Shown here piece after piece: positions 1 through 64,000 of a DNA stretch of 64,000 nucleotides; positions within the stretch are counted from its first letter, which is position 1, and each line of letters opens with the position of its first letter. The notes under the pieces are model-generated. The model saw only the letters and a program-made list of their open reading frames with translations. It was not told the origin of the DNA and made no database searches. Made by a program: the position numbers and the translations under genes. The stretch is taken from the NCBI GenBank assembly GCA_964632435.1, contig CAZWEJ010000001.1, positions 1,052 to 65,051 on the forward strand, in the 5' to 3' direction. Source of the DNA: an uncultured Candidatus Saccharimonadales bacterium. Lineage in GTDB: Bacteria > Patescibacteriota > Saccharimonadia > UBA4664 > SCTI01.

Positions 1-396
1 TTGCTAGCCTTTGCGGTAGTTTCTAAGGGTGCGTCAGCGCCAAAAAGGGGTAAAAAATCATCACAACGGATATCGATCGATAAAGATTTTGTTTCCAGGA
101 AGTGGGTAAACATTCAGACCATGTCTCAAGGAAACGGTAGTAGTTTGAAAGATGCAGTCAATGAAGCGGACAAGCTTCTGGATTATGTAATGAAAGGATC
201 GGGTTTTCGTGGAACCACAATGGGGGAGCGCCTCAAGAATCATGGAGGCCGCTTTAGCGACATTAATTCGGTGTGGTCGGCGCATAAACTGCGAAACGCC
301 CTGGCGCATGAGGCAGATTTTGATCTTGTTCCATCTCAAGCTCGCGAAGCGGTTAAGAATTTTGAGCGGGCGCTTAAAGACCTGAGGGCGCTATGA
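1..396 (+). CDS. Hypothetical protein, C-terminal fragment; the ORF continues upstream of the window. It has a HEPN-like R-x4-H motif (RNALAHE).
   Basis: The ORF is open from base 1 and its stop overlaps the gatB start (ATGA). The motif ...SAHKLRNALAHEADF... resembles the HEPN Rx4-6H signature. Confidence 0.4.
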   Translation: MLAFAVVSKGASAPKRGKKSSQRISIDKDFVSRKWVNIQTMSQGNGSSLKDAVNEADKLLDYVMKGSGFRGTTMGERLKNHGGRFSDINSVWSAHKLRNALAHEADFDLVPSQAREAVKNFERALKDLRAL

Positions 397-1844
397 GTAA
401 TTACGAGCTAGTAGTCGGAATTGAGACTCACGTCCAGCTTTCTACCAAAACAAAGCTTTTTTGCGGCTGCGATAACGATTCCAGAGAAGCACAGCCAAAT
501 GTTAATGTTTGCCCAGTCTGCCTTGGCCTCCCGGGAGCGCTCCCCGTACTTAATGGAGCTGCCGTAAAGCTTGCCCTTAAGGCCGGCCATGCACTCAACG
601 CTTACGAAAAAGTTGAGCAGTTTAACTCAAAGTTCGATCGAAAAAACTACTTTTATCCTGATAGCCCTATGAATTACCAGATAACACAGTTTGATCAGCC
701 GATAATAGGTAAAGGCTTTGTTGAATTTCCGGTTGATGGCGAGATAAAGAGGGTGGGGGTAACGCGTGCTCATCTTGAAGCCGATGCAGGTAAGCTAATA
801 CACCCACCAGGCAAAGATTACTCATTGGTAGACCTTAACAGAGCCGGGACGCCGCTGATTGAAATTGTTTCTGAACCCGATATCAGAAGTGCAGCCGAGG
901 CCAAAGCTTATGCTCAGGAGCTCTACAACTTGATGCGCTACGCTGGAGTAAGTGATGCCGATCTTTACTACGGTAATATGCGATTTGATGTAAATGTAAG
1001 TTTGCGACCAGACGGTTCCGAAGAGTTTGGTACCCGTACCGAAACAAAGAATCTAAACTCGTTTAGGGCAGTTTTTGGAGTTGTTGAATATGAGGCAAAG
1101 AGACAGGCTGAGCTTTTAGATAGAGGTGAAAGAATAGTTCAAGAGACAAGGGGATGGAATGACACCAAAAATCAAACATTTAGCCAGCGCTCAAAAGAAG
1201 AGGCACATGACTATCGTTATTTCCCAGAACCTGATATCCCGCCACTTATAATTACCAAGAGTATGCTTGAAGAAGCTTCTGAGGCTTTCCCACCCGATAA
1301 ATACCCTCAACACATCCGCAAGATCATGGTTTCGCATGGGCTCGATGTCAGTACTGCTGAGGTTCTAATTACCCAACCCGAACTGGCTTTTCTTTACCTT
1401 GATGCGGTTGAGGGATCCAATAAGGGACATCACCGAAGAATTGCTAATTGGCTCACTGGCGAGGTCCGAGCCTATATGCAGTCTGAGCCAACTGGGCCCT
1501 TACATAATCTAAGTGCTGAAAAAATAGTTGCTCTTGCTGAAATGGTCGAGATGGGGCATCTAAGTTCAACAGCATCTAAAGAGATACTGCTTGAAGTCAT
1601 CAAAACCGGCCAACAGCCAAACATAATTGCAGCACGCCTCAATCTCATTCAGGTTTCAGATAGTAGTGAACTGGAACAGATTGTAGATCAAGTTATCGAG
1701 GAGAATCCTAAGCCTGTATCGGACTATAAAGCAGGTGAACAGAAGGCTCTTGGGTTCGTAGTCGGGCAGGTAATGAAGGCATCAAAAGGAAAAGCCAATC
1801 CGGCTATGGTTAATGATATACTTAAATCAAAACTTGGAGAGTAG
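393..1844 (+). CDS. gatB: Aspartyl/glutamyl-tRNA(Asn/Gln) amidotransferase subunit B
   Basis: N-terminus MSNYELVVGIETHVQLSTKTKLFCGC, typical of GatB; a 483-aa protein with a GatB/YqeY C-terminal domain. Confidence 0.95.
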   Translation: MSNYELVVGIETHVQLSTKTKLFCGCDNDSREAQPNVNVCPVCLGLPGALPVLNGAAVKLALKAGHALNAYEKVEQFNSKFDRKNYFYPDSPMNYQITQFDQPIIGKGFVEFPVDGEIKRVGVTRAHLEADAGKLIHPPGKDYSLVDLNRAGTPLIEIVSEPDIRSAAEAKAYAQELYNLMRYAGVSDADLYYGNMRFDVNVSLRPDGSEEFGTRTETKNLNSFRAVFGVVEYEAKRQAELLDRGERIVQETRGWNDTKNQTFSQRSKEEAHDYRYFPEPDIPPLIITKSMLEEASEAFPPDKYPQHIRKIMVSHGLDVSTAEVLITQPELAFLYLDAVEGSNKGHHRRIANWLTGEVRAYMQSEPTGPLHNLSAEKIVALAEMVEMGHLSSTASKEILLEVIKTGQQPNIIAARLNLIQVSDSSELEQIVDQVIEENPKPVSDYKAGEQKALGFVVGQVMKASKGKANPAMVNDILKSKLGE

Positions 1845-2405
1845 GTGACTCAAGTCCAATTCAATATAGAGCAAACATTCGACAAAATAGCGACAAATAT
1901 AAATGATTTTTTGCCGCAGCTGGCTAACGCTATTGTCGTTGCTTTAGTAGGCTTTGTAGTTATTAGAATCCTATCGTGGATTGCGAGCTGGATAATCGGC
2001 TTTATTAAGATGCCAAAGGGTCTTAAGGGCATCATTATCGCCTTGCTCGATACGGTTCTTGCTCTATTCCTGGTGATTGTGGTTCTCAAAGCTCTGGGCT
2101 TAAACGATCTTGCGCTGGCTTTTACAGCTGGAGTGGCTGCATTTGGTATAGCAGTTGGTAATGGCTCGGTAACTCTGGTCGCAGATATTATTGCCGGTGT
2201 TTATTTAGCTCAAGATCGAGATTTTGGTGTCGGCGATATTGTTCGAGTGGGTCCCGATAATATTGAGGGCGAAATAATTAGCCTCGATCTTAGAAGAACA
2301 AGAATTGCCGATAGGGGCGGAAGAATTCATAGTTTCCCAAACGCAGTGGTTGAAAGAAACGCTTTTGTGCTAATTACCAAAAAGAGAAACCGCAAACTTA
2401 AGTAA
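1845..2405 (+). CDS. Small MscS-like mechanosensitive channel domain protein
   Basis: N-terminal TM helices followed by a beta-domain motif (GDIVRVGPDNIEGEIISLDLRRTRIADRGGRIHSFPNAVV) typical of the MscS family. Confidence 0.5.
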   Translation: MTQVQFNIEQTFDKIATNINDFLPQLANAIVVALVGFVVIRILSWIASWIIGFIKMPKGLKGIIIALLDTVLALFLVIVVLKALGLNDLALAFTAGVAAFGIAVGNGSVTLVADIIAGVYLAQDRDFGVGDIVRVGPDNIEGEIISLDLRRTRIADRGGRIHSFPNAVVERNAFVLITKKRNRKLK

Positions 2406-2472
2406 AATAGGGAATTTCCATTTGCCAATTAGCCATTTCCGTTAGATAATATGCAATATAACAGGTGACATT

Positions 2473-2745
2473 ATGGAAGATATACAAACAGTTTTGGTCA
2501 TTTTGCTAAGTATAGGATTCTTGATCCTATTAATCATTAGCATTGCTGTATCAATCGTTATTTATAAAATTCTCACAAATATTCGAAGGCTCACTCAGCG
2601 TATTGATGAGACTACCGAAGATATAAATGAAATGGCTAGGTATATTACGAAGAAGGTAGGGCCCGCTGCTGCATCGGCGGTAATGTCGGTCATGCTAAGA
2701 AAAGCTAAGTCATCATTCAAAAAGAAAGGGAGGAAGTATGAGTAA
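2473..2745 (+). CDS. Small membrane protein, DUF948/YtxG-like
   Basis: A single N-terminal TM followed by a charged helical region; first gene of three small overlapping genes. Confidence 0.4.
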   Translation: MEDIQTVLVILLSIGFLILLIISIAVSIVIYKILTNIRRLTQRIDETTEDINEMARYITKKVGPAAASAVMSVMLRKAKSSFKKKGRKYE

Positions 2746-3220
2746 ATCTAATAAGGGTCTAGTTAAAGGTACCATCGTTGGCGTTATTGTCGGCGCTGTA
2801 GCCGGGATTCTACTCGCCCCTAAGAGCGGAAAAGAAACGCAGCAAGATATTAAGCGAAAAGCAAAAAAAGCAGTTCAAGATGCGGACAAACGATTGACCG
2901 AGATGGAAAGTGAGCTTGAAGGCCGAATCGATAATCTTAAGCTTGCAGCGCGTGAACTGCGAGGCGAAGCTTACGAAGAGAGCCAGAGACTGATTACTAG
3001 AGCCGAGATTTTAAAGAATGATCTTCAGGACTCAGCTTCACGTCTTGCCCGTTCAAGCAAAGATACGCGTGATGATGCTATGGTTGATGCGAAAAGATTG
3101 GTTAGCGAAGGAGCCGCTGTTATGTCAGAATTAGAAAAGATGACAAAAAAAATAATGGCGTCGGCTCGAGATCGAGCGAGGGAGAGCTTCGAAGATAATG
3201 TCAACAGAGACGAAAAGTAA
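2738..3220 (+). CDS. YtxH-like general stress protein
   Basis: GxxxGxxxG glycine zipper plus LAPKSGKETQQD motif and a coiled, charged C-terminal part, as in the YtxH family. Confidence 0.55.
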   Translation: MSKSNKGLVKGTIVGVIVGAVAGILLAPKSGKETQQDIKRKAKKAVQDADKRLTEMESELEGRIDNLKLAARELRGEAYEESQRLITRAEILKNDLQDSASRLARSSKDTRDDAMVDAKRLVSEGAAVMSELEKMTKKIMASARDRARESFEDNVNRDEK

Positions 3221-3473
3221 ACCAACACCAGAAGATTACGAAAAATTGGGTAAGGCGATTGAGTCAGCGTTAATTAATGACTATATTGACCTGCTAGCAA
3301 ACACAAGAAAACAGGTTTGGGGCTCATTTGTTCGAGGCGTTTTTATGGGCCTAGGAACAGTTATAGGAGCAACTATCGTAGTTGCATTTGTGGTATGGCT
3401 TCTTGGTCAATTAGGTGGATTGCCTTGGATTGGTGACTACCTCCAGGGTGCAAGCGAAACTATTCAACAATAA
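3198..3473 (+). CDS. Small membrane protein (third gene of the ytxG/ytxH-like cluster)
   Basis: Overlaps the preceding gene and has a C-terminal TM helix (VFMGLGTVIGATIVVAFVVWLLG). Confidence 0.4.
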   Translation: MSTETKSKPTPEDYEKLGKAIESALINDYIDLLANTRKQVWGSFVRGVFMGLGTVIGATIVVAFVVWLLGQLGGLPWIGDYLQGASETIQQ

Positions 3474-3544
3474 TTTTTCATATTTCAAGTCTTTAAGCGT
3501 AAGCGCTTAGTTGCTAAACTAATGGAAGAGAAGGGGAGCCGTTA

Positions 3545-6500
3545 GTGAATCAAGACAAAGGGGCAACGGCATCGCAAACAGCGGTGCCCGGTGATAGCTT
3601 CGTCCATCTGCATAACCACTGTCACTACAGCCTGCTAGACGGGCTTCAAAAGGTGCCACAGATGCTAGATCGTGCCAAAGAACTCGGCATGACTGCAATC
3701 GCTATGACCGATCACGGCACTCTTTCTGGAACAATCGAGTTCTACAACGAGGCTAAAAAGCGCAAAATCAAACCAATTATCGGTCTGGAGGCTTATGTTG
3801 CTACGAGGGGTATGCACGATAAAGCCGGGAAAATTGACGCCAACCCCTATCACTTGATCCTGCTTGCCAAAAACAATCAGGGTTATCAGAACCTTATGCG
3901 ACTTTCAACGCTGGCACATTTGGAAGGCTTCTATTACAAGCCTCGAATCGATCGGCAGTTGCTTGAAAAATACAAGGATGGACTGATTTGTTTGAGCGGG
4001 TGTGCCTCAAGCGAGGTTTCGCGACATATTCTTAATGGCGCCATGGACGAGGCCCGTAAGGTGGTTGAATGGTATCGCGATCTTTTTGGGGAGGGTAATT
4101 ACTACTTGGAGCTTCAGGATCACGAAGAGTGGGAGCCTCAAATACGGATTAACAAAGGTCTTATTGAACTAAGTCAACAAACTGGCGTCCCGTTGGTGGT
4201 TACTGCCGACTCACATTACACCTGTCGAGAGGACCGCGAGGCTCACGAAATTCTATTGTGCGTCCAAACAGGAAAGACTATCGGCGATACCGACCGTATG
4301 GAAATGGACATGGCTCTATATGTCACGAGTGCCGAGGAGGTAATGAGTCGATGGAGCCACCTCCCTGAGGCGGTTTCTAATGCAGTTAAAATTGCCGATT
4401 CTTGTGACGTTGAACTTGAGCTTGATCGTATCCTGATCCCGACCTTCCCAACACCGGATGGGAAAACTGAGCAATCATATCTTTACGAGCTTTGCTGGCA
4501 GGGGGCCATGTGGCGTTATGGCGACATCCCCAAAGAGGATATGTCGCTTCAAACTCAAGAGAAGGCGCGAAAATCACTGCCAAAGGAAGTTATCGATCGC
4601 CTAGACTACGAGCTCGAGGTTATCGACAAAATGGGCTATCAGGGGTACTTCCTTATCGTTGCCGACTTTATAAACTGGGGCAAAAACCAGGGAATCATTT
4701 TTGGGCCTGGGCGAGGATCAGCTGCCGGCTCAATTGTGGCTTATGTGCTAAATATTACTGACCTAGACCCTCTTGAGTACGATTTGCTTTTTGAGCGATT
4801 TCTTAACCCCGATCGAATTAGCATGCCCGATATTGATATCGACATTCAGGATACCCGTCGCGGCGAGGTAATCGATTATGTGACCGAGAAATATGGGCAA
4901 GATAGAGTTGCCCAAATCATCACCTTCGGAACTATGGCGGCCAGAAACGCTGTAAGAGACACAGGGCGGGCTTTGGGGATGCCTTATGCCGAAGTTGATC
5001 TTATCGCTAAGAAAGTTCCACCTCCGGTTCAGGGGCGCCATATTCCGCTCGCTAAATCCGTGGTTGATGATCCAGACTTGAGGTCTGAATATCAAAATAA
5101 CCCACGAGCCAAAAACCTAATTGACCTAGCTCAAAAGCTTGAGGGTACAATCCGCAGTAATGGCGTTCATGCCGCCGGGGTCGTTATTGCCCCTGATGAG
5201 ATCGTCAATCATGTTCCTCTTCAGCGGGCTCAAAAAGGTGGAATCTGTACCCAGTATTCCATGTTCCCAGTTGAGCAGCTTGGTCTGCTGAAGATGGACT
5301 TTTTGGGGCTTTCAAACCTGACAATTATAAAAAATACACTCCGAATTATTAGGCGAGTATACAAAAAGAACATTGATATTGCCGACATTCCTCTCGATGA
5401 CGATAAGACCTATGAGCTATTTAGCCGAGGGGACACAACAGGAGTGTTCCAGCTTGAATCGGCCGGGATGAAGCGCTATCTTAAAGAGCTCAAGCCAACC
5501 AAGTTTGATGACATCATCGCGATGTGTGCGCTCTATCGACCGGGCCCAATGCAGTTTATCGACGACTTCATCGACCGCAAGCATGGTCGCAAGAAGGTGG
5601 TATACGAACATCCCGGTTTGGAGTCGGCTCTAGGCAACACCTATGGCGTATTGGTCTACCAAGAGCAGTTCATGCAGATCTCAAAAGAGATGTGTGGCTT
5701 TACTGGTGGCCAGGCTGACACACTCCGAAAGGCTATCGGCAAAAAGCAGCGCGAAACTATGGCAAAAATGAAAACAGCCTTTATTGATGGTATGGTCGAG
5801 CACTCAAAAGTTGAGCGAAAATTCGCCGAGGAGTTCTGGAGCCGGCTAGAAGCTTTCGCCGACTATTGTTTCAACAAATCTCACTCTGCCTGTTACGCAC
5901 TTATTGCCGTTCAGACAGCTTATCTCAAGTCCAATTATCCGGCTGCATTTATGGCTGCATTAATGACCTCAAACTATGACAACATCGACAAGATTTCGAT
6001 GGAGGTCACCGAGACTCAACGTATGGGAATCAACGTTTTGCCTCCAACCGTCAATGAAAGTTATCTAGAGTTCGGTGTTGTCCCAGAGACGGGTGATATC
6101 ACATTTGGTTTGAGTGCGATTAAGAATGTCGGCATGGGTGCAATCGAGGCAATTGTAGAAGCGCGCGAGGCGGGTGGTAAGTTTTCTAGCGTAGAAGACT
6201 TCGCGAAGCGAGTTAGTGCGTCCCAAGTTAACCGAAAAGTGTGGGAAGCTCTAATAAAGTGCGGCGCCATGGATGACTTTGGGGATCGCAGCCAGCTACT
6301 TTATAACCTCGACATGATTACCAACTATGCTTCTAAGGCTCAAAAAAATGCACTCAGCGGTCAGATCGATATCTTTGGCTCAATGGGCGTTGAGGATAGT
6401 CTGCCGGCTCTCAAGATGGAACTTCCTCCAACTCAAGTTAGTTCTAGGGAACAGCTGGGATGGGAGAGGGAGCTTCTAGGGCTTTATCTTTCTAGCCATC

Positions 6501-7243
6501 CGCTTGAGGAGTATTCGGCTTATCTGGACGATAATTGCGTTCCAATCAAATCAATCTTGCCTCAACACGAAGGTCGTACCGTCAAAATTGGAGGCATGAC
6601 TACAACTGTGCGCAAAATCACCACTAAAACAGGTGGCAATATGGCTTTCGTGGGTGTTGAAGATAGGTTTGGTGACAGCCTAGAGTTGATCGTGTTCCCC
6701 AAAGCTTATGAAAAAACCGTGTATCTCTGGGAGCCAGATACGGTAATTGAGGTGAGCGGCAAGGTTAATACTAAAGATCGCGATGGCGTTTCTACGGAAG
6801 AGATCAAGATCATGGTTGATGAGGCATCACGTATTGATTACGACATGGCTAAGGCCTACAAGCACGATCCGAATAAGAAAACACCCGCTGTTGGTGGCTT
6901 CGCACCAGTATCAAATCGTGAGAGATATGCTAAGGCGGCGAAGGCAAATGTAGAACCTGCACCTCAAGTTAAAAACGATGTGCCCAAGCCAGCTCCAAAA
7001 GAGCCAGTAACTTCAAGCGAAGAAGGTATAGTCATAACACTCAGCAAGATGTCCACAACCGAGGTGCTAGCTGACATCAAGAAAATCCTAACAGACTTTC
7101 CCGGGCAAACCCCAGTTTATCTTGTGATGCCAGGTAATCCTCCTAAGAAAATAAAGCTCCCACATTCAATTGATGTAAGCGACGAACTAATCGGCAAATT
7201 AAAAGCAGCGGTTAAAGACGGAAACGTCAAGCTATCCCGCTGA
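3545..7243 (+). CDS. dnaE: DNA polymerase III alpha subunit
   Basis: GTG start with RBS GAAGGGGAG. N-terminal PHP domain (HLHNHCHYSLLDG...MTDHGTLSG), polymerase core and OB fold, plus an about 150-aa C-terminal extension. Confidence 0.95.
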   Translation: MNQDKGATASQTAVPGDSFVHLHNHCHYSLLDGLQKVPQMLDRAKELGMTAIAMTDHGTLSGTIEFYNEAKKRKIKPIIGLEAYVATRGMHDKAGKIDANPYHLILLAKNNQGYQNLMRLSTLAHLEGFYYKPRIDRQLLEKYKDGLICLSGCASSEVSRHILNGAMDEARKVVEWYRDLFGEGNYYLELQDHEEWEPQIRINKGLIELSQQTGVPLVVTADSHYTCREDREAHEILLCVQTGKTIGDTDRMEMDMALYVTSAEEVMSRWSHLPEAVSNAVKIADSCDVELELDRILIPTFPTPDGKTEQSYLYELCWQGAMWRYGDIPKEDMSLQTQEKARKSLPKEVIDRLDYELEVIDKMGYQGYFLIVADFINWGKNQGIIFGPGRGSAAGSIVAYVLNITDLDPLEYDLLFERFLNPDRISMPDIDIDIQDTRRGEVIDYVTEKYGQDRVAQIITFGTMAARNAVRDTGRALGMPYAEVDLIAKKVPPPVQGRHIPLAKSVVDDPDLRSEYQNNPRAKNLIDLAQKLEGTIRSNGVHAAGVVIAPDEIVNHVPLQRAQKGGICTQYSMFPVEQLGLLKMDFLGLSNLTIIKNTLRIIRRVYKKNIDIADIPLDDDKTYELFSRGDTTGVFQLESAGMKRYLKELKPTKFDDIIAMCALYRPGPMQFIDDFIDRKHGRKKVVYEHPGLESALGNTYGVLVYQEQFMQISKEMCGFTGGQADTLRKAIGKKQRETMAKMKTAFIDGMVEHSKVERKFAEEFWSRLEAFADYCFNKSHSACYALIAVQTAYLKSNYPAAFMAALMTSNYDNIDKISMEVTETQRMGINVLPPTVNESYLEFGVVPETGDITFGLSAIKNVGMGAIEAIVEAREAGGKFSSVEDFAKRVSASQVNRKVWEALIKCGAMDDFGDRSQLLYNLDMITNYASKAQKNALSGQIDIFGSMGVEDSLPALKMELPPTQVSSREQLGWERELLGLYLSSHPLEEYSAYLDDNCVPIKSILPQHEGRTVKIGGMTTTVRKITTKTGGNMAFVGVEDRFGDSLELIVFPKAYEKTVYLWEPDTVIEVSGKVNTKDRDGVSTEEIKIMVDEASRIDYDMAKAYKHDPNKKTPAVGGFAPVSNRERYAKAAKANVEPAPQVKNDVPKPAPKEPVTSSEEGIVITLSKMSTTEVLADIKKILTDFPGQTPVYLVMPGNPPKKIKLPHSIDVSDELIGKLKAAVKDGNVKLSR

Positions 7244-7284
7244 CCCTTGATCTGATCTCCAGATTATGCTAAATTAGCTGAGTT

Positions 7285-7905
7285 ATGCATCCGGCAATAA
7301 TCAATTTAGATAAGCAGAATAAGAAGCCAGCGGTCGCCAAAGTTCAGACCGGTGATACTGTTCGTGTTCACCAGTTCATCCGCGAGGGCAACAAGCAAAG
7401 AATCCAGGTTTTCGAAGGCGTTGTTATTCGAACCGATAGAATGGGTTCTAGCACTGCTTCTATAACAGTACGCCGAATTGCGAGTGGTATTGGCGTTGAG
7501 AAGAGTTTTCTTCTGCACTCACCAAACGTTGATAAGGTTGAAGTAATGCGCCGAGGCAAGGTTCGACGCAAATTTATTAGCTTCCTTCGCGAGCGACGAG
7601 GTAAGTCCGCAAGACTTAAGGAAGTTGCGATTGATCGCAATGCGGTTAATGTAGCGCCAGTTAAAGCCGAAGAGATTAGCGATCCAATTGCTGATGAAGA
7701 CGTAACCGAGGTAGATGTTGATCAGACTCAAGACGAGCTCAACCAGGCCGAAGTTTCAACCGAGGAAGTAGCTAAGGAAGAGAATAAGGAAGCAGCTGCA
7801 GATGAGCCAAAGAACGATCCCGATGCCGCTGACTCTGGCGATGAGGCAGTAATGCCTGCAGAGGAAGCCGAAGAAGGCGTCGACAAGGCTCAACCAAAAG
7901 AGTAA
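7285..7905 (+). CDS. rplS: 50S ribosomal protein L19 with a long acidic C-terminal extension
   Basis: L19 core (VQTGDTVRVHQFIREGNKQRIQVFEGVVI...) followed by about 85 aa rich in D/E/A. Confidence 0.9.
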   Translation: MHPAIINLDKQNKKPAVAKVQTGDTVRVHQFIREGNKQRIQVFEGVVIRTDRMGSSTASITVRRIASGIGVEKSFLLHSPNVDKVEVMRRGKVRRKFISFLRERRGKSARLKEVAIDRNAVNVAPVKAEEISDPIADEDVTEVDVDQTQDELNQAEVSTEEVAKEENKEAAADEPKNDPDAADSGDEAVMPAEEAEEGVDKAQPKE

Positions 7906-7924
7906 AAGCACCATAAACTACTAA

Positions 7925-7946
7925 GCCGCCGAGAGGCGGTTTTTTT
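7925..7946 (+). terminator. Rho-independent terminator after rplS
   Basis: GC stem ccgcc-gaga-ggcgg followed by TTTTTTT. Confidence 0.7.
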
Positions 7947-7967
7947 GTGTAACGGTATACTGGTTAT

Positions 7968-8570
7968 ATGAAGGTAGTTGAAAAAGCTTTTGTTGCCAAC
8001 GGGATGATTCTTGGTATTGATGAAGTGGGGAGAGGCCCTGCTGCTGGACCAGTTACAGTTGGTGCCGTAGTCTTGCCAGAAGGTTGCGAGATAAAAGGCC
8101 TCAATGATTCAAAACTACTGAGTTTAGAAGAAAGGCTTGAGCTTGACTGTGAGATTAAGCTTAGGGCATTAGCAGTTGGGATTGGTTGGGCTAGCCCTAG
8201 TTATATTGACGAGCACGGTCTAACAATGGCGCTCGATTATGCGGCTCAACATGCAATCGACTCAATTGCTGGTAAATATGATCTTATACTGATTGATGGT
8301 AATCATAATTATTTAACATCTCGGGTTCATACTGAGCCCATGGTGAAGGCCGATCAGCTAGTCGCTTGTGTGGCAGCAGCATCTATCGTAGCTAAGGTGG
8401 CAAGAGACCGCCTTATGGATCTTCATGATAGCCGCTACCCTCAATATGGTTTTGCCTCGCATAAGGGTTACCTGACAAGGAGCCATATTGAGGCGATCAG
8501 ACGGCACGGATTGAGCCCGATCCATCGTAAAAGATGGAGCTTAAATGGTGCGCAAGGAGACGGCATTTGA
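7968..8570 (+). CDS. rnhB: Ribonuclease HII
   Basis: GIDEVGRGPAAGPVTVGAVVL motif and overall RNase HII layout. Confidence 0.9.
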   Translation: MKVVEKAFVANGMILGIDEVGRGPAAGPVTVGAVVLPEGCEIKGLNDSKLLSLEERLELDCEIKLRALAVGIGWASPSYIDEHGLTMALDYAAQHAIDSIAGKYDLILIDGNHNYLTSRVHTEPMVKADQLVACVAAASIVAKVARDRLMDLHDSRYPQYGFASHKGYLTRSHIEAIRRHGLSPIHRKRWSLNGAQGDGI

Positions 8571-8913
8571 ACTTGGTCGAGAGGCAGAAAAACTCGCTTC
8601 CCGGTGGCTTGAGGCAAGTGGCTTCGAGATACTTGATCGCAACTGGAGAACACGCTTTCACGAGATAGATATCGTTGCTAGCCATCTAGGTATTCTCCAT
8701 TTTGTTGAAGTAAAATACCGGCGAGGCAGAAATTTTGGCTCCCCAGCAGAATATGTAAACTTTGAAAAACAAAGAAGGATTAAAGCAGCTGCATTTGCTT
8801 ATATAAATGAAAAACGCCCAAATTATCAAGGGATGCAGATTGATGTAATCGGCGTTTATGGCTTCAACAAGCCTTTTAAGCTTGAATACATCCCAAATAT
8901 TACGTTTGCCTGA
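8545..8913 (+). CDS. yraN: YraN family (UPF0102) endonuclease
   Basis: ASRWLEASGFEILDRNWRTRFHEIDIVA..FVEVKYRR signature; overlaps the rnhB end as in many bacteria. Confidence 0.8.
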   Translation: MVRKETAFELGREAEKLASRWLEASGFEILDRNWRTRFHEIDIVASHLGILHFVEVKYRRGRNFGSPAEYVNFEKQRRIKAAAFAYINEKRPNYQGMQIDVIGVYGFNKPFKLEYIPNITFA

Positions 8914-8928
8914 TGTATAATTACGTTC

Positions 8929-10725
8929 ATGACCAACTTCAAAAATGCCCCAACCGAATGGGATCTATCTTATCTTCTTAAGAGTGATGATGATCCAAAT
9001 ATTGAGAAATATAGGCAAGAACTCACAACAAAAACGGATGAGTTTGTATTGAAATGGAGAGATAACCATGATTATCTTACAAATCCCAATAAGTTAAAGG
9101 CTGCTCTTGATGAGTTCTGCGAGCTCACTACAATGCATCAAAATGGGGCCGAAGCATTTTACTTTGGCCTTAGATCCACCCTGGATTCTATGAGCCCCGA
9201 GGTAAGGGCAAAAGAGAATAAAAGCGAGGAGTTCTCTAAGCAAATAGCCAACAAAATAGTATTCTTCCCATTGGCGTTGTCCAAGATAAAGGAAGAAGAT
9301 CAGAAAGTAATGCTCAACAGCGCCGTTCTCGAGGATTATAAGCATTTTCTAGAGCGAAAATTTGTTGAGGCAAAGCATCGGCTAAGCGTGAGTGAGGAAC
9401 AGATCCTAATGCTAAAATCTGGGCCAGCTTACGAGAAGTGGATCCAGTTTATTGATAACTCACTCAGCAAAGCAGAAGCCAAAGTTTTGAAAGAGGATGG
9501 CAAGTCAGAAATCGCTACACTCGAAGAGCTGCATACTTTGACGGCCAACCCAAAGAAAGAGGTTAGAGAGAGTGCAGCAAAGGCACTTTCTCATATTTTT
9601 GAGCAAACATCTGATATGGCGGAAGCAGAAATCAACGCTATCCTCGAGAATAAAAAGATTGATGATCATCTTAGAAATTTTGACCTGCCTGAGCAATCAC
9701 GCTTGCTATCAGATGATATCGATCCAGAGATAGTCGACGCTATGGTTGAAGCAGTAAAGAAAAATTATGATCTGTCGATAAGGTTTATGGATTTTAAGGC
9801 CAGGCTGCTTAAACAGCCAAAGTTTGAGTACTATGAGCGCGCCGTAGGCTATGGGGATGTTCAGAAAGAATATACCTATGAGGATTCATTGGAATTAGTT
9901 GATTCAGTATTTAATGAACTTGACCCTCAATTTTCTGAGATCCTTAGAGACCTCTCTAGCAAGGGGCTGATTGATGTCTACCCCAAAAAAGGCAAAAGAG
10001 GCGGCGCTTTCTGTGCTGGCTTCTCAAAGTCGCTTCCAACATATGTGATGCTCAATCATACAAACAAACTCAGAGATGTGGCCACCATTGCTCATGAGTT
10101 TGGCCATGCTATCAACAACGAACTAATGAGACTCAAACAAAATGAATTGAATTTTGCTACGCCTTTGTCGACCGCTGAAGTTGCTAGCACTTTTATGGAA
10201 GACTTTGTTTTCGACAGGCTGCTAGAAGAAGCTTCTGAAGAAGAGGAGCTCGTGTTGAGAGTAGGGCAGCTTCAGGACCAGATTGCCACCATTTTTAGGC
10301 AGGTTGCGGCCTATCGTTTTGAGAAAGACCTTCACACCGAGTTCCGAAAAACTGGGTATGTAGCTAAGGACAAGATAAATGAGCTTTTCTGCAACCACAT
10401 GAAAGAATATCTGGGCGATCATGCCGAAGGCGCCGAGAACTGGTGGGTATACTGGTCGCATATTCGCAGGTTTTTCTATGTTTACTCTTATGCAAGTGGG
10501 TTACTCATATCAAAAGCTCTCCAGTCTAAGGTGAAGCAGGACAAGCAATTTATTGGTCAGGTAAAGGAGTTTCTGTCGGCTGGAACATCAAAATCCCCTA
10601 AAGATATATTTCTCCAATTGGGTGTAGATATTAGTGATAGTAACTTCTGGAAACAAGGAATTAGTGAAATAAAGTCGCAAATTGATCAAACTGAGAAACT
10701 GGCCAAAAAGCTAGGCAAAATATAA
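8929..10725 (+). CDS. pepF: Oligoendopeptidase F (M3B peptidase)
   Basis: HEFGHAINNE zinc-binding HExxH motif; about 600 aa, typical M3B length. Confidence 0.85.
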   Translation: MTNFKNAPTEWDLSYLLKSDDDPNIEKYRQELTTKTDEFVLKWRDNHDYLTNPNKLKAALDEFCELTTMHQNGAEAFYFGLRSTLDSMSPEVRAKENKSEEFSKQIANKIVFFPLALSKIKEEDQKVMLNSAVLEDYKHFLERKFVEAKHRLSVSEEQILMLKSGPAYEKWIQFIDNSLSKAEAKVLKEDGKSEIATLEELHTLTANPKKEVRESAAKALSHIFEQTSDMAEAEINAILENKKIDDHLRNFDLPEQSRLLSDDIDPEIVDAMVEAVKKNYDLSIRFMDFKARLLKQPKFEYYERAVGYGDVQKEYTYEDSLELVDSVFNELDPQFSEILRDLSSKGLIDVYPKKGKRGGAFCAGFSKSLPTYVMLNHTNKLRDVATIAHEFGHAINNELMRLKQNELNFATPLSTAEVASTFMEDFVFDRLLEEASEEEELVLRVGQLQDQIATIFRQVAAYRFEKDLHTEFRKTGYVAKDKINELFCNHMKEYLGDHAEGAENWWVYWSHIRRFFYVYSYASGLLISKALQSKVKQDKQFIGQVKEFLSAGTSKSPKDIFLQLGVDISDSNFWKQGISEIKSQIDQTEKLAKKLGKI

Positions 10726-10742
10726 GTCCATAAAAAGCGAAA

Positions 10743-10790
10743 TCCCCCGCCATAAATCCGCGATGCGGAAGTTTGACGGGGGTTTCGTTC
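10743..10790. terminator. Nested GC hairpin between convergent pepF and the minus-strand small gene; candidate bidirectional terminator
   Basis: cccccg...cggggg outer stem enclosing ccgcgatgcgg, followed by tttcgtt. Confidence 0.4.
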
Positions 10791-10801
10791 ACATCAGGGT
10801 C

Positions 10802-11083
10802 CTAGAACCCGAAGACTCGCCGGGCACGTACCCAGCCACTGGGAAATGCGATGGCGATGAGGACTACCCCGAAGAGGGTGGCGCCGATAGCCATGAAGTC
10901 CCTGATGTTGGAGACGGCGTAGAGCCCCTCGTACATGAACAGCTTTGCAGCTGCCCAGCAGAAGAGGATTCCGAGAACGCCGAGGACGAGCCTGAAGACG
11001 TTCGCGGGGCAGACCCACTCCTTGATGCCAATCGCCCAGATGGCGATAAAGGCGAAAAAACGCTGGATGGCGGGGGACACCAT
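10802..11083 (-). CDS. Small 3-TM membrane protein encoded in a GC-rich islet
   Basis: Three predicted TM helices; RBS AGGAGG 6-8 nt upstream of the ATG on the minus strand; local GC is far above the surrounding genome. Confidence 0.5.
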   Translation of the reverse strand: MVSPAIQRFFAFIAIWAIGIKEWVCPANVFRLVLGVLGILFCWAAAKLFMYEGLYAVSNIRDFMAIGATLFGVVLIAIAFPSGWVRARRVFGF

Positions 11084-11275
11084 TTCCTCCTGTAGTGAAC
11101 GAAAGTTGCAGCCAAAACGTATTTCTACGTCAAGGCATGATCAGTATAGTACCACTTCTGTAAGTATTTGTCAATACTCTTATGCTTCTTGGCCAACAGA
11201 TTGACATAAGGGGAAAAGTGCTCTATCGTTTTGGGCGAGAAGTGGAATACGCCACGTCTTGATCCAAGGGGTTTC

Positions 11276-11491
11276 ATGAAACGTATCTGTAAGCTGGTAT
11301 TCGTCCTTCTGGCCGCTTGGTTGGCATATCTTGGTATCGAGGCTCACCGCTTCAATCGTAGGGAGAGAAGGGCTCGCGGCTTCAAGCCGAAAAGCTTCTT
11401 CGCTCTAGATTCCAACGGTCGGCTCAGCGAAGTGGATGTCGATAATTTCCTCCATATGACTGCCGTCCTCGACCCCACGGAGGTGCCCTGA
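11276..11491 (+). CDS. Small single-TM protein (GC-rich islet)
   Basis: ATG preceded by AAGGGG; TM helix ICKLVFVLLAAWLAYLGI; overlaps the next ORF by TGATG. Confidence 0.35.
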   Translation: MKRICKLVFVLLAAWLAYLGIEAHRFNRRERRARGFKPKSFFALDSNGRLSEVDVDNFLHMTAVLDPTEVP

Positions 11492-11700
11492 TGGACGAAA
11501 CCTGCCACTACTGCGGTTCGATCCCTCATGCAATTGCCTGCCCCGAGCACCCTTCGAATGGCACCGGTCACCGCCTCCACATGAGGAGATGGGAGGCTGG
11601 GCGAAGGGAAGCGGCGAATGGAGGGATCTGTCGCAAGCCCGATGACCCGACCTACTGTCTCGGGTTCTACTGGCCGCACGAAGAGGAGGATGCAGCATGA
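11491..11700 (+). CDS. Small Cys/His-rich protein (possible zinc ribbon)
   Basis: CHYCGSIPHAIACPEH motif; coupled TGATG overlap with the upstream ORF; GC-rich composition makes the frame call uncertain. Confidence 0.3.
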   Translation: MDETCHYCGSIPHAIACPEHPSNGTGHRLHMRRWEAGRREAANGGICRKPDDPTYCLGFYWPHEEEDAA

Positions 11701-11858
11701 GCCTCCTCAATACGCCCCATCACGGCAAGCATCCCGCCTGTCTTGGTGGGGCGCTTGTCTTTTAAACCTTTCTGAGTTAGAATAACGGTATTGAAGTCGG
11801 CCAGCGGGTCGACTAAATTTTTGCCAAACAATTGAATAACAACAGAATAGGAACATAA

Positions 11859-13085
11859 ATGAACGCACAATTTTTAGCAGCAATTAATCATATAGCCGAC
11901 GAGAAAGGGCTTCCAAGAGAGACCATCCTCCAAACCGTTGAGGCAGCTCTTGCTGCAGCTTATAAGAAGGACTACGGTGATAAAGATCAAGATGTTCGGG
12001 TTGAACTCAACGACACAACTGGTGACATGAAGGTGTTTGTCTCGAAAGAAGTAGTTGCCGATGATACGCCAGAAGAGGACTTCAACGAACTTCTACATGT
12101 CCGGCTAAAGGACGCTCTCAAAAAAGATAAAGAAGCCAAAGTAATCGAGCGCAAGGATGATGAGGACGAAGAGAATGTCGTTGGGCCCTACACAGTTGAG
12201 TATGAGGTAGATCCCGGCGAAGGATTTGGCCGAGTTGCTGCACAGACTGCAAAGCAGGTGATCATTCAGCGGCTCCGAGAAGCCGAGCGTGAGATCATCT
12301 TTAATGAGTACAGCGATAAGGTAGACACTCTTCTTAACGGAACAGTTCAGCGTGTTGATGGAAACATCGTATATGTTGATATTGGTAAAACCAACGGGGT
12401 GCTCTTTACTAACGAGCAGATTCCTGGCGAGCGCTATTACCCAGGCCAGCGGCTTAAGGTATACCTCGCGCGAGTTGAGCAAACCGCTCGTGGACCTCAG
12501 GTTGTAATCAGTCGGGCACATGCCAAGATGGTTGAGCGCCTCTTCGAGCTTGAAGTTCCAGAGATCGAAACCGGAACAGTAGAAATTAAGGGAGTATCCC
12601 GAGAAGCCGGGACTAGAAGCAAGGTTGCGGTTAAGTCAAACAGCGACAGCGTAGACCCAGTTGGCACCTTTGTTGGTGGCCGTGGAGCTCGCGTGCAGGC
12701 TGTAATGGGTGAGCTCGGCGAGGAGAAGATCGACATCATTCTTTGGAATGAGGACCCAGAAACTTACATTATCAACTCTTTGAGCCCAACTAAGGTTCTG
12801 AGCGTTGAACTTGATGAGGCTGAGCACAAAGCCGTTGTTAAGGTCCCGGAAGATCAGCTTTCGCTAGCTATTGGTAAGCAAGGCCAGAACGTACGTCTTG
12901 CCGCCAAGCTGACCGGCTGGAATATCGACATCGTTAGCGCCGACGAAAGCAAGGTTGAAGCAACTGCCGATGCCGCCGTCGAGCCAAAAGAAAAGCCAAA
13001 GAAGGTTGACCTAGAAGGTTCGCTGATCGCCGCGGTTGAGCAGCAATCAACAGAAGAGACTCAGGAAAAAGAGGAAGACAAATAA
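11859..13085 (+). CDS. nusA: Transcription termination/antitermination factor NusA
   Basis: N-terminal NusA domain, S1 and two KH domains (GKQGQNVRLAAKLTGWNIDI), acidic C-terminal tail. Confidence 0.95.
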   Translation: MNAQFLAAINHIADEKGLPRETILQTVEAALAAAYKKDYGDKDQDVRVELNDTTGDMKVFVSKEVVADDTPEEDFNELLHVRLKDALKKDKEAKVIERKDDEDEENVVGPYTVEYEVDPGEGFGRVAAQTAKQVIIQRLREAEREIIFNEYSDKVDTLLNGTVQRVDGNIVYVDIGKTNGVLFTNEQIPGERYYPGQRLKVYLARVEQTARGPQVVISRAHAKMVERLFELEVPEIETGTVEIKGVSREAGTRSKVAVKSNSDSVDPVGTFVGGRGARVQAVMGELGEEKIDIILWNEDPETYIINSLSPTKVLSVELDEAEHKAVVKVPEDQLSLAIGKQGQNVRLAAKLTGWNIDIVSADESKVEATADAAVEPKEKPKKVDLEGSLIAAVEQQSTEETQEKEEDK

Positions 13086-13117
13086 CCGTTTGTTCAAACC
13101 TCTAGTTATGAAGCAAA

Positions 13118-13150
13118 AGAATCCGCCACATTTAGGCGGATTCTTTGGTT
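13118..13150 (+). terminator. Rho-independent terminator after nusA
   Basis: agaatccgcc-acattt-ggcggattct stem followed by ttggtt. Confidence 0.65.
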
Positions 13151-13225
13151 GATAGCAGTCTAGCGGTGATAAAATAAGACTTATGCGTGGACGCCAGGAA
13201 GCTTCAGAAGTACCCGCAAAAAACT

Positions 13226-13252
13226 CTGGCACTCGGCATATTAGAGTGCTAA
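13226..13252 (+). promoter_or_regulatory. CIRCE-like inverted repeat (HrcA operator type) upstream of clpC
   Basis: CTGGCACTC-N9-GAGTGCTAA versus the CIRCE consensus TTAGCACTC-N9-GAGTGCTAA; it overlaps a TAATAT -10-like hexamer. Confidence 0.6.
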
Positions 13253-13320
13253 TATATGGCTAAACGGTAGGTCCAGTTCCAGTTTTCCTACCGAGGAATA
13301 AGGGGAGAAAGGAGCTAAAC

Positions 13321-15813
13321 ATGGCACTAGAGTTTGGACCACATTTTGATAGATTCACTGAAAATGCTAAGCAAAGTTTAGAGAATGCCGATCAAATCGC
13401 GACCCAGATGGCGTCAAGTTATATCGGCACTGAGCACATTCTGTTAGGCGTATTGCAACAGGAGGGTTCAATTGGATCCAGAATATTAAGGAATGCTGGA
13501 GTTACTCTCGACAAAGCGCAAATGGTTCTGAGCTTTTCGCCTAAAGTTATCTCTCATAATCACAAGGGGCTCAGCGAAGCTGCCAAGACCACTTTGACCC
13601 TTTCTTGGCGTATTGCTCGCGAGTTTGGTCAACCATACTCGGGCACCGAGCACATTCTTTTCGCTCTCTTAAGCCACAAAAGCGCTCGTTCTAATACATT
13701 ACTAAAAGAGATGCGGGTCGAGCCCTCGCTGGTTCGTTCGGAGCTGGAGAACTACTTAAGCAATCAACAATTCTTCCCAATGGAAGATGATGGCCGAACC
13801 TCTGGTGGAGGTACTGCCACAGCCAAGAAAACTAAGACTAAGACGCCAGCACTCGATAGCTTTGGTGTAGATCTTACTGCGAAAGCTCGCGAAGGATATC
13901 TAGACCCAGTGGTTGGGCGTGAGAACCAAATTGGCCGAGTAATCACTATTCTTAATCGCCGCTCTAAAAATAATCCAGTTCTTATTGGTGAGCCTGGGGT
14001 AGGTAAGACGGCAATTGTAGAAGGTCTTGCTCAAAGAATCGTTTCTGAAGAAGTGCCAGAAATGCTACAAAGTAAGCGTATTATCATGCTCGATCTCGCA
14101 AGCGTAATCGCTGGTACAAAATACCGAGGTGAGTTTGAAGAGCGCTTAAAGAAGCTTCTTGATGAAGCTAAGGCTAATCGCGAAGTAATTCTGTTTATTG
14201 ATGAGCTACATACAGTGGTTGGCGCAGGTGCTGCCGAAGGCGCTATTGATGCAGCCAATATTCTCAAGCCGGCACTAAGCCGAGGCGAAATTCAAGTTGT
14301 CGGCGCAACCACTCTAGATGAATATCGCAAACATATTGAGAAAGATTCGGCTCTTGAGAGAAGGTTCCAGCCAGTTCAGGTTCCGGAGGCAACCGCAGAG
14401 GAGACGGTTCAGGTTCTGCATGGTTTGCGCCCTCGATACGAGGAGCATCATCGGGTTGAAATTACAGATGAGGCAATTGAAAGCGCCGCAAAACTTGCTC
14501 ACAGGTATGTTGCCGATCGATTCCTGCCAGATAAGGCAATCGATCTTGTTGATGAGGCGGCTTCCTTGGTACGAATAAAGAGAGGCGCGACCAGTAAGCC
14601 GCTTCGCTCACTTCAAAGGCAGTTCAATGACATTCAGGCCCAGATTGAAGATGCGGTAAACGACCAAGACTTTGAGGGCGCTGCCCGACTCAAAACAAAG
14701 GCGAGTGTTCTGGAGCAAAAAATTGATGTACTCCGCGAAAAAGAGGGAGATAAAGAAAACCTCAGGATTGTGCCCGAGGATATCGCTCAAGTTATTAGCG
14801 TTATGACTGGCATTCCCGCAACTAGATTAATCGACAAAGAGATGCACAATCTAATGCAGCTAGAAGACCGACTTGGTAAGAGAATTATCGCTCAAAATGA
14901 AGCTGTGGCCGCAATTTCAAAAGCCATTCGTCGAAGCCGCACCGGAATAAGTGATAGTCGCCGGCCTATTGGATCATTCATTTTTCTTGGGCCAACGGGT
15001 GTAGGTAAGACAGAACTGGCTCGTGTATTAAGTGAAGAGATGTTCCACAGCCGCGATGCGATGATCAAAATCGATATGAGTGAGTTTATGGAGAAGCACA
15101 ATGTGGCAAGGCTTGTCGGCGCGCCCGCAGGTTATGTTGGTTATGATGATGGGGGCCAGCTGACAGAGCTTGTTAGAAGAAAGCCTTATAGCCTAATCCT
15201 CTTTGATGAGATTGAGAAAGCTCATCCGGATGTTTTCAATATGCTTTTGCAGATTCTTGAAGATGGGCAGCTCACAGATGCAAAAGGGCGCAAGATTGAT
15301 TTTCGCAATACAATTATTATTATGACCTCAAATGTGGGAGCAGAAACCATGTATAAGGAGGCTCAGCTCGGATTTCAGGCAGATACTCGAGAGGAAGAGA
15401 AGGAGCTTGAACAGCAGCATGAGCGTGTAAAAGGTCAGGTTATGGATTCGCTTAAGCGCACTTTTAGGCCAGAGTTCCTTAACCGTATTGACGACGTAAT
15501 TGTTTTCAAGCCGCTATCCAAACTGGATATTCGACAAATTCTTGACCTGCAGTTGAGTGAGCTCGCTGGAAGAATTGCCGAGCAGGGATTGAATCTGCGA
15601 GTTAGCTCATCAGCAAAAAACTTGCTTATCGAAAAAGGCTATAACGTCGATCAAGGTGCAAGGCCAATGAGAAGAGCAATTCAAGATTTGGTTGAAGACC
15701 CCCTTGCGATTGGTGTTTTGAAACATGAGTACAAAGAAGGTGACACTGTATCCATAACAGCAAAAGATAACGAGCTGGTGCTTAAAGCCTTATCGCCTCA
15801 CGCCAAAAGTTAA
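13321..15813 (+). CDS. clpC: ATP-dependent Clp protease ATP-binding subunit ClpC/ClpB-type (two AAA+ modules, Clp_N repeats)
   Basis: Two Clp N-terminal repeats, Walker A motifs GEPGVGKT and GPTGVGKT, a UVR-like linker and a ClpB_D2-small domain. Confidence 0.9.
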
Positions 15814-15867
15814 TTAGTCCTTAATTAAGTTCGCTTTTAGTTCGCCTCTTATGCTAATATATTTCAT

Positions 15868-17199
15868 ATGGCTAAAGCGACAATCCAATTTGTTTGCCAG
15901 CAATGTGGCGCCACTCAGAGCAAGTGGTCAGGTAAATGCGATCAGTGTGGTCAGTGGAATTCGTTAGTTGAAACTACCGTCGCGCCAAGACGAGCTTCTA
16001 CAGGGGCGGTCGCTGCGAAACCTCAGAAGATATCAGAAGTAGAGACTAAAAAACTTCCTCGAATAGATTCTGGAATAGGCGAGGTGAATCAGGTTTTGGG
16101 GGGAGGGATTGTCCCAGGTTCAATTTCGCTTCTTTCAGGAGACCCCGGCATAGGAAAGTCAACGCTGGTTCTTCAAGTAGCCTCACAGATTGCTCAACAT
16201 GTGCCAGTTCTATACGTTAGTGGTGAGGAGTCCGCTAATCAGATCAAGATTCGCGCAGAGCGTCTTAAAATTAACTCAGACAACCTTGATCTCCTAACCG
16301 AGACTAATACGGATGTTGTGGCAGCAACGCTTGAAAATGGCGACTATAAGCTGGTAATTATTGACTCGATTCAAACTATGGCGGTTGAAGCCCTGACCGG
16401 GAGTCCCGGCTCGGTTGGGCAGATTACGGCGTCTTCTCAAATGCTACAGGCAGTTGCAAAACGTAAGCATGTGGCAATGATCATTATTGGTCACGTCACA
16501 AAAGAAGGAAATATTGCGGGGCCAAAGGTTTTAGAACATTTGGTTGATGTTGTTTTGTACCTTGAGGGTGATCGCTACGGAGCCTTTAAAGCCTTACGTG
16601 GCATCAAGAATCGCTTCGGCTCAACCAGCGAGGTCGGCATATTCGAGATGAAAGATAATGGCCTGAGTCCCATCTCTAACCCAAGTGAGGCCCTACTTGC
16701 AGAGCGGCAGGAAGCTCCGGGTAGTGTTGTTCTTGCCACAGTTGAGGGGACGAGGCCGATTCTGGTTGAAGTACAGGCGCTAGTCTCTAAATCGAGCTTT
16801 GGATACCCAAAACGTACTGCGTCGGGGTTTGATATAAACAGGCTTAATTTACTGGTCGCAGTCTTGCAGAAAAGAGCCGGTCTCAACTTGTCAGATCAGG
16901 ACATTTATGTTAATATTATAGGCGGTTTGAAGATCACCGAACCGGCCGCAGATCTGGCAATTATTTTGGCGATAGCCTCGGCTTTTAAAAATCAGCCGAC
17001 CGCCCATAATCTTATTTCGTTCGGAGAAGTTGGCCTAAGTGGTGAAATTCGATCTGTCTCTAATGTTGCCGGCCGTATCGCCGAAGCAAAAAAACTTGGA
17101 TTTAAATATGTGGTAGGGCCAAACAACCTCTCACAAGCACAAAACATTCAACGTGCAAAGAACATCAAGCAAGCGATCGAAGCAGCGTTAGGTTCTTAA
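15868..17199 (+). CDS. radA: DNA repair protein RadA/Sms
   Basis: N-terminal CxxC-x-CxxC zinc finger, a RecA-like ATPase domain with GDPGIGKST, and a Lon-protease-like C domain. Confidence 0.95.
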   Translation: MAKATIQFVCQQCGATQSKWSGKCDQCGQWNSLVETTVAPRRASTGAVAAKPQKISEVETKKLPRIDSGIGEVNQVLGGGIVPGSISLLSGDPGIGKSTLVLQVASQIAQHVPVLYVSGEESANQIKIRAERLKINSDNLDLLTETNTDVVAATLENGDYKLVIIDSIQTMAVEALTGSPGSVGQITASSQMLQAVAKRKHVAMIIIGHVTKEGNIAGPKVLEHLVDVVLYLEGDRYGAFKALRGIKNRFGSTSEVGIFEMKDNGLSPISNPSEALLAERQEAPGSVVLATVEGTRPILVEVQALVSKSSFGYPKRTASGFDINRLNLLVAVLQKRAGLNLSDQDIYVNIIGGLKITEPAADLAIILAIASAFKNQPTAHNLISFGEVGLSGEIRSVSNVAGRIAEAKKLGFKYVVGPNNLSQAQNIQRAKNIKQAIEAALGS

Positions 17200-17259
17200 A
17201 TAAATAGGGCAAAAATTATTAGCAGCCTCCCTATTGGCTGAAAGGACGTATTTATATAA

Positions 17260-18129
17260 ATGATATTTAATAGAAATGGTAAGGACCCCAAAGATAGCGA
17301 AGGAATTTCTCCTCTATCTGCGGTTCCTGCTTTAGTTGATACCTCTGTCATAATTGATGGTCGCATCGGCGATATCTCAAAGGCAGGCTTTGCGCCAGGC
17401 AAACTACTAATACCAAGATTTGTTTTACATGAGCTTCAAAATATTGCAGACTCAAGTGATGCCATGCGACGTGGTCGCGGGCGAAGAGGTCTAGAAGTGC
17501 TCAATGATATGAGAGCTACGGGTGTAGATCTAGAAATTATTGATGACGATTTTCCTGAGATTGCAGAAGTTGACGCAAAACTCGTCCGACTTGGCCGCCA
17601 GCTAGGCGCCAACGTGCTTACAACCGATTACAACCTAAATCGTGTTGCATCAATCGAGGGGGTGCGAGTACTCAACATCAACGAGCTGGCAAATGCTGTT
17701 CGCCCGGTTATTCTTCCAGGCGAGAAGATGGTGGTGAAGATTGTGCAGCCAGGTAAGGAAAAAGGTCAGGGAGTCGGCTACCTAGCGGATGGAACCATGA
17801 TCGTGGTTGATAGCGGGGACAAGATGATTGGCCAGGACGTTCCCACGGAGATTACACGGGTGTTTCAGACAGTTGCAGGTAAGATGCTATTTGCAGTACC
17901 AGTCGACATAAAGAAGATTGGTAAAGAATCAAAAAATAAACAACAGACCAACGAGTCAAAAGTACCGCCAACCAAGAAACACGTTCATCAGACAAAAGTT
18001 GAAAAGAAACCTCATCAAGAACGAAAGCAGAACGATCGCAAACAAAATGATCGAAAACTGCGAAAGCGAATCAGTCCTACGCAAAGATTAGAAAATAGTT
18101 TGCTTGAGCTAACTAAAGGCGACGAGTAA
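17260..18129 (+). CDS. PIN/TRAM domain protein (YacL-like) with a basic low-complexity tail
   Basis: A PIN domain followed by a TRAM-like beta domain; placement next to radA matches the Firmicutes radA-disA-yacL neighbourhood. Confidence 0.75.
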   Translation: MIFNRNGKDPKDSEGISPLSAVPALVDTSVIIDGRIGDISKAGFAPGKLLIPRFVLHELQNIADSSDAMRRGRGRRGLEVLNDMRATGVDLEIIDDDFPEIAEVDAKLVRLGRQLGANVLTTDYNLNRVASIEGVRVLNINELANAVRPVILPGEKMVVKIVQPGKEKGQGVGYLADGTMIVVDSGDKMIGQDVPTEITRVFQTVAGKMLFAVPVDIKKIGKESKNKQQTNESKVPPTKKHVHQTKVEKKPHQERKQNDRKQNDRKLRKRISPTQRLENSLLELTKGDE

Positions 18130-18136
18130 GGCTTTT

Positions 18137-18397
18137 CTACCTGCAGGTACTTACACAGAAGCTAGCGCTTGCAGTTTGTTGGCCTGCAGACTCAACATAC
18201 CAGGTGTATCGGCCTGGAGTTGAAGGTCCCTGACGAGTTGTAGATGTGGAAGTAATGTTTCCATAACTGGGGCTGCCGCCTGGGCCACTTACTCGAACCG
18301 TATAACGACCATTCCCGCCGGGTGTCCAATTGTACGTAATACTTTGTCCGGGTTGGAATATCTGGTTACCGCGTGGGCTAATCAGCCGGAAAGTCAC
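18137..18397 (-). pseudogene. Out-of-frame continuation of the PBP C-terminus: a second Ig-like repeat after an apparent +1 frameshift
   Basis: This ORF overlaps the PBP stop by 20 nt in another frame and encodes a repeat (...YTVRVSGPGG...) homologous to the preceding in-frame repeat (...TVTVSGPGG...). The junction lies in a G/C homopolymer tract (ccccgggcccgg). Confidence 0.4.
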
Positions 18398-21026
18398 CTC
18401 CTCCAGGACCCCCGGGCCCGGAGACGGTCACCGTTTTTTCGTCACTTCCGCTATATAGTGCTGAGTCGGTTACAACTGCTCGTATTGTATAGCTACCAGC
18501 ATTTGGAATTGTATAGTCGAAGGTATAGGTGGTACTTCCGTTAATACCCTGTGTAGAAATTATCTGATCATTTAGGTAAACCGTTAGATTATTGGCTAGA
18601 TGTGTACCGGAGGTGACTTTGGCGGTGATTGCTAGTGGGTTGTTCCCCTTTGTAGATAACTCTACAGTTGGTTTTACGTCGCTACATCGGTGCACATCAT
18701 CAGTTTCAGTTGGGACCGAACCACCGGCTGCAAATCCAAGCGAGCGGGCTAGTGCCTGAATTGGAGGGTCCCATCTCTTAAATTGCGGGTCAGAAGGTGG
18801 CACCTCCGCACGCATCTCTGATGAGGTTACAGATTGGACTGCGGCCTGTGGGGTACATTCGGTTGCAAGTTTGCCCGAGACCTTATCAACGTTTGCGGTT
18901 TTGCTACCTGTAACATTTTCTGGCTTATACCAACTTGGGAAAATATCAGTTCGGCGTTGCTTAGTTGATTCGGTTGGGAGTTTGCCGGTTTGAGCATCTA
19001 AGGTTACTTCTTTAATTCCGGATGGTTTAACGAATTTCGCGTCTTTGTCATATCCTTGCAAAGCACTCCTCATGTAGGCGTTCCAAATTGGTGCAGAAAC
19101 GGTTGAGGCGGAGGCAGTCATAGGCTTGTTATCGTTGTTGCCGGCCCACACTCCAGTTACAAGATCCGGGGTGAATCCCATAGTCCAAGCGTCGTTGTAG
19201 TTCTCAGTGGTACCCGTTTTTGCCGCGACTGTTCGACCCGGAATAACAAGAGGGTTGTTTGCTCCAAAAATGTAAGACCTTGCACTGTTGTCGCTCAATA
19301 TATTGGAAATAATGTATGAGATTTGTGGGTCGAGGACTCTCTTGCCCTTAGGCTTTGTATTATCCATAACAACTCGATCTCGAGCATCGTAAACCTTAAG
19401 AATTGGTGTGGCTTCGTAATGATCGCCACCATTTGCAAAGCTCTCATAGGCGTTGACCATATCGTTGAGCTTAACTTCACCAGAACCGAGAACCAGACTC
19501 AATCCGTAATTGGAGGCACCTCTATTAAGTGTAGATATTCCCATATCTTTCGCAGTCTTTAGTGAGTTATCGACACCAGCTATGTGTAGCATTTTGACAG
19601 CTGGAATGTTCAATGAGCCTGCAAGAGCACTTCTAACCGATTGAACCCCGTAAAATCTACCCGTGTAGTTTTTTGGCTGGTAATTACCGAAGTCGGTTTG
19701 AACATCATAAATTGTACTTCCTGCGCCCCAATTTTTCTTTAATGCAGTGGCATAAACGATTGGCTTAAAGCTCGAACCAGGTTGACGGTTTGCTAGAGCA
19801 ACGTTGAACGCGCCCTGCTTAGGATCGTTATAGTCGTTTGAGCCCACCATTGCGAGAACTTGCCCAGTTTTAGGATCTGCCGAAACTAAGGCTACGTTGG
19901 AGCCACCCAAAGCTTTAACCTTGCTGTAGCCATTTTTAATAGCTTCTTCGGCCTTTTTCTGCTTGTCGATGTCGATAGTGGTTACAACCCTTAGGCCGCC
20001 ATTTTCAACCTTTGAGGTACCGAACTGTTCCTGCGATTCAAGGAACTCCTTTGCGTAGAGGGCAAAATGCGGATAGTCGCTCTTTGCGGTTTCGATTCGA
20101 GGGGTTTCACTTAATCCAGCTTCGGCAACCAGTCCCGCAGTAGTTGCGGCCTGTATCTTGGCAGCATCGGCTTCTTGCTGTGAAATCATCTTCTGGTCAA
20201 CCATGTTGTCTAGCACCACATGCTGACGTTCTACTAGAGCCTCAACGTTTTGACCATAAGGCGAGTAGTAGGTCGGAAGTTGCGGCATCGAAGCCATAAG
20301 AGTAGCTTGCTTTAGAGAAAGAGTCGAAGCACATTTTGTGCCCTCCGGCTTGCCCTCAAGATTCCCCTTGAAGAAGGTTTGACAGGCGCTCTCGACTCCA
20401 TAAGCCATAGAGCCATAAGGTATTTCATTTAGATAAAGCTTGAGGATGTCATCTTTCTTATAGAGCTGCTCAATTTCGATAGCTAGAATGAGCTCCTTTA
20501 TTTTTCGGGTGACAGAATACTCATTTGTTAACAAAGCGTTCTTTACGTATTGCTGAGTAATTGTAGAGCCACCACCTTTGGAGCGGTCGTTTGTGAGCAC
20601 ACCCGTAAAGGCGCGACCAATACCCATAACCGAGAAAGCGCCATGCTTATAGAAGTCTTTATCCTCAATAGCGACTGTAGCCATCTTGATGTTGTCGGAC
20701 ATTTCGTTGAATTCAATTACCTTACGGTTTTTATCACCGTGAACTTCGTAGATTTTTACTTTATTTTCACGATCATAAAACTCAGTATTTTGAGATCCGA
20801 TGCGAGAGTTGATCTTACCTGGGCTTGGAAGATCTTTGGCGAACCATAGGAACACCAAAAATAGACCAGCTAACCCGGCTGCGGAAATTTTTCCGAAGCG
20901 ACGAGCACCGGCTGGGTTAAACCAATATCTCTTAAATCGATTAGGAGACGTAAAAGACCCGAAGAACTGTCCCGCCCTGGCTTTTATATCTCTATTTCCC
21001 CCGCGAATGACGCGACGTTTAACCAT
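18378..21026 (-). CDS. Class A penicillin-binding protein (transglycosylase/transpeptidase) with C-terminal Ig-like repeats
   Basis: N-terminal TM; GT51 motifs (EDKDFYKHGAFS, RSKGGGSTITQQ); transpeptidase motifs SSFKP, SLN and KTGT; C-terminal beta-sandwich repeat ending VSGPGG. Confidence 0.9.
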   Translation of the reverse strand: MVKRRVIRGGNRDIKARAGQFFGSFTSPNRFKRYWFNPAGARRFGKISAAGLAGLFLVFLWFAKDLPSPGKINSRIGSQNTEFYDRENKVKIYEVHGDKNRKVIEFNEMSDNIKMATVAIEDKDFYKHGAFSVMGIGRAFTGVLTNDRSKGGGSTITQQYVKNALLTNEYSVTRKIKELILAIEIEQLYKKDDILKLYLNEIPYGSMAYGVESACQTFFKGNLEGKPEGTKCASTLSLKQATLMASMPQLPTYYSPYGQNVEALVERQHVVLDNMVDQKMISQQEADAAKIQAATTAGLVAEAGLSETPRIETAKSDYPHFALYAKEFLESQEQFGTSKVENGGLRVVTTIDIDKQKKAEEAIKNGYSKVKALGGSNVALVSADPKTGQVLAMVGSNDYNDPKQGAFNVALANRQPGSSFKPIVYATALKKNWGAGSTIYDVQTDFGNYQPKNYTGRFYGVQSVRSALAGSLNIPAVKMLHIAGVDNSLKTAKDMGISTLNRGASNYGLSLVLGSGEVKLNDMVNAYESFANGGDHYEATPILKVYDARDRVVMDNTKPKGKRVLDPQISYIISNILSDNSARSYIFGANNPLVIPGRTVAAKTGTTENYNDAWTMGFTPDLVTGVWAGNNDNKPMTASASTVSAPIWNAYMRSALQGYDKDAKFVKPSGIKEVTLDAQTGKLPTESTKQRRTDIFPSWYKPENVTGSKTANVDKVSGKLATECTPQAAVQSVTSSEMRAEVPPSDPQFKRWDPPIQALARSLGFAAGGSVPTETDDVHRCSDVKPTVELSTKGNNPLAITAKVTSGTHLANNLTVYLNDQIISTQGINGSTTYTFDYTIPNAGSYTIRAVVTDSALYSGSDEKTVTVSGPGGPGGGDFPAD

Positions 21027-21119
21027 AGAATTTAATACAAATCCTTTCTAAGATATTATAATGCTTTGGCTAATTTGTTCCAAATCATTGAACTTATGTT
21101 TGATATTTATAGATGATGC

Positions 21120-21583
21120 TTTAGAATTGCCCTAAGTTTTGCACCTTCAACAAGGGAGAGTTAAGTTGGCAACCATCCCGGTCACGCATTATCGTCTCTC
21201 GGTAGTCGGTCTTAGGCTTTGCGGCCATTGGACTAGACATGGATTTACACTTCGTGTGTATTCCGTGGCTAGGGGTCGCGAATGCTCCCGAGGCAGCTGT
21301 GTCATTCTGATGACAAGGATAGACGCAGACTCGAGAGCGGAAGTACCAGTCTGCTACGCTGAGTACAACAGCAAGCAGGTCGCAAAGTCTGAGCATTGTC
21401 GTATTAAGTGGCTTCCTGTTGAATCTTGGCAGAAGGCTCTCTACGAATCAGAAGGTCGTATCAACTTCGAGAAGACAGAGGAACCCTGGTTCCTCCTAGA
21501 TCGGCCACCCATTGCTCCGGCGATGATTCACTAAACTTCGAGCTCCTCGGCGCACGCTGAGGAGCTCAATCATTTCTTATGTT
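21120..21583 (+). promoter_or_regulatory. Long structured 5' leader of tyrS; possible riboregulator (T-box-like role suspected, canonical motif not found)
   Basis: About 460 nt between divergent genes with no protein-like ORF. A perfect 9-bp hairpin (gagctcctc-N10-gaggagctc) at 21540-21567 is followed by a U-rich tract just before the tyrS start codon. A second hairpin (gaggaac-cctg-gttcctc) lies at 21477-21498. Confidence 0.35.
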
Positions 21584-22759
21584 ATGATGAAAGCCATGAA
21601 AGAGCTTATTCTCGACCGAGCAAAAGACATTATTGTAAAGGAAGAGCTCGCCGAAAAACTTACTAGCGAGAAACTCCGTATTAAGTTTGGTATTGATCCA
21701 ACCGGCCCCGAGCTTCACCTAGGACGCGCATCAACTATTCATCGGCTCAAGAATCTTCAAGACATGGGTCATCAAATTGTGCTGATTGTTGGCGACTTCA
21801 CCGCCAAGATTGGTGATGCGTCCGATAAAACCAGTGAGAGACAGCCGTTATCTGATGAGCAGATAAAAAAGAATATGGCCGACTACAAAAAGCAGATCGG
21901 CAAGATTCTCGATATCGATAAGGTCGAATTTCACTACAACTCGGAGTGGTTGAGTAAGCTAGACCTGAGCAAGCTGATCGAGTTGGCTCAACAATTTACA
22001 GTCGCCCAGATGATAGAGCGGGAGAACTATGCCCTCCGCTTTAAAGAAGGTAAGCCAATTGGGCTACACGAGTTTTTGTACCCGATACTACAGGGTTATG
22101 ACTCTGTTGCAGTCAAGGCGGATGTTGAAATAGGTGGTACCGATCAGCTATTCAATCTAATGGCTGGACGAGTCATGCAGAAATACTTCGGTCAGGCCCC
22201 TCAACATGTGATTACATTTGATTTGCTTACTGGCCCCGATGGTAGAAAGATGTCAACCAGTTGGGGTAATGCGATATATATAACCGACACCGCTAATGAT
22301 ATGTTTGGCCAGCTGATGCGGATTCATGACGACCTGATTTCGGCATATTACAAGATTTGTACCGATGTTCCTTTGGAAGCGATTGAAGCTGTTGAGAAGA
22401 GCCTTGCGGAAGGCGACAACCCCAGAGACACAAAGGCTTCTTTGGCAAGAGAGATCGTATCTATCTATCATGGCGAAAAAGCGGCTGTTGAAGCTGAGGA
22501 AGCATTTAATCGTCAGTTCAGGGAAGGAAAGCTGCCTTCAGACATCGAGGAGGTTGAGCTTACCAAAAAGGAGTGGGACCCAATTGATCTTCTAGTTGGC
22601 GTCAAGTTAGCAGAAAGTCGCTCAGAGGCCAGAAGACTAATTGAGCAAGGAGGAGTTCGTCTCGGAGGAGAAAAGGTTGAGTTTGGGGAAATTAAGGTTC
22701 GAAGCGGAGCTATCCTGCAGGTCGGCAAGCGCCGCTTCCTGAAACTCAAGGTTAAGTAA
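21584..22759 (+). CDS. tyrS: Tyrosyl-tRNA synthetase
   Basis: HIGH-type motif (PELHLG), KMSKS motif (KMSTS) and a C-terminal S4 domain. Confidence 0.95.
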   Translation: MMKAMKELILDRAKDIIVKEELAEKLTSEKLRIKFGIDPTGPELHLGRASTIHRLKNLQDMGHQIVLIVGDFTAKIGDASDKTSERQPLSDEQIKKNMADYKKQIGKILDIDKVEFHYNSEWLSKLDLSKLIELAQQFTVAQMIERENYALRFKEGKPIGLHEFLYPILQGYDSVAVKADVEIGGTDQLFNLMAGRVMQKYFGQAPQHVITFDLLTGPDGRKMSTSWGNAIYITDTANDMFGQLMRIHDDLISAYYKICTDVPLEAIEAVEKSLAEGDNPRDTKASLAREIVSIYHGEKAAVEAEEAFNRQFREGKLPSDIEEVELTKKEWDPIDLLVGVKLAESRSEARRLIEQGGVRLGGEKVEFGEIKVRSGAILQVGKRRFLKLKVK

Positions 22760-24793
22760 ATGAATTTAGACGTAAGAGTCGAGACGCTGAAAGGCGTTGG
22801 TAAGGCGGCGTCTGTAAAGCTTGAGAAGCTCGGGATTAGGACTGTCGGCGATTTATTACATCATTTTCCACGCCGCTATGACGATTTCTCAAATATCATT
22901 CCGATACGGATGATGAAACCGGGGATGGTAACGTTTCGTGGGGAGATTGTGAATATAGCCTCGCGGAGGGCCCGTACCCGTCGGCTCTCAATAACGGAAG
23001 CTGTAATCTCTGATGGAACGGGTACAGTTAAGGCGGTTTGGTTCAATCAGCCATTTCTTGTAAAACAACATCCCGTTGGATCAAGCGTAATGATTTCGGG
23101 CAAGCTTGAGTTTAAAAACAATGACCTTGCACTTCAGGCACCGGCAATCGAATCCGATTCCGGTGTTTCGAAGCATACTGGGCGAATTGTTCCTATATAC
23201 CCCGAGACAGAAGGTTTGACCTCAAAACAGCTTAGAAATTTCATAATGCCCCTGCTGGGGCTTATTAAGCTTGAAGAAAATCTACCGGAAGAAGTTAAAA
23301 CAAAATACAAGCTTATGGATCGCACCAAGGCGGTTATAGAGCTCCACGCACCTAGCAGCGAGGCAGCTTTAAAGAGAGCGCGGCATCGAATGGCTTTTGA
23401 AGAGTTGTTCTTTATTATCTCGGCGAGCCTAGTCATTAAAAAAGAGATCAAGAGTGAAGAGGCTCCAAAGATTGATTTCAAAGTTGATGTGGCTCAAGAC
23501 TTTGTAAAATCTCTGCACTTTGATTTAACAAATGCCCAACGCCAGGCGGCATGGCAGATCTTGCAGGACATGAGCTCAGAAAGGCCGATGAATAGATTAC
23601 TTGAAGGTGATGTTGGAAGCGGAAAGACGGTTGTGGCTCTTTTGGCAGCGGTCATGGCAGTTCGAAGTGGTTATCAAGCAGCGATAATGGTTCCGACGGA
23701 TATACTGGCACGTCAGCATTCTAAGAGTATTCAAAATATTCTCGGGAATATTGGTATTCAATCTGCTTTATTGCTAGGTCGCCAGCCCGCAGCCGAAAAA
23801 AATGAAGCGCTAAAAAAGATTAGGGACGGTTCAGCCCAGGTTGTTCTCGGTACTCATGCATTGTTAACGGAAGCTGTTGAATTCAATAATTTGGGGCTGG
23901 TGGTTATCGATGAGCAGCACCGTTTTGGAGTTGAGCAGCGCCAAAAGCTCAAGCAGAAAGCCAGCCGCCTGCCTCATCTATTAAGTATGACTGCGACTCC
24001 AATACCGCGATCACTAGCCTTAACCGTCTATGGCGACTTGGATCTATCTATCATTGATGAGTTACCGCCGAATCGTCAGCCAATTGCCACAAAGGTCGTT
24101 AAGCCAACAGATAGGGATGTGGCCTACGGCTTTATCGACAAGCAGATAACGGATGGACGGCAGGTATTTGTAGTCTGCCCACTGATTGAAGACTCAGATA
24201 CCTTGGGTGCGAAGAGCGTAACTGCTGAGGTGGAGCGGTTGCGTAAAGGACCGTTTCGTCATCGCAAAATCAGCGTAGTTCATGGGAAGCTCAAGCCGGC
24301 AGAGCGCGATGATACGATGCAACAGTTTGTCCGGGGCGAGATTGATATTTTAGTTGCCACATCGGTGATTGAGGTGGGCATCGATATACCTAACGCCAGC
24401 GTAATTCTGATTGAAGGTGCTGAGCGTTTTGGACTTGCAGCTCTCCACCAGCTTAGAGGAAGGGTTGGCCGAGGTGAGCATCATTCGTATTGCATGATCA
24501 CCAGCGATTCAAATGCACCGGGAGTAATGGAGCGATTACAGGCTTTAGAGAGGACCCAAGACGGGTTTAGACTGGCACAGATTGATCTAGAGCTGCGAGG
24601 GCCGGGGCAAATCTACGGTAAAAGGCAGCATGGTTTGCTGGAGCTCGAGATGGCAGATCTTGGCGATTCTAGGCTTGTTTCGCAGGTTCGTGAGGCTGCT
24701 TCTACCTTTGTGAGTGATGGACAGAACATGCTACAATATCCTCAAGTTGTCGAGCGCATCAACAGATTAAAAACGGTCACTTCGCTCGACTAG
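22760..24793 (+). CDS. recG: ATP-dependent DNA helicase RecG
   Basis: Wedge/OB domain, helicase motif I GDVGSGKT, DEQH box and TRG motif region. Confidence 0.95.
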   Translation: MNLDVRVETLKGVGKAASVKLEKLGIRTVGDLLHHFPRRYDDFSNIIPIRMMKPGMVTFRGEIVNIASRRARTRRLSITEAVISDGTGTVKAVWFNQPFLVKQHPVGSSVMISGKLEFKNNDLALQAPAIESDSGVSKHTGRIVPIYPETEGLTSKQLRNFIMPLLGLIKLEENLPEEVKTKYKLMDRTKAVIELHAPSSEAALKRARHRMAFEELFFIISASLVIKKEIKSEEAPKIDFKVDVAQDFVKSLHFDLTNAQRQAAWQILQDMSSERPMNRLLEGDVGSGKTVVALLAAVMAVRSGYQAAIMVPTDILARQHSKSIQNILGNIGIQSALLLGRQPAAEKNEALKKIRDGSAQVVLGTHALLTEAVEFNNLGLVVIDEQHRFGVEQRQKLKQKASRLPHLLSMTATPIPRSLALTVYGDLDLSIIDELPPNRQPIATKVVKPTDRDVAYGFIDKQITDGRQVFVVCPLIEDSDTLGAKSVTAEVERLRKGPFRHRKISVVHGKLKPAERDDTMQQFVRGEIDILVATSVIEVGIDIPNASVILIEGAERFGLAALHQLRGRVGRGEHHSYCMITSDSNAPGVMERLQALERTQDGFRLAQIDLELRGPGQIYGKRQHGLLELEMADLGDSRLVSQVREAASTFVSDGQNMLQYPQVVERINRLKTVTSLD

Positions 24794-24803
24794 GTGGAGC
24801 AAA

Positions 24804-25631
24804 ATGTATTCAGGTTTTATTACATCTAAACGATCGGTTTCGGCCGTTGGTGTACATCAGCGTTTCAATAAAGTTTCCTATAAGATGATTGAGTCATTCT
24901 TGGCAAATGGAAGCTTTCCTAGCATTACTCAAATAAACCATTTTGAGGGAATTAATGGCCCAGATGGGCTCAAGACGAAGTCTCCTGGTGAAAACGAGCC
25001 AAGCCATCTTTATGACCCATACGACGATGATGGTCCTATCCCGGATCTTATAAATACACACTACAATCTATTGGTGAAAAAACTCAAAGATCGGGACATG
25101 ATTGGTTCTGCTTTTGAGGCAGCCTGGCTGTCGCACTTTGTGGTGGATGGATTAACGCCGGCTCATCACTTCCCACTCGATAAGCATCTTCAAGAACATG
25201 GGTTTAAGAAGAACGAGAGAGGTCGTTATGTCGTTGAGCGAAAGGGGCTGACGCATATTGATATTGTTCGCAAAGCTTGGAAGGTTGTAGGCGGGAAGGG
25301 TCTTCTTACAACTCACTTCAACTTTGAGATGGGTGTTGCGACAGTGATCTTGGGGCAGAAGATCCGCGTTAAGCTCGATTGCTCAAAGATGGCTGATGCA
25401 AGGCAGGACGGCCCAATTGGATTTTTCAAAAAAGAAGCACTTGAGATTGCCGAAATGAATCTTTACGAAAAGTTTTATCGCTACGGGTGGACTCCAGAAA
25501 TTGCACGAAAGACCAAGGGAAAGCTTGCTCCGAAGATTGTTCAAGACGTTGGGATAATTTGGTTGCTTGCATATTTGGAGAGCGGGGAAGAGCTGGTCAA
25601 AGATGTTGTGGCAAAGGAAGTAGTAGCCTAA
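24804..25631 (+). CDS. Hypothetical protein (His-rich motif LSHFVVDGLTPAHHFP; possible metal-dependent hydrolase)
   Basis: Protein-like composition; stop overlaps the rsmD start (TAATG); the start codon is uncertain. Confidence 0.4.
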   Translation: MYSGFITSKRSVSAVGVHQRFNKVSYKMIESFLANGSFPSITQINHFEGINGPDGLKTKSPGENEPSHLYDPYDDDGPIPDLINTHYNLLVKKLKDRDMIGSAFEAAWLSHFVVDGLTPAHHFPLDKHLQEHGFKKNERGRYVVERKGLTHIDIVRKAWKVVGGKGLLTTHFNFEMGVATVILGQKIRVKLDCSKMADARQDGPIGFFKKEALEIAEMNLYEKFYRYGWTPEIARKTKGKLAPKIVQDVGIIWLLAYLESGEELVKDVVAKEVVA

Positions 25632-26164
25632 TGAGAATAATTTCTGGAAATTTTCGTGGTAGAAAAATATTCGCTCCTGGCGTAAGATCGACCCGCCCGA
25701 TGACAGAAAAAGTCAGAGGAGCGCTTTTTGATATTCTTGGGCCAATAAATGACTTTAATGTACTTGATGCATATGCCGGCAGTGGCGCTCTTGGTTTTGA
25801 AGCAATAAGCAGAGGAGCAAAAAGGGTTATTGCCATCGAATCTGGTAAGAGGGCTAATATCAACATCAAAAAGACGATCGACGGTTTAGGAGTCGATTTT
25901 CAGTACCAGCTCGTGCCCAACACAGTTGAATCGTGGTTGGCGCGTAGCCCTAAAGAAACTTTTGATCTTATTTTCTTTATGCCCCCATACGCAATATTTG
26001 ATGGAGAGCTAGCTCAAGGGGCTGCTGATCTTTTAAATCCAGATGGATTGATGGTAATTGAATACTCTCGTCAGCAAAATCCTGCAAGTATGGATTCACT
26101 GGATCTTGTTGATACCAGAGACTACGGCGATCAAAAGTTGGCGTTTTACAGAAAGCAAACATAA
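25631..26164 (+). CDS. rsmD: 16S rRNA (guanine966-N2)-methyltransferase RsmD
   Basis: MRIISGNFRGRKIFAP...DAYAGSGALGFEAISRGA SAM-binding motif and the PPY catalytic motif. Confidence 0.85.
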   Translation: MRIISGNFRGRKIFAPGVRSTRPMTEKVRGALFDILGPINDFNVLDAYAGSGALGFEAISRGAKRVIAIESGKRANINIKKTIDGLGVDFQYQLVPNTVESWLARSPKETFDLIFFMPPYAIFDGELAQGAADLLNPDGLMVIEYSRQQNPASMDSLDLVDTRDYGDQKLAFYRKQT

Positions 26165-26189
26165 GTTACAATAACGTGGTTATCACTCG

Positions 26190-26275
26190 GGCGAGTGGTG
26201 AAATGGTAGACACGCTAGCCTTAGGAGCTAGTGGGGGAAACCCCGTGGAGGTTCAAGTCCTCTCTCGCCCACCAA
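26190..26275 (+). tRNA. tRNA-Leu (anticodon UAG), class II with a long variable arm and encoded CCA
   Basis: Acceptor stem gggcgag/ctcgccc, anticodon loop CUUAGGA, long variable arm tgggggaaaccccgtg, T-loop GTTCAAGTC. Confidence 0.85.
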
Positions 26276-26372
26276 GCAATTATTTTTGAGTTTTCCACTT
26301 CTAATTCGACATACGCTTTGTCATAATGCTTGAGTTCCGTAACCACGCTCAAGCCGTGAGGGGGAAGTTCTT

Positions 26373-26822
26373 TTGAGCGATATTCATGTTGTGAGAAGGA
26401 CAGTTTTCGTCATCAGCCGAGATGAGCCGCCACAAGGAAGTGATTTGGTTAAGGCTAGAGTCCAGCATTCCGAGGACCCAACTTGGGAATCGAAGGTCTG
26501 GAAGGTCGCTTCAGTCTCGGGTGATCTGGATAGAAGGCTAGAGCTGTCGGAAAGGCAGAAGGCAGAAATTCGCCCAGGCTTTGTAACGCATTCAGGACCA
26601 AAGGCAGGGCGCTACGAGGTTCTCGGCTTGGCGTACTGCCAGGGCGAACTCCCAAAAATCAACCCAAACAGGGTCGGCGTCTTCTATCGGGCTTTGTATA
26701 GGTCCACTAACTGCCATGGGCCCTTCTGGTTCCGGCCCCTTTGGGGTCGCGGAGGCTGGTTTGTCCCTCTGGATGGCAAGGTCCGCTTCGTCCGTGCCGA
26801 CAAGGAACATGCTGCCGCATAG
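26373..26822 (+). CDS. Hypothetical protein (no recognisable domain) next to the tRNA-Leu gene
   Basis: TTG start with RBS GAGGGGG; GC-elevated composition (about 55%); followed by a strong terminator. Confidence 0.45.
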   Translation: MSDIHVVRRTVFVISRDEPPQGSDLVKARVQHSEDPTWESKVWKVASVSGDLDRRLELSERQKAEIRPGFVTHSGPKAGRYEVLGLAYCQGELPKINPNRVGVFYRALYRSTNCHGPFWFRPLWGRGGWFVPLDGKVRFVRADKEHAAA

Positions 26823-26830
26823 CGGCTTTT

Positions 26831-26873
26831 ACGCCCATCCGGGTAAAACCGGGTGGGCGTATCTATTTTTTCG
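26831..26873 (+). terminator. Rho-independent terminator
   Basis: 12-bp stem acgcccatccgg/ccgggtgggcgt followed by a TTTTTT run. Confidence 0.75.
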
Positions 26874-26891
26874 TGCTACACTACTCCAGTT

Positions 26892-28175
26892 ATGAAAGCT
26901 GAAATCACTAAAAAAACTGACACAGAAGTAACTCTGCTTATCACTGCCAGCGAGGCTGAGATCAAGCACTCATATGAGCACGCTATTGCTCATTATCGTC
27001 CGCGAGTAAAGGTTGCTGGGTTTCGCCCAGGTAAAGCCCCCGACAACATTGTTGTGCGAGAAATAGGTGACACAACAATCCAGACAGAAACGATTGAACA
27101 CACCATCAGTCACGCTTACTCGGATGCGGTTACTCAAGAGCAACTTCAGGTAATTGGTCAGCCAAAAATTGATATCAAAAAATGGGTACCATACTCAACT
27201 CTCGAATTCGAGGCAGTCACAGAGATTGTCCCCCCAGTTAAACTCCCAGATTACAAAAAGATCAAAAAGACTAAAAAGGAAGTTAGGGTTACCGACGAGC
27301 AGATCAATCGGATGGTCGAAGATCTACGCCGCCGAGTCGCAAAGCGAGTTCCGGCACTCCGACCTGCCCAAATGGAGGACGAGGTAAAGTTCGACTTTGA
27401 TGGTCGCCAGGATGGCGAGTCAGTTGAGGGTGCTTCAAGCAAAAACTTCACACTTAAGCTTGGTTCGGGACAGTTTATCCCCGGTTTCGAAGAGCAAATG
27501 GTTGGTCTGAATGTTGGTGATGAAAAAACTTTCACAGTTACTTTCCCAAATGATTATCACGAAAAATCGCTTGCTGGTAAGCCAGTCGATTTTACAGTTA
27601 AAATTCACGAGGTCACTTCTCTTGAGCTTCCAGAGACAGACGACAAGTTTGCTTCAGAGGTTGGGCCATTTAAGACATACAAGGACCTCCGAGCTGACAT
27701 TAAGGATCAGTTGACCGTTGAAGCCGAAGAGAACACCAAACGCGAGCTCGAGACCGAGCTACTTGATGAGATCGTTTCGAAGATGAAGACAACCGTTCCC
27801 GAACGATTGGTAGCTCAGCAGATTGAGCGCTTAAAAGCAGATCTTTCGCAGCGCCTTGCTCAAAGTGGCCTAAACATGGATCAATATCTTGAGATTCAAA
27901 AGAAAAGCCAGGAAGATTTGGAAAAAGAGCTTCGACCCGAAGCCGAGAAGCGTGTGAAACTCGCGTTGGTACTTAGTGAGGTAGCTAAGGAGGAAAAGCT
28001 GACCGTCACCGCCGACGAGCTTGACTCTGAATTAGAGGCATTGAGGCAGCAATACACTGATCCAGCGATGCAAGAAGAGCTTTCAAGCCCACATATTCGA
28101 GAAGATCTGTATAACCATCTTCTTTCGACAAAAACCATCAATAAACTGATAGAATACGCTACTCTAAAGAAGTAA
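26892..28175 (+). CDS. tig: Trigger factor
   Basis: MKAEITKKTDTEVTLLITASEAEIK...VAGFRPGKAP ribosome-binding domain and FKBP-type PPIase region. Confidence 0.9.
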   Translation: MKAEITKKTDTEVTLLITASEAEIKHSYEHAIAHYRPRVKVAGFRPGKAPDNIVVREIGDTTIQTETIEHTISHAYSDAVTQEQLQVIGQPKIDIKKWVPYSTLEFEAVTEIVPPVKLPDYKKIKKTKKEVRVTDEQINRMVEDLRRRVAKRVPALRPAQMEDEVKFDFDGRQDGESVEGASSKNFTLKLGSGQFIPGFEEQMVGLNVGDEKTFTVTFPNDYHEKSLAGKPVDFTVKIHEVTSLELPETDDKFASEVGPFKTYKDLRADIKDQLTVEAEENTKRELETELLDEIVSKMKTTVPERLVAQQIERLKADLSQRLAQSGLNMDQYLEIQKKSQEDLEKELRPEAEKRVKLALVLSEVAKEEKLTVTADELDSELEALRQQYTDPAMQEELSSPHIREDLYNHLLSTKTINKLIEYATLKK

Positions 28176-28176
28176 A

Positions 28177-28203
28177 TTAGCACTCTTGCATGTAGACTGC
28201 TAA
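28177..28203 (+). promoter_or_regulatory. CIRCE-like inverted repeat upstream of clpP
   Basis: TTAGCACTC-N9-GACTGCTAA, 17 of 18 matches to the CIRCE consensus with the canonical 9-nt spacer. Confidence 0.6.
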
Positions 28204-28259
28204 TTCGATAAAATACAAATACTGATTTTGTTCAAAACGTGACTTACAAAGGGGTGACT

Positions 28260-28865
28260 ATGACTAACCAGCGTAATCAAATACTTGTTCCAACCGTTCT
28301 CGAAAAAACCCATATGGGCGAGCGGGCCTACGATATTTATTCTCGTTTACTTAAGGACCGAATTATATTTGTCGGGACGGGAATTGACGATACTGTTGCG
28401 AATCTCGTTATCGCTCAGCTTCTCCATTTAGAGAACGAAGACCCCAAAAAAGATATTAAGATGTACATCAACTCTCCCGGCGGGTCGGTTTATGCTGGAA
28501 TGGCAATGATTGATACTATGAATTACATTAAGCCTGACGTATCGACGATCGCGATTGGGATGGCCGCCAGCATGGGCGCTGTAATGCTTGCAGCAGGCGC
28601 TAACGGTAAAAGATTTGCACTGCCCAATACAAAAATAATGATACATCAGGGCTCCGCGGGCTTTCAGGGTATGCCATCTGATATTGAAGTTACTGCTAGA
28701 GAAGTAATGGATATGCGCAAAAGATTAAGCGAAGAGCTCGCCGATGCGACAGGAAAACCCTATGATCAGATTATTAAGGACACCGACAGAGACTACTATA
28801 TGACCGCAAAAGAGGCCAAAGATTACGGCATAATTGACGGCGTAATTTCCCGTAACAACGTCTAA
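28260..28865 (+). CDS. clpP: ATP-dependent Clp protease proteolytic subunit
   Basis: Catalytic Ser (GMAASMGA) and His (MIHQ) contexts; RBS AAGGGG precedes the ATG at 28260. Confidence 0.95.
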
Positions 28866-28876
28866 CATATAAAACC

Positions 28877-28893
28877 TGTTGACACATCTGTCA
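28877..28893 (+). promoter_or_regulatory. Palindromic TTGACA-N4-TGTCA promoter/operator element upstream of rpoB
   Basis: tgTTGACAcatcTGTCAt; the same element in inverted orientation occurs upstream of rplC at 44156-44172. Confidence 0.4.
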
Positions 28894-28932
28894 TTATCCT
28901 GCAAAATAGGCTCTAAGAGGAAGCTTAAATCA

Positions 28933-28960
28933 AAAGTAGGAGTGGGCCTACTTTGTTTTT
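28933..28960 (+). terminator. Rho-independent terminator after clpP
   Basis: aaagtagg-agtggg-cctacttt stem followed by gttttt. Confidence 0.55.
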
Positions 28961-29126
28961 GCGTGTAGGGCTCCCGTACTTGGATAGCTGGTGCAAGTGC
29001 GAAAGTTCTAGAAGGCAAAACTCATCAATCCACACCTTAAGGATTTAGATAAACCTCTTGATTATTACTCCAGACAGCACTGGGGAAAAGCGCTATATAA
29101 ACTTAATAATCAAGAAGGAGACGGTT

Positions 29127-32100
29127 TTGGCTCATACGACCCAGCGTCGATTCTTTAACAAAAACGAGGAAGTTCTTCAGCTTCCAAACCTCATCGAAAA
29201 CCAAATTAAGTCATTCGAGTGGTTTACCACCGAAGGTCTAACCGAGCTTTTCGCCGCCGTAAGCCCAATCGAGGACTTTACCGGTAAGTCTTTGGCGCTC
29301 TATTTTAAAGAGTTCCATTTTGAAGAGCCAAAGCTCGACGAGAAAACCGCTAAGATCAAAAATGCGACCTACGAGATTCCGTTGAAAGCAACGGTTGAGT
29401 TGGTTAACAAAGAAACTGGCGAAGTAAAAAGCCAGGAAATCTTCTTGGGAGATTACCCATGGATGACTCAGCGAGGCACCTTCATTATTAATGGTGTTGA
29501 GCGTGTTGTTGTCAGTCAGCTTGTTCGATCTCCAGGAGTATTCTTTACCGCCGAAAATGCCGGTGGTGATTTGCTCTACGGTGCCAAGGTTATTCCTGAT
29601 CGAGGCGCATGGCTTGAGTTTGATACCGCTGCTAATGGCGTAATTAGCGTAAAGATTGATCGTAAGCGAAAGATCCCTGTGACAACTTTGCTTCGTGCTT
29701 TCGGCTATACCGAGAATAAAGAGATCGAAAATCTATTCAAGGATGTAGATACTGGCGACATCAAATTCATCAAGGAAACACTTGATAAAGATGCCACCAG
29801 CAATATGAGTGAAGCTCTGATGGAGGTTTACCGACGCATCCGCCCAGGCGACCTCGCTACAGTTGAGAATTCAAAGACCCTTATTGAGGGAATGTTCTTT
29901 GACCCTAAGCGCTACGATTTCAGCAAAGTTGGTCGATTTAAGATCAACAAGCGACTTAAGCTTGATGTCGCAAACACTGTTGAGAATCGAATCTTCCGAC
30001 GCGAGGATCTCGTTGAGATTATCAAAGAGATTGTTCGCCTCAATAACGACCCAAATGCACGTCCAGATGATATCGATAACCTCGCAAACCGACGCCTTCG
30101 CAGCGTGGGCGAGCTTATTCAGGGTAAATTCCGTGTTGGACTGCTTCGAATGGAGCGCAACGTTAAAGACAGAATGTCGGTCTACGATCGAGAAACTGTT
30201 ACTCCTGGTCAGTTGATTAATGTTCGTCCTATTGTTGCTAGCGTTAAGGAATTCTTCGCTAGCTCGCAGCTCAGCCAGTTCATGAACCAAGTCAACCCGC
30301 TTGCAGAAATTGCTCATAAGCGACGTGTGACTGCTATGGGTTCGGGTGGTTTAAGCCGAGAGCGAGCCGGTTTTGAAGTTCGCGACGTTCACAGAAGCCA
30401 CTACGGCCGACTTTGCCCAATTGAGACCCCAGAAGGTCCAAACGTAGGACTGGTTTCTAACATGGCTAGCTATACTCGAGTAAACGAGTATGGTTTCCTA
30501 GAGACTCCTTATCGAAAAGTTGTGAACATGGTAAAGCCTGCTGATGCAGCGGGTCATATTGCGCGCTCAACCATCAAAGACGCCAAGGGCGCCGCTATCG
30601 TTAAGCCTGGCGACAAGATAAGCGAAGCTGATGCCAAGAAGCTCAGCAAGCTTGATGTTGAGACAATCCCTGTTAAAGCCCGAGTTACAAGCGAAGTTGT
30701 ATATATGGATGCAGCCGATGAAGCAGAAGCTGTAATTACCGAAGCAGCAACCAAGATTGATGACAACGGCTACTTTACAAATTCTCGTGTTCCTGTTCGA
30801 AAAGCTGGTGAAACTGTCGAATCAGACGCAAACCAAGTCCAGTACATGGACGTTTCAACTCGACAAATCGTATCCGTATCAACTGCGTTGATCCCATTCA
30901 TTGAGCACGACGATCCAAAGCGCGCATTGATGGGTGCAAACATGCAGAAACAAGCAGTTGCCCTGGTCAAGCCGCAGGCTCCAGTTGTTGGAACCGGTAT
31001 GGAGCAGGTTGTTGCTCGAGACTCAGCGCAAATTATTGCGGCTGAGGATAACGGTGAGGTTGTTAGCGCAACTGCTTCCGAAATCGTTGTTAAATATGCA
31101 AAGCTTGGCGAAAAGCGCTACGAGTTAACAAAGTTTGCACGAAGTAACGAAGGAACCAGCGTCAACCAAAAGGTTGTGGTTTCAAGCGGCGACAAGGTAA
31201 AGAAGGGTGATCTTCTTGCTGATGGTATGTCGACCGAGGACGGAGAATTGGCATTGGGTCAGAATGTTCTCGTAGCTTTCATGAGCTGGGGAGGTTACAA
31301 CTTTGAGGATGCCATCATCATCAGTCAACGACTGGTACATGATGATCGCTACAGCTCAATTCATATCGAAACCCACACATTTGATGTTCGAGATACCAAG
31401 CTAGGACCAGAAATTGTAACTCGCGATATTCCTAACGTAAGTGAGGATAGCCTAAAGGATCTTGATGAGGCAGGAATTGTTCGAATCGGCGCAGAGGTAT
31501 CTGCGGGAGACATTCTTGTTGGAAAGATCACTCCAAAGGGCGAGCAGGAGCTTTCCAGTGAGGAGCGGCTTCTTCGAGCAATCTTTGGAGAGAAGGCTCG
31601 TGATGTAAAAGACACCAGTCTGCGAATGCCAAACGGTGAGCGCGGAAAAGTTGTTGGCGTAAAGATCTTTAGCCGAGAGAATGGCGATGAGCTTTCTGCA
31701 GGAGTTATTGAGCAGTACCACGTATCGGTTGCTCAAATGCGCAAGATTAGCGCCGGTGACAAGATGGCCGGACGACACGGTAACAAGGGTGTTGTAGCTC
31801 GAATCGTTCCAGTTGAGGATATGCCTTACATGGAAGACGGTACACCAGTTGATATCATCCTCAACCCACTTGGAGTTAGCGCTCGTATGAACATCGGTCA
31901 GGTATTTGAGACCCATATGGGTCTGGCCGCTCAAGCCCTTGGTTACAAGGTTGCTACACCAGTGTTCAACGGTGTTTCAATTAATCAGGTTAAAGATGAG
32001 CTCAAGAAAGCTGGCTATGCCGAAGACGGAAAGATGCAGTTGTTTGACGGTAAGACCGGTGAGGCATTCCAGGAACGAACAACCGTTGGTTACAAGTACA

Positions 32101-32642
32101 TGTTGAAGCTCGACCACATGGTTGACGATAAGCTTCATGCTCGATCAACTGGTCCATACGCCATGGTCACTCAACAGCCACTCGGTGGTAAAGCCCAGCG
32201 TGGTGGACAGCGATTCGGAGAAATGGAAGTTTGGGCGCTCGAAGCATACGGTGCCGCGAATACACTTCAGGAAATACTGACAATTAAGTCGGACGATGTT
32301 GTTGGACGATCAAAAGCCTATGAGGCGATCATTAAGGCTGAGGAAATCCGAGGACCACGTATCCCTGAGAGCTTCAATGTTTTGGTCAAGGAACTACAGA
32401 GTTTAGGTTTAGGGGTTGATCTCCTTACAGAAGGAGCTGAAGAACAGGAAGTTGATGCCGAAAGCGTACTTGCTCATGAGACTCACGAAGAGGCAAATGA
32501 GCTTGGTGATGACAAATTAATTCAAGGCGAAGACGCCGTAGCTGATATGCCGCTAGTTGATCTGGCCGGCGGTCAAGAGGACCAGCTCCAGGCAGAAGCA
32601 GAGGCTGCTGAAGAAACAGTAGCCGCGGAGCAGGAGGCGTAA
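29127..32642 (+). CDS. rpoB: DNA-directed RNA polymerase subunit beta
   Basis: A TTG start at 29127 preceded by AAGGAG is preferred over the longer ORF starting at 29058. Conserved beta-subunit motifs throughout; acidic C-terminal tail. Confidence 0.95.
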
Positions 32643-32643
32643 A

Positions 32644-35600
32644 ATGGAGAAGACTTTGGAACATACAGGAACAGAATTTAACGCAGTTCGCCTAAGTCTG
32701 GCGAGCCCAAAGCAAATTCTTGATTGGTCACACGGCGAGATTACTAAGCCAGAAACCATCAACTATCGAACTCAGAAGCCAGAAAAAGACGGTTTGTTCT
32801 GCGAAAGAATCTTTGGACCAACTAAGGACTGGGAGTGCTATTGCGGTAAGTACAAGCGAATCAGATACAAGGATGTTGTTTGTGATAAGTGTGGTGTACG
32901 CGTTACGCGAAGTATTGTTCGACGAGAGCGAATGGGCCACATCAGCCTTGCCGTACCTGTAACTCACATCTGGTTCTTGCGAGGTACTCCAAGTTCAATT
33001 GGATTGGTCCTCAATATGAGCATTCGCGATCTTGAGCGAGTTGCATACTTTGCCAACTACGTTGTTACAGAAGTTGATGACGACCGCCGAAAAGCGGCAA
33101 TAGCTGATTTGGAAGCAGACTATAAGGGCCGAATGAACGACATTGTTAAAGATCACGAAAAGAAGGCTGGCGAGAAAGACGCCGACGTTAAAGAAGTTGC
33201 AGCAGCTCAGACACGTGAACTCAACGACCTTGAGGCTAGTTACGAGAGCGCAAAGAGCGAACTAGAAGGTCTTGCCCGACTTACTCTTTTAACGGAGTCC
33301 AAGTATCGTGACCTGAACCTTAAGTACGGTGATGTATTTAAGGCTGATATTGGCGCAGAAGCCATTCGTAACCTCCTTACCGAGATTGATGTAGATAAGC
33401 TTGTTGAAGAGCTTACAAAGGAAGCCGAAGAGTCGGTTGGGCAGAAGAAAAAGAAGACCCTAAAGAGACTTAAGATGCTTGAAGGTCTAAGAAATGCCGG
33501 AATTCGTCCCGAGTGGATGGTTATGACCGAGCTCCCTGTAATTCCACCAGATCTACGACCAATGGTTCAGCTCGCGGGTGGTCGATTCGCCGCCTCTGAC
33601 CTCAATGACCTTTATCGGCGCGTTATCAACCGAAATAACCGCTTGAAGCGACTTATTGAGCTCGATGCGCCAGAAGTTATTCGCCGAAACGAAAAGCGAA
33701 TGCTCCAGGAGGCAGTCGACGCCTTAATCGATAACAATGCCCGACGTGAGCGCGCAGTCTCCAGCACGGGAACTCGCCGCAAGCTTAAGAGCCTCAGCGA
33801 CATGCTCAAGGGTAAGCAGGGCCGTTTCCGCCAGAACCTCCTTGGAAAGCGCGTTGACTACTCTGGACGATCAGTTATTGTTGCCGGTCCAACTCTAAAG
33901 ATCTACGAATGTGGTCTTCCTAAGATGATGGCTCTTGAGCTGTTCAAGCCATTCGTTATGTCCAAGCTTATCGAAGAGGGTCACGCTCATAACGTTAAGA
34001 GCGCTGGCCGAATGATTGAGCGAGCTCGAACAGAAGTTTGGGACGCACTCGAAGAGATCATTAAGGAAAAGCATGTTCTTCTTAACCGTGCGCCAACCCT
34101 TCACCGACTCGGAATCCAGGCGTTTAAGCCGGTTTTGATCGAAGGTAAGGCAATTCAGCTACATCCGCTCGTATGTTCTGCCTTCAACGCAGACTTCGAT
34201 GGTGACCAGATGGCTGTCCACGTTCCATTAAGCGATGCTGCCCAAAAAGAGGCTCGTGAGATCATGCTTGCATCCCACAACCTATTGAAGCCAGCTGATG
34301 GCGCCGCGGTAGTTAATCCAAGCCAGGATATGGTTCTTGGTTGCTACTACCTAACTTACGATAAGTTTAAAGACGAGAAGCCAGTTAAGAACTTCACTGA
34401 CAAGAATGAGGCAATTTACGCCCTAGATACGGGAGTAATTAACCTTCAGTCTAAGATTACTGTTCCTATTGAAGGTGAACGACTAGAAACAACCGTCGGT
34501 CGAATCCTGTTCAACAATTTGATGCCAGATGAGATTGAGTTCCGAAACGAAACTATGACCAAGAAGAAGCTGCAAGCTCTTGTAGCAGAAATCTTCGTTA
34601 AGTCTGGCCCTGAGGCAACTGCTAAGGTTGTTGATGACATCAAAGACCTTGGGTTCAAGCACGCTACAAACAGTGGTATCTCAATCGGTATCGATGACTT
34701 CATCGTTCCAGGTAACAAGCAGGAGCTCATTGACCAAGGTGAAAACCAGGTCGTTGAGATCAGCCAGCAGTATGAGATGGGCTTGATTACAGAGGATGAG
34801 CGCTACCGAAGAACTATTGAAGCGTGGCAGAAGACCAACGATGAAATTCGATCTGAGCTAGAATCAACTCTTGATGAGGCAACCATTGGATTGTTCGTAG
34901 AGTCAGGCGCTCGCGGTGACCTGAGCCAGGTTAACCAGATCTCCGGTATGTTGGGACTTGTAAACAACCCAACCGGCCGAATCATTGAGTTGCCAGTCCG
35001 CTCAAACTACAAAGAAGGTTTTTCAACTCTCGAGTACTTCAGCTCAACCCACGGTGCAAGAAAGGGTCTAACCGACACTGCTCTTAGAACCGCTGAGTCA
35101 GGCTACCTAACCCGTCGCTTGGTAGACGTTTCGCAAGACGTTATCGTTACCGAACTCGACTGTGGCGACAAAGAAGGTAACCTTATCAACCGAGTTGAAT
35201 CTGCAGCCATGGGTGAGGGCTTTGCCGCTCGACTCGCCGGACGCTTTGCTGCTAAAGACATCAAGGTTGATGGTAAGACAATCGTTAAGGCTCGTAATTT
35301 AATTACTGATGAGATCGCCAATGAGATCGTTGAGAGCTCGGTTGAGGAGGTCTCAGTTCGATCGGTGCTTAAATGTAAGACCCAATGGGGTATCTGCCAG
35401 AAGTGTTACGGTGTTGACCTAGCCCGTGGCCAGATCGTTAAGATGGGTGAACCAGTAGGCGTTATCGCCGCTCAGTCAATCGGTGAGCCAGGAACTCAGC
35501 TAACCATGCGTACCTTCCACAAGGGTGTGGCCGCGACAGGAGCCGACATTACTCAAGGTCTACCTCGAGTTGAAGAAATCTTTGAAGCCCGTTCGCCTAA

Positions 35601-36522
35601 GGGACAGGCAATCCTAGCCGAAGCTGATGGCGTTGTAAGCGTCAAAGAAAGTGGCGGTAAGACGATTATTCGTGTAACCCCTGCCAACTTGAAGATTACT
35701 GAATACGAGCTTGGTGAGAGGATCCCAGAAGTTAAGACCGGCGATAAGGTTCTGCCAGGAGATATCATGGCAGCCGACGGTAAAGGCAAGAAGGCTCTCA
35801 AAGCTAAGGCTGAAGGTACTGTTGAAGTAACCAAGACCAAGATTTTGCTCACCCATGCAGGTGGAGCACATCGAGATCACACGGTTCCTGCTTATCAGGC
35901 AGTTGAGGTCAAGAATGGCGACCTTGTTGTACGAGGTCAGCGTTTAACCGAAGGTTCAATCAACCTTCAAGACATGCTTACTCTTCTTGGGGAAGAGGCA
36001 GTTCAGCGATATATCGTTTCCGAAGTTCAGTCTATCTACGCTTCACAGGGTCAGGCTATTGCTGATAAGCACATCGAGATCATCATTCGACAGATGTTCT
36101 CACGTGTACAGATTGAGGACCCAGGCGACAGCTTGTTTGTAACCGGCGACATCGTCAGTAAGGTAAGCGTCGTTGAAGAAAATGAAGAGCTATCAGCTGC
36201 TGGCAAAAAGCCTGCAACATACGAGCAGCTCTTACTCCCAATCACTAAGATTTCAATCTCGTCAGATTCGTTCCTTAGCGCTGCAAGCTTTCAGGACACC
36301 AGTCGTGTACTGATTGCAGCAGCAATCCGAGGTAAGCTCGATAAGCTCCGCGGCTTGAAGGAGAACGTGATCATCGGTCGATTGATCCCAGTTGGAACCG
36401 GATTTAAAGACGATGATGAGGTGGAAGAGGTTAAAGAGCCGGTAGCCGTCGGTGCAGAGACCGATGCGCAAGCTGGATTATCTAGCAGCGACCCAGATCA
36501 ACAGATTGACGAGAAAGAATAA
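32644..36522 (+). CDS. rpoC: DNA-directed RNA polymerase subunit beta'
   Basis: Zinc-binding CxxC...CxxC N-terminus and the NADFDGD catalytic motif. Confidence 0.95.
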
Positions 36523-36556
36523 ATCTGATTAACTAGTTAGGTCTAAGGAAACATAC

Positions 36557-36973
36557 ATGCCGACAATCAACCAATTAATTCGCAAACCACGCAAGGATAA
36601 GCCAAGAAAGTCAAACACACCGGCCCTTGGTAAAAACCTCAATGCGCTCAAGAGCAAGACTTATTCACAGTCTTCTCCTCTTAAGCGTGGTGTTTGCACC
36701 AAAGTCTCGACTACTACTCCTAAGAAGCCAAACTCGGCTTTAAGGAAGATTGCTCGTGTCCGGTTGACCAACGGCATGGAAGTTACCGCCTACATCGGTG
36801 GTGAAGGCCATAACCTTCAAGAGCACAGCGTTGTATTGATCCGTGGAGGTCGTGTAAAGGACCTTCCTGGTGTTCGATACCATATCGTACGCGGTGCTCT
36901 TGATACCGCCGGTGTTGGGAACCGTAAGCAAGGCCGAAGTAAGTACGGCACTAAGAAAGCTAAAAGCGAATAA
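36557..36973 (+). CDS. rpsL: 30S ribosomal protein S12
   Basis: [13 protein letters not shown]... Confidence 0.97.
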
Positions 36974-37040
36974 TTAAAGCATGACAGCCCTCCGGCTTTT
37001 GGTCCGGGGTTAGGGCAGTATCGAGAAGGAGAAGAAGCTC

Positions 37041-37517
37041 ATGCCAAGAAAAAAGACTAAATCATTTAAGCGCGATATCACTCCTGATATCAAGTACAAC
37101 AACGTTATGGTTGCTCGTATGATTAACAAGATTATGCGAAGTGGTAAAAAACGACTCGCCGAGGGGTTGATGTATGGCGCTATGGAAGAGATTCAAACAA
37201 AGCTCAAGACTGAACCAGTTGAAGTTTTTGAGCAGGCAATTAAAAACGTATCCCCGCAAGTTCAAGTTCGAGCTAAGCGTATAGGTGGAGCAACCTACCA
37301 GGTTCCGATGGAAGTTCGCGGCGACCGCAAGCTTCACCTTGCGATGACCTGGATTTTGACGGCTGCTAGAAGCAAATCAGGTAAATCATTCGATAAACTC
37401 CTTGCTCAAGAATTGATGGACGCCTACAACAATCAGGGTGATGCTATCAAGAAGAAAGAGGATACTCACAAGATGGCCGAAGCCAACAAGGCATTCGCTC
37501 ACTTTGCGCGATACTAA
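37041..37517 (+). CDS. rpsG: 30S ribosomal protein S7
   Basis: Conserved S7 sequence; str operon order. Confidence 0.97.
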   Translation: MPRKKTKSFKRDITPDIKYNNVMVARMINKIMRSGKKRLAEGLMYGAMEEIQTKLKTEPVEVFEQAIKNVSPQVQVRAKRIGGATYQVPMEVRGDRKLHLAMTWILTAARSKSGKSFDKLLAQELMDAYNNQGDAIKKKEDTHKMAEANKAFAHFARY

Positions 37518-37535
37518 ACTAAGAGTAGGAAAGAA

Positions 37536-39617
37536 ATGGCACGAGATTATAGCTTAGAAAGAACTCGAAATATTGGCATCATCGCCCACATTGATGCTGG
37601 TAAAACTACTGTAACCGAGGGCATCCTCTATCGAACCGGACGCGTCCACAAGATTGGTGAAGTCCATGAAGGTGAGGCAACAATGGACTGGATGGAGCAA
37701 GAGCGCGAGCGAGGTATCACTATTACCTCTGCGGCTACTACTTGTTTCTGGAATGAGCACCGGATCAACATTATCGATACTCCGGGCCACATCGACTTTA
37801 CAGTTGAGGTCGAGCGCTCGTTGCGAGTTCTCGACGGTGCAGTAACCGTTTTCGACGGCAAGATGGGCGTGGAGCCACAGAGTGAAACCGTTTGGCGACA
37901 GGCTGACAAGTACGGCGTGCCTCGCATCTGCTTTATCAATAAGATCAACCAAACTGGTGGGGACTTCTACAAGAGCCTCGAAAGCATCCATGAGCGACTA
38001 AGCAAGCGTGCGTATGCGATTCACCTTCCGATCGGTTTCGAGCAGGAAATCAATGGAATTGTCGACCTTGTTGAGATGAAGGCTTACACCTACAAGAACT
38101 ACACCGATAAGACTCTAACTGAAACTGAAATTCCAGCCGATATGAAGGAAAAGGCTGAGCGATACCGAAACCATCTAATTGAAGCAGCGGTTGAAGCCGA
38201 TGATGCCATGATGGAAAAATATCTTGAAGGCAACGAACTCTCGATTGATGAGCTAAAAATGCTCATCCGCAAAAGCGTTCTTTCAGGTGAATTTTATGCT
38301 GTCTCTGGTGGCGATGGTCGCGGAGTTATAGTTGAGAAACTTCTTGATGCTGTTGTTGATTACCTTCCAAGCCCGCTTGATGTCCCGGCAGTAACTGGAA
38401 CTGATCCAAAGACTGGTGATACTATCGAGCGAAAAGCTAGCGATGAAGAGCCATTTTCAGCACTTGCCTTTAAGATTGCAACCGACCCATTCGTAGGTAA
38501 GCTTGCCTTCTTCCGAGTGTATTCAGGAACGATAAAATCAGGCTCCTATATTCTGAACTCAAGCACAGGCGAAAAAGAGCGTGTCGGGCGAATTCTTCGA
38601 ATGCACGCTAACTCACGAGAAGAAGTTCAAGAGGTGTTTGCAGGTGAAATTGCTGCCGCTGTTGGCCTCAAGGGCACTACTACAGGTAACACATTGAGTG
38701 AGCAGTCAAAGCCAATCATTCTTGAATCAATTACCTTCCCAGAGCCAGTTATCCAGATAGCAATCGAGCCTAAGACAAAAGCCGACCAGGAAAAGATGAG
38801 TATTGCGCTCCAGAGATTAGCCGAAGAAGATCCAACCTTCCGAGTTTCAACCAACCACGAGACGGGTCAAACCTTGATCGCCGGTATGGGTGAGCTTCAT
38901 CTCGACATCATCGTTGATCGCATGAAGCGCGAGTTTAAAGTTGAAGCCAACGTCGGTCGACCCCAAGTTGCATATCGAGAAACTATTCGAAAACCCGCTC
39001 AGGTCGAAGGAAAGTTTGTTCGACAGTCAGGTGGTCGTGGTCAGTATGGACACGTTTGGCTTGAGCTTACTCCTCAAGAGCCTGGTGCCGGGTTTGAATT
39101 CGAAAACGCCATTGTTGGTGGAGTTGTACCTAGAGAGTACATCAAGCCAGTTGAAGAGGGCGTCAAAGAAGCTATGAACAATGGAGTTCTTGCTGGTTAC
39201 CCAGTAGTTGACCTTAAGGCGAAACTTTACGATGGTTCATATCACGATGTTGACTCAAGCGAAATGGCCTTCAAGATTGCTGGTTCAATGGCACTTCAAG
39301 AGGGTGTTCGTAAGGGAGACCCAGCTTTACTAGAGCCTGTTATGAAGGTTGAAGTAACAACACCAGAGGAGTTCATGGGCGATGTCATCGGTGACCTAAA
39401 CAGTAAACGCGGTCGTGTTCAAGAGATGACCGATCGTGGTCAGGCCAAAGTTGTAAGCGCATTTGTGCCGTTAGCCGAGATGTTTGGGTACACCACTACC
39501 CTTCGATCAATGACTCAAGGTCGTGCAGCAAACTCAATGGAGTTTGACCACTATGCCGAAGTGCCACCAAATGTAGCTCAGGAGATTATCGGTAAACACG
39601 CTGCTGCAAAAGCTTAA
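37536..39617 (+). CDS. fusA: Elongation factor G
   Basis: GTPase motifs AHIDAGKTT and DTPGHIDF, domains II-V. Confidence 0.97.
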
Positions 39618-39643
39618 GACAAAAAGATATCCCAAATAACTAA

Positions 39644-39670
39644 ATCGGCCTTCACCGGCCGATTTTGTTA
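39644..39670 (+). terminator. Rho-independent terminator after fusA
   Basis: atcggcc-ttcacc-ggccgat stem followed by tttgtta; a TATACT -10-like hexamer follows. Confidence 0.65.
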
Positions 39671-39700
39671 TACTGACCTTGTCCTACAAAGGAGGCTTTT

Positions 39701-40033
39701 TTGATTACGCCCTTAGAGGAGTTCGACTGGGAAGAGATTTTTGCCGAGCTGGCTAGAAACCACCTGGTTTCACAAGATCAGGCCATTAGGCTCACATCTT
39801 CCAGGGCTACCTCAACTGGGAAAATCTATACGCTCTGCTGCTTTCATGACGAAAGAACTCCTTCGTTGGTGTTCTGGCCAAACTCGGGGTTCAAGTGCCA
39901 CGGGTGCGGCGAATGCGGGCGCAGCAAGCTGGACTTTCTCGAATGCCTTGGCATTTCCGAAAAAGAGATCGATCTAATGGTCGATTCCATCAACTCAAGG
40001 TCGGTCAATCAAAACCAACTCAGGCTTCTTTGA
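39701..40033 (+). CDS. Stand-alone CHC2-type (DnaG primase-like) zinc-finger protein, 110 aa
   Basis: TTG start with RBS AAAGGAGG. The motif CCFHDERTPSLVF...FKCHGCGECG matches the zf-CHC2 signature (CPFHxExTPSF...FxCFGCGxxG). No TOPRIM domain is attached. Confidence 0.6.
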   Translation: MITPLEEFDWEEIFAELARNHLVSQDQAIRLTSSRATSTGKIYTLCCFHDERTPSLVFWPNSGFKCHGCGECGRSKLDFLECLGISEKEIDLMVDSINSRSVNQNQLRLL

Positions 40034-40252
40034 ACCGCCTCTATTTAATTAGGGGCGGTTCCAAATTGATAACCCAACCTCAACCCTTTACAAAGCGTAA
40101 ATTACTCCTTATACTAGTAAAGTCCAAATCAGGGCGAATATTTTTATGCCCAAAAAATATTAATTAAAGTTTCATTTTAGATAGCTGACCCGTTCGGCCC
40201 GCCCTGAAAACAGGGTTAACAATCTGAAATGAAACAAATAAAAGGAGAACGA

Positions 40253-41428
40253 ATGGCCGAGTTTCAACGAACTAAGCCCCACGTTAACGTCGGTACCATG
40301 GGTCACGTCGACCACGGAAAGACCACGCTAACTGCTGCCATTACCGCTGTATTGGCAAAGAAGCTACCTAGCGATATCAACAAACCTATCGCTTACGACC
40401 AAATTGATAACGCTCCAGAAGAGAAGCAGCGTGGTATCACAATCGCTACATCTCACCAGGAGTATGAGTCCGAGAAGCGACACTATGCTCACGTCGACAT
40501 GCCAGGACACGCAGACTATGTTAAGAACATGATCACTGGTGCTGCTCAGGTTGACGGTGCTATTCTCGTAGTAAGCGCTGCTGACGGCCCAATGCCTCAG
40601 ACTCGTGAGCACATCCTTCTTGCAAAGCAAGTTGGTGTTCCTTACATCCTTGTCTACATGAACAAGATGGATATGGCCGATCCAGAGCTAGCAGAGCTCG
40701 TAGAAATGGAAGTTCGTGAGCTTCTTGCAAAGCAAGGCTTCGACGAGAACTGCCCAATTGTTAAGGGTTCAGCTCTTAAGGCTCTTGAAGGCGACGCAGC
40801 TGCAGAAGACTCAATCATGGAGCTTGTTAAAGCTATGGATGAGTCAATCCCAGAGCCAAAGCGTGAGATTGATAAGCCATTCATGATGGCAATCGAAGAT
40901 GTATTCTCAATTAAGGGACGTGGTACTGTTGCTACCGGTCGAATCGACCAAGGAAAGCTCGCAGTTAACGACGAAGTTGAGATCGTTGGTATCCGCCCTA
41001 CCAAGAAAACCGTTGTAACCGGTGTTGAGATGTTCAAGAAGCTTCTTCCTGACGCTCAAGCAGGTGACAACGTTGGTGCACTTCTCCGTGGTATTGAGCG
41101 AACCGACATCGAGCGCGGTCAGGTTTTGGCCAAGCCAGGTTCAATTACTCCTCACACTGAGTTTGATGCCGAAGTATACGTTTTGAACAAAGAAGAGGGT
41201 GGTCGACACACTCCATTCTTCAAGGGCTACAAGCCTCAGTTCTACATCCGAACAACCGATGTTACCGGAGAGATCCAGTTTGAAGGTGAGATGGTTATGC
41301 CGGGTGATAACGTTCAGATGAAGGTTAAATTGATTGCTCCTATCGCCATGGAAGAAGGTCTCCGATTCGCTATCCGCGAAGGTGGACGAACCGTTGGCGC
41401 AGGTGTTGTCACAAAGATTACCAAGTAA
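40253..41428 (+). CDS. tuf: Elongation factor Tu
   Basis: ATG at 40253 preceded by AAAAGGAGAA; [17 protein letters not shown] and NKMD motifs. Confidence 0.97.
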
Positions 41429-41439
41429 CATAGATTTCA

Positions 41440-41763
41440 ATGGCTGAAAAAGACGCACCTAAACAACGAATCCGAATTAGATTAAAGGCTTACGATAACA
41501 AGGTTATCGATCAGTCGGCTAAGCAGATCCTAGATACTGCTACACGTACCGGCGCAAAGGTAGCGGGGCCAATCCCGCTGCCTACAGATCGAAATACCAC
41601 CACTGTTATTAAGAGCCCTCACATCTTTAAAAAGTCTCGAGAACAGTTCGAGATGCGGGTTCATAAGCGGCTGATTGATATCACCGAGCCGACAGCAAAA
41701 ACTGTCGACTCGCTGATGAATCTCAATCTTCCAGCTGGCGTCGACATCGAAATCAAAATGTAA
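41440..41763 (+). CDS. rpsJ: 30S ribosomal protein S10
   Basis: Conserved S10 sequence (IRIRLKAYD...). Confidence 0.97.
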
Positions 41764-41774
41764 CACTAGAAACT

Positions 41775-41794
41775 GCCCCGAAAGGGGCGTTTTT
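41775..41794 (+). terminator. Rho-independent terminator after rpsJ
   Basis: gcccc-gaaa-ggggc stem followed by gttttt. Confidence 0.7.
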
Positions 41795-41822
41795 AGTATA
41801 AAAGTCGTGTATAATTAACCAC

Positions 41823-42158
41823 ATGGTTAAACGAACAGATTTAAACACAGTTTTTCGATGTATATCCGATCCAACCCGGAGGCACATACTTGAGCATCTC
41901 TCCGAGATGGCGAGGCCGATGAGCGTGTTGGAGCTCGCGGAACCTCACAATATGAGCCTCCCCGCTGTGTCCAAGCATCTTCGCTATCTTGAGAAGGCCG
42001 GGCTTGTGAAAAGGACCGTCAAAGGTCGTGTTCATTCTTTCGAAATTATTCAGGAGCCTCTCAAGATGGCAGAGGCGTGGGTCGTATATTACCTGCAGTG
42101 TTGGAATAAGCAGCTTGATGTTATAGAGAGTACAAAAAAGGAAAGCAGCATCTTCTAA
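41823..42158 (+). CDS. ArsR/SmtB-family winged-helix transcriptional regulator
   Basis: HTH region ...TRRHILEHLSE..MSVLELAEPHNMSLPAVSKHLRYLEKAGLVKR; a TATAAT box lies just upstream. Confidence 0.8.
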   Translation: MVKRTDLNTVFRCISDPTRRHILEHLSEMARPMSVLELAEPHNMSLPAVSKHLRYLEKAGLVKRTVKGRVHSFEIIQEPLKMAEAWVVYYLQCWNKQLDVIESTKKESSIF

Positions 42159-42173
42159 CTTGTTATGGTTGCG

Positions 42174-42196
42174 TTTTGGCCTCGGTAAAGCCAAAA
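42174..42196 (+). promoter_or_regulatory. Perfect 7-bp inverted repeat TTTTGGC-N9-GCCAAAA between the ArsR gene and the downstream cassette (candidate operator)
   Basis: Not followed by a T-run, so it is unlikely to be a terminator. Confidence 0.3.
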
Positions 42197-42222
42197 TGAT
42201 ATCAACAAAGGGGTAGAAGTAG

Positions 42223-42726
42223 ATGGATTTTCAGGAAGCGATCATTTTTGTAAGTGCAGTCATTATTGTTGTGGCTGCTGGGGTTGTCCTTGGTGCGGTT
42301 ATACGGGGCAGGAGCATCAAGCAATCAGAGAAGGTTGGCTTAATTCAACAGCGCAAAGCGGAGTTATATTCGGAAATTATTGGCGCCCTCGACACAATAG
42401 TTGAAGACAATGATCAAAAAAAACAGTGGTTTATCCACCGATACTACCAAGCTCTAGTCTATGCGCCCGACAATGTGATTGCTTCCATTAATAGGTATCT
42501 TGATGGTGTTACAGCAATAGGAGCGGATCTCTCGCCAGACAAGATAATGGAGCTTCGCGGTAAAGCCGTAAGGTCAATGAGAGCAGATATCCAGGGATAC
42601 CTGAATGCTAAAACACGGCTTCCACTCCCTGAACTTTATCGAATAGAGGTTAAGGCGCCAGCACATCCGGCTCTAAAAGAAGATTCGAAAAAGAGTAAAC
42701 AAAAACCCGTTGCTCAGGAAAAATAG
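42223..42726 (+). CDS. Membrane-anchored hypothetical protein (N-terminal TM, about 140-aa soluble domain)
   Basis: TM helix AIIFVSAVIIVVAAGVVLGAVI; RBS AAAGGGG upstream. Confidence 0.5.
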   Translation: MDFQEAIIFVSAVIIVVAAGVVLGAVIRGRSIKQSEKVGLIQQRKAELYSEIIGALDTIVEDNDQKKQWFIHRYYQALVYAPDNVIASINRYLDGVTAIGADLSPDKIMELRGKAVRSMRADIQGYLNAKTRLPLPELYRIEVKAPAHPALKEDSKKSKQKPVAQEK

Positions 42727-42784
42727 TTTGCACCAGGTAAGCTTAAGAGGTATATTCAAATCAAAACCATAAAAAGAGGGAAAA

Positions 42785-42904
42785 ATGGCGGTAAAAAAAT
42801 GCACCAACAAAAACTGTAATGCGAATGTAAAGGTTTGCAAGGACAAAAGCTGTAGCGCTAAAGGCCCACACGGTCATTGTTCAAACGGGCATAAAGTAAA
42901 GTAG
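42785..42904 (+). CDS. 39-aa Cys/His-rich peptide (MAVKKCTNKNCNANVKVCKDKSCSAKGPHGHCSNGHKVK)
   Basis: My own translation; RBS AGAGGG 5 nt upstream; two CxxxxC pairs plus HGHC; below the 60-aa cut-off of the ORF track. Confidence 0.4.
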   Translation: MAVKKCTNKNCNANVKVCKDKSCSAKGPHGHCSNGHKVK

Positions 42905-42911
42905 GCCTCCT

Positions 42912-43373
42912 TTGGAAAAGCGAAAGGTCAAACGACCGGCAGGCTCGACGCGACAACAGATTGTAAAGAGATACAACTCTCGGGCTTGGTATCAGCTGCC
43001 TGATTGGGCTCAACAGTTTGTTGTTAGTGCCGCTCCTTGGTTCACTGGTCTGATCGTGGCTGTCTTGACGCCTGCAGCGGCACTTGCTCTGGTATTAGGG
43101 TTCCACTCGTTACCCCTTGAAATTATTGGGGTACCTGGGACTGAGAATGATTTTGGCTTAGCTGCATTTATTCTATTAGTAAAAGTTGCTCTACTAGCGC
43201 TAGCTCTAAAGCCCCTTTACAGGAGGCAAGCGAGGGGTTGGACTTACTTAATTTTGGCATCATTTGTCCATTTGCTTCACAGTATATGGTTGCAGCACCC
43301 CGTTTCGGGAACACTTATTTGTTTAGGGACTCTATATCTGTATAGCCAGGTACGTCGCTGGTACACGCAGTAG
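42912..43373 (+). CDS. Multi-TM membrane protein, paralog 1 of a tandem pair
   Basis: Shares the YQLP...PW... and GW motifs and overall TM topology with the next gene. Confidence 0.55.
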   Translation: MEKRKVKRPAGSTRQQIVKRYNSRAWYQLPDWAQQFVVSAAPWFTGLIVAVLTPAAALALVLGFHSLPLEIIGVPGTENDFGLAAFILLVKVALLALALKPLYRRQARGWTYLILASFVHLLHSIWLQHPVSGTLICLGTLYLYSQVRRWYTQ

Positions 43374-43430
43374 TCTTGCAGGTAAAAAGCATAAGCGGTA
43401 TACTTCGCTTAAGTAATAGAAGGATGCCAA

Positions 43431-43880
43431 ATGGCCACCTCAAACCCCTTAAATAGTATAGTAAGCTCTCTTGAGCCATATTTCACAACAAAATCGCCCT
43501 ATCAGCTGCCGAAGAACATCAGAGAGTTTTTAGTAAAATACATACCTTGGATTAATGTTGTCATCCTGGTAATACTGGCTCCAGGAATTTTGCTCGCCCT
43601 TGGCATAGGAACTGCAACTCTACCATTTAGTGGAATTGCAGGCGTCGACTCCGCAACAGGGTTAACCATCACCCTCCTTGCGCTTGTAATACAAGTTGTA
43701 TTGATGATCGCAGCGCTACCTGGTTTGTTCAACCGTAAAATCAGTGGTTGGAATCTTTCATTTTATGCTGTCATATTCAATCTTGCTTATAGCCTACTCA
43801 ATTTCCAGATTCTAAGTGGGCTTCTTGGGGCTTTGATCGGAGCTTACGTTCTATTCCAGATAAAGTCTTATTACAAATAG
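43431..43880 (+). CDS. Multi-TM membrane protein, paralog 2 of a tandem pair
   Basis: Clear collinear similarity to 42912-43373 (YQLP, PW, LP..I.GV, GW, N...N.Q.LSG). Confidence 0.55.
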   Translation: MATSNPLNSIVSSLEPYFTTKSPYQLPKNIREFLVKYIPWINVVILVILAPGILLALGIGTATLPFSGIAGVDSATGLTITLLALVIQVVLMIAALPGLFNRKISGWNLSFYAVIFNLAYSLLNFQILSGLLGALIGAYVLFQIKSYYK

Positions 43881-43884
43881 CCTA

Positions 43885-44130
43885 ATGGCCAAGAAAAACG
43901 CTACAACCGAATATGATAGTGTTTATTTCTTAAAAATTTTAATCTATCTGATTCTTGGAACAGTTTGGCTCTCAAATGGAGAAAGTCGAACCCTGCCAGT
44001 AGGCTTAATAGTGGGTATTGTGGCTGTTCAGCACGAAAAATTACAAATTGACCGAAAAATTGAGTACGCACTATTACTAATTGGAACTATTTTAGGCCTG
44101 GTAGGCATTGGTTTAACAATAAATTTGTAG
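43885..44130 (+). CDS. Small 2-TM membrane protein
   Basis: Two hydrophobic helices; tightly spaced after the paralog pair. Confidence 0.45.
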   Translation: MAKKNATTEYDSVYFLKILIYLILGTVWLSNGESRTLPVGLIVGIVAVQHEKLQIDRKIEYALLLIGTILGLVGIGLTINL

Positions 44131-44155
44131 CCGCAACATAATCAATTTCTCTATC

Positions 44156-44172
44156 TGTTGACAGATGTGTCA
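44156..44172 (+). promoter_or_regulatory. Promoter for rplC and downstream genes, with a palindromic TTGACA-gatg-TGTCAA element overlapping the -35
   Basis: TTGACA -35, 17-bp spacer, TTATAT -10; the palindrome is the reverse complement of the element at 28877-28893. Confidence 0.45.
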
Positions 44173-44299
44173 AAACTCTGTTATATTTACTTGGTAACTT
44201 TTGCTCAATTTAGAGCTTAGAACTAGGAGTTGATCTGGTCCGTGAGCCGCGGATACCGCTCGAATCCTAGAATTTGTTTTGTTTAATATAAGGAGTGGC

Positions 44300-44938
44300 A
44301 TGAAAGCCTTGCTCGGCCGAAAACTTGGAATGACCCAGCTGTTTGACGACAACGGCAATGTTGCGCGTGTCACTATAGTAGAGGCAGGCCCTTGCGTGGT
44401 TACTCAAGTGCGAACTGGCGAAAACGACGGCTACCAAGCTGTACAAATTGGCTTTGGTAAGCACAAAAACGCTAGCAAGCCGCAGGAAGGCCACGCTACA
44501 TTTGATGGCGTAACTCCTCGTCATATCAAAGAAGTTCGTATGGACGATACCGTTGTAAATGTAGAAGAAGTTGAAGGCGACAACAAGCTCAAGGTTGGCG
44601 ACAAGCTGGATGTCAGTATTTTTGAAGTTGGAGACAAGATCCAGGTAACTGGTACTAGTAAAGGTAAGGGGTTTGCAGGAACTGTAAAGCGTCACAACTT
44701 CAACACTGGTCCAAAAACACACGGTTCACATAATTATCGTCAACCAGGTTCAATTGGTTCAGGATACCCACAGCACGTATTCAAGGGAATTAAGATGGCC
44801 GGTCGAATGGGTGGCGAGAAGGTTACTACAAAGGGGCTCAAGATTGTCTCAGTTGATGCCGAGAACAACCTGATCGCTATAAAGGGCGCAGTTCCTGGGC
44901 CGCGTAAGTCAATCGTTATGATCCGAGGCGCGAAGTAA
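44300..44938 (+). CDS. rplC: 50S ribosomal protein L3
   Basis: ATG at 44300 after AAGGAG; MKALLGRKLGMTQLFDDNGNV... Confidence 0.95.
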   Translation: MKALLGRKLGMTQLFDDNGNVARVTIVEAGPCVVTQVRTGENDGYQAVQIGFGKHKNASKPQEGHATFDGVTPRHIKEVRMDDTVVNVEEVEGDNKLKVGDKLDVSIFEVGDKIQVTGTSKGKGFAGTVKRHNFNTGPKTHGSHNYRQPGSIGSGYPQHVFKGIKMAGRMGGEKVTTKGLKIVSVDAENNLIAIKGAVPGPRKSIVMIRGAK

Positions 44939-45570
44939 TGGCCCAAGCAATTATTTATTCAAAGACAGGAGCTAAGAAAGAGGCTCCAGCAAAGCTCAGC
45001 AGCAAAGTATTCGCTGTCGAAGCTAATAATGACCTTTTAAAGCAGGCTTATGAGACCTACCTAGCTAATGGTCGAGCATCAAGTGCAAAAACAAAGAGCC
45101 GTGGCGAGGTTCGTGGTGGTGGTCGTAAGCCTTGGAAGCAAAAAGGTACAGGGCGAGCGCGTGCAGGTTCAATCCGACTTCCTCACTGGAAGGGCGGTGG
45201 TGTTGCTTTTGGACCAACCGGCGAGCAAAACTACACCAAGGATATGCCAGTTAAAGCCAAGCGAACTGCTATTAGGCAAGCTCTCAGCGTTCAGGCAAAA
45301 GACAAAAAGATTGTCATTCTTGAGTCATTTACAGGCGGCGAAGGCAAGGTCAAGCCAGTTGCTCAACTCCTAGACAAAATCAATCTTGATGGAAGCGTCC
45401 TAATCGTTGTTTCCGAGAAGACGCCTGTTATTGATCGTGCAACTCGCAATCTTCCAGGAGTAAAGGTTGTTTCGGCAAAATACCTCAATGTTTTCTCAAT
45501 TCTTAACGCCGACTGGGTCGTAATGACTACTGACGCGGAAAAGATCGTAACAGAATGGCTGGAGGCGTAG
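44938..45570 (+). CDS. rplD: 50S ribosomal protein L4
   Basis: GGGRKPWKQKGTGRAR motif. Confidence 0.95.
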   Translation: MAQAIIYSKTGAKKEAPAKLSSKVFAVEANNDLLKQAYETYLANGRASSAKTKSRGEVRGGGRKPWKQKGTGRARAGSIRLPHWKGGGVAFGPTGEQNYTKDMPVKAKRTAIRQALSVQAKDKKIVILESFTGGEGKVKPVAQLLDKINLDGSVLIVVSEKTPVIDRATRNLPGVKVVSAKYLNVFSILNADWVVMTTDAEKIVTEWLEA

Positions 45571-45571
45571 C

Positions 45572-45856
45572 ATGAGCATGGCACTAGTACCACGAGTAAG
45601 CGAAAAGGCTATGGCACTTGCCGAGCAGGGAGTTTACGTATTTAACGTCCCTACAACCGCAAACAAGATTGAGGTAGCGAAGGAAGTCGAGAAGGCCTTC
45701 AACGTTAGCGTGGTTGATGTAAACATTTTGATCCATAAGGGCAAGCAAGTATCTAGGCGATACGGCAAGAATGCTGGGAAGCGCAATAATACCAAAAAAG
45801 CCATGGTTACGGTAAAGAAGGGGCAGAAAATAGCCCTGTTTGAGGAGGGCAAGTAA
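45572..45856 (+). CDS. rplW: 50S ribosomal protein L23
   Basis: Conserved L23 sequence; operon order. Confidence 0.93.
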   Translation: MSMALVPRVSEKAMALAEQGVYVFNVPTTANKIEVAKEVEKAFNVSVVDVNILIHKGKQVSRRYGKNAGKRNNTKKAMVTVKKGQKIALFEEGK

Positions 45857-46692
45857 TGGCAGTTCGACTATACAAGCCAACGACTCCAGGTCGACGAGGA
45901 ATGACCTCGATCGATACAAGTCAAATTACCAAGAAGAAGCCAGAGAAGTCACTTCTTGTGCCTATGAAGGCTGGTTCCGGTCGAAACAACCAGGGTCGAA
46001 TTACCATTCGTCACCGAGGTGGAGCGGTGAAGCGCTTCTATCGATTGGTTGATTTCCGACTTGTACCTGGGTTTAGTGGCAAGATTACCGCAATTGAGTA
46101 CGACCCAAACCGCAGTGCGCACATTGCCTTGGTCGAACTAAAGAATGGCAAGAAAGCCTATATCCTTGCAGGTAATGATATGAAAGTTGGGCAGAAGATT
46201 GAAAGCGGCTCAGATGTGGAGATTCGCCGAGGCAATCGATTGCCACTTGCCAACATCCCTGTAGGTACTCAGATTTACAATATTGAGCTAGTTCTCGGCA
46301 AAGGCGGTCAAATTGCTCGTAGCGCTGGAACAAAAGCCCAGCTCGTCGCAAAAGAAGGTGAGTTTTGCCAGGTCCGACTTCCTAGTGGGGAAGTTCGTCT
46401 TGTGAATCAGAACTGCATGGCAACAATCGGTGCTGTCGGTAACGAGGCTCACCAGAACGTTAAGTATGGTAGCGCCGGTCGTCGTCGTCGAATGGGTTGG
46501 CGCCCTACCGTTCGCGGTAAGGCTATGAACCCAGTTGATCACCCTCACGGTGGTGGAGAAGGTGGTACCGATATCGGTTTGAAGCATCAGAAGACCCCTT
46601 GGGGTAAGGCAGCACTTGGTCTTAAGACCCGACGCCGCAAATTAACAGACCGCATGATTGTACGCGGACGTAAGCAAGGTAGGAGACGCTAA
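45856..46692 (+). CDS. rplB: 50S ribosomal protein L2
   Basis: Conserved L2 sequence (HPHGGGEG). Confidence 0.97.
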   Translation: MAVRLYKPTTPGRRGMTSIDTSQITKKKPEKSLLVPMKAGSGRNNQGRITIRHRGGAVKRFYRLVDFRLVPGFSGKITAIEYDPNRSAHIALVELKNGKKAYILAGNDMKVGQKIESGSDVEIRRGNRLPLANIPVGTQIYNIELVLGKGGQIARSAGTKAQLVAKEGEFCQVRLPSGEVRLVNQNCMATIGAVGNEAHQNVKYGSAGRRRRMGWRPTVRGKAMNPVDHPHGGGEGGTDIGLKHQKTPWGKAALGLKTRRRKLTDRMIVRGRKQGRRR

Positions 46693-46968
46693 ATGAGTCG
46701 TTCACTCAAAAAAGGCCCATACGTAGATGAAAAGTTGATGAAAAAAGTCGACAAGCTTAGTGCTGGCGACAAGACGGTAATCAAGACTTGGGCTCGATCA
46801 AGCACTATCACACCTGAAATGGTTGGTTTTACTTTTGCTGTTCACAACGGACGACAACATCTTCCAGTATTCGTTACAGAGAATATGGTTGGTCACAAGT
46901 TAGGTGAGTTCTCTCCTACCCGTAAATTCCGTGGTCACGGCGGTAAGCTGGCGAAAGGTAAGAAATAA
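46693..46968 (+). CDS. rpsS: 30S ribosomal protein S19
   Basis: [15 protein letters not shown]... Confidence 0.97.
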
Positions 46969-47345
46969 TGAACGTTCGTGCTAAAGCAAAATTCGTTGGC
47001 ACTTCACCTCGCAAAATCAGCTTGGTCGCTGCTCTTATTCGTGGCAAAAAAGTTGATGAGGCAAGAACTGTTCTCAACAACACCCAAAAGCGCGCTACCG
47101 ATCCAGTTGGCAAAGTTTTGAATAGTGCTATTGCTAATGCCGAGAACAACTTCAACTTGAGTTCGAAGAACTTGATTGTTGAGTCGGTCCTTGTCGGCCC
47201 TGGCCCAACCCTAAAGCGATTTCGCCCCCGAGCGCAGGGTCGCGCAGCTTCAATCTTAAAGCGAACTAGCCACATAACTGTGGTGTTGAAAGATTCATCA
47301 AAGGCTAAGGCAACAGACGTTAAGGCCAAGAAGGAGGCCAAATAA
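46968..47345 (+). CDS. rplV: 50S ribosomal protein L22
   Basis: Conserved L22; operon order. Confidence 0.95.
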   Translation: MNVRAKAKFVGTSPRKISLVAALIRGKKVDEARTVLNNTQKRATDPVGKVLNSAIANAENNFNLSSKNLIVESVLVGPGPTLKRFRPRAQGRAASILKRTSHITVVLKDSSKAKATDVKAKKEAK

Positions 47346-47974
47346 TGGGACAGAAAGTAAATCCGCGCAGTCTGCGCCTACAAGTTGATAAAGACTGGCA
47401 GTCAAAGTGGTTTGCCAGTAAGCAGACCTATGCTGATCAGCTGGTTGAAGACGTTAAGCTTCGCCGTGCTGTCGAAGGTAAGCTCAGTCGACGCGCCGGT
47501 GTTTCTCGAGTAGACATCGAGCGATCACCAAATCTCATTACGGTCACAATTTATACATCAAAGCCAGGAGTTGTTATCGGTCGAGGTGGAAGTGGCGCCG
47601 AAGAGCTCAAAAAGCTGCTTGTTAAGATCTGCAATGCGCCCGTCAAGGTCAGCATTGAGGAGATAAAGCGCCCAGAAACCAACGCCAAATTGGTTGCCGA
47701 AAACATTGCAGGTCAGCTTGAGCGACGAATTTCATTTAGGCGAGCTATGAAAATGGCTGCCGAGAATGCAGTTAAGTCAGGCGCTAAAGGTGCAAAGATA
47801 ACCGTCGCTGGTCGTTTAAATGGCGCTGAAATGGGTCGCCGCGAAACTGTTGCTAACGGGTCAATTCCTTTGCACACTTTACGAGCAGACATTGATTACG
47901 CCCATGCTGAGGCAAAAACAACCTACGGCATCATTGGTGTCAAGGTATGGATATTTAAAGGAAACAAGTTCTAG
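47345..47974 (+). CDS. rpsC: 30S ribosomal protein S3
   Basis: MGQKVNPRSLRL..., KH domain. Confidence 0.97.
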   Translation: MGQKVNPRSLRLQVDKDWQSKWFASKQTYADQLVEDVKLRRAVEGKLSRRAGVSRVDIERSPNLITVTIYTSKPGVVIGRGGSGAEELKKLLVKICNAPVKVSIEEIKRPETNAKLVAENIAGQLERRISFRRAMKMAAENAVKSGAKGAKITVAGRLNGAEMGRRETVANGSIPLHTLRADIDYAHAEAKTTYGIIGVKVWIFKGNKF

Positions 47975-47983
47975 AGGTCGATT

Positions 47984-48415
47984 ATGTTAATGCCAAAGAA
48001 GACAAAGTACAGAAAGCAGTTCAAGGGAAGAATTCCTAAGGGCCCTGCTACCCGTGGCACAGAACTAGCTTTTGGCCAGTTCGGACTACGTTCTGAGGGC
48101 ACAGAGCGAATTACCTCACGACAGATTGAGGCCGCCAGACGAGCCATGACTCGACACATCAAGCGTGGTGGTAAGGTTTGGATCCGTATCTTCCCAGATT
48201 TGCCTGTTACCAAGAAGCCTGCTGAAGTAAGCATGGGTAGCGGAAAAGGTTCAATTGACCACTACGCTGCTCGAGTACGACCAGGACGAATTATGTTTGA
48301 AATGGATGGTGTCCGCGAGGATCTAGCTCGAGAGGCAATGAGACTTGCTGGGCGTAAGTTGCCGGTTAAGACAAAGTTTGTGGTTCGCCACACTCCAGGG
48401 GAGACCTCAGAATGA
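47984..48415 (+). CDS. rplP: 50S ribosomal protein L16
   Basis: [16 protein letters not shown]... Confidence 0.97.
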
Positions 48416-48621
48416 AAGTAAAAGAGATCACCCAGAAGACCGACAAGGAGTTGATGACCCTGCTAATTGACTCACGAAAGAAGCTAGCCGATGCAAAGGT
48501 GGAGCTTAGGACTAAGCAGGTAAGTAATGTTAAAGAAATACTAGCTTTGCGAAAGACCATTGCACGTGTGCTGACGGTTCAACGCGAGCGAGAGCTAACC
48601 AAGGAGGAAGCAAATGGCTAG
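48412..48621 (+). CDS. rpmC: 50S ribosomal protein L29
   Basis: Conserved L29; operon order. Confidence 0.93.
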
Positions 48622-48862
48622 ACGACTGCGAGGAACAGTTTCCTCCAACAAAATGGATAAGACAGTAGTTGTAAAGGTAGAACGTGTTAAAGAGCACCCT
48701 ATTTACCGCAAGAAGTACACGGTGACAACAAACTTCAAGGCTCATGACGAGAAGAACTCATGCCAAGTTGGCGATCTTGTCGATATCATTGAGAGTCGCC
48801 CAATTAGCAAAGATAAGCATTGGGTAGTCGAGAAGAAGGTTACCGCTAAGGAGTTGAAGTAA
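48614..48862 (+). CDS. rpsQ: 30S ribosomal protein S17
   Basis: Conserved S17. Confidence 0.95.
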
Positions 48863-49230
48863 TGGTTCAGGCCGAATCAAGATTAAAAGTAGCTGATAAC
48901 AGCGGCGCCCGCGAGGTGCTGTGTATCAAGGTGCTTGGTGGATCACGACGACGCTACGCCGGTATTGGTGACATTATCACTGCATCCGTGAAGTCTGCAG
49001 CTCCTAATGGCAACGTCAAAAAGAAAGAGGTTGTTCAGGCGGTTGTAGTACGAACTACCAAAACCACTCGACGCCCCGACGGTAGCCAGATTCGCTTTGA
49101 CGATAACGCTGTTGTCATTATTGATAAGAATAAGCAGCCTCGAGCAACCCGTGTTTTTGGACCAGTCGCTCGAGAACTTCGTGACGGTGGTTACATGAAG
49201 ATCATTTCCCTCGCGCCGGAGGTGCTCTAA
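48862..49230 (+). CDS. rplN: 50S ribosomal protein L14
   Basis: Conserved L14. Confidence 0.97.
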
Positions 49231-49595
49231 TGAAGATACGTAGAGAAGACCAGGTTATGGTCATCACCGGAAAAGACAAGGGCAAGACCGGCAAGGTAAC
49301 TCAGGTCATACCCAAGAGGAATGCGGTTATTGTTGACGGCTTGAATGTTGTAAAACGGCACACAAAGCCATCAGATAAGTTCCCACAGGGTGGAATTCTA
49401 GAGATCAATAAGCCAATAGATGCCTCAAAAGTTATGGTGCTTGACCCAACTTCGGGTAAGCCCGCAAGAGTTGGTTACAGGCTAACAAAGGATGGTGTTA
49501 AAGAGCGAGTCTTTAAAGAATCGCGCTACGCCAAGCCTAAAAAAGCAGAGAAAGCATCAAAGGATGCAAAAGATAAGAAAGAGAAGAAGGCCTAG
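49230..49595 (+). CDS. rplX: 50S ribosomal protein L24 (Lys-rich C-terminal tail)
   Basis: KOW motif; operon order. Confidence 0.95.
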   Translation: MKIRREDQVMVITGKDKGKTGKVTQVIPKRNAVIVDGLNVVKRHTKPSDKFPQGGILEINKPIDASKVMVLDPTSGKPARVGYRLTKDGVKERVFKESRYAKPKKAEKASKDAKDKKEKKA

Positions 49596-49597
49596 TC

Positions 49598-50143
49598 ATG
49601 AGTAGACTACGAGAAAAATATCAGAAAGAGATAAAGAAGCAGCTCAAGCAAGAGCTGGGCCTAGCTAATGATCATCAAATACCGAAGGTTGAGAAAGTAG
49701 TAGTCAACGCTGGAGTTGGGCGAGCAGTTGCTGATAGTAAGCATATTGAGCACGTGACCAACACAATTACTAAGGTTACCGGCCAAGCGCCTGTCACTAC
49801 TGTCGCCAAGAACAGTATTGCTGGCTTCAAGCTTCGTGACGGCAACAAGATTGGTGTAAGCGTTACCCTGCGTGGTGAGCGAATGTATGAGTTTCTTGAT
49901 AGGTTGGTTTCAATCACTATTCCTCGAATTAGAGACTTCCGTGGGATCTCAACCACGGCGTTTGATAAGCAGGGCAATTACAGCATCGGCCTTAAAGATC
50001 AAACCGTATTTCCAGAGATCAGCTATGAAGAAGCAGGAACACCCCACGGTCTTCAGGTAAACATTGTTACTACCGCTAAGACCAAAGAGGAGAGTAAAAA
50101 ATTACTAGAATTAATGGGATTTCCCTTTAGGAGGAACAGCTAA
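49598..50143 (+). CDS. rplE: 50S ribosomal protein L5
   Basis: Conserved L5. Confidence 0.97.
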
Positions 50144-50328
50144 TGGCACGAGTAGCCTTGGTCGCAAAGGCCAATAAAAAGCCAAAGTTTTCGACCCGCA
50201 AGGTCAATCGCTGCAAGCTGTGCGGTCGACCTCGAGGTTATATACGTAAGTTCGGTATGTGCCGAATTTGCTTCCGCGAGCACGCAAGCCGTGGACAGAT
50301 CCCTGGCGTAACTAAGGCCAGTTGGTAA
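50143..50328 (+). CDS. rpsZ: 30S ribosomal protein S14 type Z (zinc-binding, 61 aa)
   Basis: CxxC...CxxC motif (CKLCGRP...CRICFRE). Confidence 0.95.
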
Positions 50329-50338
50329 GGAGAGCACG

Positions 50339-50725
50339 ATGACAGATCCAATCGCAGATATGTTAACAAGAATTAGAAACGCCATCGCGGCAGGTCGCGA
50401 ATCGGTGGTAGTGCCTCATTCCAAAATTAAGGAATCACTGGCCTCAATCTTAAAGCAAAACAACTTTATTGCTGACTATCGTGTTGAAGAAGTTGATGGC
50501 TTTAAGACAATCATAATCACCGTTAAAGAAGGAGACCGGCCAGCAATTAGCTCACTACAGCGAGTAAGCAAGCCAGGTCGAAGAGTCTACACCAGCAGCA
50601 AGGATATTCCTTTGGTGCTTGGTGGACGCGGAATGGTTATCCTTTCTACCTCAGGTGGATTGATGACTGGCCGTGAGGCACGCCAAAAAGGCCTCGGCGG
50701 TGAATTAATCTGTAAGGTGTGGTAA
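50339..50725 (+). CDS. rpsH: 30S ribosomal protein S8
   Basis: [15 protein letters not shown]... Confidence 0.97.
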
Positions 50726-50726
50726 G

Positions 50727-51263
50727 ATGAGTCGAATTGGACGACAACCTATCGAAGTGCCAGCAGGTGTAAACGTTGAGTTTGAAGGCGACGTAATCAT
50801 GGCAACCGGTCCAAAAGGGACCCTTGAGGTCAAACTTCTACCCGGTCTTAAGGTTGAGCAGAACGAAAACGTTCTCACCGTTGTTAAAAAGCTTGATAAC
50901 GAAGAGACTCAGCGCACTTTTGGTTTGCAGAGAACCCTTATCAACAACATTGTTGTAGGCGTTAGCCAAGGTTATGAACGCCGATTGGAAATTAACGGCG
51001 TCGGTTACCGAGCAAACGTAGCGGGTAACATCATCAACCTTTCTCTTGGCTACTCTCACCCGATTGAGTTCAAGCTCCCTCAAGGTGTTGAGGCTAAGGT
51101 AGAAAAGAACCTGATTATTCTCAACAGCGCCGATAAGCAGCTTGTTGGGCAAGTAGCAGCAAATATCCGCGCCCTACGCAAGCCGGAACCATATAAAGGT
51201 AAGGGCATCAAGTATGTAGAGGAGCGCATTAGGCGCAAGGCCGGAAAGGCGGCAACAAAGTAA
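50727..51263 (+). CDS. rplF: 50S ribosomal protein L6
   Basis: Conserved L6. Confidence 0.97.
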   Translation: MSRIGRQPIEVPAGVNVEFEGDVIMATGPKGTLEVKLLPGLKVEQNENVLTVVKKLDNEETQRTFGLQRTLINNIVVGVSQGYERRLEINGVGYRANVAGNIINLSLGYSHPIEFKLPQGVEAKVEKNLIILNSADKQLVGQVAANIRALRKPEPYKGKGIKYVEERIRRKAGKAATK

Positions 51264-51613
51264 TGAGTATGAATGTGTTAACTAATAAAGATCAGCGTAG
51301 AAAGCGAATTCGGGCCAAGATTTGGGGCACCGCTGAGCGACCACGCCTTAGTGTTAATATCAGCAATAAGCATATTGTGGCTCAGTTGATTAACGATGAT
51401 AAGGGTGTAACTCTCGGGTATGTTTCAACTGTTGGCAATAAGGATGTTAAAGGAAATATGACCGAAAAGGCAAAGACAGTCGGCGAGCAAATTGCAGCTA
51501 TAGCATCAAAGAAGAAGATCAAAACTGTGATCTTTGATCGAGGCACCAGAATTTACCACGGCCGTCTGGCAGCTTTAGCAAATGCCGCTAGAGATAAGGG
51601 ATTGGAGTTTTAG
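51263..51613 (+). CDS. rplR: 50S ribosomal protein L18
   Basis: Conserved L18. Confidence 0.95.
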   Translation: MSMNVLTNKDQRRKRIRAKIWGTAERPRLSVNISNKHIVAQLINDDKGVTLGYVSTVGNKDVKGNMTEKAKTVGEQIAAIASKKKIKTVIFDRGTRIYHGRLAALANAARDKGLEF

Positions 51614-51614
51614 T

Positions 51615-52148
51615 ATGGCAATTCAACAGCAGCCAAAAGAATTTGAAGAGACAGTAATTGCCATCGACCGCGTAGCGAGAGTCGTTAAGGGTGGACGAAG
51701 ATTCCGATTTAGGGCAACTGTCGTTATCGGTGACGGTAAAGGCCGAGTTGGGCTTGGTATTGGTAAAGGCGGCGAGGTTATCACTGCAATTGCTAAGGCA
51801 GTTGCTCGCGCTCGACGCAATATGATTACTATTCCTTTGAAGAATGGCACCATCCCCCACGAAGTTACAGTTCGTTTCTCCGGGGCACAGGTAATGCTGA
51901 AGCCTGCCTCAGATGGTACCGGTGTTATTGCCGGTGGTGCGGTTAGAAATGTAGTTGAGCGAGCCGGCATTCATAATCTGTTGACCAAGTCGTTTGGCTC
52001 AACAAACAAGGTGAATAATGCCTATGCTACAATTATGGCACTGTCGCAGCTTGAGCCGGTTGAATCAAGCCCAATCCCTCGAGCAAAAGCGCTTCGAGAT
52101 GCCAAGCAGACCAAAGAAACCAAACCAAAGACTAAGGCGGCTGCTTAA
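51615..52148 (+). CDS. rpsE: 30S ribosomal protein S5
   Basis: The ATG at 51615 (MAIQQQPKEFEE...) is preferred over the longer ORF that overlaps rplR. Confidence 0.95.
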   Translation: MAIQQQPKEFEETVIAIDRVARVVKGGRRFRFRATVVIGDGKGRVGLGIGKGGEVITAIAKAVARARRNMITIPLKNGTIPHEVTVRFSGAQVMLKPASDGTGVIAGGAVRNVVERAGIHNLLTKSFGSTNKVNNAYATIMALSQLEPVESSPIPRAKALRDAKQTKETKPKTKAAA

Positions 52149-52157
52149 GGATAGACT

Positions 52158-52640
52158 ATGAAGATTCATGAATTAACAGTTTCATCAAAACAAGACCGAA
52201 AGAGGGTTGGTCGCGGTATTGGTTCCGGCACCGGTAAAACTGCCGGTCGAGGTACAAAAGGCCAAAATTCAAGGTCTGGAGGCGGTGTACGCCCTGGGTT
52301 CGAAGGCGGACAAAACCCGTTAGCCAAGCGATTGCCAAAGAAGCGTGGTTTCCGAGCCCTCAACCCAACTAACTACACAGTAATTAGCCTATCGCGTATT
52401 GAAACCCTTAAAGGCTCAAAGCTAGACAATGCCTCATTGGTTGATGCAGGGATTACTGCAAACCTAAGCACTCCAGTTAAAGTTCTTGGAACCGGCAAGC
52501 TTACTCGCAAAGTCGATGTAAAACTTCAGGCAGCAACTTCAACAGCTAAGGCTGCAATCGAAAAAGCTGGTGGATCATTTACAGTAGCTACCGTTGTAAA
52601 AAGCCCCAAGAAGCCATCAAAGCGTAATAGAAAGTCGTAA
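52158..52640 (+). CDS. rplO: 50S ribosomal protein L15
   Basis: Conserved L15; it follows rpsE directly with no L30 gene between. Confidence 0.95.
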   Translation: MKIHELTVSSKQDRKRVGRGIGSGTGKTAGRGTKGQNSRSGGGVRPGFEGGQNPLAKRLPKKRGFRALNPTNYTVISLSRIETLKGSKLDNASLVDAGITANLSTPVKVLGTGKLTRKVDVKLQAATSTAKAAIEKAGGSFTVATVVKSPKKPSKRNRKS

Positions 52641-52644
52641 TTAG

Positions 52645-53958
52645 GTGGACTGGGCGACACTAAAGCAAGCCTTACGTTCATCAGATTTGCGGCGGCGTAT
52701 CGGATTTGTTCTGTTTATACTGGTTCTTTTCCGGGTTCTTTCTTATGTCCCAGTTCCAGTTCCCGACAACGCTGCGCTGTCCTCATTTTTAAATAACCTC
52801 TTTAATAGCAGCCAGCTGCTAGGTTTTGCAGATCTATTTTCTGGTGGAAGTCTTAGTAATTTCTCGATCATCATGATGGGTCTCGGACCTTACATCAACG
52901 CGTCTATTATTGTTCAATTGATGACTCGGGTTATACCTCAACTCGAAGCCTTAAGCAAAGAAGGTGAAGCCGGTAGGAGGAAGATTAATCAATACACAAG
53001 ACTTCTTACGTTACCCTTAGCAGTTGTGCAATCAATTGCTATGGTGATTCTAATCCAAAAGACTTCTGTTCAAATTGCCAATACTGACTTAATTGGCAAC
53101 CCTAGTATTTTTGATTGGTTCCTTATGGTTATCACGATGACTGCGGGTACGATGCTGTTAATGTGGATGGGTGAGCTGATAACTGAGCGCGGCGTCGGAA
53201 ACGGTATTTCTCTGATTATTGTGGCTGGAATAGTCGCGTCCATACCTGCAAATATTATTCAAAACTACAGCTTGGTGGTGAATGATACTGGTAAATTGCT
53301 ACAAACGTTGGCCATTGCTGCAGGTGCTCTTGCAGTTACGTACATAATTGTTCAGCTAAACGAAGGGCATCGGTCGATTCCAGTTTCGTATGCTCGTCGA
53401 ATTAGAGGTAACAGGGTATTCTCTGGTGTCGATACCTATATGCCAATTAAGCTAATAACGGCTGGGGTTATACCAATTATCTTTGCGCTAGCCTTTTTGG
53501 CAGTCCCTCCATTTCTTGGGCAGCTACTTTCCGGTGCAAGTACTGCTTGGGTATCAGCCTTCGGCACGTGGCTAACCACAACCTTTGCAGCAACCAGCAT
53601 CTGGTATGCGGGCTCATATTTCTTCTTGGTTGTAGGGTTTACGTACTTCTATACTTCAATTATTTTCAATTCGACGGAAATAGCCGAAAATATGCAGAAG
53701 AATGGCGGGTTTATACCAGGTATTAGGCCGGGCACAGAAACCGCAGCCTATTTAAAGAAGGTCATTAATAGATTGACTCTATTTGGCGCAATAGCCCTAG
53801 GTTTAATAGCAATAATGCCATTTATAGTAGAGCGCTTTACAGGTACGACCTCCCTAACTATTGGAGGAACCAGCCTGTTGATTATCGTGGCTGTAGCGCT
53901 TGAAACAATGAAGCAAATCCGCTCAAGAGTCATACAAATTAGCTATGACAATTATTAA
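52645..53958 (+). CDS. secY: Protein translocase subunit SecY
   Basis: GTG start; 10 TM helices and a conserved SecY plug/pore region. Confidence 0.95.
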   Translation: MDWATLKQALRSSDLRRRIGFVLFILVLFRVLSYVPVPVPDNAALSSFLNNLFNSSQLLGFADLFSGGSLSNFSIIMMGLGPYINASIIVQLMTRVIPQLEALSKEGEAGRRKINQYTRLLTLPLAVVQSIAMVILIQKTSVQIANTDLIGNPSIFDWFLMVITMTAGTMLLMWMGELITERGVGNGISLIIVAGIVASIPANIIQNYSLVVNDTGKLLQTLAIAAGALAVTYIIVQLNEGHRSIPVSYARRIRGNRVFSGVDTYMPIKLITAGVIPIIFALAFLAVPPFLGQLLSGASTAWVSAFGTWLTTTFAATSIWYAGSYFFLVVGFTYFYTSIIFNSTEIAENMQKNGGFIPGIRPGTETAAYLKKVINRLTLFGAIALGLIAIMPFIVERFTGTTSLTIGGTSLLIIVAVALETMKQIRSRVIQISYDNY

Positions 53959-54028
53959 TGCAAATTTTACGCAAAAACTCCTTTACAGATCTGAAAAAAA
54001 TCTGTATTATATCTACTTGTAGCTCATT

Positions 54029-54253
54029 ATGTCAGATACAAAGGAAGTAATCGAACTATCCGGAACCGTTCTGGAGACCCTCCCAAACGCAATGTTTAGG
54101 GTTGAGCTCGAGAACGGTCACGTTATTTTAGCCCATATCTCTGGGAAAATGCGTATGCACTATATTCGCATATTGCCTGGAGACAAGGTGACTGTTCAAA
54201 TGACCCCATATGATCTGACAAAAGGCCGAATTACTTATCGGCATAGAGATTAA
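54029..54253 (+). CDS. infA: Translation initiation factor IF-1
   Basis: S1-like fold; conserved IF-1 sequence. Confidence 0.95.
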
Positions 54254-54268
54254 GTTTAGAGGATTAGC

Positions 54269-54382
54269 ATGAAAGTACGCCCCAGCGCAAAAAAGATGTG
54301 TTCTAAGTGCAAAATCGTTCGTCGCGAACGGGTAGTTTACGTTATCTGCGAAAATCCTCGACACAAGCAGAGGCAAGGTTAA
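54269..54382 (+). CDS. rpmJ: 50S ribosomal protein L36
   Basis: My own translation: [37 protein letters not shown]. The stop overlaps the rpsM ATG. Not in the ORF track because it is under 60 aa. Confidence 0.9.
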
Positions 54383-54768
54383 TGGCTCGTATTGCTGGTG
54401 TTAACATCCCAAATGATAAAAGAGTTGAGATAGCTCTCACTTATATATATGGGATTGGCCTCACGACTAGTCAGAAAATCCTGGCCACAACCGGCATCAA
54501 CCCAAATACAAGGGTTAAAGATCTGACAGAAAGCGAAGTTATTAAGCTTCGAGAAGAGATTGATAAGAACTTAACAGTTGAAGGCGATCTTCAGCGAGTT
54601 GTTTCTCAGTCAATATCCAGATTGAAAGAGATTAACTCTTACCGTGGGCTTCGCCACAAGAACAACCTTCCAGCTCGCGGACAGCGAACTAAGACCAATG
54701 CACGAACAAAGCGAGGCAAGAAGGTCACAGCTGGCAGTGGACGTAAAAAAGCAGCATCAAAGACTTAG
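54382..54768 (+). CDS. rpsM: 30S ribosomal protein S13
   Basis: The ATG at 54382 ([10 protein letters not shown]...) is preferred over the longer track ORF. Confidence 0.95.
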
Positions 54769-54783
54769 GATTAATTAGAAACA

Positions 54784-55179
54784 ATGGCAACCAAGACTGC
54801 AACTAAAGCAAGACGTAGAAAAACCAAGCGCAATGTCGCTGTTGGTGTTATGCATGTTCATGCTACGTTCAACAACACCATTATTACTATTGCTGATGAA
54901 AACGGAAACTCACTAGCATGGGCAAGCTCTGGAGCGAGTGGGTTTAAGGGCTCGAGAAAATCAACTCCCTACGCAGCACAGGTAGCAGCCGAAAAAGTTG
55001 CACAGTCTGCTAAGGATATGGGTATGCAGCGAGTAAGCGTTGAAGTTCGCGGGATTGGAAGCGGTCGAGAATCCGCCATTCGCGCACTGAGCGCAGTTGG
55101 AATTCAGGTAGCAAGCATAAAGGATGTTACCGGTATTCCTCACAACGGTTGCCGACCACGAAAGCCGAGGAGAGTCTAA
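54784..55179 (+). CDS. rpsK: 30S ribosomal protein S11
   Basis: Conserved S11. Confidence 0.97.
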
Positions 55180-55796
55180 TGGCACGAGATCTTGCACCAA
55201 TCGTAAAGCGTTCAAGACGCGAAAAGACTGCTCTTCATCCAAAGGCGGTAAAGGGGCTTACTCTTCGCAATTATGCTCCTGGCCAACACGGTCAGTCCAT
55301 GATGCGCTCAAAGATGAGCCAGTATGCGGTTCAGCTTCGAGAAAAGCAGAAGGTAAAGCGCATGTACGGTTTGCTTGAAAAGCAGTTCAGACGCGTTATC
55401 GCCGAGGCTGAGCGTAGGCAAGGTGTTACAGGTGATATTATGGTTCAATTGCTTGAACAGCGCCTAGATAATGCTGTATACCGCCTAAATTGGGCAATCA
55501 GCCGACAGGCGGCCCGTCAATTGGTTACACATGGTCACATTTTGCTCAACGGTAAGCGAGTTGATATCCCATCAATTCAGCTTAAGCCAGGTGATGAGCT
55601 TGAGGTTAGAGCAAAAAGTGCTTCAAATGCCTACTTCACCGCTCTTAAAGAGCAGTTGGCAAGCAATCAATCAACAGTTGGTTGGTTAAGTTCAGATGCA
55701 AAGAAACTTAAGGCTAAGGTTACAGGAGCCCCTTCACGCGAAGACGTGACTGAGGAGATCAACGAACAGTTAATCATTGAGTTCTACTCAAGGTAA
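55179..55796 (+). CDS. rpsD: 30S ribosomal protein S4
   Basis: The ATG at 55179 overlaps the rpsK stop; S4 N-terminal domain plus S4 RNA-binding domain. Confidence 0.93.
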   Translation: MARDLAPIVKRSRREKTALHPKAVKGLTLRNYAPGQHGQSMMRSKMSQYAVQLREKQKVKRMYGLLEKQFRRVIAEAERRQGVTGDIMVQLLEQRLDNAVYRLNWAISRQAARQLVTHGHILLNGKRVDIPSIQLKPGDELEVRAKSASNAYFTALKEQLASNQSTVGWLSSDAKKLKAKVTGAPSREDVTEEINEQLIIEFYSR

Positions 55797-55819
55797 GTAA
55801 TAAAGGAAGGAATTAGAAG

Positions 55820-56761
55820 GTGTTGTACGACATTCAACTCCCAAACATCAAGACCGTCAAAGAGGATGGCAATCGCGCAACCTTTGCGATTGAGCCACTT
55901 TACTCTGGCTATGGTATGACATTAGGGAACAGCCTACGCCGTGTTATTCTTTCAAGCTTGGGTGGTGCAGCTGTCACTGCCGTAAAGATTGATAACGTGG
56001 CTCACGAGTTCTCAACAATTGATGGCGTCAAAGAAGACGTTGTTGAGATTATTTTAAACTTAAAGAAGCTTCGCTTCCGAGTTTATAGTGATGAGCCTCA
56101 GTACATTATCCTCACCAAAAAAGGTAAGGGGAATGTTACTGCTGCAGATATTAAGACAAACTCCGATATCGAGATTGTTAACACAGATCAACACATTGCA
56201 ACGATCGATAACGACAAGACTCAGATTGGAATGGAGATTAAGGTTGAGAAGGGCCGTGGATACATTCCTGTAGAGGCTCGCGAGAACGAGAAGCTCGAAG
56301 TAGGTATGATAGCTGTTGATGCGCTTTACAGCCCAGTTCGACGAGTTCGCTACAATGTTGAGAATACTCGTGTTGGTCAGGTTACCGACCTCGATCGATT
56401 GGTTCTTGAGGTAGAGACCGATGGCTCAATAAGCCCAATGGACGCAGTCACTCAGGCAGCCGAGATCTTGGTACGCCACTTCTCAGTCGTTGGCGGTCAA
56501 ACTGCTCCTGTTGGCGAAACTCAAGAAGTCGCTGAGGACAGCAAAGAATCAAATGCAGCTAAGATCATGATTGAGGAGGTAAACTTTACACCTCGAACAA
56601 CTAACGCGCTGCTCAATAACGATATTCGCACTATGAAGGATCTTCTTCGATTAACCGATAGTGAGCTAAAGGAGCTAAAGGGATTTGGTGCTAAGGCTTA
56701 CGATGAGGTCAAGGACAAGATCGCAGAGCTCGGTTTCGCTAAAGAGACAGAGGAAGTTTAA
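55820..56761 (+). CDS. rpoA: DNA-directed RNA polymerase subunit alpha
   Basis: GTG start after AAGGAAGG; conserved N-terminal dimerisation domain and a C-terminal domain. Confidence 0.95.
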   Translation: MLYDIQLPNIKTVKEDGNRATFAIEPLYSGYGMTLGNSLRRVILSSLGGAAVTAVKIDNVAHEFSTIDGVKEDVVEIILNLKKLRFRVYSDEPQYIILTKKGKGNVTAADIKTNSDIEIVNTDQHIATIDNDKTQIGMEIKVEKGRGYIPVEARENEKLEVGMIAVDALYSPVRRVRYNVENTRVGQVTDLDRLVLEVETDGSISPMDAVTQAAEILVRHFSVVGGQTAPVGETQEVAEDSKESNAAKIMIEEVNFTPRTTNALLNNDIRTMKDLLRLTDSELKELKGFGAKAYDEVKDKIAELGFAKETEEV

Positions 56762-57256
56762 ATGCACCGTCACGGTTATAAAGGTCGAAAACTACAACTC
56801 GAAGCCGGTCCTCGCCGGGCGCTGATTCGTGGTCAGGTTACCTCATTGGTTCTGCACGAGCAGATTACCACAACTGAGGCCAAAGCTAAGGAAATTGCTC
56901 CTTACTTCGAGAGACTTGTAACTAAGGCCAAAAAGGGTGACCTACATAACCGTCGCCAGATACGATCGTTTTTAACTACCGATAAGGCAACTCAAAAGCT
57001 AATTGAAGAAATTGCGCCGGTATTTAAAGACCGTAATGGCGGTTACACTCGAATTGTTAAGCTCGGCAACCGACAGGGCGACAACGCCAAAATGGCTGCT
57101 GTGATGCTTACTGAAAAGCCAAAAAGAGTTGCTACAGAAAAGGCAAAGACAGAGACCAAGGGTAAGATTGAGGACAAGCCTAAAGCAGAAACCAAGAAAG
57201 CTGCCCCTAAGAAGGATGCTAAACCTAAGGCTAAATCAGCTAAGGGAGATAAGTAA
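56762..57256 (+). CDS. rplQ: 50S ribosomal protein L17 (Lys/Ala-rich C-terminal tail)
   Basis: Conserved L17 core. Confidence 0.95.
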   Translation: MHRHGYKGRKLQLEAGPRRALIRGQVTSLVLHEQITTTEAKAKEIAPYFERLVTKAKKGDLHNRRQIRSFLTTDKATQKLIEEIAPVFKDRNGGYTRIVKLGNRQGDNAKMAAVMLTEKPKRVATEKAKTETKGKIEDKPKAETKKAAPKKDAKPKAKSAKGDK

Positions 57257-57687
57257 TGAAGACATATTCCGCAAAACCATCAGAACTTACGCATGATTGG
57301 TATGTAATCGATGCCAGTAACCAAACTCTTGGCCGTATTTCTACAATTATTGCTACTCACTTGATGGGGAAGCATAAGCCGCAGTATACCTCACATATTG
57401 ATTGTGGGGACAATGTTGTGGTTATCAATGCAGAGAAAATACAGGTTACTGGGAACAAGTTAACCGAGAAGAAGTATTACCGACATTCGGGCTATCCAGG
57501 CGGAATAAAAGAAAAAGTACTCGAGGACGTACTTTCAAGCCATCCCGAAAGAGTTATTGAACACTCCGTAAAGGGGATGCTTCCAAAGAACCGATTACAG
57601 GATGTACGAATGAAGAGATTAAAGGTTTACGCCGGTCCAGAGCATCCACATGGTCCGCAGAATCCTAAAGAATTGGGAGCTAATTAA
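57256..57687 (+). CDS. rplM: 50S ribosomal protein L13
   Basis: Conserved L13. Confidence 0.97.
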   Translation: MKTYSAKPSELTHDWYVIDASNQTLGRISTIIATHLMGKHKPQYTSHIDCGDNVVVINAEKIQVTGNKLTEKKYYRHSGYPGGIKEKVLEDVLSSHPERVIEHSVKGMLPKNRLQDVRMKRLKVYAGPEHPHGPQNPKELGAN

Positions 57688-58085
57688 TGGCTGAAAACTC
57701 AAAGTATTATTACGGCTTAGGCCGCAGAAAAGAATCAGTTGCAACTGCCCGACTATACCAGGGTGGTGGCGAGATAGTGGTTGGCGAGAAAACCGCTGAT
57801 GAGTATTTCAATAATAAGTCACTAACACTCCTATTACAGCAACCAATAGCTCTTGCGGGGCGCGAAAAGAAACTTCGAGTAACTCTAAGTGTCAAAGGTG
57901 GCGGTAAGCGTGGCCAGGCCGAGGCAGCACGGCTCGCTATTTCTAGAGCATTGGAGGAGATGGACGAGAATTTGCGCCCAACACTTAAGAAAGCGGGCTA
58001 TTTAACTCGAGACCCACGGGAGAAAGAGCGCAAGAAGCCCGGATTGAAGCGTGCTCGAAAAGCACCTCAGTTTAGTAAGCGATAA
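57687..58085 (+). CDS. rpsI: 30S ribosomal protein S9
   Basis: Conserved S9; C-terminal KR tail. Confidence 0.97.
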   Translation: MAENSKYYYGLGRRKESVATARLYQGGGEIVVGEKTADEYFNNKSLTLLLQQPIALAGREKKLRVTLSVKGGGKRGQAEAARLAISRALEEMDENLRPTLKKAGYLTRDPREKERKKPGLKRARKAPQFSKR

Positions 58086-58104
58086 ACAAAAATATTTCAA
58101 AAAA

Positions 58105-58134
58105 AGAACCGCCATGATGGCGGTTCTTTTTATT
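58105..58134 (+). terminator. Rho-independent terminator after rpsI
   Basis: agaaccgcc-atgat-ggcggttct stem followed by ttttatt. Confidence 0.75.
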
Positions 58135-58419
58135 CTCGACCTAAGACATTAATAAAATTAATAGCTTGGGTTGAGTGACAAAGTGAGTGAGATGCAGGTG
58201 GGTGAGGCACGCTAGATGCCTCACCCTCCCTTTCCGCTAGATACCTGCATTCGGAAAAGCTGCTCCATCGGTAAAGATGCGTAGTGAATCCGACCACGCT
58301 ACGCGCCCGATTGGCGGCACATAGGCCGCGCTAAAGCTGGAGAGCCTTGAAGTTTTACGGGGCAACCTCCGTGTCGCCCCGATTTGTCCCCCCCGTGCCA
58401 TTCTTGGCGCGAGCTTGTT

Positions 58420-59694
58420 TTACTTCTTGGTCTTCGAACGCCGACGAGCGCCCTTGGTTCCGGAGCGCTCACCCTTGGCGTTAACGCCCACGTTGCCGCG
58501 ACGGTTACGCCTCGGGTCGTCCGGACCCTGCGGGTTAGCCTTACCGATCCTGGGGCCGGCTCCAGGAATCTTCGGGGTGTTAGGCTCCTTCGACTTCTTG
58601 GCGGCCTTGGAGCCACCAGCCTTTCCGCGGTTGCGCTGATCGACCTGCTTGACCCGATTACTGCTTGCGCGAGCATCGCGGTCGAGCTTGCTCAGAACCA
58701 TCATGAGCTTGCTGTCCAGCTTGAGGTTCCCCCTCAGAATGCGCAGCGCATGGTGAATATCACGAACGTTCTGTCGGGTCTTCAGGATCTCCTCCGCCAG
58801 ATTCTCAATCGGCTGAGTCATCAGCATCATGAGGTACGAGCCGGGGTCGATCTCCTTGATCCCCTCGCTGAAGGCGTTGATCCGCCTCTGGCGAGTGGCT
58901 TCGATCTCCGAGATCATCTCGGAGATCTTCTGCTGAGCCGCCGCCCTCTTGCTGAGGCTCTGAAGAGCGATGATCATCGAGGCGTTGGGCCGAAGCTGCG
59001 CCTTCATGATCCGCACGGCGTTCAGCTCGCCGTAGACCGAGTTGCCCTCCTTCAGAAGCGTCTCGATGAGCTTATCGAGAGGCTCATTGAAGATCCGATG
59101 GAGGTACGTGCCCTCATCGATCAGATGGAGGTCATCCATGAACTCCTCCCGAAGGGTATCGATGCGACGCTGGAGGGCGGCCTTCTCGGACTCAGCCTTG
59201 GTGGTACCCTCATCGCACAGGCGCTTCAGCGTCTGCATGAAGTCGCTCTCATCCTCGAGCTGCTTCATAACCCCCAACATCGCTTCGGTGACCGTAATGC
59301 CACGCCTTCTGGCGTCGTACGTTGCGGTCTGCATGAGGGGGAAGTGGATCAGGTGGTAGAGCCGGGTGTCCTGCTTGATCAGACTCACGCCGTTGCCGTA
59401 CTTGGCAATCGCGTCCGTCTTGAGACGCTCGGCTTTCGCCGAGACCTCGTTGAGATCAACGCTGTCGCCCTCGACGTAGCCGGTCGAGAGATCCTCGACG
59501 CGGTGACGCCTGGGAGCGCTACCAGTAGTCGAGCGCTTGGGGCGACTCTTCCGCCCCTTCTGCCTGCGAGGCCGACGCGACCTGATCGCCTGCCCGAAAG
59601 CAGACATCAGTTCGTCGGTTGTCGCGACCCGATCGTCGGCCGGGGCCGGATCGGAGGTCTCCCCCTGGGGATTGACCTGGGGCGAAATCGCCAT
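58420..59694 (-). CDS. GC-rich foreign-looking gene: 424-aa protein with an internally duplicated helical domain and strongly basic Arg/Lys-rich N- and C-terminal tails (candidate nucleic-acid-binding protein)
   Basis: Minus-strand ORF with protein-like composition, whereas the plus-strand antisense ORF is L/R/G-rich. The start at 59694 is preferred because of the RBS GAGGTGA 4 nt upstream. Internal repeat: LIDEGTYLHRIFNEPLDKLIETLLK versus EIDPGSYLMMLMTQPIENLAEEILK. Local GC is about 60% against about 46% for the flanks. Confidence 0.55.
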   Translation of the reverse strand: MAISPQVNPQGETSDPAPADDRVATTDELMSAFGQAIRSRRPRRQKGRKSRPKRSTTGSAPRRHRVEDLSTGYVEGDSVDLNEVSAKAERLKTDAIAKYGNGVSLIKQDTRLYHLIHFPLMQTATYDARRRGITVTEAMLGVMKQLEDESDFMQTLKRLCDEGTTKAESEKAALQRRIDTLREEFMDDLHLIDEGTYLHRIFNEPLDKLIETLLKEGNSVYGELNAVRIMKAQLRPNASMIIALQSLSKRAAAQQKISEMISEIEATRQRRINAFSEGIKEIDPGSYLMMLMTQPIENLAEEILKTRQNVRDIHHALRILRGNLKLDSKLMMVLSKLDRDARASSNRVKQVDQRNRGKAGGSKAAKKSKEPNTPKIPGAGPRIGKANPQGPDDPRRNRRGNVGVNAKGERSGTKGARRRSKTKK

Positions 59695-59856
59695 GTTATC
59701 ACCTCGTTTGGGAAGAGCCATAACTTCTGACTCACTTTGTCAAAAAAACATCCGGATTGTTGCACCCGGAAGTTGCGCCAATATTAACATAACTATCTTT
59801 ATCTGTCAACCACCTTACGTCTGGCCACTAAAACATAACCGCTATATAATAATTTT

Positions 59857-60846
59857 GTGAGCACTAGAAGATTACCGTGGAAAATTATACTCGCGGCACT
59901 TATTACTGTTGCGTTTGGGACAATCGCATTTGTTGAGTTTGAGCGTCTATCCTACCCAGACGCCTTCTACCATACGCTTCTGGTTATGCTTAGGCATTTC
60001 GGGTATGTTGAAGTCCATGATCCGATTGCAAGGTTCGTAAACGTTGCGCTCATACTCATCAGCTTTGTTCTCATAGGTTATTTGATTAAGTGGTTTGCAG
60101 AATATATCATTGGTGTAAGTGATTCGGTGCGAAAAAAAAGATTGGAAGCAAAAGTTAGCAAAATGAAACATCATTATATTGTCTGCGGTCTCGGTCGAGT
60201 CGGTAGTCAGGTCGCTCGTGAAATGAAGATGGAAGACGTCGAGTTTGTGGGTGTAGATCGGGACGATAATAAGGTTCAAGAAGCTATTGCCGCTGGTTAT
60301 ACTGCATTCCAGGGTGATAGCTCGGCCGAAGAGGTTCTCAAGTCGGCTGGTATTGATCATGCTGCAGGTTTGGTTGCAAGTCTTGGAGACGATTCAGCTA
60401 ATCTGCTGGTAGTTCTAGCAGCTCGCGCCATCAACCCCGATTTATACATAGTGGCGAGAGCTAATCGTGCAGAAAATGAAGTCAAGCTCAAGCGCGCGGG
60501 TGCAGATAGAGTGGCGCTACCTTACCAGATAGGTGGTTATCATATGGCTTCAATGGCCCTCAGGCCAAGTGTGGTTGATTATATGGATGTCGTTAGCAGC
60601 TCAGGCCAAGCTACAGACCTACAGGTTGAGGAGATGGTCGTGCACGAACACTCCAAGCTTGCTGGTCATAGATTGGGTAAAGCTCTCACCGAGGGAGCCG
60701 TGGGGGCAACAGTCATAGCGATCAATGGCTCTGATGGCAGTAGCCGAGTAAGACCTACGGGAAATGAAGTTATCTACCCCGGGGACAGGTTAATAGTCCT
60801 CGGTCGTAAAAATGACCTAACACGGGCATCCGAACTGGTTCAATGA
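59857..60846 (+). CDS. Potassium channel protein with a TrkA-N (RCK) domain (Kch-like)
   Basis: GTG start; N-terminal TM segments, a pore region, and a Rossmann motif YIVCGLGRVGSQVA followed by a TrkA-C-like domain. Confidence 0.75.
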   Translation: MSTRRLPWKIILAALITVAFGTIAFVEFERLSYPDAFYHTLLVMLRHFGYVEVHDPIARFVNVALILISFVLIGYLIKWFAEYIIGVSDSVRKKRLEAKVSKMKHHYIVCGLGRVGSQVAREMKMEDVEFVGVDRDDNKVQEAIAAGYTAFQGDSSAEEVLKSAGIDHAAGLVASLGDDSANLLVVLAARAINPDLYIVARANRAENEVKLKRAGADRVALPYQIGGYHMASMALRPSVVDYMDVVSSSGQATDLQVEEMVVHEHSKLAGHRLGKALTEGAVGATVIAINGSDGSSRVRPTGNEVIYPGDRLIVLGRKNDLTRASELVQ

Positions 60847-61730
60847 GTCGAAAAGTAATAATTCCAGATTCAGCCGCCGGTGAGCGGCTCGATGTTGTTT
60901 TGGCTAAAATTACCGGCCAAAGTCGAAGCTCGTTGCAGAAGCTATTCAAAGAGGGGAAAATTACCATTGATGGACAAACTGCTTCGGCTAAACAGACAGC
61001 AGTGGAAAGTCAGCAAGTTGAAATTAGCAATTTAGAAGTTGATGAGATGCCACCAGCGCCGAGTTTAGAAGTTTTATACGAAGATGACGATTTGATGGTG
61101 GTTGAAAAGCCTTCAGGGCTTGCTGTGCACTTGAGTGAATCAGGGAGACCTCAACCAACCGTAGCTGCTTTTGCAAAGGAATATGGGGTGGTAGATGAAG
61201 ATGATGACCGCCCTGGAATAGTCCATAGGCTAGATAAAGACACTAGTGGCTTGCTTGTGATCGCTAAGAACCCTGCATCGAAGGACTTTTTACAGCAGCA
61301 ATTTAAGGATCGTAACGTAGATAAGACCTATATTGCATTGGTTAGGGGACACATGCCAGAGGATGAAGCTACAATCAATTTGCCTATTGAGCGCGATCGC
61401 AAACGTCCTACAAGACGCGCAGTTATCCCTGGAGGAAGGGGCTCAGTCACACACTATAAGGTAATTGAGCAGCTCGACGGGTATAGTCTGCTCGAAATAA
61501 AACTCGAAACAGGCCGCACCCATCAGATAAGGGTTCATTTTTCTCACCTGGGACATCCAGTTGCAGGGGATGATCTTTATGGAGGCCCAGCAATAAAGGG
61601 ATTGAAAGGGCAGTTCTTACATGCGGCAAAGATTTCTTTTACTTCGCCTTCGGGAGAAAGGGTTGAAGTTGAAAGTGAGCTTCCAGCTGACCTAAAAAAT
61701 ACTCTGGAAAGTCTTCGCAAGGAGGTATAA
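60843..61730 (+). CDS. RluA-family 23S rRNA pseudouridine synthase (RluD-like)
   Basis: N-terminal S4 domain and catalytic motif HRLDKDTSGLLVIAKN. Confidence 0.85.
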   Translation: MSRKVIIPDSAAGERLDVVLAKITGQSRSSLQKLFKEGKITIDGQTASAKQTAVESQQVEISNLEVDEMPPAPSLEVLYEDDDLMVVEKPSGLAVHLSESGRPQPTVAAFAKEYGVVDEDDDRPGIVHRLDKDTSGLLVIAKNPASKDFLQQQFKDRNVDKTYIALVRGHMPEDEATINLPIERDRKRPTRRAVIPGGRGSVTHYKVIEQLDGYSLLEIKLETGRTHQIRVHFSHLGHPVAGDDLYGGPAIKGLKGQFLHAAKISFTSPSGERVEVESELPADLKNTLESLRKEV

Positions 61731-61737
61731 TAGCGCT

Positions 61738-62604
61738 ATGAAGCTGTTACTACACAAAAGCACGCAGCGGCATATTGACGGAATTATAGCGAACCCAGGT
61801 GGTTCGTTTCTGTTTCATGGGCCATCAAACATGGGTAAAACCTTGGCTGCGCTTGAAGTGGCCCGGCAGTTAAACTGCGATAATTGCGCTGACGAAAGTT
61901 GTAAGTCTTGTTTAATGCTAAAGGCTGGTATGCACCCAGACATTGAGCTAATGGGTCAGGATGACAAGAACAAGATCGGTATTGAAGCGGTCCAAAATTT
62001 GATAAAGAAACTGAAGTACTCTGCTTACGATCCATCAAGTCATAGAGTAGTGATCATCGATAACGCAGAAACGCTGACGCTGCCCGCTCAGAATGCTCTG
62101 CTCAAGGTTCTTGAGGAGCCTCCTGTATCTACTACATTCATTCTGACAGCCGTTAGCCCTGTTAGTATTCTAGAAACTATTGTTTCGAGATGTCAGCCAG
62201 TGTATTTTGGACCTTTATCAACTGATGAGCTATTGAGTCTAGATGGCCTGAAAAGCCTTCCAAGAGATGATGCAGAAAAGATAATCGAAGCCGGTGCCCA
62301 CAAGCCAGGTGAGATTATTTCGAATCTTAAAAATGAAGAGACTGGTGACAGTTTGGATCTAGCTGAACATATGATCACTTCTAATGACCTTTTTTCAAAG
62401 TTGAAAATATCTGCAACGGTCGCGAAGCACCCAGAAAAGATCTGGCGATTTGTAGATGTTCTGGAGTCGCTTGCTAAAAAACGTGCTCGAAAGGGAGATA
62501 ACCCGGCAAGCATTATTGCAGTTGATCGATTAAGAAGACGACTTTCAACTAATATTAATCCCAAATCGGCTTTAGAGGCTTTCGCGGTGGAGACAGCATG
62601 CTAG
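61738..62604 (+). CDS. holB: DNA polymerase III delta' subunit
   Basis: AAA+ fold with FHGPSNMGKT, a Cys cluster (CDNCADESCKSC) and an SRC motif. Confidence 0.8.
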   Translation: MKLLLHKSTQRHIDGIIANPGGSFLFHGPSNMGKTLAALEVARQLNCDNCADESCKSCLMLKAGMHPDIELMGQDDKNKIGIEAVQNLIKKLKYSAYDPSSHRVVIIDNAETLTLPAQNALLKVLEEPPVSTTFILTAVSPVSILETIVSRCQPVYFGPLSTDELLSLDGLKSLPRDDAEKIIEAGAHKPGEIISNLKNEETGDSLDLAEHMITSNDLFSKLKISATVAKHPEKIWRFVDVLESLAKKRARKGDNPASIIAVDRLRRRLSTNINPKSALEAFAVETAC

Positions 62605-63263
62605 GTGTATTATTCCTAGCCGGAGTAAGCTTTTATCTTTATCGGTTGCTTGGTGGGGCTCCAAACCTTCATCTTAAGAGTAGTAAATCAGGAGCGGGCG
62701 CTGTAACTGGTACAGCCAAAATTGCTGAATTAACAGAATATGCGTCAAGATTAAGGGCTGCCAATAAATATACAAGTGCTGAAAAAGTATATCTTCAGAT
62801 TCTGAAAATAGACCATAAGCATGTATCTACCTATAGCCGGTTAGGAACTCTATATTCGGCCATGAAAAATTATGGTGATGCCATTGAATGTTTCCAGATG
62901 ACAACACAGCTTAAACCATCTGGTACGACATTTTATAACTTAGGTCTCGCATACTTTGAGAACAGAAATTATATTAAGGCGGTTGCCGCTTTCGAGAAAT
63001 CTATCATGTTCGAGCCCACCGTTCAGCGCTACATTGGCTTAGCAAAGGCTTATAAGAAAATTGGTGACAATACCAAAATGATTGGAGCTCTTGAGCAAGC
63101 TATAGTAATTGAGCCTTCAACAAAGGTTCTTTGGGTTTTGGCAGATGCTTATGATTCAATCGGCAAGAAACATGAGGCATCGGCAGTTAAGCAGCGAATT
63201 GCTCAACTCGACCCCAGAGATGAGAGGCTGCGAAAGCAAAAAATACCAGCAAAGGCTATTTGA
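62598..63263 (+). CDS. Tetratricopeptide-repeat protein with an N-terminal TM anchor
   Basis: Several TPR-like repeats (YNLGLAYFENRNYIKAVAAFEKSI...). Confidence 0.7.
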   Translation: MLGVLFLAGVSFYLYRLLGGAPNLHLKSSKSGAGAVTGTAKIAELTEYASRLRAANKYTSAEKVYLQILKIDHKHVSTYSRLGTLYSAMKNYGDAIECFQMTTQLKPSGTTFYNLGLAYFENRNYIKAVAAFEKSIMFEPTVQRYIGLAKAYKKIGDNTKMIGALEQAIVIEPSTKVLWVLADAYDSIGKKHEASAVKQRIAQLDPRDERLRKQKIPAKAI

Positions 63264-63318
63264 TATAACGGGTTAAAAGTGCTATGCTACTTGGGTTGAA
63301 ATCGGCCGAGAGCAGCCT

Positions 63319-63393
63319 GCCGACGTAGCTCAATGGCAGAGCAACAGTTTTGTAAACTGTAGGTTGCGGGTTCAATTCCTGTCGTCGGCTCCA
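63319..63393 (+). tRNA. tRNA-Thr (anticodon UGU)
   Basis: Acceptor gccgacg/cgtcggc, anticodon stem acagt/actgt with loop tttgtaa, T-loop ttcaatt, CCA encoded. An alternative anticodon-stem register would read GUA; tRNAscan would settle this. Confidence 0.7.
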
Positions 63394-63402
63394 TTAAAAC
63401 CT

Positions 63403-63489
63403 GCCGGGTTACCCAAGCGGCCAACGGGGGCAGACTGTAAATCTGCTGGCGATATGCCTTCGGGAGTTCGAATCTCTCACCCGGCACCA
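63403..63489 (+). tRNA. tRNA-Tyr (anticodon GUA), class II with a long variable arm
   Basis: Acceptor gccgggt/acccggc, anticodon stem gcaga/tctgc with loop ctgtaaa, long variable arm, T-loop TTCGAAT, CCA encoded. Confidence 0.85.
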
Positions 63490-63492
63490 TTT

Positions 63493-63567
<75 letters not shown>

Positions 63568-63584
63568 TTTAGAAAGGAATAATT

Positions 63585-63788
63585 ATGGCAACATCTAAAA
63601 AACTCACTTTAGGAACAGATAAGAAGCTATCCGGTGTATGTGCTGGTTTAGCCGAGTATTTTGATTTTGATGTGACAATCGTTCGTCTCGCAATGCTGTT
63701 TTTCATTTTAGTTACAGGTATTTTCCCGGGACTAGTCTTCTACATCATTGCAGCGATCGTTATGCCAGAGAAGAAGGAAAGTAAGTAA
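63585..63788 (+). CDS. PspC-domain membrane protein
   Basis: [30 protein letters not shown] PspC signature followed by a TM helix. Confidence 0.8.
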
Positions 63789-63949
63789 TGCCTAAGCGTA
63801 ACAGACCATATTTCGCTTTGGAGTGTACCGAGTGTCACAACCGAAACTACACTACAAACAAGAATCCAAAGAATACTACAGACCGTCTTGAGCTAAAGAA
63901 GTTTTGCCGACACGACGGCAAAGTTACTGTACATCGCGAAACCAAGTAA
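63788..63949 (+). CDS. rpmG: 50S ribosomal protein L33
   Basis: My own translation: [53 protein letters not shown]. The start overlaps the pspC stop (TAATG). Under 60 aa, so absent from the ORF track. Confidence 0.9.
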
Positions 63950-64000
63950 GATTGTTTGATACAATTATGTTCAGACCCTGATTCCATTCGGATTCAGGCT

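Follow-up and report, generated by a model that had tools for sequence, protein, structure and literature searches.

In cyanobacteria, plastids and archaea, the S10 cluster is split, and rpsJ is attached to the str/tuf unit (tufA-rps10). Structured leaders have been described for the operon that this cluster forms: in E. coli, the S10 leader is an attenuator mediated by L4 (Fu et al. 2013, PMC3616713), and in Archaeoglobi, a candidate L4 r-leader stands before rplC (Eckert and Weinberg 2020, PMC7247131). For Saccharibacteria, no account of a separated rpsJ and rplC, nor of a leader ahead of rplC, was found in the literature searched, and the same holds for r-protein leaders in the phylum as a whole. 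The tuf and rpsJ promoters of TM7x were employed by Wang et al. 2023 merely as strong promoters.

The window analyzed here is the whole 64-kb stretch of Saccharimonadales DNA, and it contains six ORFs between rpsJ and rplC (Table 1). In the preliminary description, these genes were regarded as inserted into an otherwise intact S10 operon and as conspicuous for that reason. This view is not tenable, since rpsJ and rplC stand apart as a rule in the order and rplC always comes with a promoter and a leader of its own. The block is not a special new system; it is what this genome carries locally in a slot whose contents vary throughout the lineage, and nearly all relatives have other genes at this place. 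The full account that we consider probable combines the filling of a permissive slot, a three-layer mosaic of genes and a putative autorepression by the ArsR-family regulator.

Table 1. Features of the rpsJ-rplC interval and its flanks, with positions in the window.
Feature	Position	Strand	Basis or remark
tuf	40229-41428	+	ORF list
rpsJ (S10)	41440-41763	+	Pfam Ribosomal_S10, 129 bits
Terminator-like hairpin TGCCCCGAAAGGGGCG and T-run, directly 3' of rpsJ	41774-41794	+	also in L096 and L098
Extended -10 box TGTATAAT	41809-41816	+	5' of ArsR ATG
Perfect palindrome TTAACCA-N2-TGGTTAA	41815-41830	+	spans ArsR ATG at 41823
ArsR/SmtB-family winged-helix regulator, 111 aa	41823-42158	+	Pfam, NCBIfam, 3F6O
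p167, N-terminal transmembrane anchor, helical domain, disordered Lys/Pro-rich tail	42223-42726	+	
p39, basic Cys5/His3 peptide	42785-42904	+	
p153, 4-TM protein, paralog 1	42912-43373	+	TTG start
p149, 4-TM protein, paralog 2	43431-43880	+	
p81, small membrane protein, three hydrophobic segments	43885-44130	+	
rplC-operon promoter TTGACA, 18-nt spacer, TATATT, upstream TG	44158-44187	+	11/12 sigma-70 match
Structured rplC leader: long imperfect hairpin, GGUC/GA-AA-CC core elements, then U-run	44222-44280	+	
rplC (L3), first gene of rplC-rplD-rplW-rplB... operon	44300-44938	+	ATG at 44300

A variable slot between two probable transcription units

The survey of the slot took in the closest S10 loci, 80 in number, with a handful of additional contigs, and 59 Saccharimonadales species are among them. 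In these species, the interval between rpsJ and rplC ranges from 72 to 5232 bp, with a median of 1117 bp, and it exceeds 300 bp in 54 of the 59. Between zero and seven unrelated genes occupy it, varying by species. The gap ORFs of at least 100 aa fall into 70 similarity clusters, and most of them (76 of 93) are co-oriented with the ribosomal genes. Their contents are ordinary: NUDIX (10 ORFs), adenosine deaminase, CTP synthase, RarA, MIP/aquaporin, VanY, an ABC transporter and others, with no integrase or transposase among the 25 families listed. Genes found in the gaps of relatives (RarA, DUF308, GNAT, HisPhos, AHSA1 and YCII) do not occur elsewhere in the 64-kb window. More distant loci, Actinobacteria and Clostridia included, have gaps of 54–221 bp, and the tuf-rpsJ spacer varies from 2 to 2244 bp among relatives.

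In the window, the tuf stop and the rpsJ start are separated by 11 nt, and given this short spacer, rpsJ is probably a member of the tuf transcription unit here. With rpsJ tied to tuf and rplC equipped with its own promoter and leader, the cassette lies at an operon boundary rather than inside an operon. Throughout Saccharimonadales, the boundary between str-tuf-rpsJ and rplC-rplD-... is probably a permissive slot in which unrelated and mostly co-oriented genes have built up and been swapped.

In the ORF list and the signal scans, all six ORFs lie where the preliminary description had located them, and so do the terminator of rpsJ and the promoters of ArsR and rplC. A strong promoter was found in the scan only before rplC. 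A promoter-like site with a 9/12 match at 42727-42756, 5' of p39, means that p39 and the following genes could be driven independently. The intergenic spacers of the cassette contain no terminator-like site on the + strand, and one match lies inside the p149 coding sequence. A cmscan of positions 39500-46000 against Rfam 15, at E values up to 1, gave 0 matches. When all six proteins were compared with Pfam, NCBIfam, PADLOC and PHROGs, the ArsR domain alone was recovered. The ArsR/SmtB assignment, the paralogy of the two 4-TM proteins and the absence of enzymatic domains (Pfam and NCBIfam, all six ORFs) have been upheld.

A mosaic of conserved genes and its putative regulator

All six ORFs are real genes under strong purifying selection. 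Compared with the sister species L096 and L098, dN is 0.03–0.12 and dS is saturated, and ArsR is the best conserved of the six, with 98% identity in L096. All six genes recur in sister species that are saturated at synonymous sites, which makes the block an old one. Its description as accessory and self-contained stands. It is conserved in a narrow clade only and matches no named system, and the refuting case that was first named, in which most relatives carry this block and its proteins have housekeeping homologs, does not apply.

The genes of the block can be assigned to three layers. The first is p81, an order-wide small membrane protein confined to the slot. The second consists of clade-level membrane genes, namely p167 and either a single 4-TM gene or a pair of them, the first of which has p39 coupled to it. 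The third is the ArsR-family regulator, seemingly stripped here of the AHSA1/SRPBCC and YCII partners that are kept in a relative. A p167 homolog adjoins a 4-TM gene in L090-L098. ArsR and p39 are sporadic, and each is found without the other: p39 and 4-TM genes are present in L010, where ArsR is absent, and ArsR is present together with AHSA1 in L091, where p39 is absent. By these distributions, the block is not one co-inherited module: p81 is long resident in the slot, p167 and the 4-TM genes travel together in the clade, and ArsR and p39 are independent. Any regulatory link between ArsR and the membrane genes would be recent, because they are not co-inherited across the clade.

The regulator reaches 47.1 bits with Pfam PF01022 (HTH_5, cutoff 22) and 71.5 bits with NCBIfam NF033788 (HTH_metalloreg, cutoff 55). 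Its nearest solved structure is PDB 3F6O, to which residues 6-107 are aligned (E 4e-18); this alignment runs end to end from residue 6, which supports the start at 41823, and gene callers shorten the protein to 77–82 aa. Inspection and the 3F6O alignment show that the alpha-3 region is SVLELAEPH, with no Cys for a CxC (ELCVCDL-type) metal site, and that the C-terminal helix is EAWVVYYLQCWNKQLD, without the alpha-5 Asp/His/His/Glu pattern. Judged by these residues, ArsR is a predicted non-metal subtype in which both canonical metal sites are absent. Its ortholog in L091 overlaps an AHSA1/SRPBCC gene, and in a relative the regulator stands at the head of a unit of ArsR, AHSA1/SRPBCC and YCII.

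The palindrome over the ArsR start is invariant in L091, L094 and L096-L098, even where the flanks differ, and the 64-kb window has no second copy of it. It is a candidate operator on an apparently leaderless mRNA, and ArsR is probably the autorepressor of the block. The coding half of the palindrome (ATGGTTAA, which specifies Met-Val-Lys) is conserved partly through protein coding.

Gene anatomy, synteny, the conservation of the genes and of the palindrome, and the covariation of the leader are observed; the following scheme of co-transcription, repression, coupling and metal binding, and any physiological role, are inferred. Upstream transcription would be halted by the rpsJ terminator, and the leaderless arsR mRNA would begin from the extended -10 box. 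An ArsR dimer on the palindrome would cover the transcription start and the ATG, and it would repress the six-gene transcript arsR-p167-p39-p153-p149-p81 until a non-metal signal frees it. Translation of p39 and p153 (7-nt spacer) and of p149 and p81 (4-nt spacer) could be coupled, with no Shine-Dalgarno sequence. The transcript may terminate at, or run into, the terminator-like rplC leader. The products would be inner-membrane proteins and a basic peptide that is probably zinc-binding.

The membrane proteins and the peptide belong to families of different breadth. p167 represents an orphan family with only 11 homolog clusters. Per-member scans gave no consistent Pfam family, a profile search gave no significant match to PDB sequences, and the comparison with PADLOC gave one insignificant match only (IetS, E 0.023). 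The AF2 model of p167 has helices at residues 3-56, 64-78, 83-100 and 105-127; with a pLDDT of 66, it was judged too weak for a fold search.

The peptide p39 carries 5 Cys and 3 His in the pattern C-x4-C-x6-C-x4-C-x5-HGHC-x2-GH and has a net charge of +8. L094-L099 retain every one of these Cys and His residues, as does L010 at 45% identity, and dN is 0.03–0.08 with saturated dS (L096 and L098). Its stop lies 7 nt 5' of the TTG start of p153, and wherever p39 is found, L010 among the cases, the first 4-TM gene follows directly downstream. No relatives beyond its own cluster were found among 1.84 billion representatives, and p39 has no hydrophobic segment or secretion signal. Its identity as a divergent zinc-ribbon ribosomal protein (bL32, bL36) was considered and rejected on account of its very narrow distribution and the absence of a Pfam match.

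The two 4-TM proteins are paralogs with 29% identity (E 6e-19), and the p153-type gene is the sole 4-TM copy kept in L091 and L092. The p149 family is widespread and uncharacterised, with the motif ALPGLFxRKxxGW, and its closest non-CPR relatives occur in Bacteroidota and Acidobacteria. p153 and p149 each have four helices in the same predicted orientation, with positive charges on the same loops. The 4-TM profile matched nothing significant among PDB sequences. The non-CPR homologs, examined in Spirosoma and two large contigs, are single genes without conserved neighbours.

The rplC leader, p81 and competing explanations

The consensus of the rplC promoter is conserved across loci. Downstream of it, the covariance model of the leader finds its sole match in the window (24.2 bits, E 0.0022) and one match per locus in 56 relatives, always 5' of rplC. 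In the leader alignment, 87.7% of the cells are paired, compared with 32–47% in slid controls, and compensatory changes are present in 16 of 20 pairs. The core motifs GGUC ... GA-AA-CC are accompanied by a UAACAG loop, and the U-run follows the hairpin. The single-sequence fold is not significant alone (z = -0.88), and support for the leader comes from covariation and not from single-sequence folding. This conserved, covarying structure lies between the promoter and rplC and has the features of an r-protein leader with an expression platform, and it is a candidate attenuator absent from Rfam 15. Through it, the L3-L4-L23-L2... operon may be under autogenous control, a new candidate case that can be tested.

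It is possible, though rather unlikely, that the junction in Saccharimonadales is not just neutral ground and has two parts. One would be the leader as a new, r-protein-responsive attenuator; the other would be p81 as a lineage-specific membrane factor, with the p167/p39/4-TM set in this clade, which selection would keep beside the ribosomal operon for linking the envelope or secretion to translation capacity in these ultrasmall epibionts. Within this joint reading, L4 would by analogy with E. coli be the most likely ligand of the leader, and p39 would bind zinc and, as a partner of the 4-TM protein, gate its synthesis or activity.

The protein p81 deserves separate consideration. It had been counted as a 2-TM protein, which is corrected here by the third hydrophobic segment. 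Its start lies 4 nt past the stop of p149, and it has 165 homolog clusters, which belong to Saccharibacteria or Patescibacteria wherever the source names the organism; none has a Pfam domain. The motifs DSVYFLK and DRKIEYA are invariant across 42 diverse sequences. Every p81 HMM match in the loci of roughly 12 kb falls in the rpsJ-rplC gap, where p81 most often directly precedes the promoter of rplC. Instead of neutral residence, a functional link with the ribosomal operon could lie behind such a strict position. One explanation is that p81, perhaps with the p167/4-TM set, is quasi-housekeeping, and that selection holds a membrane or secretion factor beside rplC so that it is expressed with ribosome synthesis. 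Analogous placements of secY in the spc operon and of secE next to nusG may be cited in its favor, along with the fixed position, the invariant motifs and the common orientation of most gap ORFs. However, p81 is missing from the gap in about half of the species surveyed, a strong promoter and the leader stand between p81 and rplC, and p81 resembles neither SecG, SecE and YajC nor any family in Pfam or PDB. This explanation is unlikely.

If the six genes formed one sensing and effector module, they could be a toxin/immunity or envelope-stress circuit like SdpR-SdpI-SdpC of Bacillus subtilis, with a membrane-controlled ArsR and p39 as signal or toxin. The likeness lies in an ArsR-type regulator beside multi-pass membrane proteins and a small peptide that contains Cys, all contiguous, tightly spaced and conserved in sister species, and ArsR scores 54.7 bits with the NCBIfam SdpR subfamily model (NF033789). 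Nevertheless, this score is well under the cutoff of 100, and Pfam assigned no significant or consistent domain, SdpI and other immunity domains included, to any of the four membrane proteins or their families. p39 is hydrophilic and basic and has no export signal, and the components are not co-inherited, with p39 lacking ArsR in L010 and ArsR lacking p39 in L091. PADLOC and PHROGs add only generic winged-helix ArsR matches and the insignificant match of p167 to IetS. One dedicated module of this kind, the peptide-toxin/immunity likeness that was first proposed included, is unlikely.

A metal-handling unit had also been suggested, in which ArsR would sense a metal or oxyanion, p39 would act as a metallopeptide or chaperone and the 4-TM pair would be a short-chain transporter. 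The membership of the regulator in the ArsR/SmtB family and the eight conserved Cys/His residues of p39 agree with it. Tandem paralogous small membrane proteins recall paired short-chain CHR genes, and the NCBI names of several homologs (P0007, P0043, P0103, P0105 and P0106) read "chromate transporter". Against this stands the apparent lack of both canonical metal sites in ArsR, whose nearest solved relative is of the uncharacterised 3F6O type and which is AHSA1/SRPBCC-paired in L091. CHR (PF02417) was found in 0 of 57 family members (p153, p149 and 55 homologs) at E values up to 1, and NCBIfam gave none. Unlike short-chain CHR pairs, the paralogs have four helices each and are parallel, not antiparallel, by their loop charges, and the non-CPR homologs are solitary and have no metal-related neighbours. 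The metal-handling unit is very unlikely.

That the block is a recently acquired islet, brought into the S10 operon by a mobile element or horizontal transfer, is highly improbable: the interval content varies between species, p149 has its closest relatives outside the CPR in other phyla and one relative (L092) has an RVT_1 reverse transcriptase in its gap, but the region in the window is free of integrase and transposase genes, of tRNA genes and of flanking direct repeats, GC is 0.42–0.47 in the block and 0.45–0.50 in the flanks with no sharp break, the sister species share the same six genes at saturated synonymous sites and p81 is resident across the order.

Anti-phage defence, examined separately with PADLOC, found no support; the generic ArsR matches were to Csa3/CasR-type models, and the IetS match was the only other one.

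Significance and relation to known systems

Major paradigms are unchanged by any of these results. In Saccharibacteria, the "insertion" in the S10 operon should be annotated as normal and not as an anomaly or island, as the separation of rpsJ and rplC is usual in the order. Four conserved orphan protein families are brought out: p81, which is order-wide and position-fixed, p167, the Cys/His peptide p39 and the 4-TM family. The last of these is widespread and has been mis-named "chromate transporter". The ArsR-type regulator, apparently leaderless, is systematically truncated by gene callers.

The regulator resembles 3F6O-type, AHSA1-partnered ArsR/SmtB autorepressors in its HTH_5 winged helix, its full-length alignment with 3F6O and the palindrome, a candidate operator, at its own promoter. 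It differs from them in that AHSA1 and YCII are absent here, membrane-protein genes lie downstream, the mRNA is apparently leaderless and the canonical metal sites seem to be missing. The rplC leader shares with the E. coli S10 leader and the Archaeoglobi L4 r-leader a structured 5'-UTR hairpin and a U-run before the operon of L3, L4, L23 and L2. In contrast to the E. coli leader, it precedes rplC and not rpsJ, and its sequence and core motifs are distinct, with no match in Rfam 15. The gene order itself is closest to the split S10 cluster of cyanobacteria, plastids and archaea: rpsJ closely follows tuf and has its own terminator, and rplC is a separate unit with its own promoter. In Saccharimonadales, however, rpsJ and rplC remain neighbours, parted by zero to seven variable genes.

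Anatomy and conservation of the block

Six ORFs, all on one strand, are present between rpsJ and rplC as the preliminary description had it, and most of its account of their surroundings was confirmed (see the table below). A terminator-like hairpin directly behind rpsJ and a promoter ahead of rplC were both recovered by a pattern scan, the ArsR/SmtB regulator was recognized by its winged helix, and the tandem four-transmembrane (4-TM) proteins p153 and p149 proved paralogous, with 29% identity (E 6e-19). The 81-aa ORF, p81, also stands, but its hydrophobic segments number three and not the two that had been counted. Searches of p167, p39, p153, p149 and p81 returned zero Pfam or NCBIfam matches.

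Features of the rpsJ-rplC region in the window
Feature	Position	Strand	Remarks
rpsJ	41440-41763	+	S10 by Pfam/NCBIfam
rpsJ-rplC interval	41764-44299		six ORFs, all + strand
GC-rich hairpin and T-run	41774-41794		directly 3' of rpsJ; pattern scan
Extended -10 box TGTATAAT	41809-41816		5' of ArsR ATG
ArsR-type ORF	41823-42158	+	ArsR/SmtB winged helix, Pfam and NCBIfam
p167	42223-42726	+	one N-terminal hydrophobic segment
p39	42785-42904	+	5 Cys, 3 His, net charge +8
p153	42912-43373	+	paralog of p149
p149	43431-43880	+	paralog of p153
p81	43885-44130	+	three hydrophobic segments
Sigma-70 promoter	44158-44187		11/12 match, upstream of rplC; pattern scan
rplC leader	44222-44280		sole covariance-model match, 24.2 bits, E 0.0022
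rplC start codon (ATG)	44300	+	L3 by Pfam and NCBIfam

The six ORFs are real genes. The cassette is identical on 14 contigs derived from several metagenomes, and the same cassette is found in three sister species (loci L096, L097 and L098), where p167 is 82-86% identical and ArsR, the best conserved of the six, 96-98%. In the comparison with these species, dN is 0.03-0.12 for all six ORFs at saturated synonymous sites, which is comparable to the values of L3 and L4 (0.03-0.05). Between the window and L096, dS is 0.31-0.46 for tuf and rpsJ (40253-41763), and all genes from arsR through rplD are saturated. Strongly biased codon usage in these two genes may explain the low values, as may a recent recombination of the segment.

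The ArsR-type regulator and its candidate operator

The regulator is a new representative of an ArsR subtype that is already known. Among solved structures, the ArsR-family protein 3F6O from Rhodococcus, itself uncharacterised, is the closest (residues 6-107, E 4e-18). Gene callers pick shorter starts that give 77-82 aa (41925 instead of 41823 in the window; 8495-8728 in locus L001; 4690-4938 in L096). Only the full-length 111-aa protein aligns to 3F6O from residue 6, and the start at 41823 is favoured because the alignment covers residues 6-107. The truncation is probably due to a leaderless true start; the -10 box lies 6 nt from the ATG and a Shine-Dalgarno sequence is absent, which together imply a leaderless arsR mRNA.

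A perfect palindrome, TTAACCA-CA-TGGTTAA (41815-41830), spans the ArsR ATG and shares two bases with the 3' end of the extended -10 box. It occurs once within the window and is invariant in the relatives L091 and L094 and in L096-L098, although the promoter sequence around it differs. The palindrome is a candidate operator at which ArsR may repress its own gene. ArsR proteins of this subtype are usually partnered with AHSA1/SRPBCC, whose gene is overlapped by the ArsR ortholog in L091 and is missing in the window. ArsR is kept under very strong constraint though its usual partners have been lost. The spacers downstream of it are short (64, 58, 7, 57 and 4 nt), and the pattern scan detected no + strand terminator-like site in the intergenic spacers of the block; a single + strand match within the block falls inside the p149 coding sequence. 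The constraint, the short spacers and their lack of terminators suggest that ArsR now gates the downstream membrane genes, with the caveat that a 9/12 promoter-like site lies at 42727-42756.

Several functional readings of the block were not upheld. Metal handling was rejected since ArsR shows, by inspection, neither the CxC site in alpha-3 nor the metal site in alpha-5. The peptide-toxin/immunity (Sdp-like) reading fails on an SdpR model score of 54.7 bits for ArsR, under the 100-bit cutoff, and on p39, in which a hydrophobic segment was looked for and none was found. Defence was also set aside, as PADLOC, like PHROGs, added nothing on the membrane proteins of the cassette.

A permissive slot between two transcription units

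The block had been described as an insertion inside the S10 operon, a claim that did not survive comparison with related loci. The S10 protein was used to scan one genome per species, which gave 80 loci, nearly all of them from Saccharimonadales (Saccharibacteria, CPR); S10 and L3 were located in each, and the distance between them was taken. Among 59 Saccharimonadales species, the rpsJ-rplC gap ranges from 72 to 5232 bp (median 1117 bp), exceeding 300 bp in 54 species and 2.5 kb in 15. Loci further removed (Actinobacteria, Clostridia, other Patescibacteria) have gaps of 54-221 bp. Within Saccharimonadales, variation extends to the tuf-rpsJ spacer (2-2244 bp in L009-L088); it is 11 nt in the window, so rpsJ is part of the tuf unit there. 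Minimal gaps (L023, L049 and L050) still keep the promoter and leader before rplC. Taken together, the gap survey, the tuf-rpsJ spacing and the kept rplC promoter and leader therefore place the cassette at a transcription-unit boundary and not within an operon, and this boundary is permissive across the whole order.

The junctions of rpsJ are permissive on both sides. A conserved 110-aa ORF lies in the fusA-tuf spacer (window 39701-40033, + strand; L096 2488-2817), so the fusA/tuf junction is occupied too; this ORF has a match to a DnaG-type zinc ribbon (PHROG DNA primase, E 6e-07; Pfam Zn_ribbon_DnaG, weak).

The occupants of the gap have ordinary functions and are unrelated to each other. 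Gap ORFs of at least 100 aa form 70 similarity clusters, and 76 of the 93 run in the same direction as the ribosomal genes. When 80 gap ORFs were scanned with Pfam, a NUDIX domain was found in 10, and other domains included adenosine deaminase, HAD hydrolase, CTP synthase, M29 aminopeptidase, PGA_cap, LPG synthase, RarA/MgsA, VanY, ABC ATPase and aquaporin; no integrase or transposase was among the 25 families listed of 46 matched. A mobile island was rejected because flanking repeats, a tRNA and a GC break are all absent from the window region. NUDIX proteins are the most frequent occupants after p81, and similarity cluster 2, with recurrent ORFs of 147-175 aa in the gaps of L037, L045, L048, L060, L065, L069, L070 and L073, may well represent them.

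Gap contents in relatives from the clade of the window
Locus	Order of genes
L094/L095	HisPhos - ArsR - GNAT - p167 - p39 - 4TM - 4TM - p81
L091	ArsR - AHSA1/SRPBCC - YCII - DUF308 - GNAT - p167 - 4TM - RarA - p81
L092	DUF4234 - 105-aa ORF - RVT_1 - HisPhos - DUF308 - p167 - 4TM - RarA - p81
L090	DUF308 - p167 homolog (100% probability by hhalign) - 4TM - 4TM - RarA - p81 - 757-aa ORF
L010	aquaporin (MIP) - 181-aa ORF - p39 - 4TM - 4TM - RarA - p81

The cassette itself is a mosaic of three layers: p81; p167 with the 4-TM genes; and p39 and ArsR. The housekeeping AAA+ gene rarA/mgsA, which stands between a 4-TM gene and p81 in four relatives, occurs neither in the window's slot nor elsewhere in the 64-kb window. 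The reverse transcriptase (RVT_1) gene of L092 (337 aa, 3298-4311) could belong to a retron or group-II-like element.

The p81 family comprises 165 homolog clusters, from Saccharibacteria/Patescibacteria wherever the source names the organism, with no Pfam domain and no credible name among them (one JGI entry is labelled Cas7). Its HMM matches 38 loci; each match lies between rpsJ and rplC, or beyond rpsJ where a contig ends, and nowhere else in the ~12-kb loci. The motifs E-x-DSVYFLK and DRKIEYA are invariant, and p81 has no relatives in Pfam or PDB. For p167, there are only 11 homolog clusters, and a 4-TM gene always adjoins; its predicted model (pLDDT 66) combines a transmembrane anchor with a helical bundle and a disordered tail. 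p39 is confined to the position directly 5' of the first 4-TM gene and keeps every Cys and His, even in L010, at 45% identity. As L010 has no ArsR, and L091 has ArsR without p39, the two are not co-inherited. No p39 relatives outside its own cluster were found among 1.84 billion representatives. The p149 family is widespread (167 matches, including Spirosoma, Acidobacteria and Vicinamibacterales), with a strongly conserved ALPGLFxRKxxGW motif. Some homologs (P0007, P0043, P0103, P0105 and P0106) are named “chromate transporter” by NCBI. This name looks unsupported, and chromate transport was rejected, since 0 of 57 family members match CHR, another Pfam family or any NCBIfam model.

The rplC leader and comparison with known arrangements

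When the 200 nt preceding rplC were aligned across loci, a conserved layout emerged, in which a promoter (TTGACA, 17-18 nt, TAnnnT) is followed by CUUGG ... A-GGUC-[hairpin]-GA-AA-CC ... CCAAG and a U-run. GGUC and GA-AA-CC form the core, and the major class has a UAACAG loop. By RNAalifold, 11 of the 13 pairs carry compensatory changes. In a cleaner alignment with a 20-pair structure, 87.7% of cells are paired, against 32-47% in slid controls, and double changes occur in 16 of the pairs; the observed values were reached by 0/500 shuffles. A covariance model built from this alignment matches each of 56 loci (among L010-L094) exactly once, always on the + strand and upstream of rplC. The leader has zero matches in Rfam 15; going downstream from p81, it is the first structure that resembles a terminator. 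Covariation and an attenuator-like shape make it a candidate for a new r-protein leader or attenuator.

The block is real, yet for this lineage it is mostly unremarkable. Three leads hold the most promise: p81, an orphan fixed in position; the pairing of p39 with the 4-TM proteins; and the leader RNA of rplC. Among known arrangements, the closest is the split S10 cluster of cyanobacteria, plastids and archaea, in which rpsJ is likewise attached to tuf; here, however, both parts are still adjacent, with a variable gene slot between them. As for the leader, the one entry located before rplC in a 2020 catalogue of candidate r-leaders is an L4 candidate from Archaeoglobi (PMC7247131). The L4-responsive attenuator of E. 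coli sits before rpsJ (PMC3616713), whereas the Saccharimonadales leader lies upstream of rplC.

Follow-up and report, generated by a model that had tools for sequence, protein, structure and literature searches.

Between rpsJ and rplC in the window (the whole 64,000-nucleotide stretch of Candidatus Saccharimonadales DNA analyzed here) lies a cassette of membrane-protein genes whose first cistron is an ORF of only 39 codons. An initial annotation of this DNA read the product as a Cys/His-rich peptide and offered a metallothionein-like, zinc-ribbon, or RiPP/bacteriocin identity for it. Is this ORF a gene, and if so, what does its product do beside the proteins encoded downstream? The features that bear on the answer are collected in Table 1.

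Table 1. Features of the peptide locus and its surroundings (positions within the window)
Feature	Position	Strand	Description	Basis
Terminator-like hairpin and T-run	41774..41789	+	follows rpsJ	conserved in four lineages
ArsR/SmtB-family HTH regulator	41823..42158	+	111 aa; context only	PF01022, NF033788
p167	42223..42726	+	conserved protein with one N-terminal TM helix; abuts the peptide promoter on its 5' side	
Promoter of the peptide operon	42727..42756	+	sigma-70-like, TTTGCA-18-TATATT	promoter scan, alignment
Shine-Dalgarno-like element	42775..42780	+	AGAGGG, 4 nt 5' of the peptide ATG	sequence, conserved
Peptide CDS	42785..42904	+	39 codons; basic Cys5His3 microprotein	sequence, selection, orthologues, public gene calls
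p153	42912..43373	+	153-aa membrane protein, TTG start	four predicted TM helices
p149	43431..43880	+	p153 paralogue (29% identity)	sequence comparison
p81	43885..44130	+	81-aa membrane protein	translation, comparison
Strong promoter-like site	44158..44187	+	TTGACA-18-TATATT with upstream TG; restarts the rplC ribosomal operon	
bL36 (rpmJ)	54269-54382		37 aa; true rpmJ of the window	

A conserved Cys- and His-rich microprotein gene

The ORF, its translation (MAVKKCTNKNCNANVKVCKDKSCSAKGPHGHCSNGHKVK, identical to that originally quoted), and its three His residues (29, 31, and 36) are borne out by the sequence, whereas the Cys residues number five (6, 11, 18, 23, and 32) rather than the six first reported and 7 nt, rather than 8, separate it from the next gene (the stop codon ends at 42904, and the TTG of p153 is at 42912). 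The pattern CxxxxC-x6-CxxxxC plus HGHC is correct for the window lineage, where the full ligand layout is C-x4-C-x6-C-x4-C ... H-x-H-C-x3-H and the paired motifs are CTNKNC and CKDKSC. Cys accounts for 13% of the residues (5/39), with spacings of 4, 6, 4, and 8 and neither CxC nor CC. Among the 187 ATG-initiated ORFs of 30–60 aa in the window, this is the only one with a Cys plus His density of at least 8/39. The peptide is 4.2 kDa, with a pI of 9.7, nine Lys, and a net charge of about +8; it is rich in K, N, S, G, and A, contains no aromatic and almost no hydrophobic residues, and would therefore lack a hydrophobic core.

An in-frame stop five codons upstream makes the ATG at 42785 the sole possible start. 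The good ribosome-binding site claimed for it corresponds to the AGAGGG element, and a purine-rich Shine-Dalgarno-like element precedes the gene in all orthologues (GAGGG in four and AAAGGA in L011; the more distant homologue in the L028 locus has AAGGAG). As the peptide has no signal peptide or TM segment, we take it to be cytoplasmic.

By its pattern of substitution across lineages, the ORF is a genuine, strongly conserved protein-coding gene. Between the window and L005, 17 of 21 nucleotide differences occur at codon position 3 (pN 0.042, pS 0.80, pN/pS 0.05). For the ten pairs among five lineages, pN/pS is 0.03–0.16 with a pS of 0.66–1.0, which places synonymous sites near saturation. The 39-codon frame, its length, and all eight Cys/His residues are retained in these five diverged orthologues; the Cys codons all switch between TGC and TGT yet encode Cys throughout. 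Conservation is even along the full length of the peptide, and many non-ligand residues are also invariant in the five lineages (K4, T7, K9, N10, N12, A13, V15, K16, K19, D20, K21, K26, G30, N34, G35, and K37–K39). The remaining frames at the locus contain stops or have pN > pS, and the constraint on the gene is at least that on its neighbors and close to that on rplC. Frame conservation and the synonymous/nonsynonymous pattern, proposed at the outset as the means of refuting the ORF, thus give a clearly coding outcome. The last four codons show hardly any synonymous change, which fits expectation if they also serve as the ribosome-binding region of p153.

No Rfam match or conserved RNA structure accounting for this conservation was found, and a riboswitch search at the locus was likewise negative. 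When the five orthologous regions are folded together, the consensus structure is weak (−12.6 kcal/mol over 194 nt, with an unfavorable covariation term) and leaves the TTG start of p153 unoccluded.

The ORF was initially described as unannotated and liable to be missed by standard gene calling, but its exact product has been called on at least 10 metagenome contigs. The loci L001–L009 come from assemblies ERZ28656156, ERZ724538/44/49, ERZ23795167, and SRR10931991. An NCBI-sourced set contains the same sequence, and IMG lists the homologue from L028 as a "hypothetical protein"; the peptide is uncalled in some gene sets (L011–L013, L015, and L016).

The L028 homologue (MAQAACKSCKAKVEVKACKSASCSVKGAHKHCAKGHKV) is 50% identical to the window peptide in a gapless alignment. 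C6, C18, C23, H29, H31, C32, and H36 are in place, and the second Cys is at position 9 rather than 11, changing the first pair from CX4C in the window lineage to CX2C. With 19 positions identical, the probability that chance alone would place all seven same-position ligands among them is about 0.004. Conservation of Cys spacing among relatives, which had been suggested as a check, holds for the five orthologues, which keep every position, and breaks down in L028 for the one shifted Cys. A single low-coverage variant (P0124) contains H31N.

The peptide matches no described family among those compared, and its distribution within Saccharibacteria is narrow. Searching the peptide and five homologues against Pfam at E ≤ 10 returned only a chance zf-C3H1 match (E 0.67). 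NCBIfam (including SCIFF-type models), PADLOC, and PHROGs gave no matches to the peptide, nor did the PDB, by sequence or by a six-sequence profile. A protein homologue search with the peptide plus one upstream in-frame residue found P0001 only, and phmmer against 1.84 billion representative proteins found only the peptide's own cluster and one spurious 838-aa match. As phmmer at such a query length misses homologues that are 50% identical (L028), the family may be somewhat wider. Degenerate-DNA scans yielded 11 matches in 185,579 species genomes, one of them true, two in metagenome contigs, both identical to the window, and none in viral contigs. Literature searches on the peptide sequence and on Saccharibacteria metallothioneins found nothing relevant.

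A membrane-protein cassette between rpsJ and rplC

The hairpin after rpsJ sets the cassette apart from the upstream ribosomal genes. From its −35 element to about position 42768, the peptide promoter is near-invariant in four lineages with saturated synonymous sites, and the same promoter occurs directly before the p153 homologue in L010 and L032, both of which lack the peptide. The equivalent cassette of L010 also contains a thioredoxin gene.

Immediately downstream of the peptide, p153 is basic at its N-terminus and contains a cluster of conserved His residues (H65, H119, H122, and H128). Its AlphaFold model has a pLDDT of 86, and fold searches with this model returned generic four-helix bundles only. 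Applying the positive-inside rule to the model, the His cluster is predicted to face the outer side of the membrane, so direct contact with a cytoplasmic peptide would not be expected. The N-terminus of p153 is strongly basic, as is the peptide, which is not favorable to simple electrostatic pairing.

The paralogue p149 belongs to a widespread family named "chromate transporter" by NCBI; it lacks conserved Cys and His residues, and the L028 locus has no copy of it. A Chromate_transp domain is absent from both p153 and p149 according to Pfam (E ≤ 1) and NCBIfam, and the name has no model support for the His-bearing subfamily. Neither p149 nor p167 matches any family in Pfam or NCBIfam. The best-conserved member of the cassette is p81 (62% identity to L028), and the peptide, p153, and p81 together form its conserved core. 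No Cys-rich N-terminal fusions were found among 122 membrane-protein relatives, and the neighborhoods of p149-type relatives (Spirosoma, L033/L034) contain no informative conserved neighbors.

In five lineages, the peptide stop and the TTG start of p153 are 6–9 nt apart; in loci without the peptide (L010, L029, and L032), or with it 17 nt away (L028), the start codon of p153 is ATG. Because the TTG start lies just 7 nt past the peptide stop in the window, p153 is probably translationally coupled to the peptide. Every locus with the peptide has a p153-subfamily gene directly downstream and p81 in the same locus. The p153 subfamily occurs without the peptide in L010, L029, and L032, so p153 does not need the peptide, and the existence of related cassettes lacking it indicates that the peptide is dispensable. 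Among p153 residues, the AWYQLPDW motif has SWYN/RWYE variants at loci that lack the peptide.

The peptide thus heads a transcription unit of its own, which runs from the promoter through the peptide, p153, and p149 to p81 and has an expected 5' end near 42763. Ribosomes that finish at the peptide stop would probably re-initiate at the weak TTG of p153, so that the peptide and p153 would be made together, and the peptide most likely assists or regulates the p153/p81 membrane proteins as their partner.

Probable metal binding and the alternatives to it

For the peptide itself, AlphaFold yields no confident fold (pLDDT 52.7), and the prediction is too poor to judge ligand geometry. Zinc-ribbon models match neither the peptide nor its homologues, and the spacing is unlike that of a textbook zinc ribbon, with six residues between the CX4C pairs and H31 adjacent to C32. 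The two pairs, four Cys in all, are invariant in five lineages; the first pair can be spaced as CX4C or CX2C, a variability known from metal knuckles. Because Cys and His are its most conserved feature, even across the ligand shift in L028, metal binding is the most reasonable role for the peptide; a change from CX4C to CX2C that keeps the other seven ligands in place fits chelation. The fold is most likely metal-dependent, most probably involving one or two Zn(II)-type ions and the eight invariant ligands. These could divide into C6/C11/C18/C23 and H29/H31/C32/H36, with a cross-braced arrangement equally possible.

Our main reading is an orphan, probably metal-binding microprotein, encoded by the first cistron of its operon and most likely acting as an accessory or regulatory partner of p153/p81. 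Its coding status, the purifying selection on it, the conservation of its ligands, its place in the operon, and its phyletic pattern are shown, whereas metal binding, translational coupling, and interaction with p153/p81 are inferred, and we hold the reading tentatively, at a probability of roughly 0.45. There are precedents for its parts: prokaryotes do have small zinc-finger microproteins (PMC6562870, PMC11241148), some of which, when predicted as such, prove metal-free or contain other metals (PMC11241148), and in Methanosarcina mazei the small cytoplasmic protein sP36 regulates the membrane transporter AmtB1 (PMC10714827). A more specific version, that the peptide represents an undescribed metal-binding family and is a cytoplasmic sensor, gate, or metal acceptor for p81 and the hitherto unstudied p153 subfamily with its predicted outward His cluster, is doubtful. 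If this version is right, the cassette would constitute a minimal metal-uptake or metal-sensing module placed between rpsJ and rplC in genome-reduced Saccharibacteria.

Five other roles for the product, or for the ORF, can be considered in falling order of likelihood. The first follows the initial annotation in its SmtB/SmtA analogy: the peptide would be a metallothionein-like buffer or chaperone for Zn, Cd, or Cu that metal de-represses via ArsR/SmtB. Its makeup is appropriate, being small, aromatic-free, and rich in K, N, S, G, and A with eight possible ligands per 39 residues, a ligand density resembling that of SmtA. Moreover, some 630 bp upstream and in the same orientation lies an ArsR/SmtB-family gene, whose product has a winged-helix HTH_5 domain that scores above the curated cut-off (PF01022, 2.1e-12, 47.1 bits where 22 is required; NF033788, 71.5 bits where 55 is required). 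However, inspection of this regulator reveals no alpha-3 Cys, no C-terminal-helix His, and no alpha-5 His/Asp/Glu ligands; it contains two Cys, one of which (C93) is Q in L011. Its putative operator palindrome (TTAACCAC/ATGGTTAA) is confined to the start codon of the regulator gene itself; the peptide promoter was searched for another copy without success, and the L028 locus contains the peptide but no ArsR gene. The peptide, with its modest Cys content and no CxC or CC, matches nothing in the bacterial metallothionein Pfam model, NCBIfam, or the PDB, and its gene has a promoter of its own and is tied to membrane-protein genes. Transcription reading through from upstream may nevertheless reach the peptide. 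The analogy is not supported, and we consider this role unlikely.

No likelier is a basic zinc-knuckle protein for nucleic acid or the ribosome, whose position in the str/S10 region would reflect a role in translation. The charge and pI of the peptide, its size and ligand type (which resemble those of zinc-binding L36), and its location between rpsJ and rplC would all be in keeping with this. Against it, the rpsJ terminator, the peptide's own promoter, and the separate rplC promoter isolate the gene, which is linked instead to membrane-protein genes; L36 and a zinc-type S14 are encoded elsewhere in the window, and ribosomal-protein models in Pfam and NCBIfam are unmatched. The same cassette occurs without the peptide in L010 and L032, and the pattern scan of 185,579 species genomes yielded a single true match.

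It is also improbable that the ORF is a regulatory upstream ORF, responding to Cys/His supply or providing coupling for p153-p149-p81, with an irrelevant product. Short and placed first in the operon, it ends 7 nt before the next start, a TTG, and Cys-rich upstream ORFs are cysteine-responsive attenuators in mycobacteria (PMC4633059; bioRxiv 10.1101/834739). Here, though, the Cys codons are scattered 4–8 codons apart with no consecutive tract, no conserved RNA structure hides the p153 start, and nothing obvious connects the downstream genes with Cys or His metabolism; many non-ligand residues, moreover, are invariant over five lineages at saturated synonymous divergence.

A thiol redox switch, in which the CX4C pairs would close into reversible disulfides that signal or buffer oxidative stress on behalf of the membrane proteins, seems quite improbable. 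The two conserved Cys pairs and the thioredoxin gene of the L010 cassette lend it some appeal, but the peptide is missing from L010 itself, a disulfide switch gives no account of the invariant His triad, and the shift to CX2C in L028 suits chelation better than a fixed disulfide loop.

The RiPP or bacteriocin precursor raised initially, which the downstream proteins would export or neutralize, is very improbable. The comparison is invited by a short peptide, rich in Cys, whose gene precedes those of three small membrane proteins, but radical-SAM, lanthipeptide, YcaO, peptidase, and ABC-exporter genes are absent from the Pfam-scanned ORFs (393–28175 plus the cassette), which are housekeeping or have no assignment, and the ORFs to either side are annotated at the locus as genes for RNA polymerase and ribosomal proteins. 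The earlier remark that no modification or export genes were obvious agrees with this; none occurs in the scanned ORFs, L001–L016, or L028. Furthermore, the peptide has no leader/core division or cleavage motif, is evenly conserved, and matches no NCBIfam model.

Finally, a chance ORF in a non-coding p153 leader, as its short, lysine-rich, AT-rich sequence and its omission from several gene sets might have hinted, is rejected by a substitution pattern that is decisively coding in this frame and in no other.

In Saccharibacteria and other CPR bacteria, genomes are tiny, many genes have no assignment, and hardly any work exists on the small proteins. The peptide offers a clean, well-supported case of an orphan microprotein that is as strongly constrained as a ribosomal protein, with an obvious metal-binding hypothesis (five Cys, three His) and a candidate partner in p153/p81. 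That hypothesis is cheap to test, because the peptide is short enough for chemical synthesis. If the partnership with p153/p81 is true, it would also give an initial point of entry to the His-bearing subfamily and to the larger membrane-protein family, widespread in Patescibacteria, that includes it. At present the finding is solid but modest: the small-protein family is new, but its general type is familiar and its distribution very narrow.

Comparison with known systems

Like SmtA/BmtA with SmtB, the peptide is a small Cys/His-rich protein (aromatic-free in this case) with an ArsR/SmtB-family gene nearby. It differs from SmtA/BmtA in its lower Cys content, its lack of CxC/CC and of a metallothionein-model match, and its own promoter, from which the ArsR palindrome is absent; the neighboring regulator differs from SmtB in that the known sensor residues are missing on inspection and the gene is not conserved with the peptide.

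In Escherichia coli, MntS acts on MntP. The peptide resembles this pair and sP36/AmtB1 (PMC10714827) as a dispensable soluble microprotein proposed to act on a membrane protein, whereas neither sP36 nor MntS is Cys/His-rich or translationally coupled to its target. With the polycysteine leader ORFs of mycobacteria (PMC4633059; bioRxiv 10.1101/834739), the peptide gene shares a short Cys-rich first ORF and a close next gene. In those leaders, however, the Cys codons are consecutive, the RBS is sequestered in an RNA duplex, and the genes that follow belong to Cys metabolism; the peptide locus shows none of this, and in the peptide the entire amino-acid sequence is constrained.

The ribosomal protein bL36, whose universal single-copy gene is placed next to infA/rpsM, is of similar size, strongly basic, equipped with Cys/His ligands, and encoded in a ribosomal gene cluster. 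Its ligands follow CX2C-X12-C-X4-H, there is no homology, and the peptide matches no Pfam or NCBIfam L36 model; the peptide also belongs to a separate transcription unit and is patchy rather than universal in distribution.

[quoted passage not shown] Both are cytoplasmic, with roles that are accessory and non-essential (as predicted for the peptide), and in both the metal content is unpredictable from sequence or AlphaFold. No sequence relationship between them is detectable. While its length falls within the range of that group, the peptide has no CPXCG/CXCG and instead contains CX4C pairs (CX2C in L028) 6–8 residues apart. It is further distinguished by a His3Cys tail, by its bacterial (Saccharimonadales) origin, and by its place as the first cistron of a membrane-protein operon.

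A conserved Cys/His-rich coding sequence

The observation made in the initial annotation was confirmed, apart from a miscount of cysteines: the 39-codon translation, MAVKKCTNKNCNANVKVCKDKSCSAKGPHGHCSNGHKVK, was reproduced exactly, with five Cys (positions 6, 11, 18, 23, and 32) instead of six and three His (29, 31, and 36). The ATG is the only possible start, as the frame is closed by a stop five codons upstream, and an AGAGGG Shine-Dalgarno-like element 4 nt ahead of it bears out the good ribosome-binding site described; the ORF and the next gene are 7 nt apart, not 8. The peptide had also been called unannotated and likely to be missed, but gene callers predicted the exact product on at least 10 metagenome contigs, the exact sequence occurs within an NCBI-sourced set, and one homologue is an IMG "hypothetical protein". 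The product (4.2 kDa, pI 9.7) contains nine Lys, no aromatics, and almost no hydrophobic residues, and its Cys+His density is matched by no other ORF among the 187 ATG-ORFs of 30–60 aa in the window. Elsewhere in the window, a 69-aa Cys/His-rich ORF (MDETCHYCGSIPHAIACPEHPSNGTGHRLHMRRWEAG...) lies inside an otherwise ORF-poor gap of ~1.1 kb upstream of nusA.

Orthologous loci were gathered through exact-sequence look-ups and homologues of the downstream gene, and five distinct versions of the peptide were compared (the window and, from other assemblies or genomes, loci L005, L016, L014/L015, and L011-13). Each has 39 codons and retains all eight Cys and His residues. In the window–L005 comparison, codon position 3 accounts for 17 of the 21 nucleotide differences (pN 0.042, pS 0.80), while the other frames of the region, on both strands, contain stops or have pN > pS; across all ten version pairs, pN/pS is 0.03–0.16. 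TGC and TGT are swapped at each Cys codon, with Cys always kept, and constraint on the peptide equals that on rplC and exceeds that on most of its neighbors in the inserted cassette for the same genome pairs. The region has no Rfam match and no conserved RNA structure was found in it, so RNA offers no other reason for the conservation. The proposed refutation test (conservation of the frame and the synonymous/nonsynonymous pattern) came out for coding sequence under purifying selection, and the peptide is almost certainly a real, functional protein-coding gene; a chance ORF, refuted by the coding-type substitution pattern in the window–L005 pair and among all five versions, has a negligible probability.

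At the available sensitivity, the family has a very narrow distribution, within Saccharimonadales. A phmmer search of 1.84 billion representative proteins returned the peptide's own cluster alone, and of 11 matches to a degenerate DNA pattern for HGHCxNGHK across 185,579 species genomes, a single one was genuine, in an uncultured Candidatus Saccharimonadales MAG and on the same contig as L014. A looser DNA pattern retrieved two metagenome contigs, both identical to the window, and had zero matches in viral contigs. The peptide has no match in Pfam, NCBIfam, PADLOC, PHROGs, or PDB (sequence and profile), and full-text literature searches did not find its sequence. The 50%-identical peptide of L028 escaped phmmer, so more distant members could exist undetected. 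The peptide represents a new orphan family whose general type is familiar: small, Cys/His-rich, and probably metal-binding.

The inserted cassette and its membrane proteins

The window contains a Saccharimonadales-type str/S10 ribosomal region with six genes inserted between rpsJ and rplC. A terminator-like hairpin 3' of rpsJ and a strong promoter-like site 5' of rplC indicate that the insert is transcriptionally separate from the ribosomal genes. The rpsJ–rplC junction (window, L010, L011, L028, and L032) is a variable cargo site in the clade, with differing combinations of ArsR, GNAT acetyltransferase, histidine phosphatase, thioredoxin, MIP aquaporin, DUF308, p167, p153, p149, and p81 directly after rpsJ. 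Between fusA and tuf lies a stand-alone 110-aa ORF; L014 has a called counterpart of 109 aa in that position.

Features of the window discussed in the text (p names give ORF length in aa)
Feature	Position	Strand	Remark
Gap upstream of nusA	10726-11858		
69-aa Cys/His-rich ORF	11491-11700	+	
110-aa ORF	39701-40033	+	DnaG-type CHC2 zinc-ribbon (PF01807, E 7e-07)
rpsJ	41440-41763		
rpsJ–rplC junction	41764-44278		
TATAAT	41810-41815		directly 5' of palindrome
Palindrome	41815-41830		16 bp; encloses ArsR ATG at 41823
ArsR/SmtB-family regulator	41823-42158		
p167	42223-42726		one N-terminal TM helix
Sigma-70-like promoter	42727-42756		directly upstream of peptide
Peptide	42785..42904	+	
Last four peptide codons	42898-42904		CAT AAA GTA AAG
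p153	42912-43373		
p149	43431-43880		29%-identical paralogue of p153
p81	43885-44130		
rplC	44279-44938		

Each copy of the peptide lies directly upstream of a gene of the p153 subfamily, with p81 in the same locus. L028 has an aquaporin and a DUF308 protein in place of ArsR, p167, and p149, so the conserved core comprises the peptide, p153, and p81. As p153 homologues also occur without the peptide (L010, L029, and L032), the peptide is an accessory dispensable to p153. The p153 subfamily (relatives P0003-P0007, P0015, and P0021) is a rare branch of a widespread family of ~150-aa membrane proteins. It differs from the common p149-type relatives in its very basic N-terminus and in conserved His (H65, H119, H122, and H128; motif HLxHSxxLQH at 119-128), none of which those relatives have. 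The AlphaFold model of p153 is confident (pLDDT 86), with four long helices after an N-terminal one; fold searches returned generic helical bundles only, and by the positive-inside rule its His would lie on the outer face of the membrane. No Pfam or NCBIfam match stands behind the NCBI name "chromate transporter" for p149-type relatives, and none of 122 relatives of the membrane proteins carries a fused Cys-rich domain.

The promoter of the peptide is nearly invariant in four lineages despite saturated synonymous sites, and a related promoter directly precedes the p153 homologue in the peptide-less L010 and L032, which puts the peptide at the head of a p153-p149-p81 unit, as its first cistron. 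The start of p153 is a TTG 6–9 nt past the peptide stop in the five close lineages, and an ATG in L010, L029, and L032, which lack the peptide, and in L028, where the two genes are 17 nt apart. The last four peptide codons, in the window and orthologues, show almost no synonymous variation, consistent with their also serving as the ribosome-binding region of p153. Such variation is nearly absent from the first four or five codons as well, with saturation elsewhere, which suggests overlapping initiation signals at both ends, one set for the peptide and one for p153. The TTG/ATG pattern and last-codon conservation point to probable translational coupling of the two.

The upstream regulator, for which SmtB/SmtA was initially cited as precedent, is a bona fide ArsR/SmtB-family HTH, but on inspection its alpha-3 region has no Cys and its C-terminal helix no His, judged against the canonical sensor positions of ArsR, SmtB, CadC, and CmtR; in L011, Gln replaces one of the two Cys. 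A conserved palindrome (TTAACCAC-ATGGTTAA) directly after a TATAAT spans its start, suggesting a leaderless, autoregulated transcript; the palindrome is perfect in L016 and L014 (TTAACCATATGGTTAA). The window holds no second copy, and none occurs at the peptide promoter; with ArsR missing from L028, most support for an SmtB/SmtA-like pair is gone. A metallothionein-like buffer under ArsR control is unlikely, as neither the family model nor the motif criteria matched and the regulatory link is unsupported. A basic zinc-knuckle protein that binds RNA or ribosomes is equally unlikely: the peptide's charge, size, and location would allow it, but the peptide is transcribed separately, linked to membrane genes, and patchily distributed, and L36/S14 are intact.

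Ligand pattern and remaining alternatives

A profile search with p153 and its paralogue retrieved 128 relatives, including P0015, one of the few near the 153-aa type (48% identity). Directly upstream of the P0015 gene in L028 is a called 38-aa ORF, MAQAACKSCKAKVEVKACKSASCSVKGAHKHCAKGHKV, which aligns with the window peptide without gaps. C6, C18, C23, H29, H31, C32, and H36 are unmoved, while the second Cys is at 9 instead of 11, converting CX4C to CX2C; the chance of all seven same-position ligands falling within the 19 identical positions is ~0.004. One sliding ligand among fixed ones is the pattern expected of a metal-chelating knuckle; a fixed disulfide loop or a signal of codon content alone fits it less easily. 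A low-coverage variant on a 3.9 kb ENA contig (P0124) has H31N with the remaining ligands intact; H31 may be the least critical ligand, or the change a sequencing error.

The initial interpretation is partly supported. The Cys and His residues probably bind metal, which stands as the best reading of a real gene, while the SmtB/SmtA, zinc-ribbon, and RiPP framings first offered for it are unsupported by the tests run. Of 14 predicted zinc-finger microproteins, five lacked zinc, some of them containing another metal, and AlphaFold2 leaves the metal content of such microproteins undecided (PMC11241148).

A leader ORF sensing Cys/His, as in mycobacteria (PMC4633059; bioRxiv 10.1101/834739), is unlikely, since the Cys codons are scattered, residues other than the ligands are invariant too, and no RBS-sequestering structure was found. 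A thiol redox switch is improbable, and the RiPP or bacteriocin precursor raised initially is very improbable, with no maturase or exporter among Pfam-scanned ORFs or annotated flanking genes.

A proposed accessory microprotein

In the reading we prefer, to which, taken as a whole chain, we give a probability of about 0.45, the peptide would be a cytoplasmic microprotein without a hydrophobic core that folds around a metal held by eight invariant Cys/His ligands, is made together with p153 by termination-reinitiation, and partners the membrane proteins p153/p81 in an accessory or regulatory role. That it works through p153/p81 is itself a tentative proposal. The peptide offers a clean, cheaply testable case. 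Nothing yet suggests an unprecedented mechanism, and precedents of the general kind are found in the zinc-finger microproteins of Haloferax volcanii (PMC6562870) and in the small protein sP36 of Methanosarcina mazei, which targets the AmtB1 transporter (PMC10714827).

Follow-up and report, generated by a model that had tools for sequence, protein, structure and literature searches.

A GC-rich gene module of Candidatus Saccharimonadales with a predicted end-paired mRNA and an apparently maintained surplus of G and C at third codon positions

The GC-rich islet found beside the rplM-rpsI operon is a single gene module, fixed in the chromosome of a small clade of Candidatus Saccharimonadales. In the reading that we favour, to which we assign a probability of about one half, the module expresses a lineage-specific protein from a hyper-structured mRNA with paired ends, and selection acting on this RNA, rather than a recent import, keeps the GC content of the third codon positions (GC3) high. 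The whole stretch of DNA that was analysed, 64,000 nucleotides in length, is called the window in the following.

The segment from 58176 to 59742 contains about 60% GC, and the rest of the 64-kb window ranges from 41 to 51% in 1-kb bins. Plots along the window, which in steps of 300 nt gave 0.46 at 58000-58299, 0.55-0.65 from about 58150 to about 59800 and then 0.44, bore out the abrupt shift from about 46% to about 60% GC, over roughly 1.5 kb, that had been noticed in a first-pass annotation. The gene in the segment, with a GC of 0.61, deviates from the host composition (0.42-0.49 in its neighbours), and its surplus is almost wholly at codon position 3: GC1, GC2 and GC3 are 0.60, 0.44 and 0.79, respectively, the first two values being ordinary, whereas GC3 is 0.38-0.46 in seven neighbouring genes and 0.34-0.52 in the clearly annotated genes across the window. 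The codon usage resembles that of organisms of roughly 60-65% GC, with A in just 3-8% of the third positions (A3), and the codons TTA, CTA and TCA are absent, as expected from this general avoidance of A3.

The gene is encoded on the minus strand. The open reading frame as listed spans 58420-59721 (433 aa); the alignment of the orthologous 5′ regions indicated as conserved start Met10 of this frame, with AGAGGTGATAAC just before it, and the coding sequence (CDS) is therefore 58420-59694, 424 aa, the length given in the first-pass annotation. The Shine-Dalgarno (SD) sequence GAGGTGA recognised there is indeed located at 59705-59699, and an SD is kept in the orthologues together with the start codon. 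It was also correct that both strands are open, since a plus-strand frame of 448 aa (58384-59730) stands opposite the gene, and that the minus strand is the coding one, as shown by the substitution pattern of the orthologues (differences of 13, 12 and 32% at codon positions 1, 2 and 3; dN/dS of about 0.26) and by the antisense frame being broken in two of them. An overlapping antisense gene was considered as the cause of the high GC3 and rejected, because the 448-aa frame carries one stop in lineage L006 and two in L007.

Orthologues occupy the same rpsI/trkA locus in three further Candidatus Saccharimonadales lineages, two with 76% and 49% protein identity and the third similar in the C-tail only, and the affiliation of the related contigs agrees with the initial surmise of a CPR bacterium. 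The identical allele, with both junctions, recurs in at least five independent assemblies (ENA and Logan), which excludes the chimeric assembly that had been a concern at first sight, and the islet is real. The gene is not present in more distant relatives: in L012, rpsI is followed after 86 nt by trkA, and in L011 and L014 other genes lie between the two, the interval being variable at this distance. No homologue beyond this locus was found among about 15 billion proteins in all, no donor-side homologue in 5.8 billion clustered proteins or 1.84 billion representatives (HMMER), and no homologue from viruses, phages or plasmids in IMG/VR, GenBank phages (tblastn) and PLSDB plasmids (tblastn). 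A metagenome scan turned up this allele once more and nothing else, no new family members came from a viral scan or from a homology search seeded with P0004, and the literature on GC-rich genes in Saccharibacteria yielded no useful report. This gene is the basis of a new protein family, whose distribution is very narrow and whose basic C-tail is strikingly well conserved.

The origins suggested at first for the islet are not supported by these results. Among Actinomycetota, CPR bacteria and phages, the homologues come from Saccharimonadales relatives only. Against a foreign islet received from an actinobacterial host speak the three other CPR lineages, whose orthologues lie at the same locus with the same GC excess, and the lack of any Actinobacteria homologue; a phage origin found no homologue in IMG/VR or GenBank phages on which to rest.

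The GC surplus is uniform across the lineages. GC3 is high in all the four known orthologues, with 0.79, 0.77 and 0.77 in genomes of about 46% GC, against a background of 0.35-0.52, and 0.84 in a 55% GC relative whose neighbouring genes have 0.59-0.68, and it exceeds the local background by about 20-38 points in all four lineages. The flanking genes are saturated at synonymous sites, with pS of 0.71-0.89 in every lineage pair, and pS of the gene is lower (0.39 for the pair L001-L006 and 0.58-0.62 in the remaining pairs), its dN being equal to or above that of the flanks. Since the flanks are saturated and GC3 is nevertheless 0.77-0.84, the composition of the gene is maintained and is not that of a decaying import; amelioration toward the host composition was not seen in any of the four lineages. 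The low pS of L001-L006 could also mean that lineages exchanged the module more recently, instead of pointing to synonymous constraint; the flanks have star-like protein distances, but the gene (77/49/47%) does not.

The elements bordering the gene suggest a defined transcription unit. A predicted sigma-70-type promoter on the minus strand (59781-59809) consists of TTGACA, a spacer of 17 nt and TAATAT, with TG before the -10 and 10 of 12 consensus matches; its -35, its spacing and a TAnnnT -10 are kept in L006 and in L007/8 (TAGAAT) and, more weakly, in L015 (TACCCT). It is placed outside the GC-rich segment, in AT-rich DNA of host-like composition. A few nucleotides past the predicted transcription start, a 5′-proximal stem-loop, UCCGGGU/AUCCGGA (59751-59770, minus), is predicted, and a hairpin is predicted at this site in all four lineages, the other stems being CUGGGU/ACCCAG, UUGGGG/CCCCAG and CUUUU/AAAAG. 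The U-run after the hairpin varies between lineages, so that it is probably no terminator, and its reading as a leader terminator or attenuator was discarded. Downstream, the predicted 5′ UTR contains the 5′ arm of a long-range inverted repeat, TGACAAAGTGAGTCAGA (59726-59742, minus), and then a predicted hairpin masking the SD (59695-59724, minus), in which GAGGTGA is paired with an upstream CUC-containing stretch. Analogous anti-SD/SD pairs (TCTT/AAGA, CTCT/AGAG and ATCCTC/GAGGAT) were recognised in the other lineages by eye and in minimum free energy (MFE) folds.

At the other end, the stop codon is followed by a lineage-specific 3′-UTR insertion of about 59% GC (58225-58419, minus), which corresponds to a gap of about 185-200 nt in the alignment with the orthologous loci of L006, L008 and L009; 60 codons past the stop are open in frame, and no relatives of the insertion were found in the window or in the orthologous loci examined. 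A GC-rich stem-loop, GGGUGAGGCA/UGCCUCACCC (58200-58226, minus), with outer pairs extending to 58194-58248, is kept in the four lineages, all of its ten pairs being 100% paired and two of them changed on both sides; G-U pairs, found in two lineages, assign it to the sense RNA. The 3′ arm of the inverted repeat, TCTCACTCACTTTGTCA (58176-58192, minus), is located in the predicted 3′ UTR where the GC-rich segment ends, and outside it the GC content drops immediately from about 0.59 to the host level. The two arms, which sit exactly at the edges of the segment, are 17 nt long, 94% complementary and separated by 1533 nt, and the arm 13-mer has two copies in the 64-kb window, i.e. the arms only. Inverted repeats of 10-17 nt flank the gene in all four lineages, both arms being altered from one lineage to another, with internal mismatches or just a 10-nt core in L006 and L009. 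Finally, a predicted bidirectional intrinsic terminator (A-run, 15-bp stem, T-run; 58099-58131, no strand assigned), whose arms at 58101-58115 and 58117-58131 form a perfect 15-nt palindrome and which is kept in L006 and L009, would serve both the GC-rich gene and the rplM-rpsI operon converging on it. The order of the module is thus promoter, 5′ stem-loop, 5′ arm, SD hairpin, open reading frame, GC-rich stem-loop, 3′ arm and terminator.

The coding sequence itself is predicted to fold more stably than expected from its codons. When compared to synonymous-codon shuffles, the folding z was -6.3 for the gene of the window and -5.8, -6.4 and -3.8 for the other orthologues, against a mean of -1.0 (sd 1.6, minimum -4.2) for 19 genes of the window; with dinucleotide shuffles the values were -7.0, -7.5, -6.2 and -3.8, and 11 controls ranged from -1.9 to +0.4. 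The RNAalifold consensus energy, evaluated against codon-column shuffles, gave z of -7.1 and -5.4 (flanking genes from -0.2 to -2.6), and 150-nt windows with z < -2 made up 45% in the gene versus 3% in a control region. In all four orthologues z was lower for the sense strand than for the antisense; the latter still folds better than its own shuffles, so that a cause at the DNA level, or an antisense RNA, may contribute. Compensatory pairs inside the CDS were no more frequent than in shuffled alignments, and for this part of the transcript it is thermodynamics only that speaks for structure.

For the UTRs the comparison between lineages adds covariation. When the 5′ and 3′ UTRs are cofolded, the helix of the two arms forms and brings a gain of 9-15 kcal/mol, and it closes the full-length MFE fold of the predicted transcript in the four lineages. 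In the UTR pairing, 86% of cells are paired, compared to 32-41% with the partners slid, and six pairs (four in the long-range helix and two in the adjacent hairpin) are changed on both sides, against 0-1 in the slid controls and 0 in 500 shuffles, figures that are thin, as they come from four lineages only, the same from whose sequences the structure was derived. The pairing of the UTR ends is conserved and co-varying, and it is predicted to close the transcript. Considering the whole window, only tRNAs exceeded the Rfam gathering threshold, and the gene region gave terminator-driven chance matches below the family thresholds only. Taking together the maintained composition and these structures, we infer that it is selection on RNA, and not recent import, that keeps the third positions G/C-rich and A-poor; ultimately, the gene may stem from an old transfer or from de novo birth.

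If so, the transcript would be a compact 'panhandle' mRNA with protected ends, its body would offer few single-stranded A/U-rich sites to nucleases, and its ribosome-binding site (RBS) would be masked by the local hairpin. Such an mRNA would be long-lived and translated only once unlocked, for instance by processing, by temperature or by a factor.

Messages of this kind exist in other bacteria. In the fold-back inhibition of hok/sok, and in AapA1 of Helicobacter, the mRNA is closed by 5′-3′ pairing and is compact, long-lived and inert until processed; the toxins of the hok type have fewer than 60 aa and are accompanied by a cis-encoded antisense RNA. The predicted closure of the full-length mRNA is shared with our gene, but the main product here is a soluble basic protein of 424 aa, and neither an antisense RNA nor an antitoxin was identified for the gene. 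The hok pattern is fitted more closely by a second, small GC3-rich gene of the window (10802-11083), which encodes a hydrophobic protein of 93 aa and has a fold z of -4.2 and an end-pairing repeat of its own, unrelated in sequence to that of the main gene. The fact that the two repeats differ speaks for RNA pairing over a shared DNA recombination site.

A parallel for the position of the helix is the hbs mRNA of Bacillus subtilis, for which a long-range 5′/3′-UTR interaction of 14 bp, modulating RNase Y cleavage and hence controlling mRNA stability, is described in the account of Braun, Durand and Condon (2017, PMC5737220). As in that account, the 5′/3′-UTR helix predicted here (10-17 bp) lies upstream of the SD beside a structured leader, and the product of hbs is a basic nucleoid protein, ours having basic tails. 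The two genes share no sequence or protein homology; hbs is about 0.4 kb and the predicted transcript here about 1.6 kb, GC3-enriched and over-structured throughout the CDS, and the RBS, strongly occupied in hbs, is predicted to be masked in our case. In icaR of Staphylococcus aureus, as presented by Ruiz de los Mozos et al. (2013, PMC3868564), the 3′ UTR pairs with the SD region and the duplex is a potential substrate of RNase III. The intramolecular 5′-3′ UTR interaction, which in that presentation serves post-transcriptional control, is the common trait; by that description the 3′ UTR of icaR pairs with the SD directly, whereas here the helix lies 20-110 nt upstream and a separate hairpin masks the SD. 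Moreover, icaR shows no compositional deviation.

The protein appears to consist of helical repeats and two strongly basic, disordered tails, to be specific to these lineages and to evolve fast. Its identity falls to 77% and 49% where TrkA keeps 95-96%. The internal duplication seen in the first-pass annotation is well supported (30% identity over 83 aa, E = 1e-11, BLASTP), with copy A at residues ~171-253 (58936-59184, minus) and copy B at residues ~265-343 (58666-58902, minus); a third copy upstream of it was not significant. The basic tails were likewise correctly recognised: with an overall pI of 10.1, the net charge is +10 in residues 39-76 and +16 in residues 361-424, and +3 in the core (77-360). 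In the AlphaFold model, pLDDT is 70-86 in the helical core and below 50 in both tails, and the order of the chain is an acidic N-terminus, a conserved short helix, the basic patch, the duplicated helical core and the basic C-tail. The C-tail, of 64 residues, is nearly invariant among lineages despite synonymous changes and carries an invariant motif, being a unique conserved motif and not a low-complexity repeat. Searches of Pfam, PHROGs, NCBIfam and PADLOC gave weak coiled-coil noise only, family searches revealed no transposase domain, and a sequence-profile search of the PDB found no match to a solved structure, the best being spectrin with E = 0.36. No relation of family or fold to HU, H1-like, Lsr2 or Hc1 proteins was found. 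Chlamydia Hc1 and the tail of mycobacterial HupB share with it disordered tails rich in Lys/Arg/Pro/Gly/Ala, but neither these nor EzrA, with its spectrin-like helical repeats, match it in sequence or profile. Judging from charge and disorder alone, binding of nucleic acids is a reasonable guess and the most likely role; the target would be either RNA, perhaps its own transcript, or the DNA of the nucleoid.

Other explanations account for part of these data. The islet might be a cassette at the DNA level with inverted repeats as its borders: a mobile element of one gene, exchanged among related Saccharimonadales, or an invertible phase switch uncoupling the gene from its promoter. We consider this unlikely, even if the arms mark exactly the limits of the GC-rich segment, leaving the promoter beyond the 5′ arm and the gene within, and change in concert between lineages, as recombination sites would too. 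The variability of the rpsI/trkA interval in other relatives, the synonymous divergence of L001-L006 below that of the flanks, the incongruent protein distances and the presence in the window of a second repeat-bounded GC-rich gene go in the same direction. On the other hand, the module has no transposase or recombinase, the sequences flanking it, TTTTTT and CTCAAC, differ and thus form no target-site duplication, the repeat motif has just the two copies in 64 kb, and the repeats of the two GC-rich genes are unrelated. The mismatches or 10-nt core of the arms in L006 and L009 suit an RNA helix better than a crossover site, the G-U pairs of the adjacent hairpin point to the RNA level, and one orientation was observed in every assembly with flanks, although consensus assemblies hide minority orientations. 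Neither the mobile nor the invertible form accounts for the high GC3.

Alternatively, the ancestor of these lineages may have acquired the gene long ago from a high-GC donor, be it a phage or an actinobacterial host, and amelioration may still be incomplete. This version, which shifts the original suggestion further into the past, seems to us somewhat less likely still. As in typical islets of horizontal transfer, the shift in GC and codon usage is abrupt, with sharp edges and the low A3 of a 60-65% GC organism, the gene is an orphan, and the locus is variable in distant relatives, L011, L012 and L014 being devoid of the gene. In contrast to such islets, it is syntenic across synonymously saturated lineages, with neither amelioration, nor donor homologues, nor mobility genes, and no collection searched contained a homologue outside the locus. 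Neutral decay should have removed most of the GC3 surplus, and unevenly, whereas with saturated flanks GC3 is uniformly 0.77-0.84 and highest in the GC-richer relative. In addition, the promoter and the SD are host-like and conserved, and a transfer leaves the surplus of RNA structure and the co-varying UTR pairing unexplained.

The RNA-based reading can also be extended. The transcript might be bifunctional, both a message and an ordered RNA with a terminal panhandle similar to a viral genome, and represent a small class of genes in these episymbionts, proposed because at least two such genes occur in the window; we regard this as a long shot. In its boldest version, the basic-tailed protein would bind its own hyper-structured, nuclease-resistant RNA, and the reason for the G/C-ending, A-poor codons would be storage of the message during a dormant or host-free stage or, alternatively, even its delivery to a high-GC actinobacterial host and translation there.

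A recombination hot spot with GC-biased gene conversion, in which a fast, often-exchanged gene is driven to high GC3 and the RNA has no function, is very doubtful. It would agree with the rapid evolution of the protein, at 77% and 49% identity compared to the 95-96% of TrkA, and with the 20-38 points of GC3 over the local background in all four lineages, but the edges are sharp and located at UTR elements, with no fading into rpsI and trkA, synonymous divergence is under rather than over that of the flanks, and this process would produce neither structure beyond that of dinucleotide- and codon-preserving shuffles nor co-varying end pairing. Finally, an artefact, i.e. an assembly chimera or a non-coding RNA that is structured and has an open frame by chance, which the strong RNA structure and the two open strands usual in high-GC DNA could evoke, is hardly credible given the identical junctions in independent assemblies, the substitutions mostly at codon position 3 with dN/dS of about 0.26, the conserved start codon and SD, the C-tail nearly invariant over its 64 residues despite synonymous change, the antisense frame broken in two orthologues and the lack of an Rfam match.

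Abrupt GC shifts are routinely taken as a sign of horizontal transfer, and this gene indicates that composition alone is unsafe for calling a transfer from host to symbiont: its GC3 surplus of 20-38 points is stable across lineages and is tied to low pS, to an mRNA predicted to be closed by co-varying pairs and to predicted structure along the whole CDS. To our knowledge, post-transcriptional control in CPR episymbionts is essentially unexplored. The protein family could have a part in symbiont-specific biology, whether of the nucleoid, of RNA or of the interaction with the host, and, if selection on RNA structure is the true cause of its composition, the gene would be an unusually clear natural case in which the physical form of an mRNA shapes the codon usage of a whole gene.

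The switch in composition claimed by the first-pass annotation was recovered in 300-nt windows, in which GC rises from 0.46 to 0.55–0.65 over ~58150–59800 and then returns to 0.44; this extent is unique, all the remaining 1-kb bins of the 64-kb window lying at 0.41–0.51. As also proposed, the sole protein-like frame of this islet is on the minus strand. The ORF as mechanically called spans 58420–59721 (433 aa); the start was placed at 59694 because AGAGGTGATAAC-ATG-GCG is where the 5′ regions of the orthologues align, and from there the product has exactly the 424 aa originally read, with the suggested Shine-Dalgarno conserved together with the start codon in the orthologue alignment. The in-frame upstream ATG of the longer ORF (59695–59721) is missing in the orthologues and lies inside a predicted hairpin sequestering the Shine-Dalgarno, therefore it is probably not used. 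GC at codon positions 1, 2 and 3 is 0.60, 0.44 and 0.79, with the GC3 of seven neighbours at 0.38–0.46; the GC excess of the islet is synonymous, and only 14 of 433 codons carry A in third position. Both strands are open, as previously observed, the plus strand containing a 448-aa ORF in codon-aligned antisense. In two orthologues this frame is interrupted, by a single stop in one and by two in the other, and it was thus rejected as a gene, being rather a by-product of the avoidance of A-ending codons. In the minus frame, substitutions amount to 13, 12 and 32% on codon positions 1, 2 and 3, with a dN/dS of ~0.26. A purely non-coding RNA was also rejected, given this bias towards position 3, the conserved start and Shine-Dalgarno, and a C-terminal tail that is almost invariant among orthologues.

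The features attributed to the protein were confirmed, namely the internal duplication (residues ~171–253 vs 265–343, 30% identity, E = 1e-11), the basic tails (net +10 and +16) and the helical centre (residues ~90–368 in the 433-aa numbering, pLDDT 70–86 in the structure model). Both tails are predicted to be disordered, the pI of the whole protein is 10.1, and searches of Pfam, PHROGs, NCBIfam, PADLOC and PDB gave no match.

A chimeric assembly, for which a check had been advised, was rejected, since the identical allele and both junctions recur in independent ENA and Logan assemblies. A search of 5.8 billion protein clusters returned only three, corresponding to the allele itself, a 76%-identical and a 49%-identical protein, and one more, distant member, matched via the C-terminal tail, came from a full HMMER run through 1.84 billion representatives. 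The carriers are Candidatus Saccharimonadales, and all four family members occupy one locus, with a TrkA-like gene on one side and rpsI on the other, in convergent orientation to the ribosomal-protein operon. No homologue was found in IMG/VR, GenBank phages or PLSDB plasmids. The import from an actinobacterial host or a phage that had been envisaged was not supported as a recent event, as no donor homologue emerged from these collections and the orthologues share one locus and the same GC excess. The rpsI–trkA interval varies among relatives: in more distant ones without the gene it is empty in one Saccharimonadia MAG (86 nt, L012 5888–5974), and holds unrelated genes in two, with ~3 kb of unrelated ORFs in one MAG (L014 2972–5974) and a 370-aa ORF in another (L011 1–1303). 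In L015, the locus of one orthologue, an FMN-reductase gene and a 31-aa ORF lie between the orthologue and rpsI (11229–11949). The adjacent TrkA_N/TrkA_C membrane protein (59857–60846; also in the orthologous loci L006 and L007) shows 95–96% identity between lineages, far above RluD and HolB of the same lineages (70–75%) and unusually strong for a non-ribosomal gene. In the ribosomal cluster (~44000–58085, corresponding to 11637–21302 of L001, the locus of the window allele), S5 is followed by L15 with no L30 called, and SecY directly by infA with neither adk nor map called in between, a compact layout consistent with a CPR genome.

Along the minus strand, the module begins with a predicted AT-rich, host-like promoter, TTGACA-17-TAATAT with TG (59809–59781), followed by a 5′-proximal stem-loop whose stem sequence varies by lineage (59770–59751), the 5′ arm of a long-range inverted repeat (59742–59726), a small predicted hairpin in which a pyrimidine stretch lying upstream pairs with the Shine-Dalgarno (59724–59695), the coding sequence (59694–58420), a lineage-specific GC-rich insert of 195 nt (58419–58225), a GC-rich stem-loop (58226–58200), the 3′ arm (58192–58176) and a predicted bidirectional terminator common to rpsI (58131–58099). 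These parts are conserved in all four lineages, except the insert, which belongs to this allele only; it is missing from the three orthologous loci and resembles no other sequence in the window or in the loci compared. The 60 codons straight after the TAA stop are open and in frame with the gene, and a readthrough extension into the insert is possible. The terminator, a perfect 15-bp palindrome flanked by an A-run and, opposite, a T-run, is conserved in related loci and probably serves the rplM-rpsI operon as well as the GC-rich gene converging on it.

Both ends of the GC-rich segment coincide with the repeat arms, which are 17 nt long and 94% complementary in the window, 17 nt and 82% in L006, and perfect over 10 nt in the further locus L009 and over 14 nt in L015, where GTGAGT has become GCGAGA with a matching change in the partner. 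In the four-lineage alignment, 86% of the cells of the long-range helix and the GC hairpin are paired, vs 32–41% with partners slid by 1–3 columns; six pairs are altered on both sides, vs 0–1 after sliding, and values this high did not occur in any of 500 shuffles. In two lineages the GC hairpin includes G-U pairs, and such pairs work on the sense RNA only. Cofolds of the predicted UTRs gave the helix in all four lineages, with a gain of 9–15 kcal/mol, and in unconstrained folds of the predicted full transcripts (1.25–1.68 kb) it closes the message in the minimum-energy structure, again in 4/4. In L008/L009, and also in L006, the 5′-UTR stretch GCCCACCCUGCAA, just 3′ of the 5′ arm, complements the 5′ half of the 3′-UTR GC hairpin, UUGCAGGAUGGGC, and is also predicted to pair with the Shine-Dalgarno; these alternatives hint at mutually exclusive structures and a possible switch. 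A DNA-level cassette or invertible switch seems unlikely, since it would leave GC3 and RNA structure unexplained, has no recombinase within the module, no target duplication and no second copy in the 64-kb window, and is found in the alternative orientation in none of the assemblies (consensus sequences), even if arms bounding the segment, a predicted promoter outside them, a locus variable in other relatives and a low synonymous divergence between L001 and L006 speak for it.

A second gene has the same architecture. On the minus strand of the region 10725–11100 (57–61% GC), the ORF 10802–11083 has a GC3 of 0.82 and AGGAGG as its Shine-Dalgarno; the product is a hydrophobic protein of 93 aa, whose sole homologue found comes from the same strain. 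This ORF is surrounded by its own 16-nt inverted repeat (10783–10798/11089–11104), unrelated to the arms around the 58420–59694 gene; the predicted transcript of 376 nt is reminiscent of type I toxin mRNAs and is closed by this repeat, after which comes a GC hairpin (fold z −4.2, equally stable shuffles 0/100). One architecture built on different repeats argues for transcript-specific RNA pairing and against a common DNA recombination site, and suggests a small class of such GC-rich, end-paired genes. A third GC-rich patch, just upstream of nusA (11400–11775, 57–63% GC), has only short ORFs, such as a 69-aa Cys-rich one (11491–11700, plus strand), no Rfam or Pfam match, and fold z of −2.45 and −0.43 on the plus and minus strands. 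The stretch 26373–26822, which separates tRNA-Leu from the long ORF that follows, is moderately GC-rich (0.55), with a doubtful 149-aa ORF and no Rfam match.

GC3 of the 58420–59694 gene is 0.79 in the window allele and 0.77 in both L006 and L007, in genomes of ~46% GC, and 0.84 in L015, in a genome of 55% GC where the neighbours have 0.59–0.68. In all lineage pairs, synonymous sites of the flanking genes have reached full saturation (pS 0.71–0.89), the three closer genomes being mutually equidistant (RluD 72–75%, HolB 70–73% identity). Over such distances, neutral amelioration should have erased most of an imported excess, and unequally in the 46% and 55% GC genomes; instead GC3 is uniform and the composition is maintained. 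This uniformity, and the absence of a donor homologue from all collections searched, make an old, slowly ameliorating transfer quite improbable. Moreover, the pS of the GC-rich gene (0.39 for L001–L006, 0.58–0.62 for the other pairs) is below that of its neighbours, with a dN (0.14–0.95) equal to or above theirs, so that either its synonymous sites are constrained or the module coalesces later than the genomes.

Three different null models agreed that the coding region is over-structured; like every RNA-level statement here, this is a prediction from four lineages, the chief source of uncertainty. Synonymous-codon shuffles, keeping protein and codon usage, gave z of −6.3, −5.8, −6.4 and −3.8, with 19 control genes of the window at a mean of −1.0 (sd 1.6, minimum −4.2). 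Dinucleotide-preserving shuffles gave −7.0, −7.5, −6.2 and −3.8, vs −6.1, −4.7, −1.9 and −3.0 on the antisense, the sense being lower in every lineage; 11 controls, three from the 55% GC genome, ranged from −1.9 to +0.4. RNAalifold consensus energies against codon-column shuffles had z of −7.1 with two sequences and −5.4 with three (flanking genes −0.2 to −2.6), and compensatory pairs within the coding region were not enriched over this null. Values of z based on 24–40 shuffles are noisy, rpoA reaching −2.0 in one run and −3.8 in another. Along the transcript, z falls below −2 in almost one half of the 150-nt windows, vs 3% in trkA-rluD, most strongly within the initial 450 nt, in the middle and in the 3′ UTR. 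GC-biased gene conversion is very unlikely, as structure beyond shuffles would not result from it.

The best fit, to which we assign a probability of about one half, would be a lineage-specific gene of the chromosome, with selection acting on its mRNA for compactness. Such a message would have paired ends, hairpins at its termini, a masked ribosome-binding site and G/C-rich silent sites. In hok-type toxin mRNAs, a stable message is silenced by 5′-3′ closure until processing. A 14-bp pairing of the 5′ UTR with the 3′ UTR is described as limiting RNase Y access to the hbs mRNA (PMC5737220), and 3′-UTR pairing as blocking initiation and recruiting RNase III on the icaR mRNA (PMC3868564). By analogy with these three systems, the message may be long-lived and translationally gated, and its structure might protect it, while untranslated, against Rho and A/U-preferring endonucleases. 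UTR-UTR pairing, structured mRNAs and orphan genes are each already known separately. To our knowledge, the combination of a lineage-stable whole-gene GC3 excess, synonymous constraint, ordered RNA throughout the coding region and a co-varying panhandle is undescribed, and part of this novelty is that the panhandle recurs in another gene of this CPR genome.
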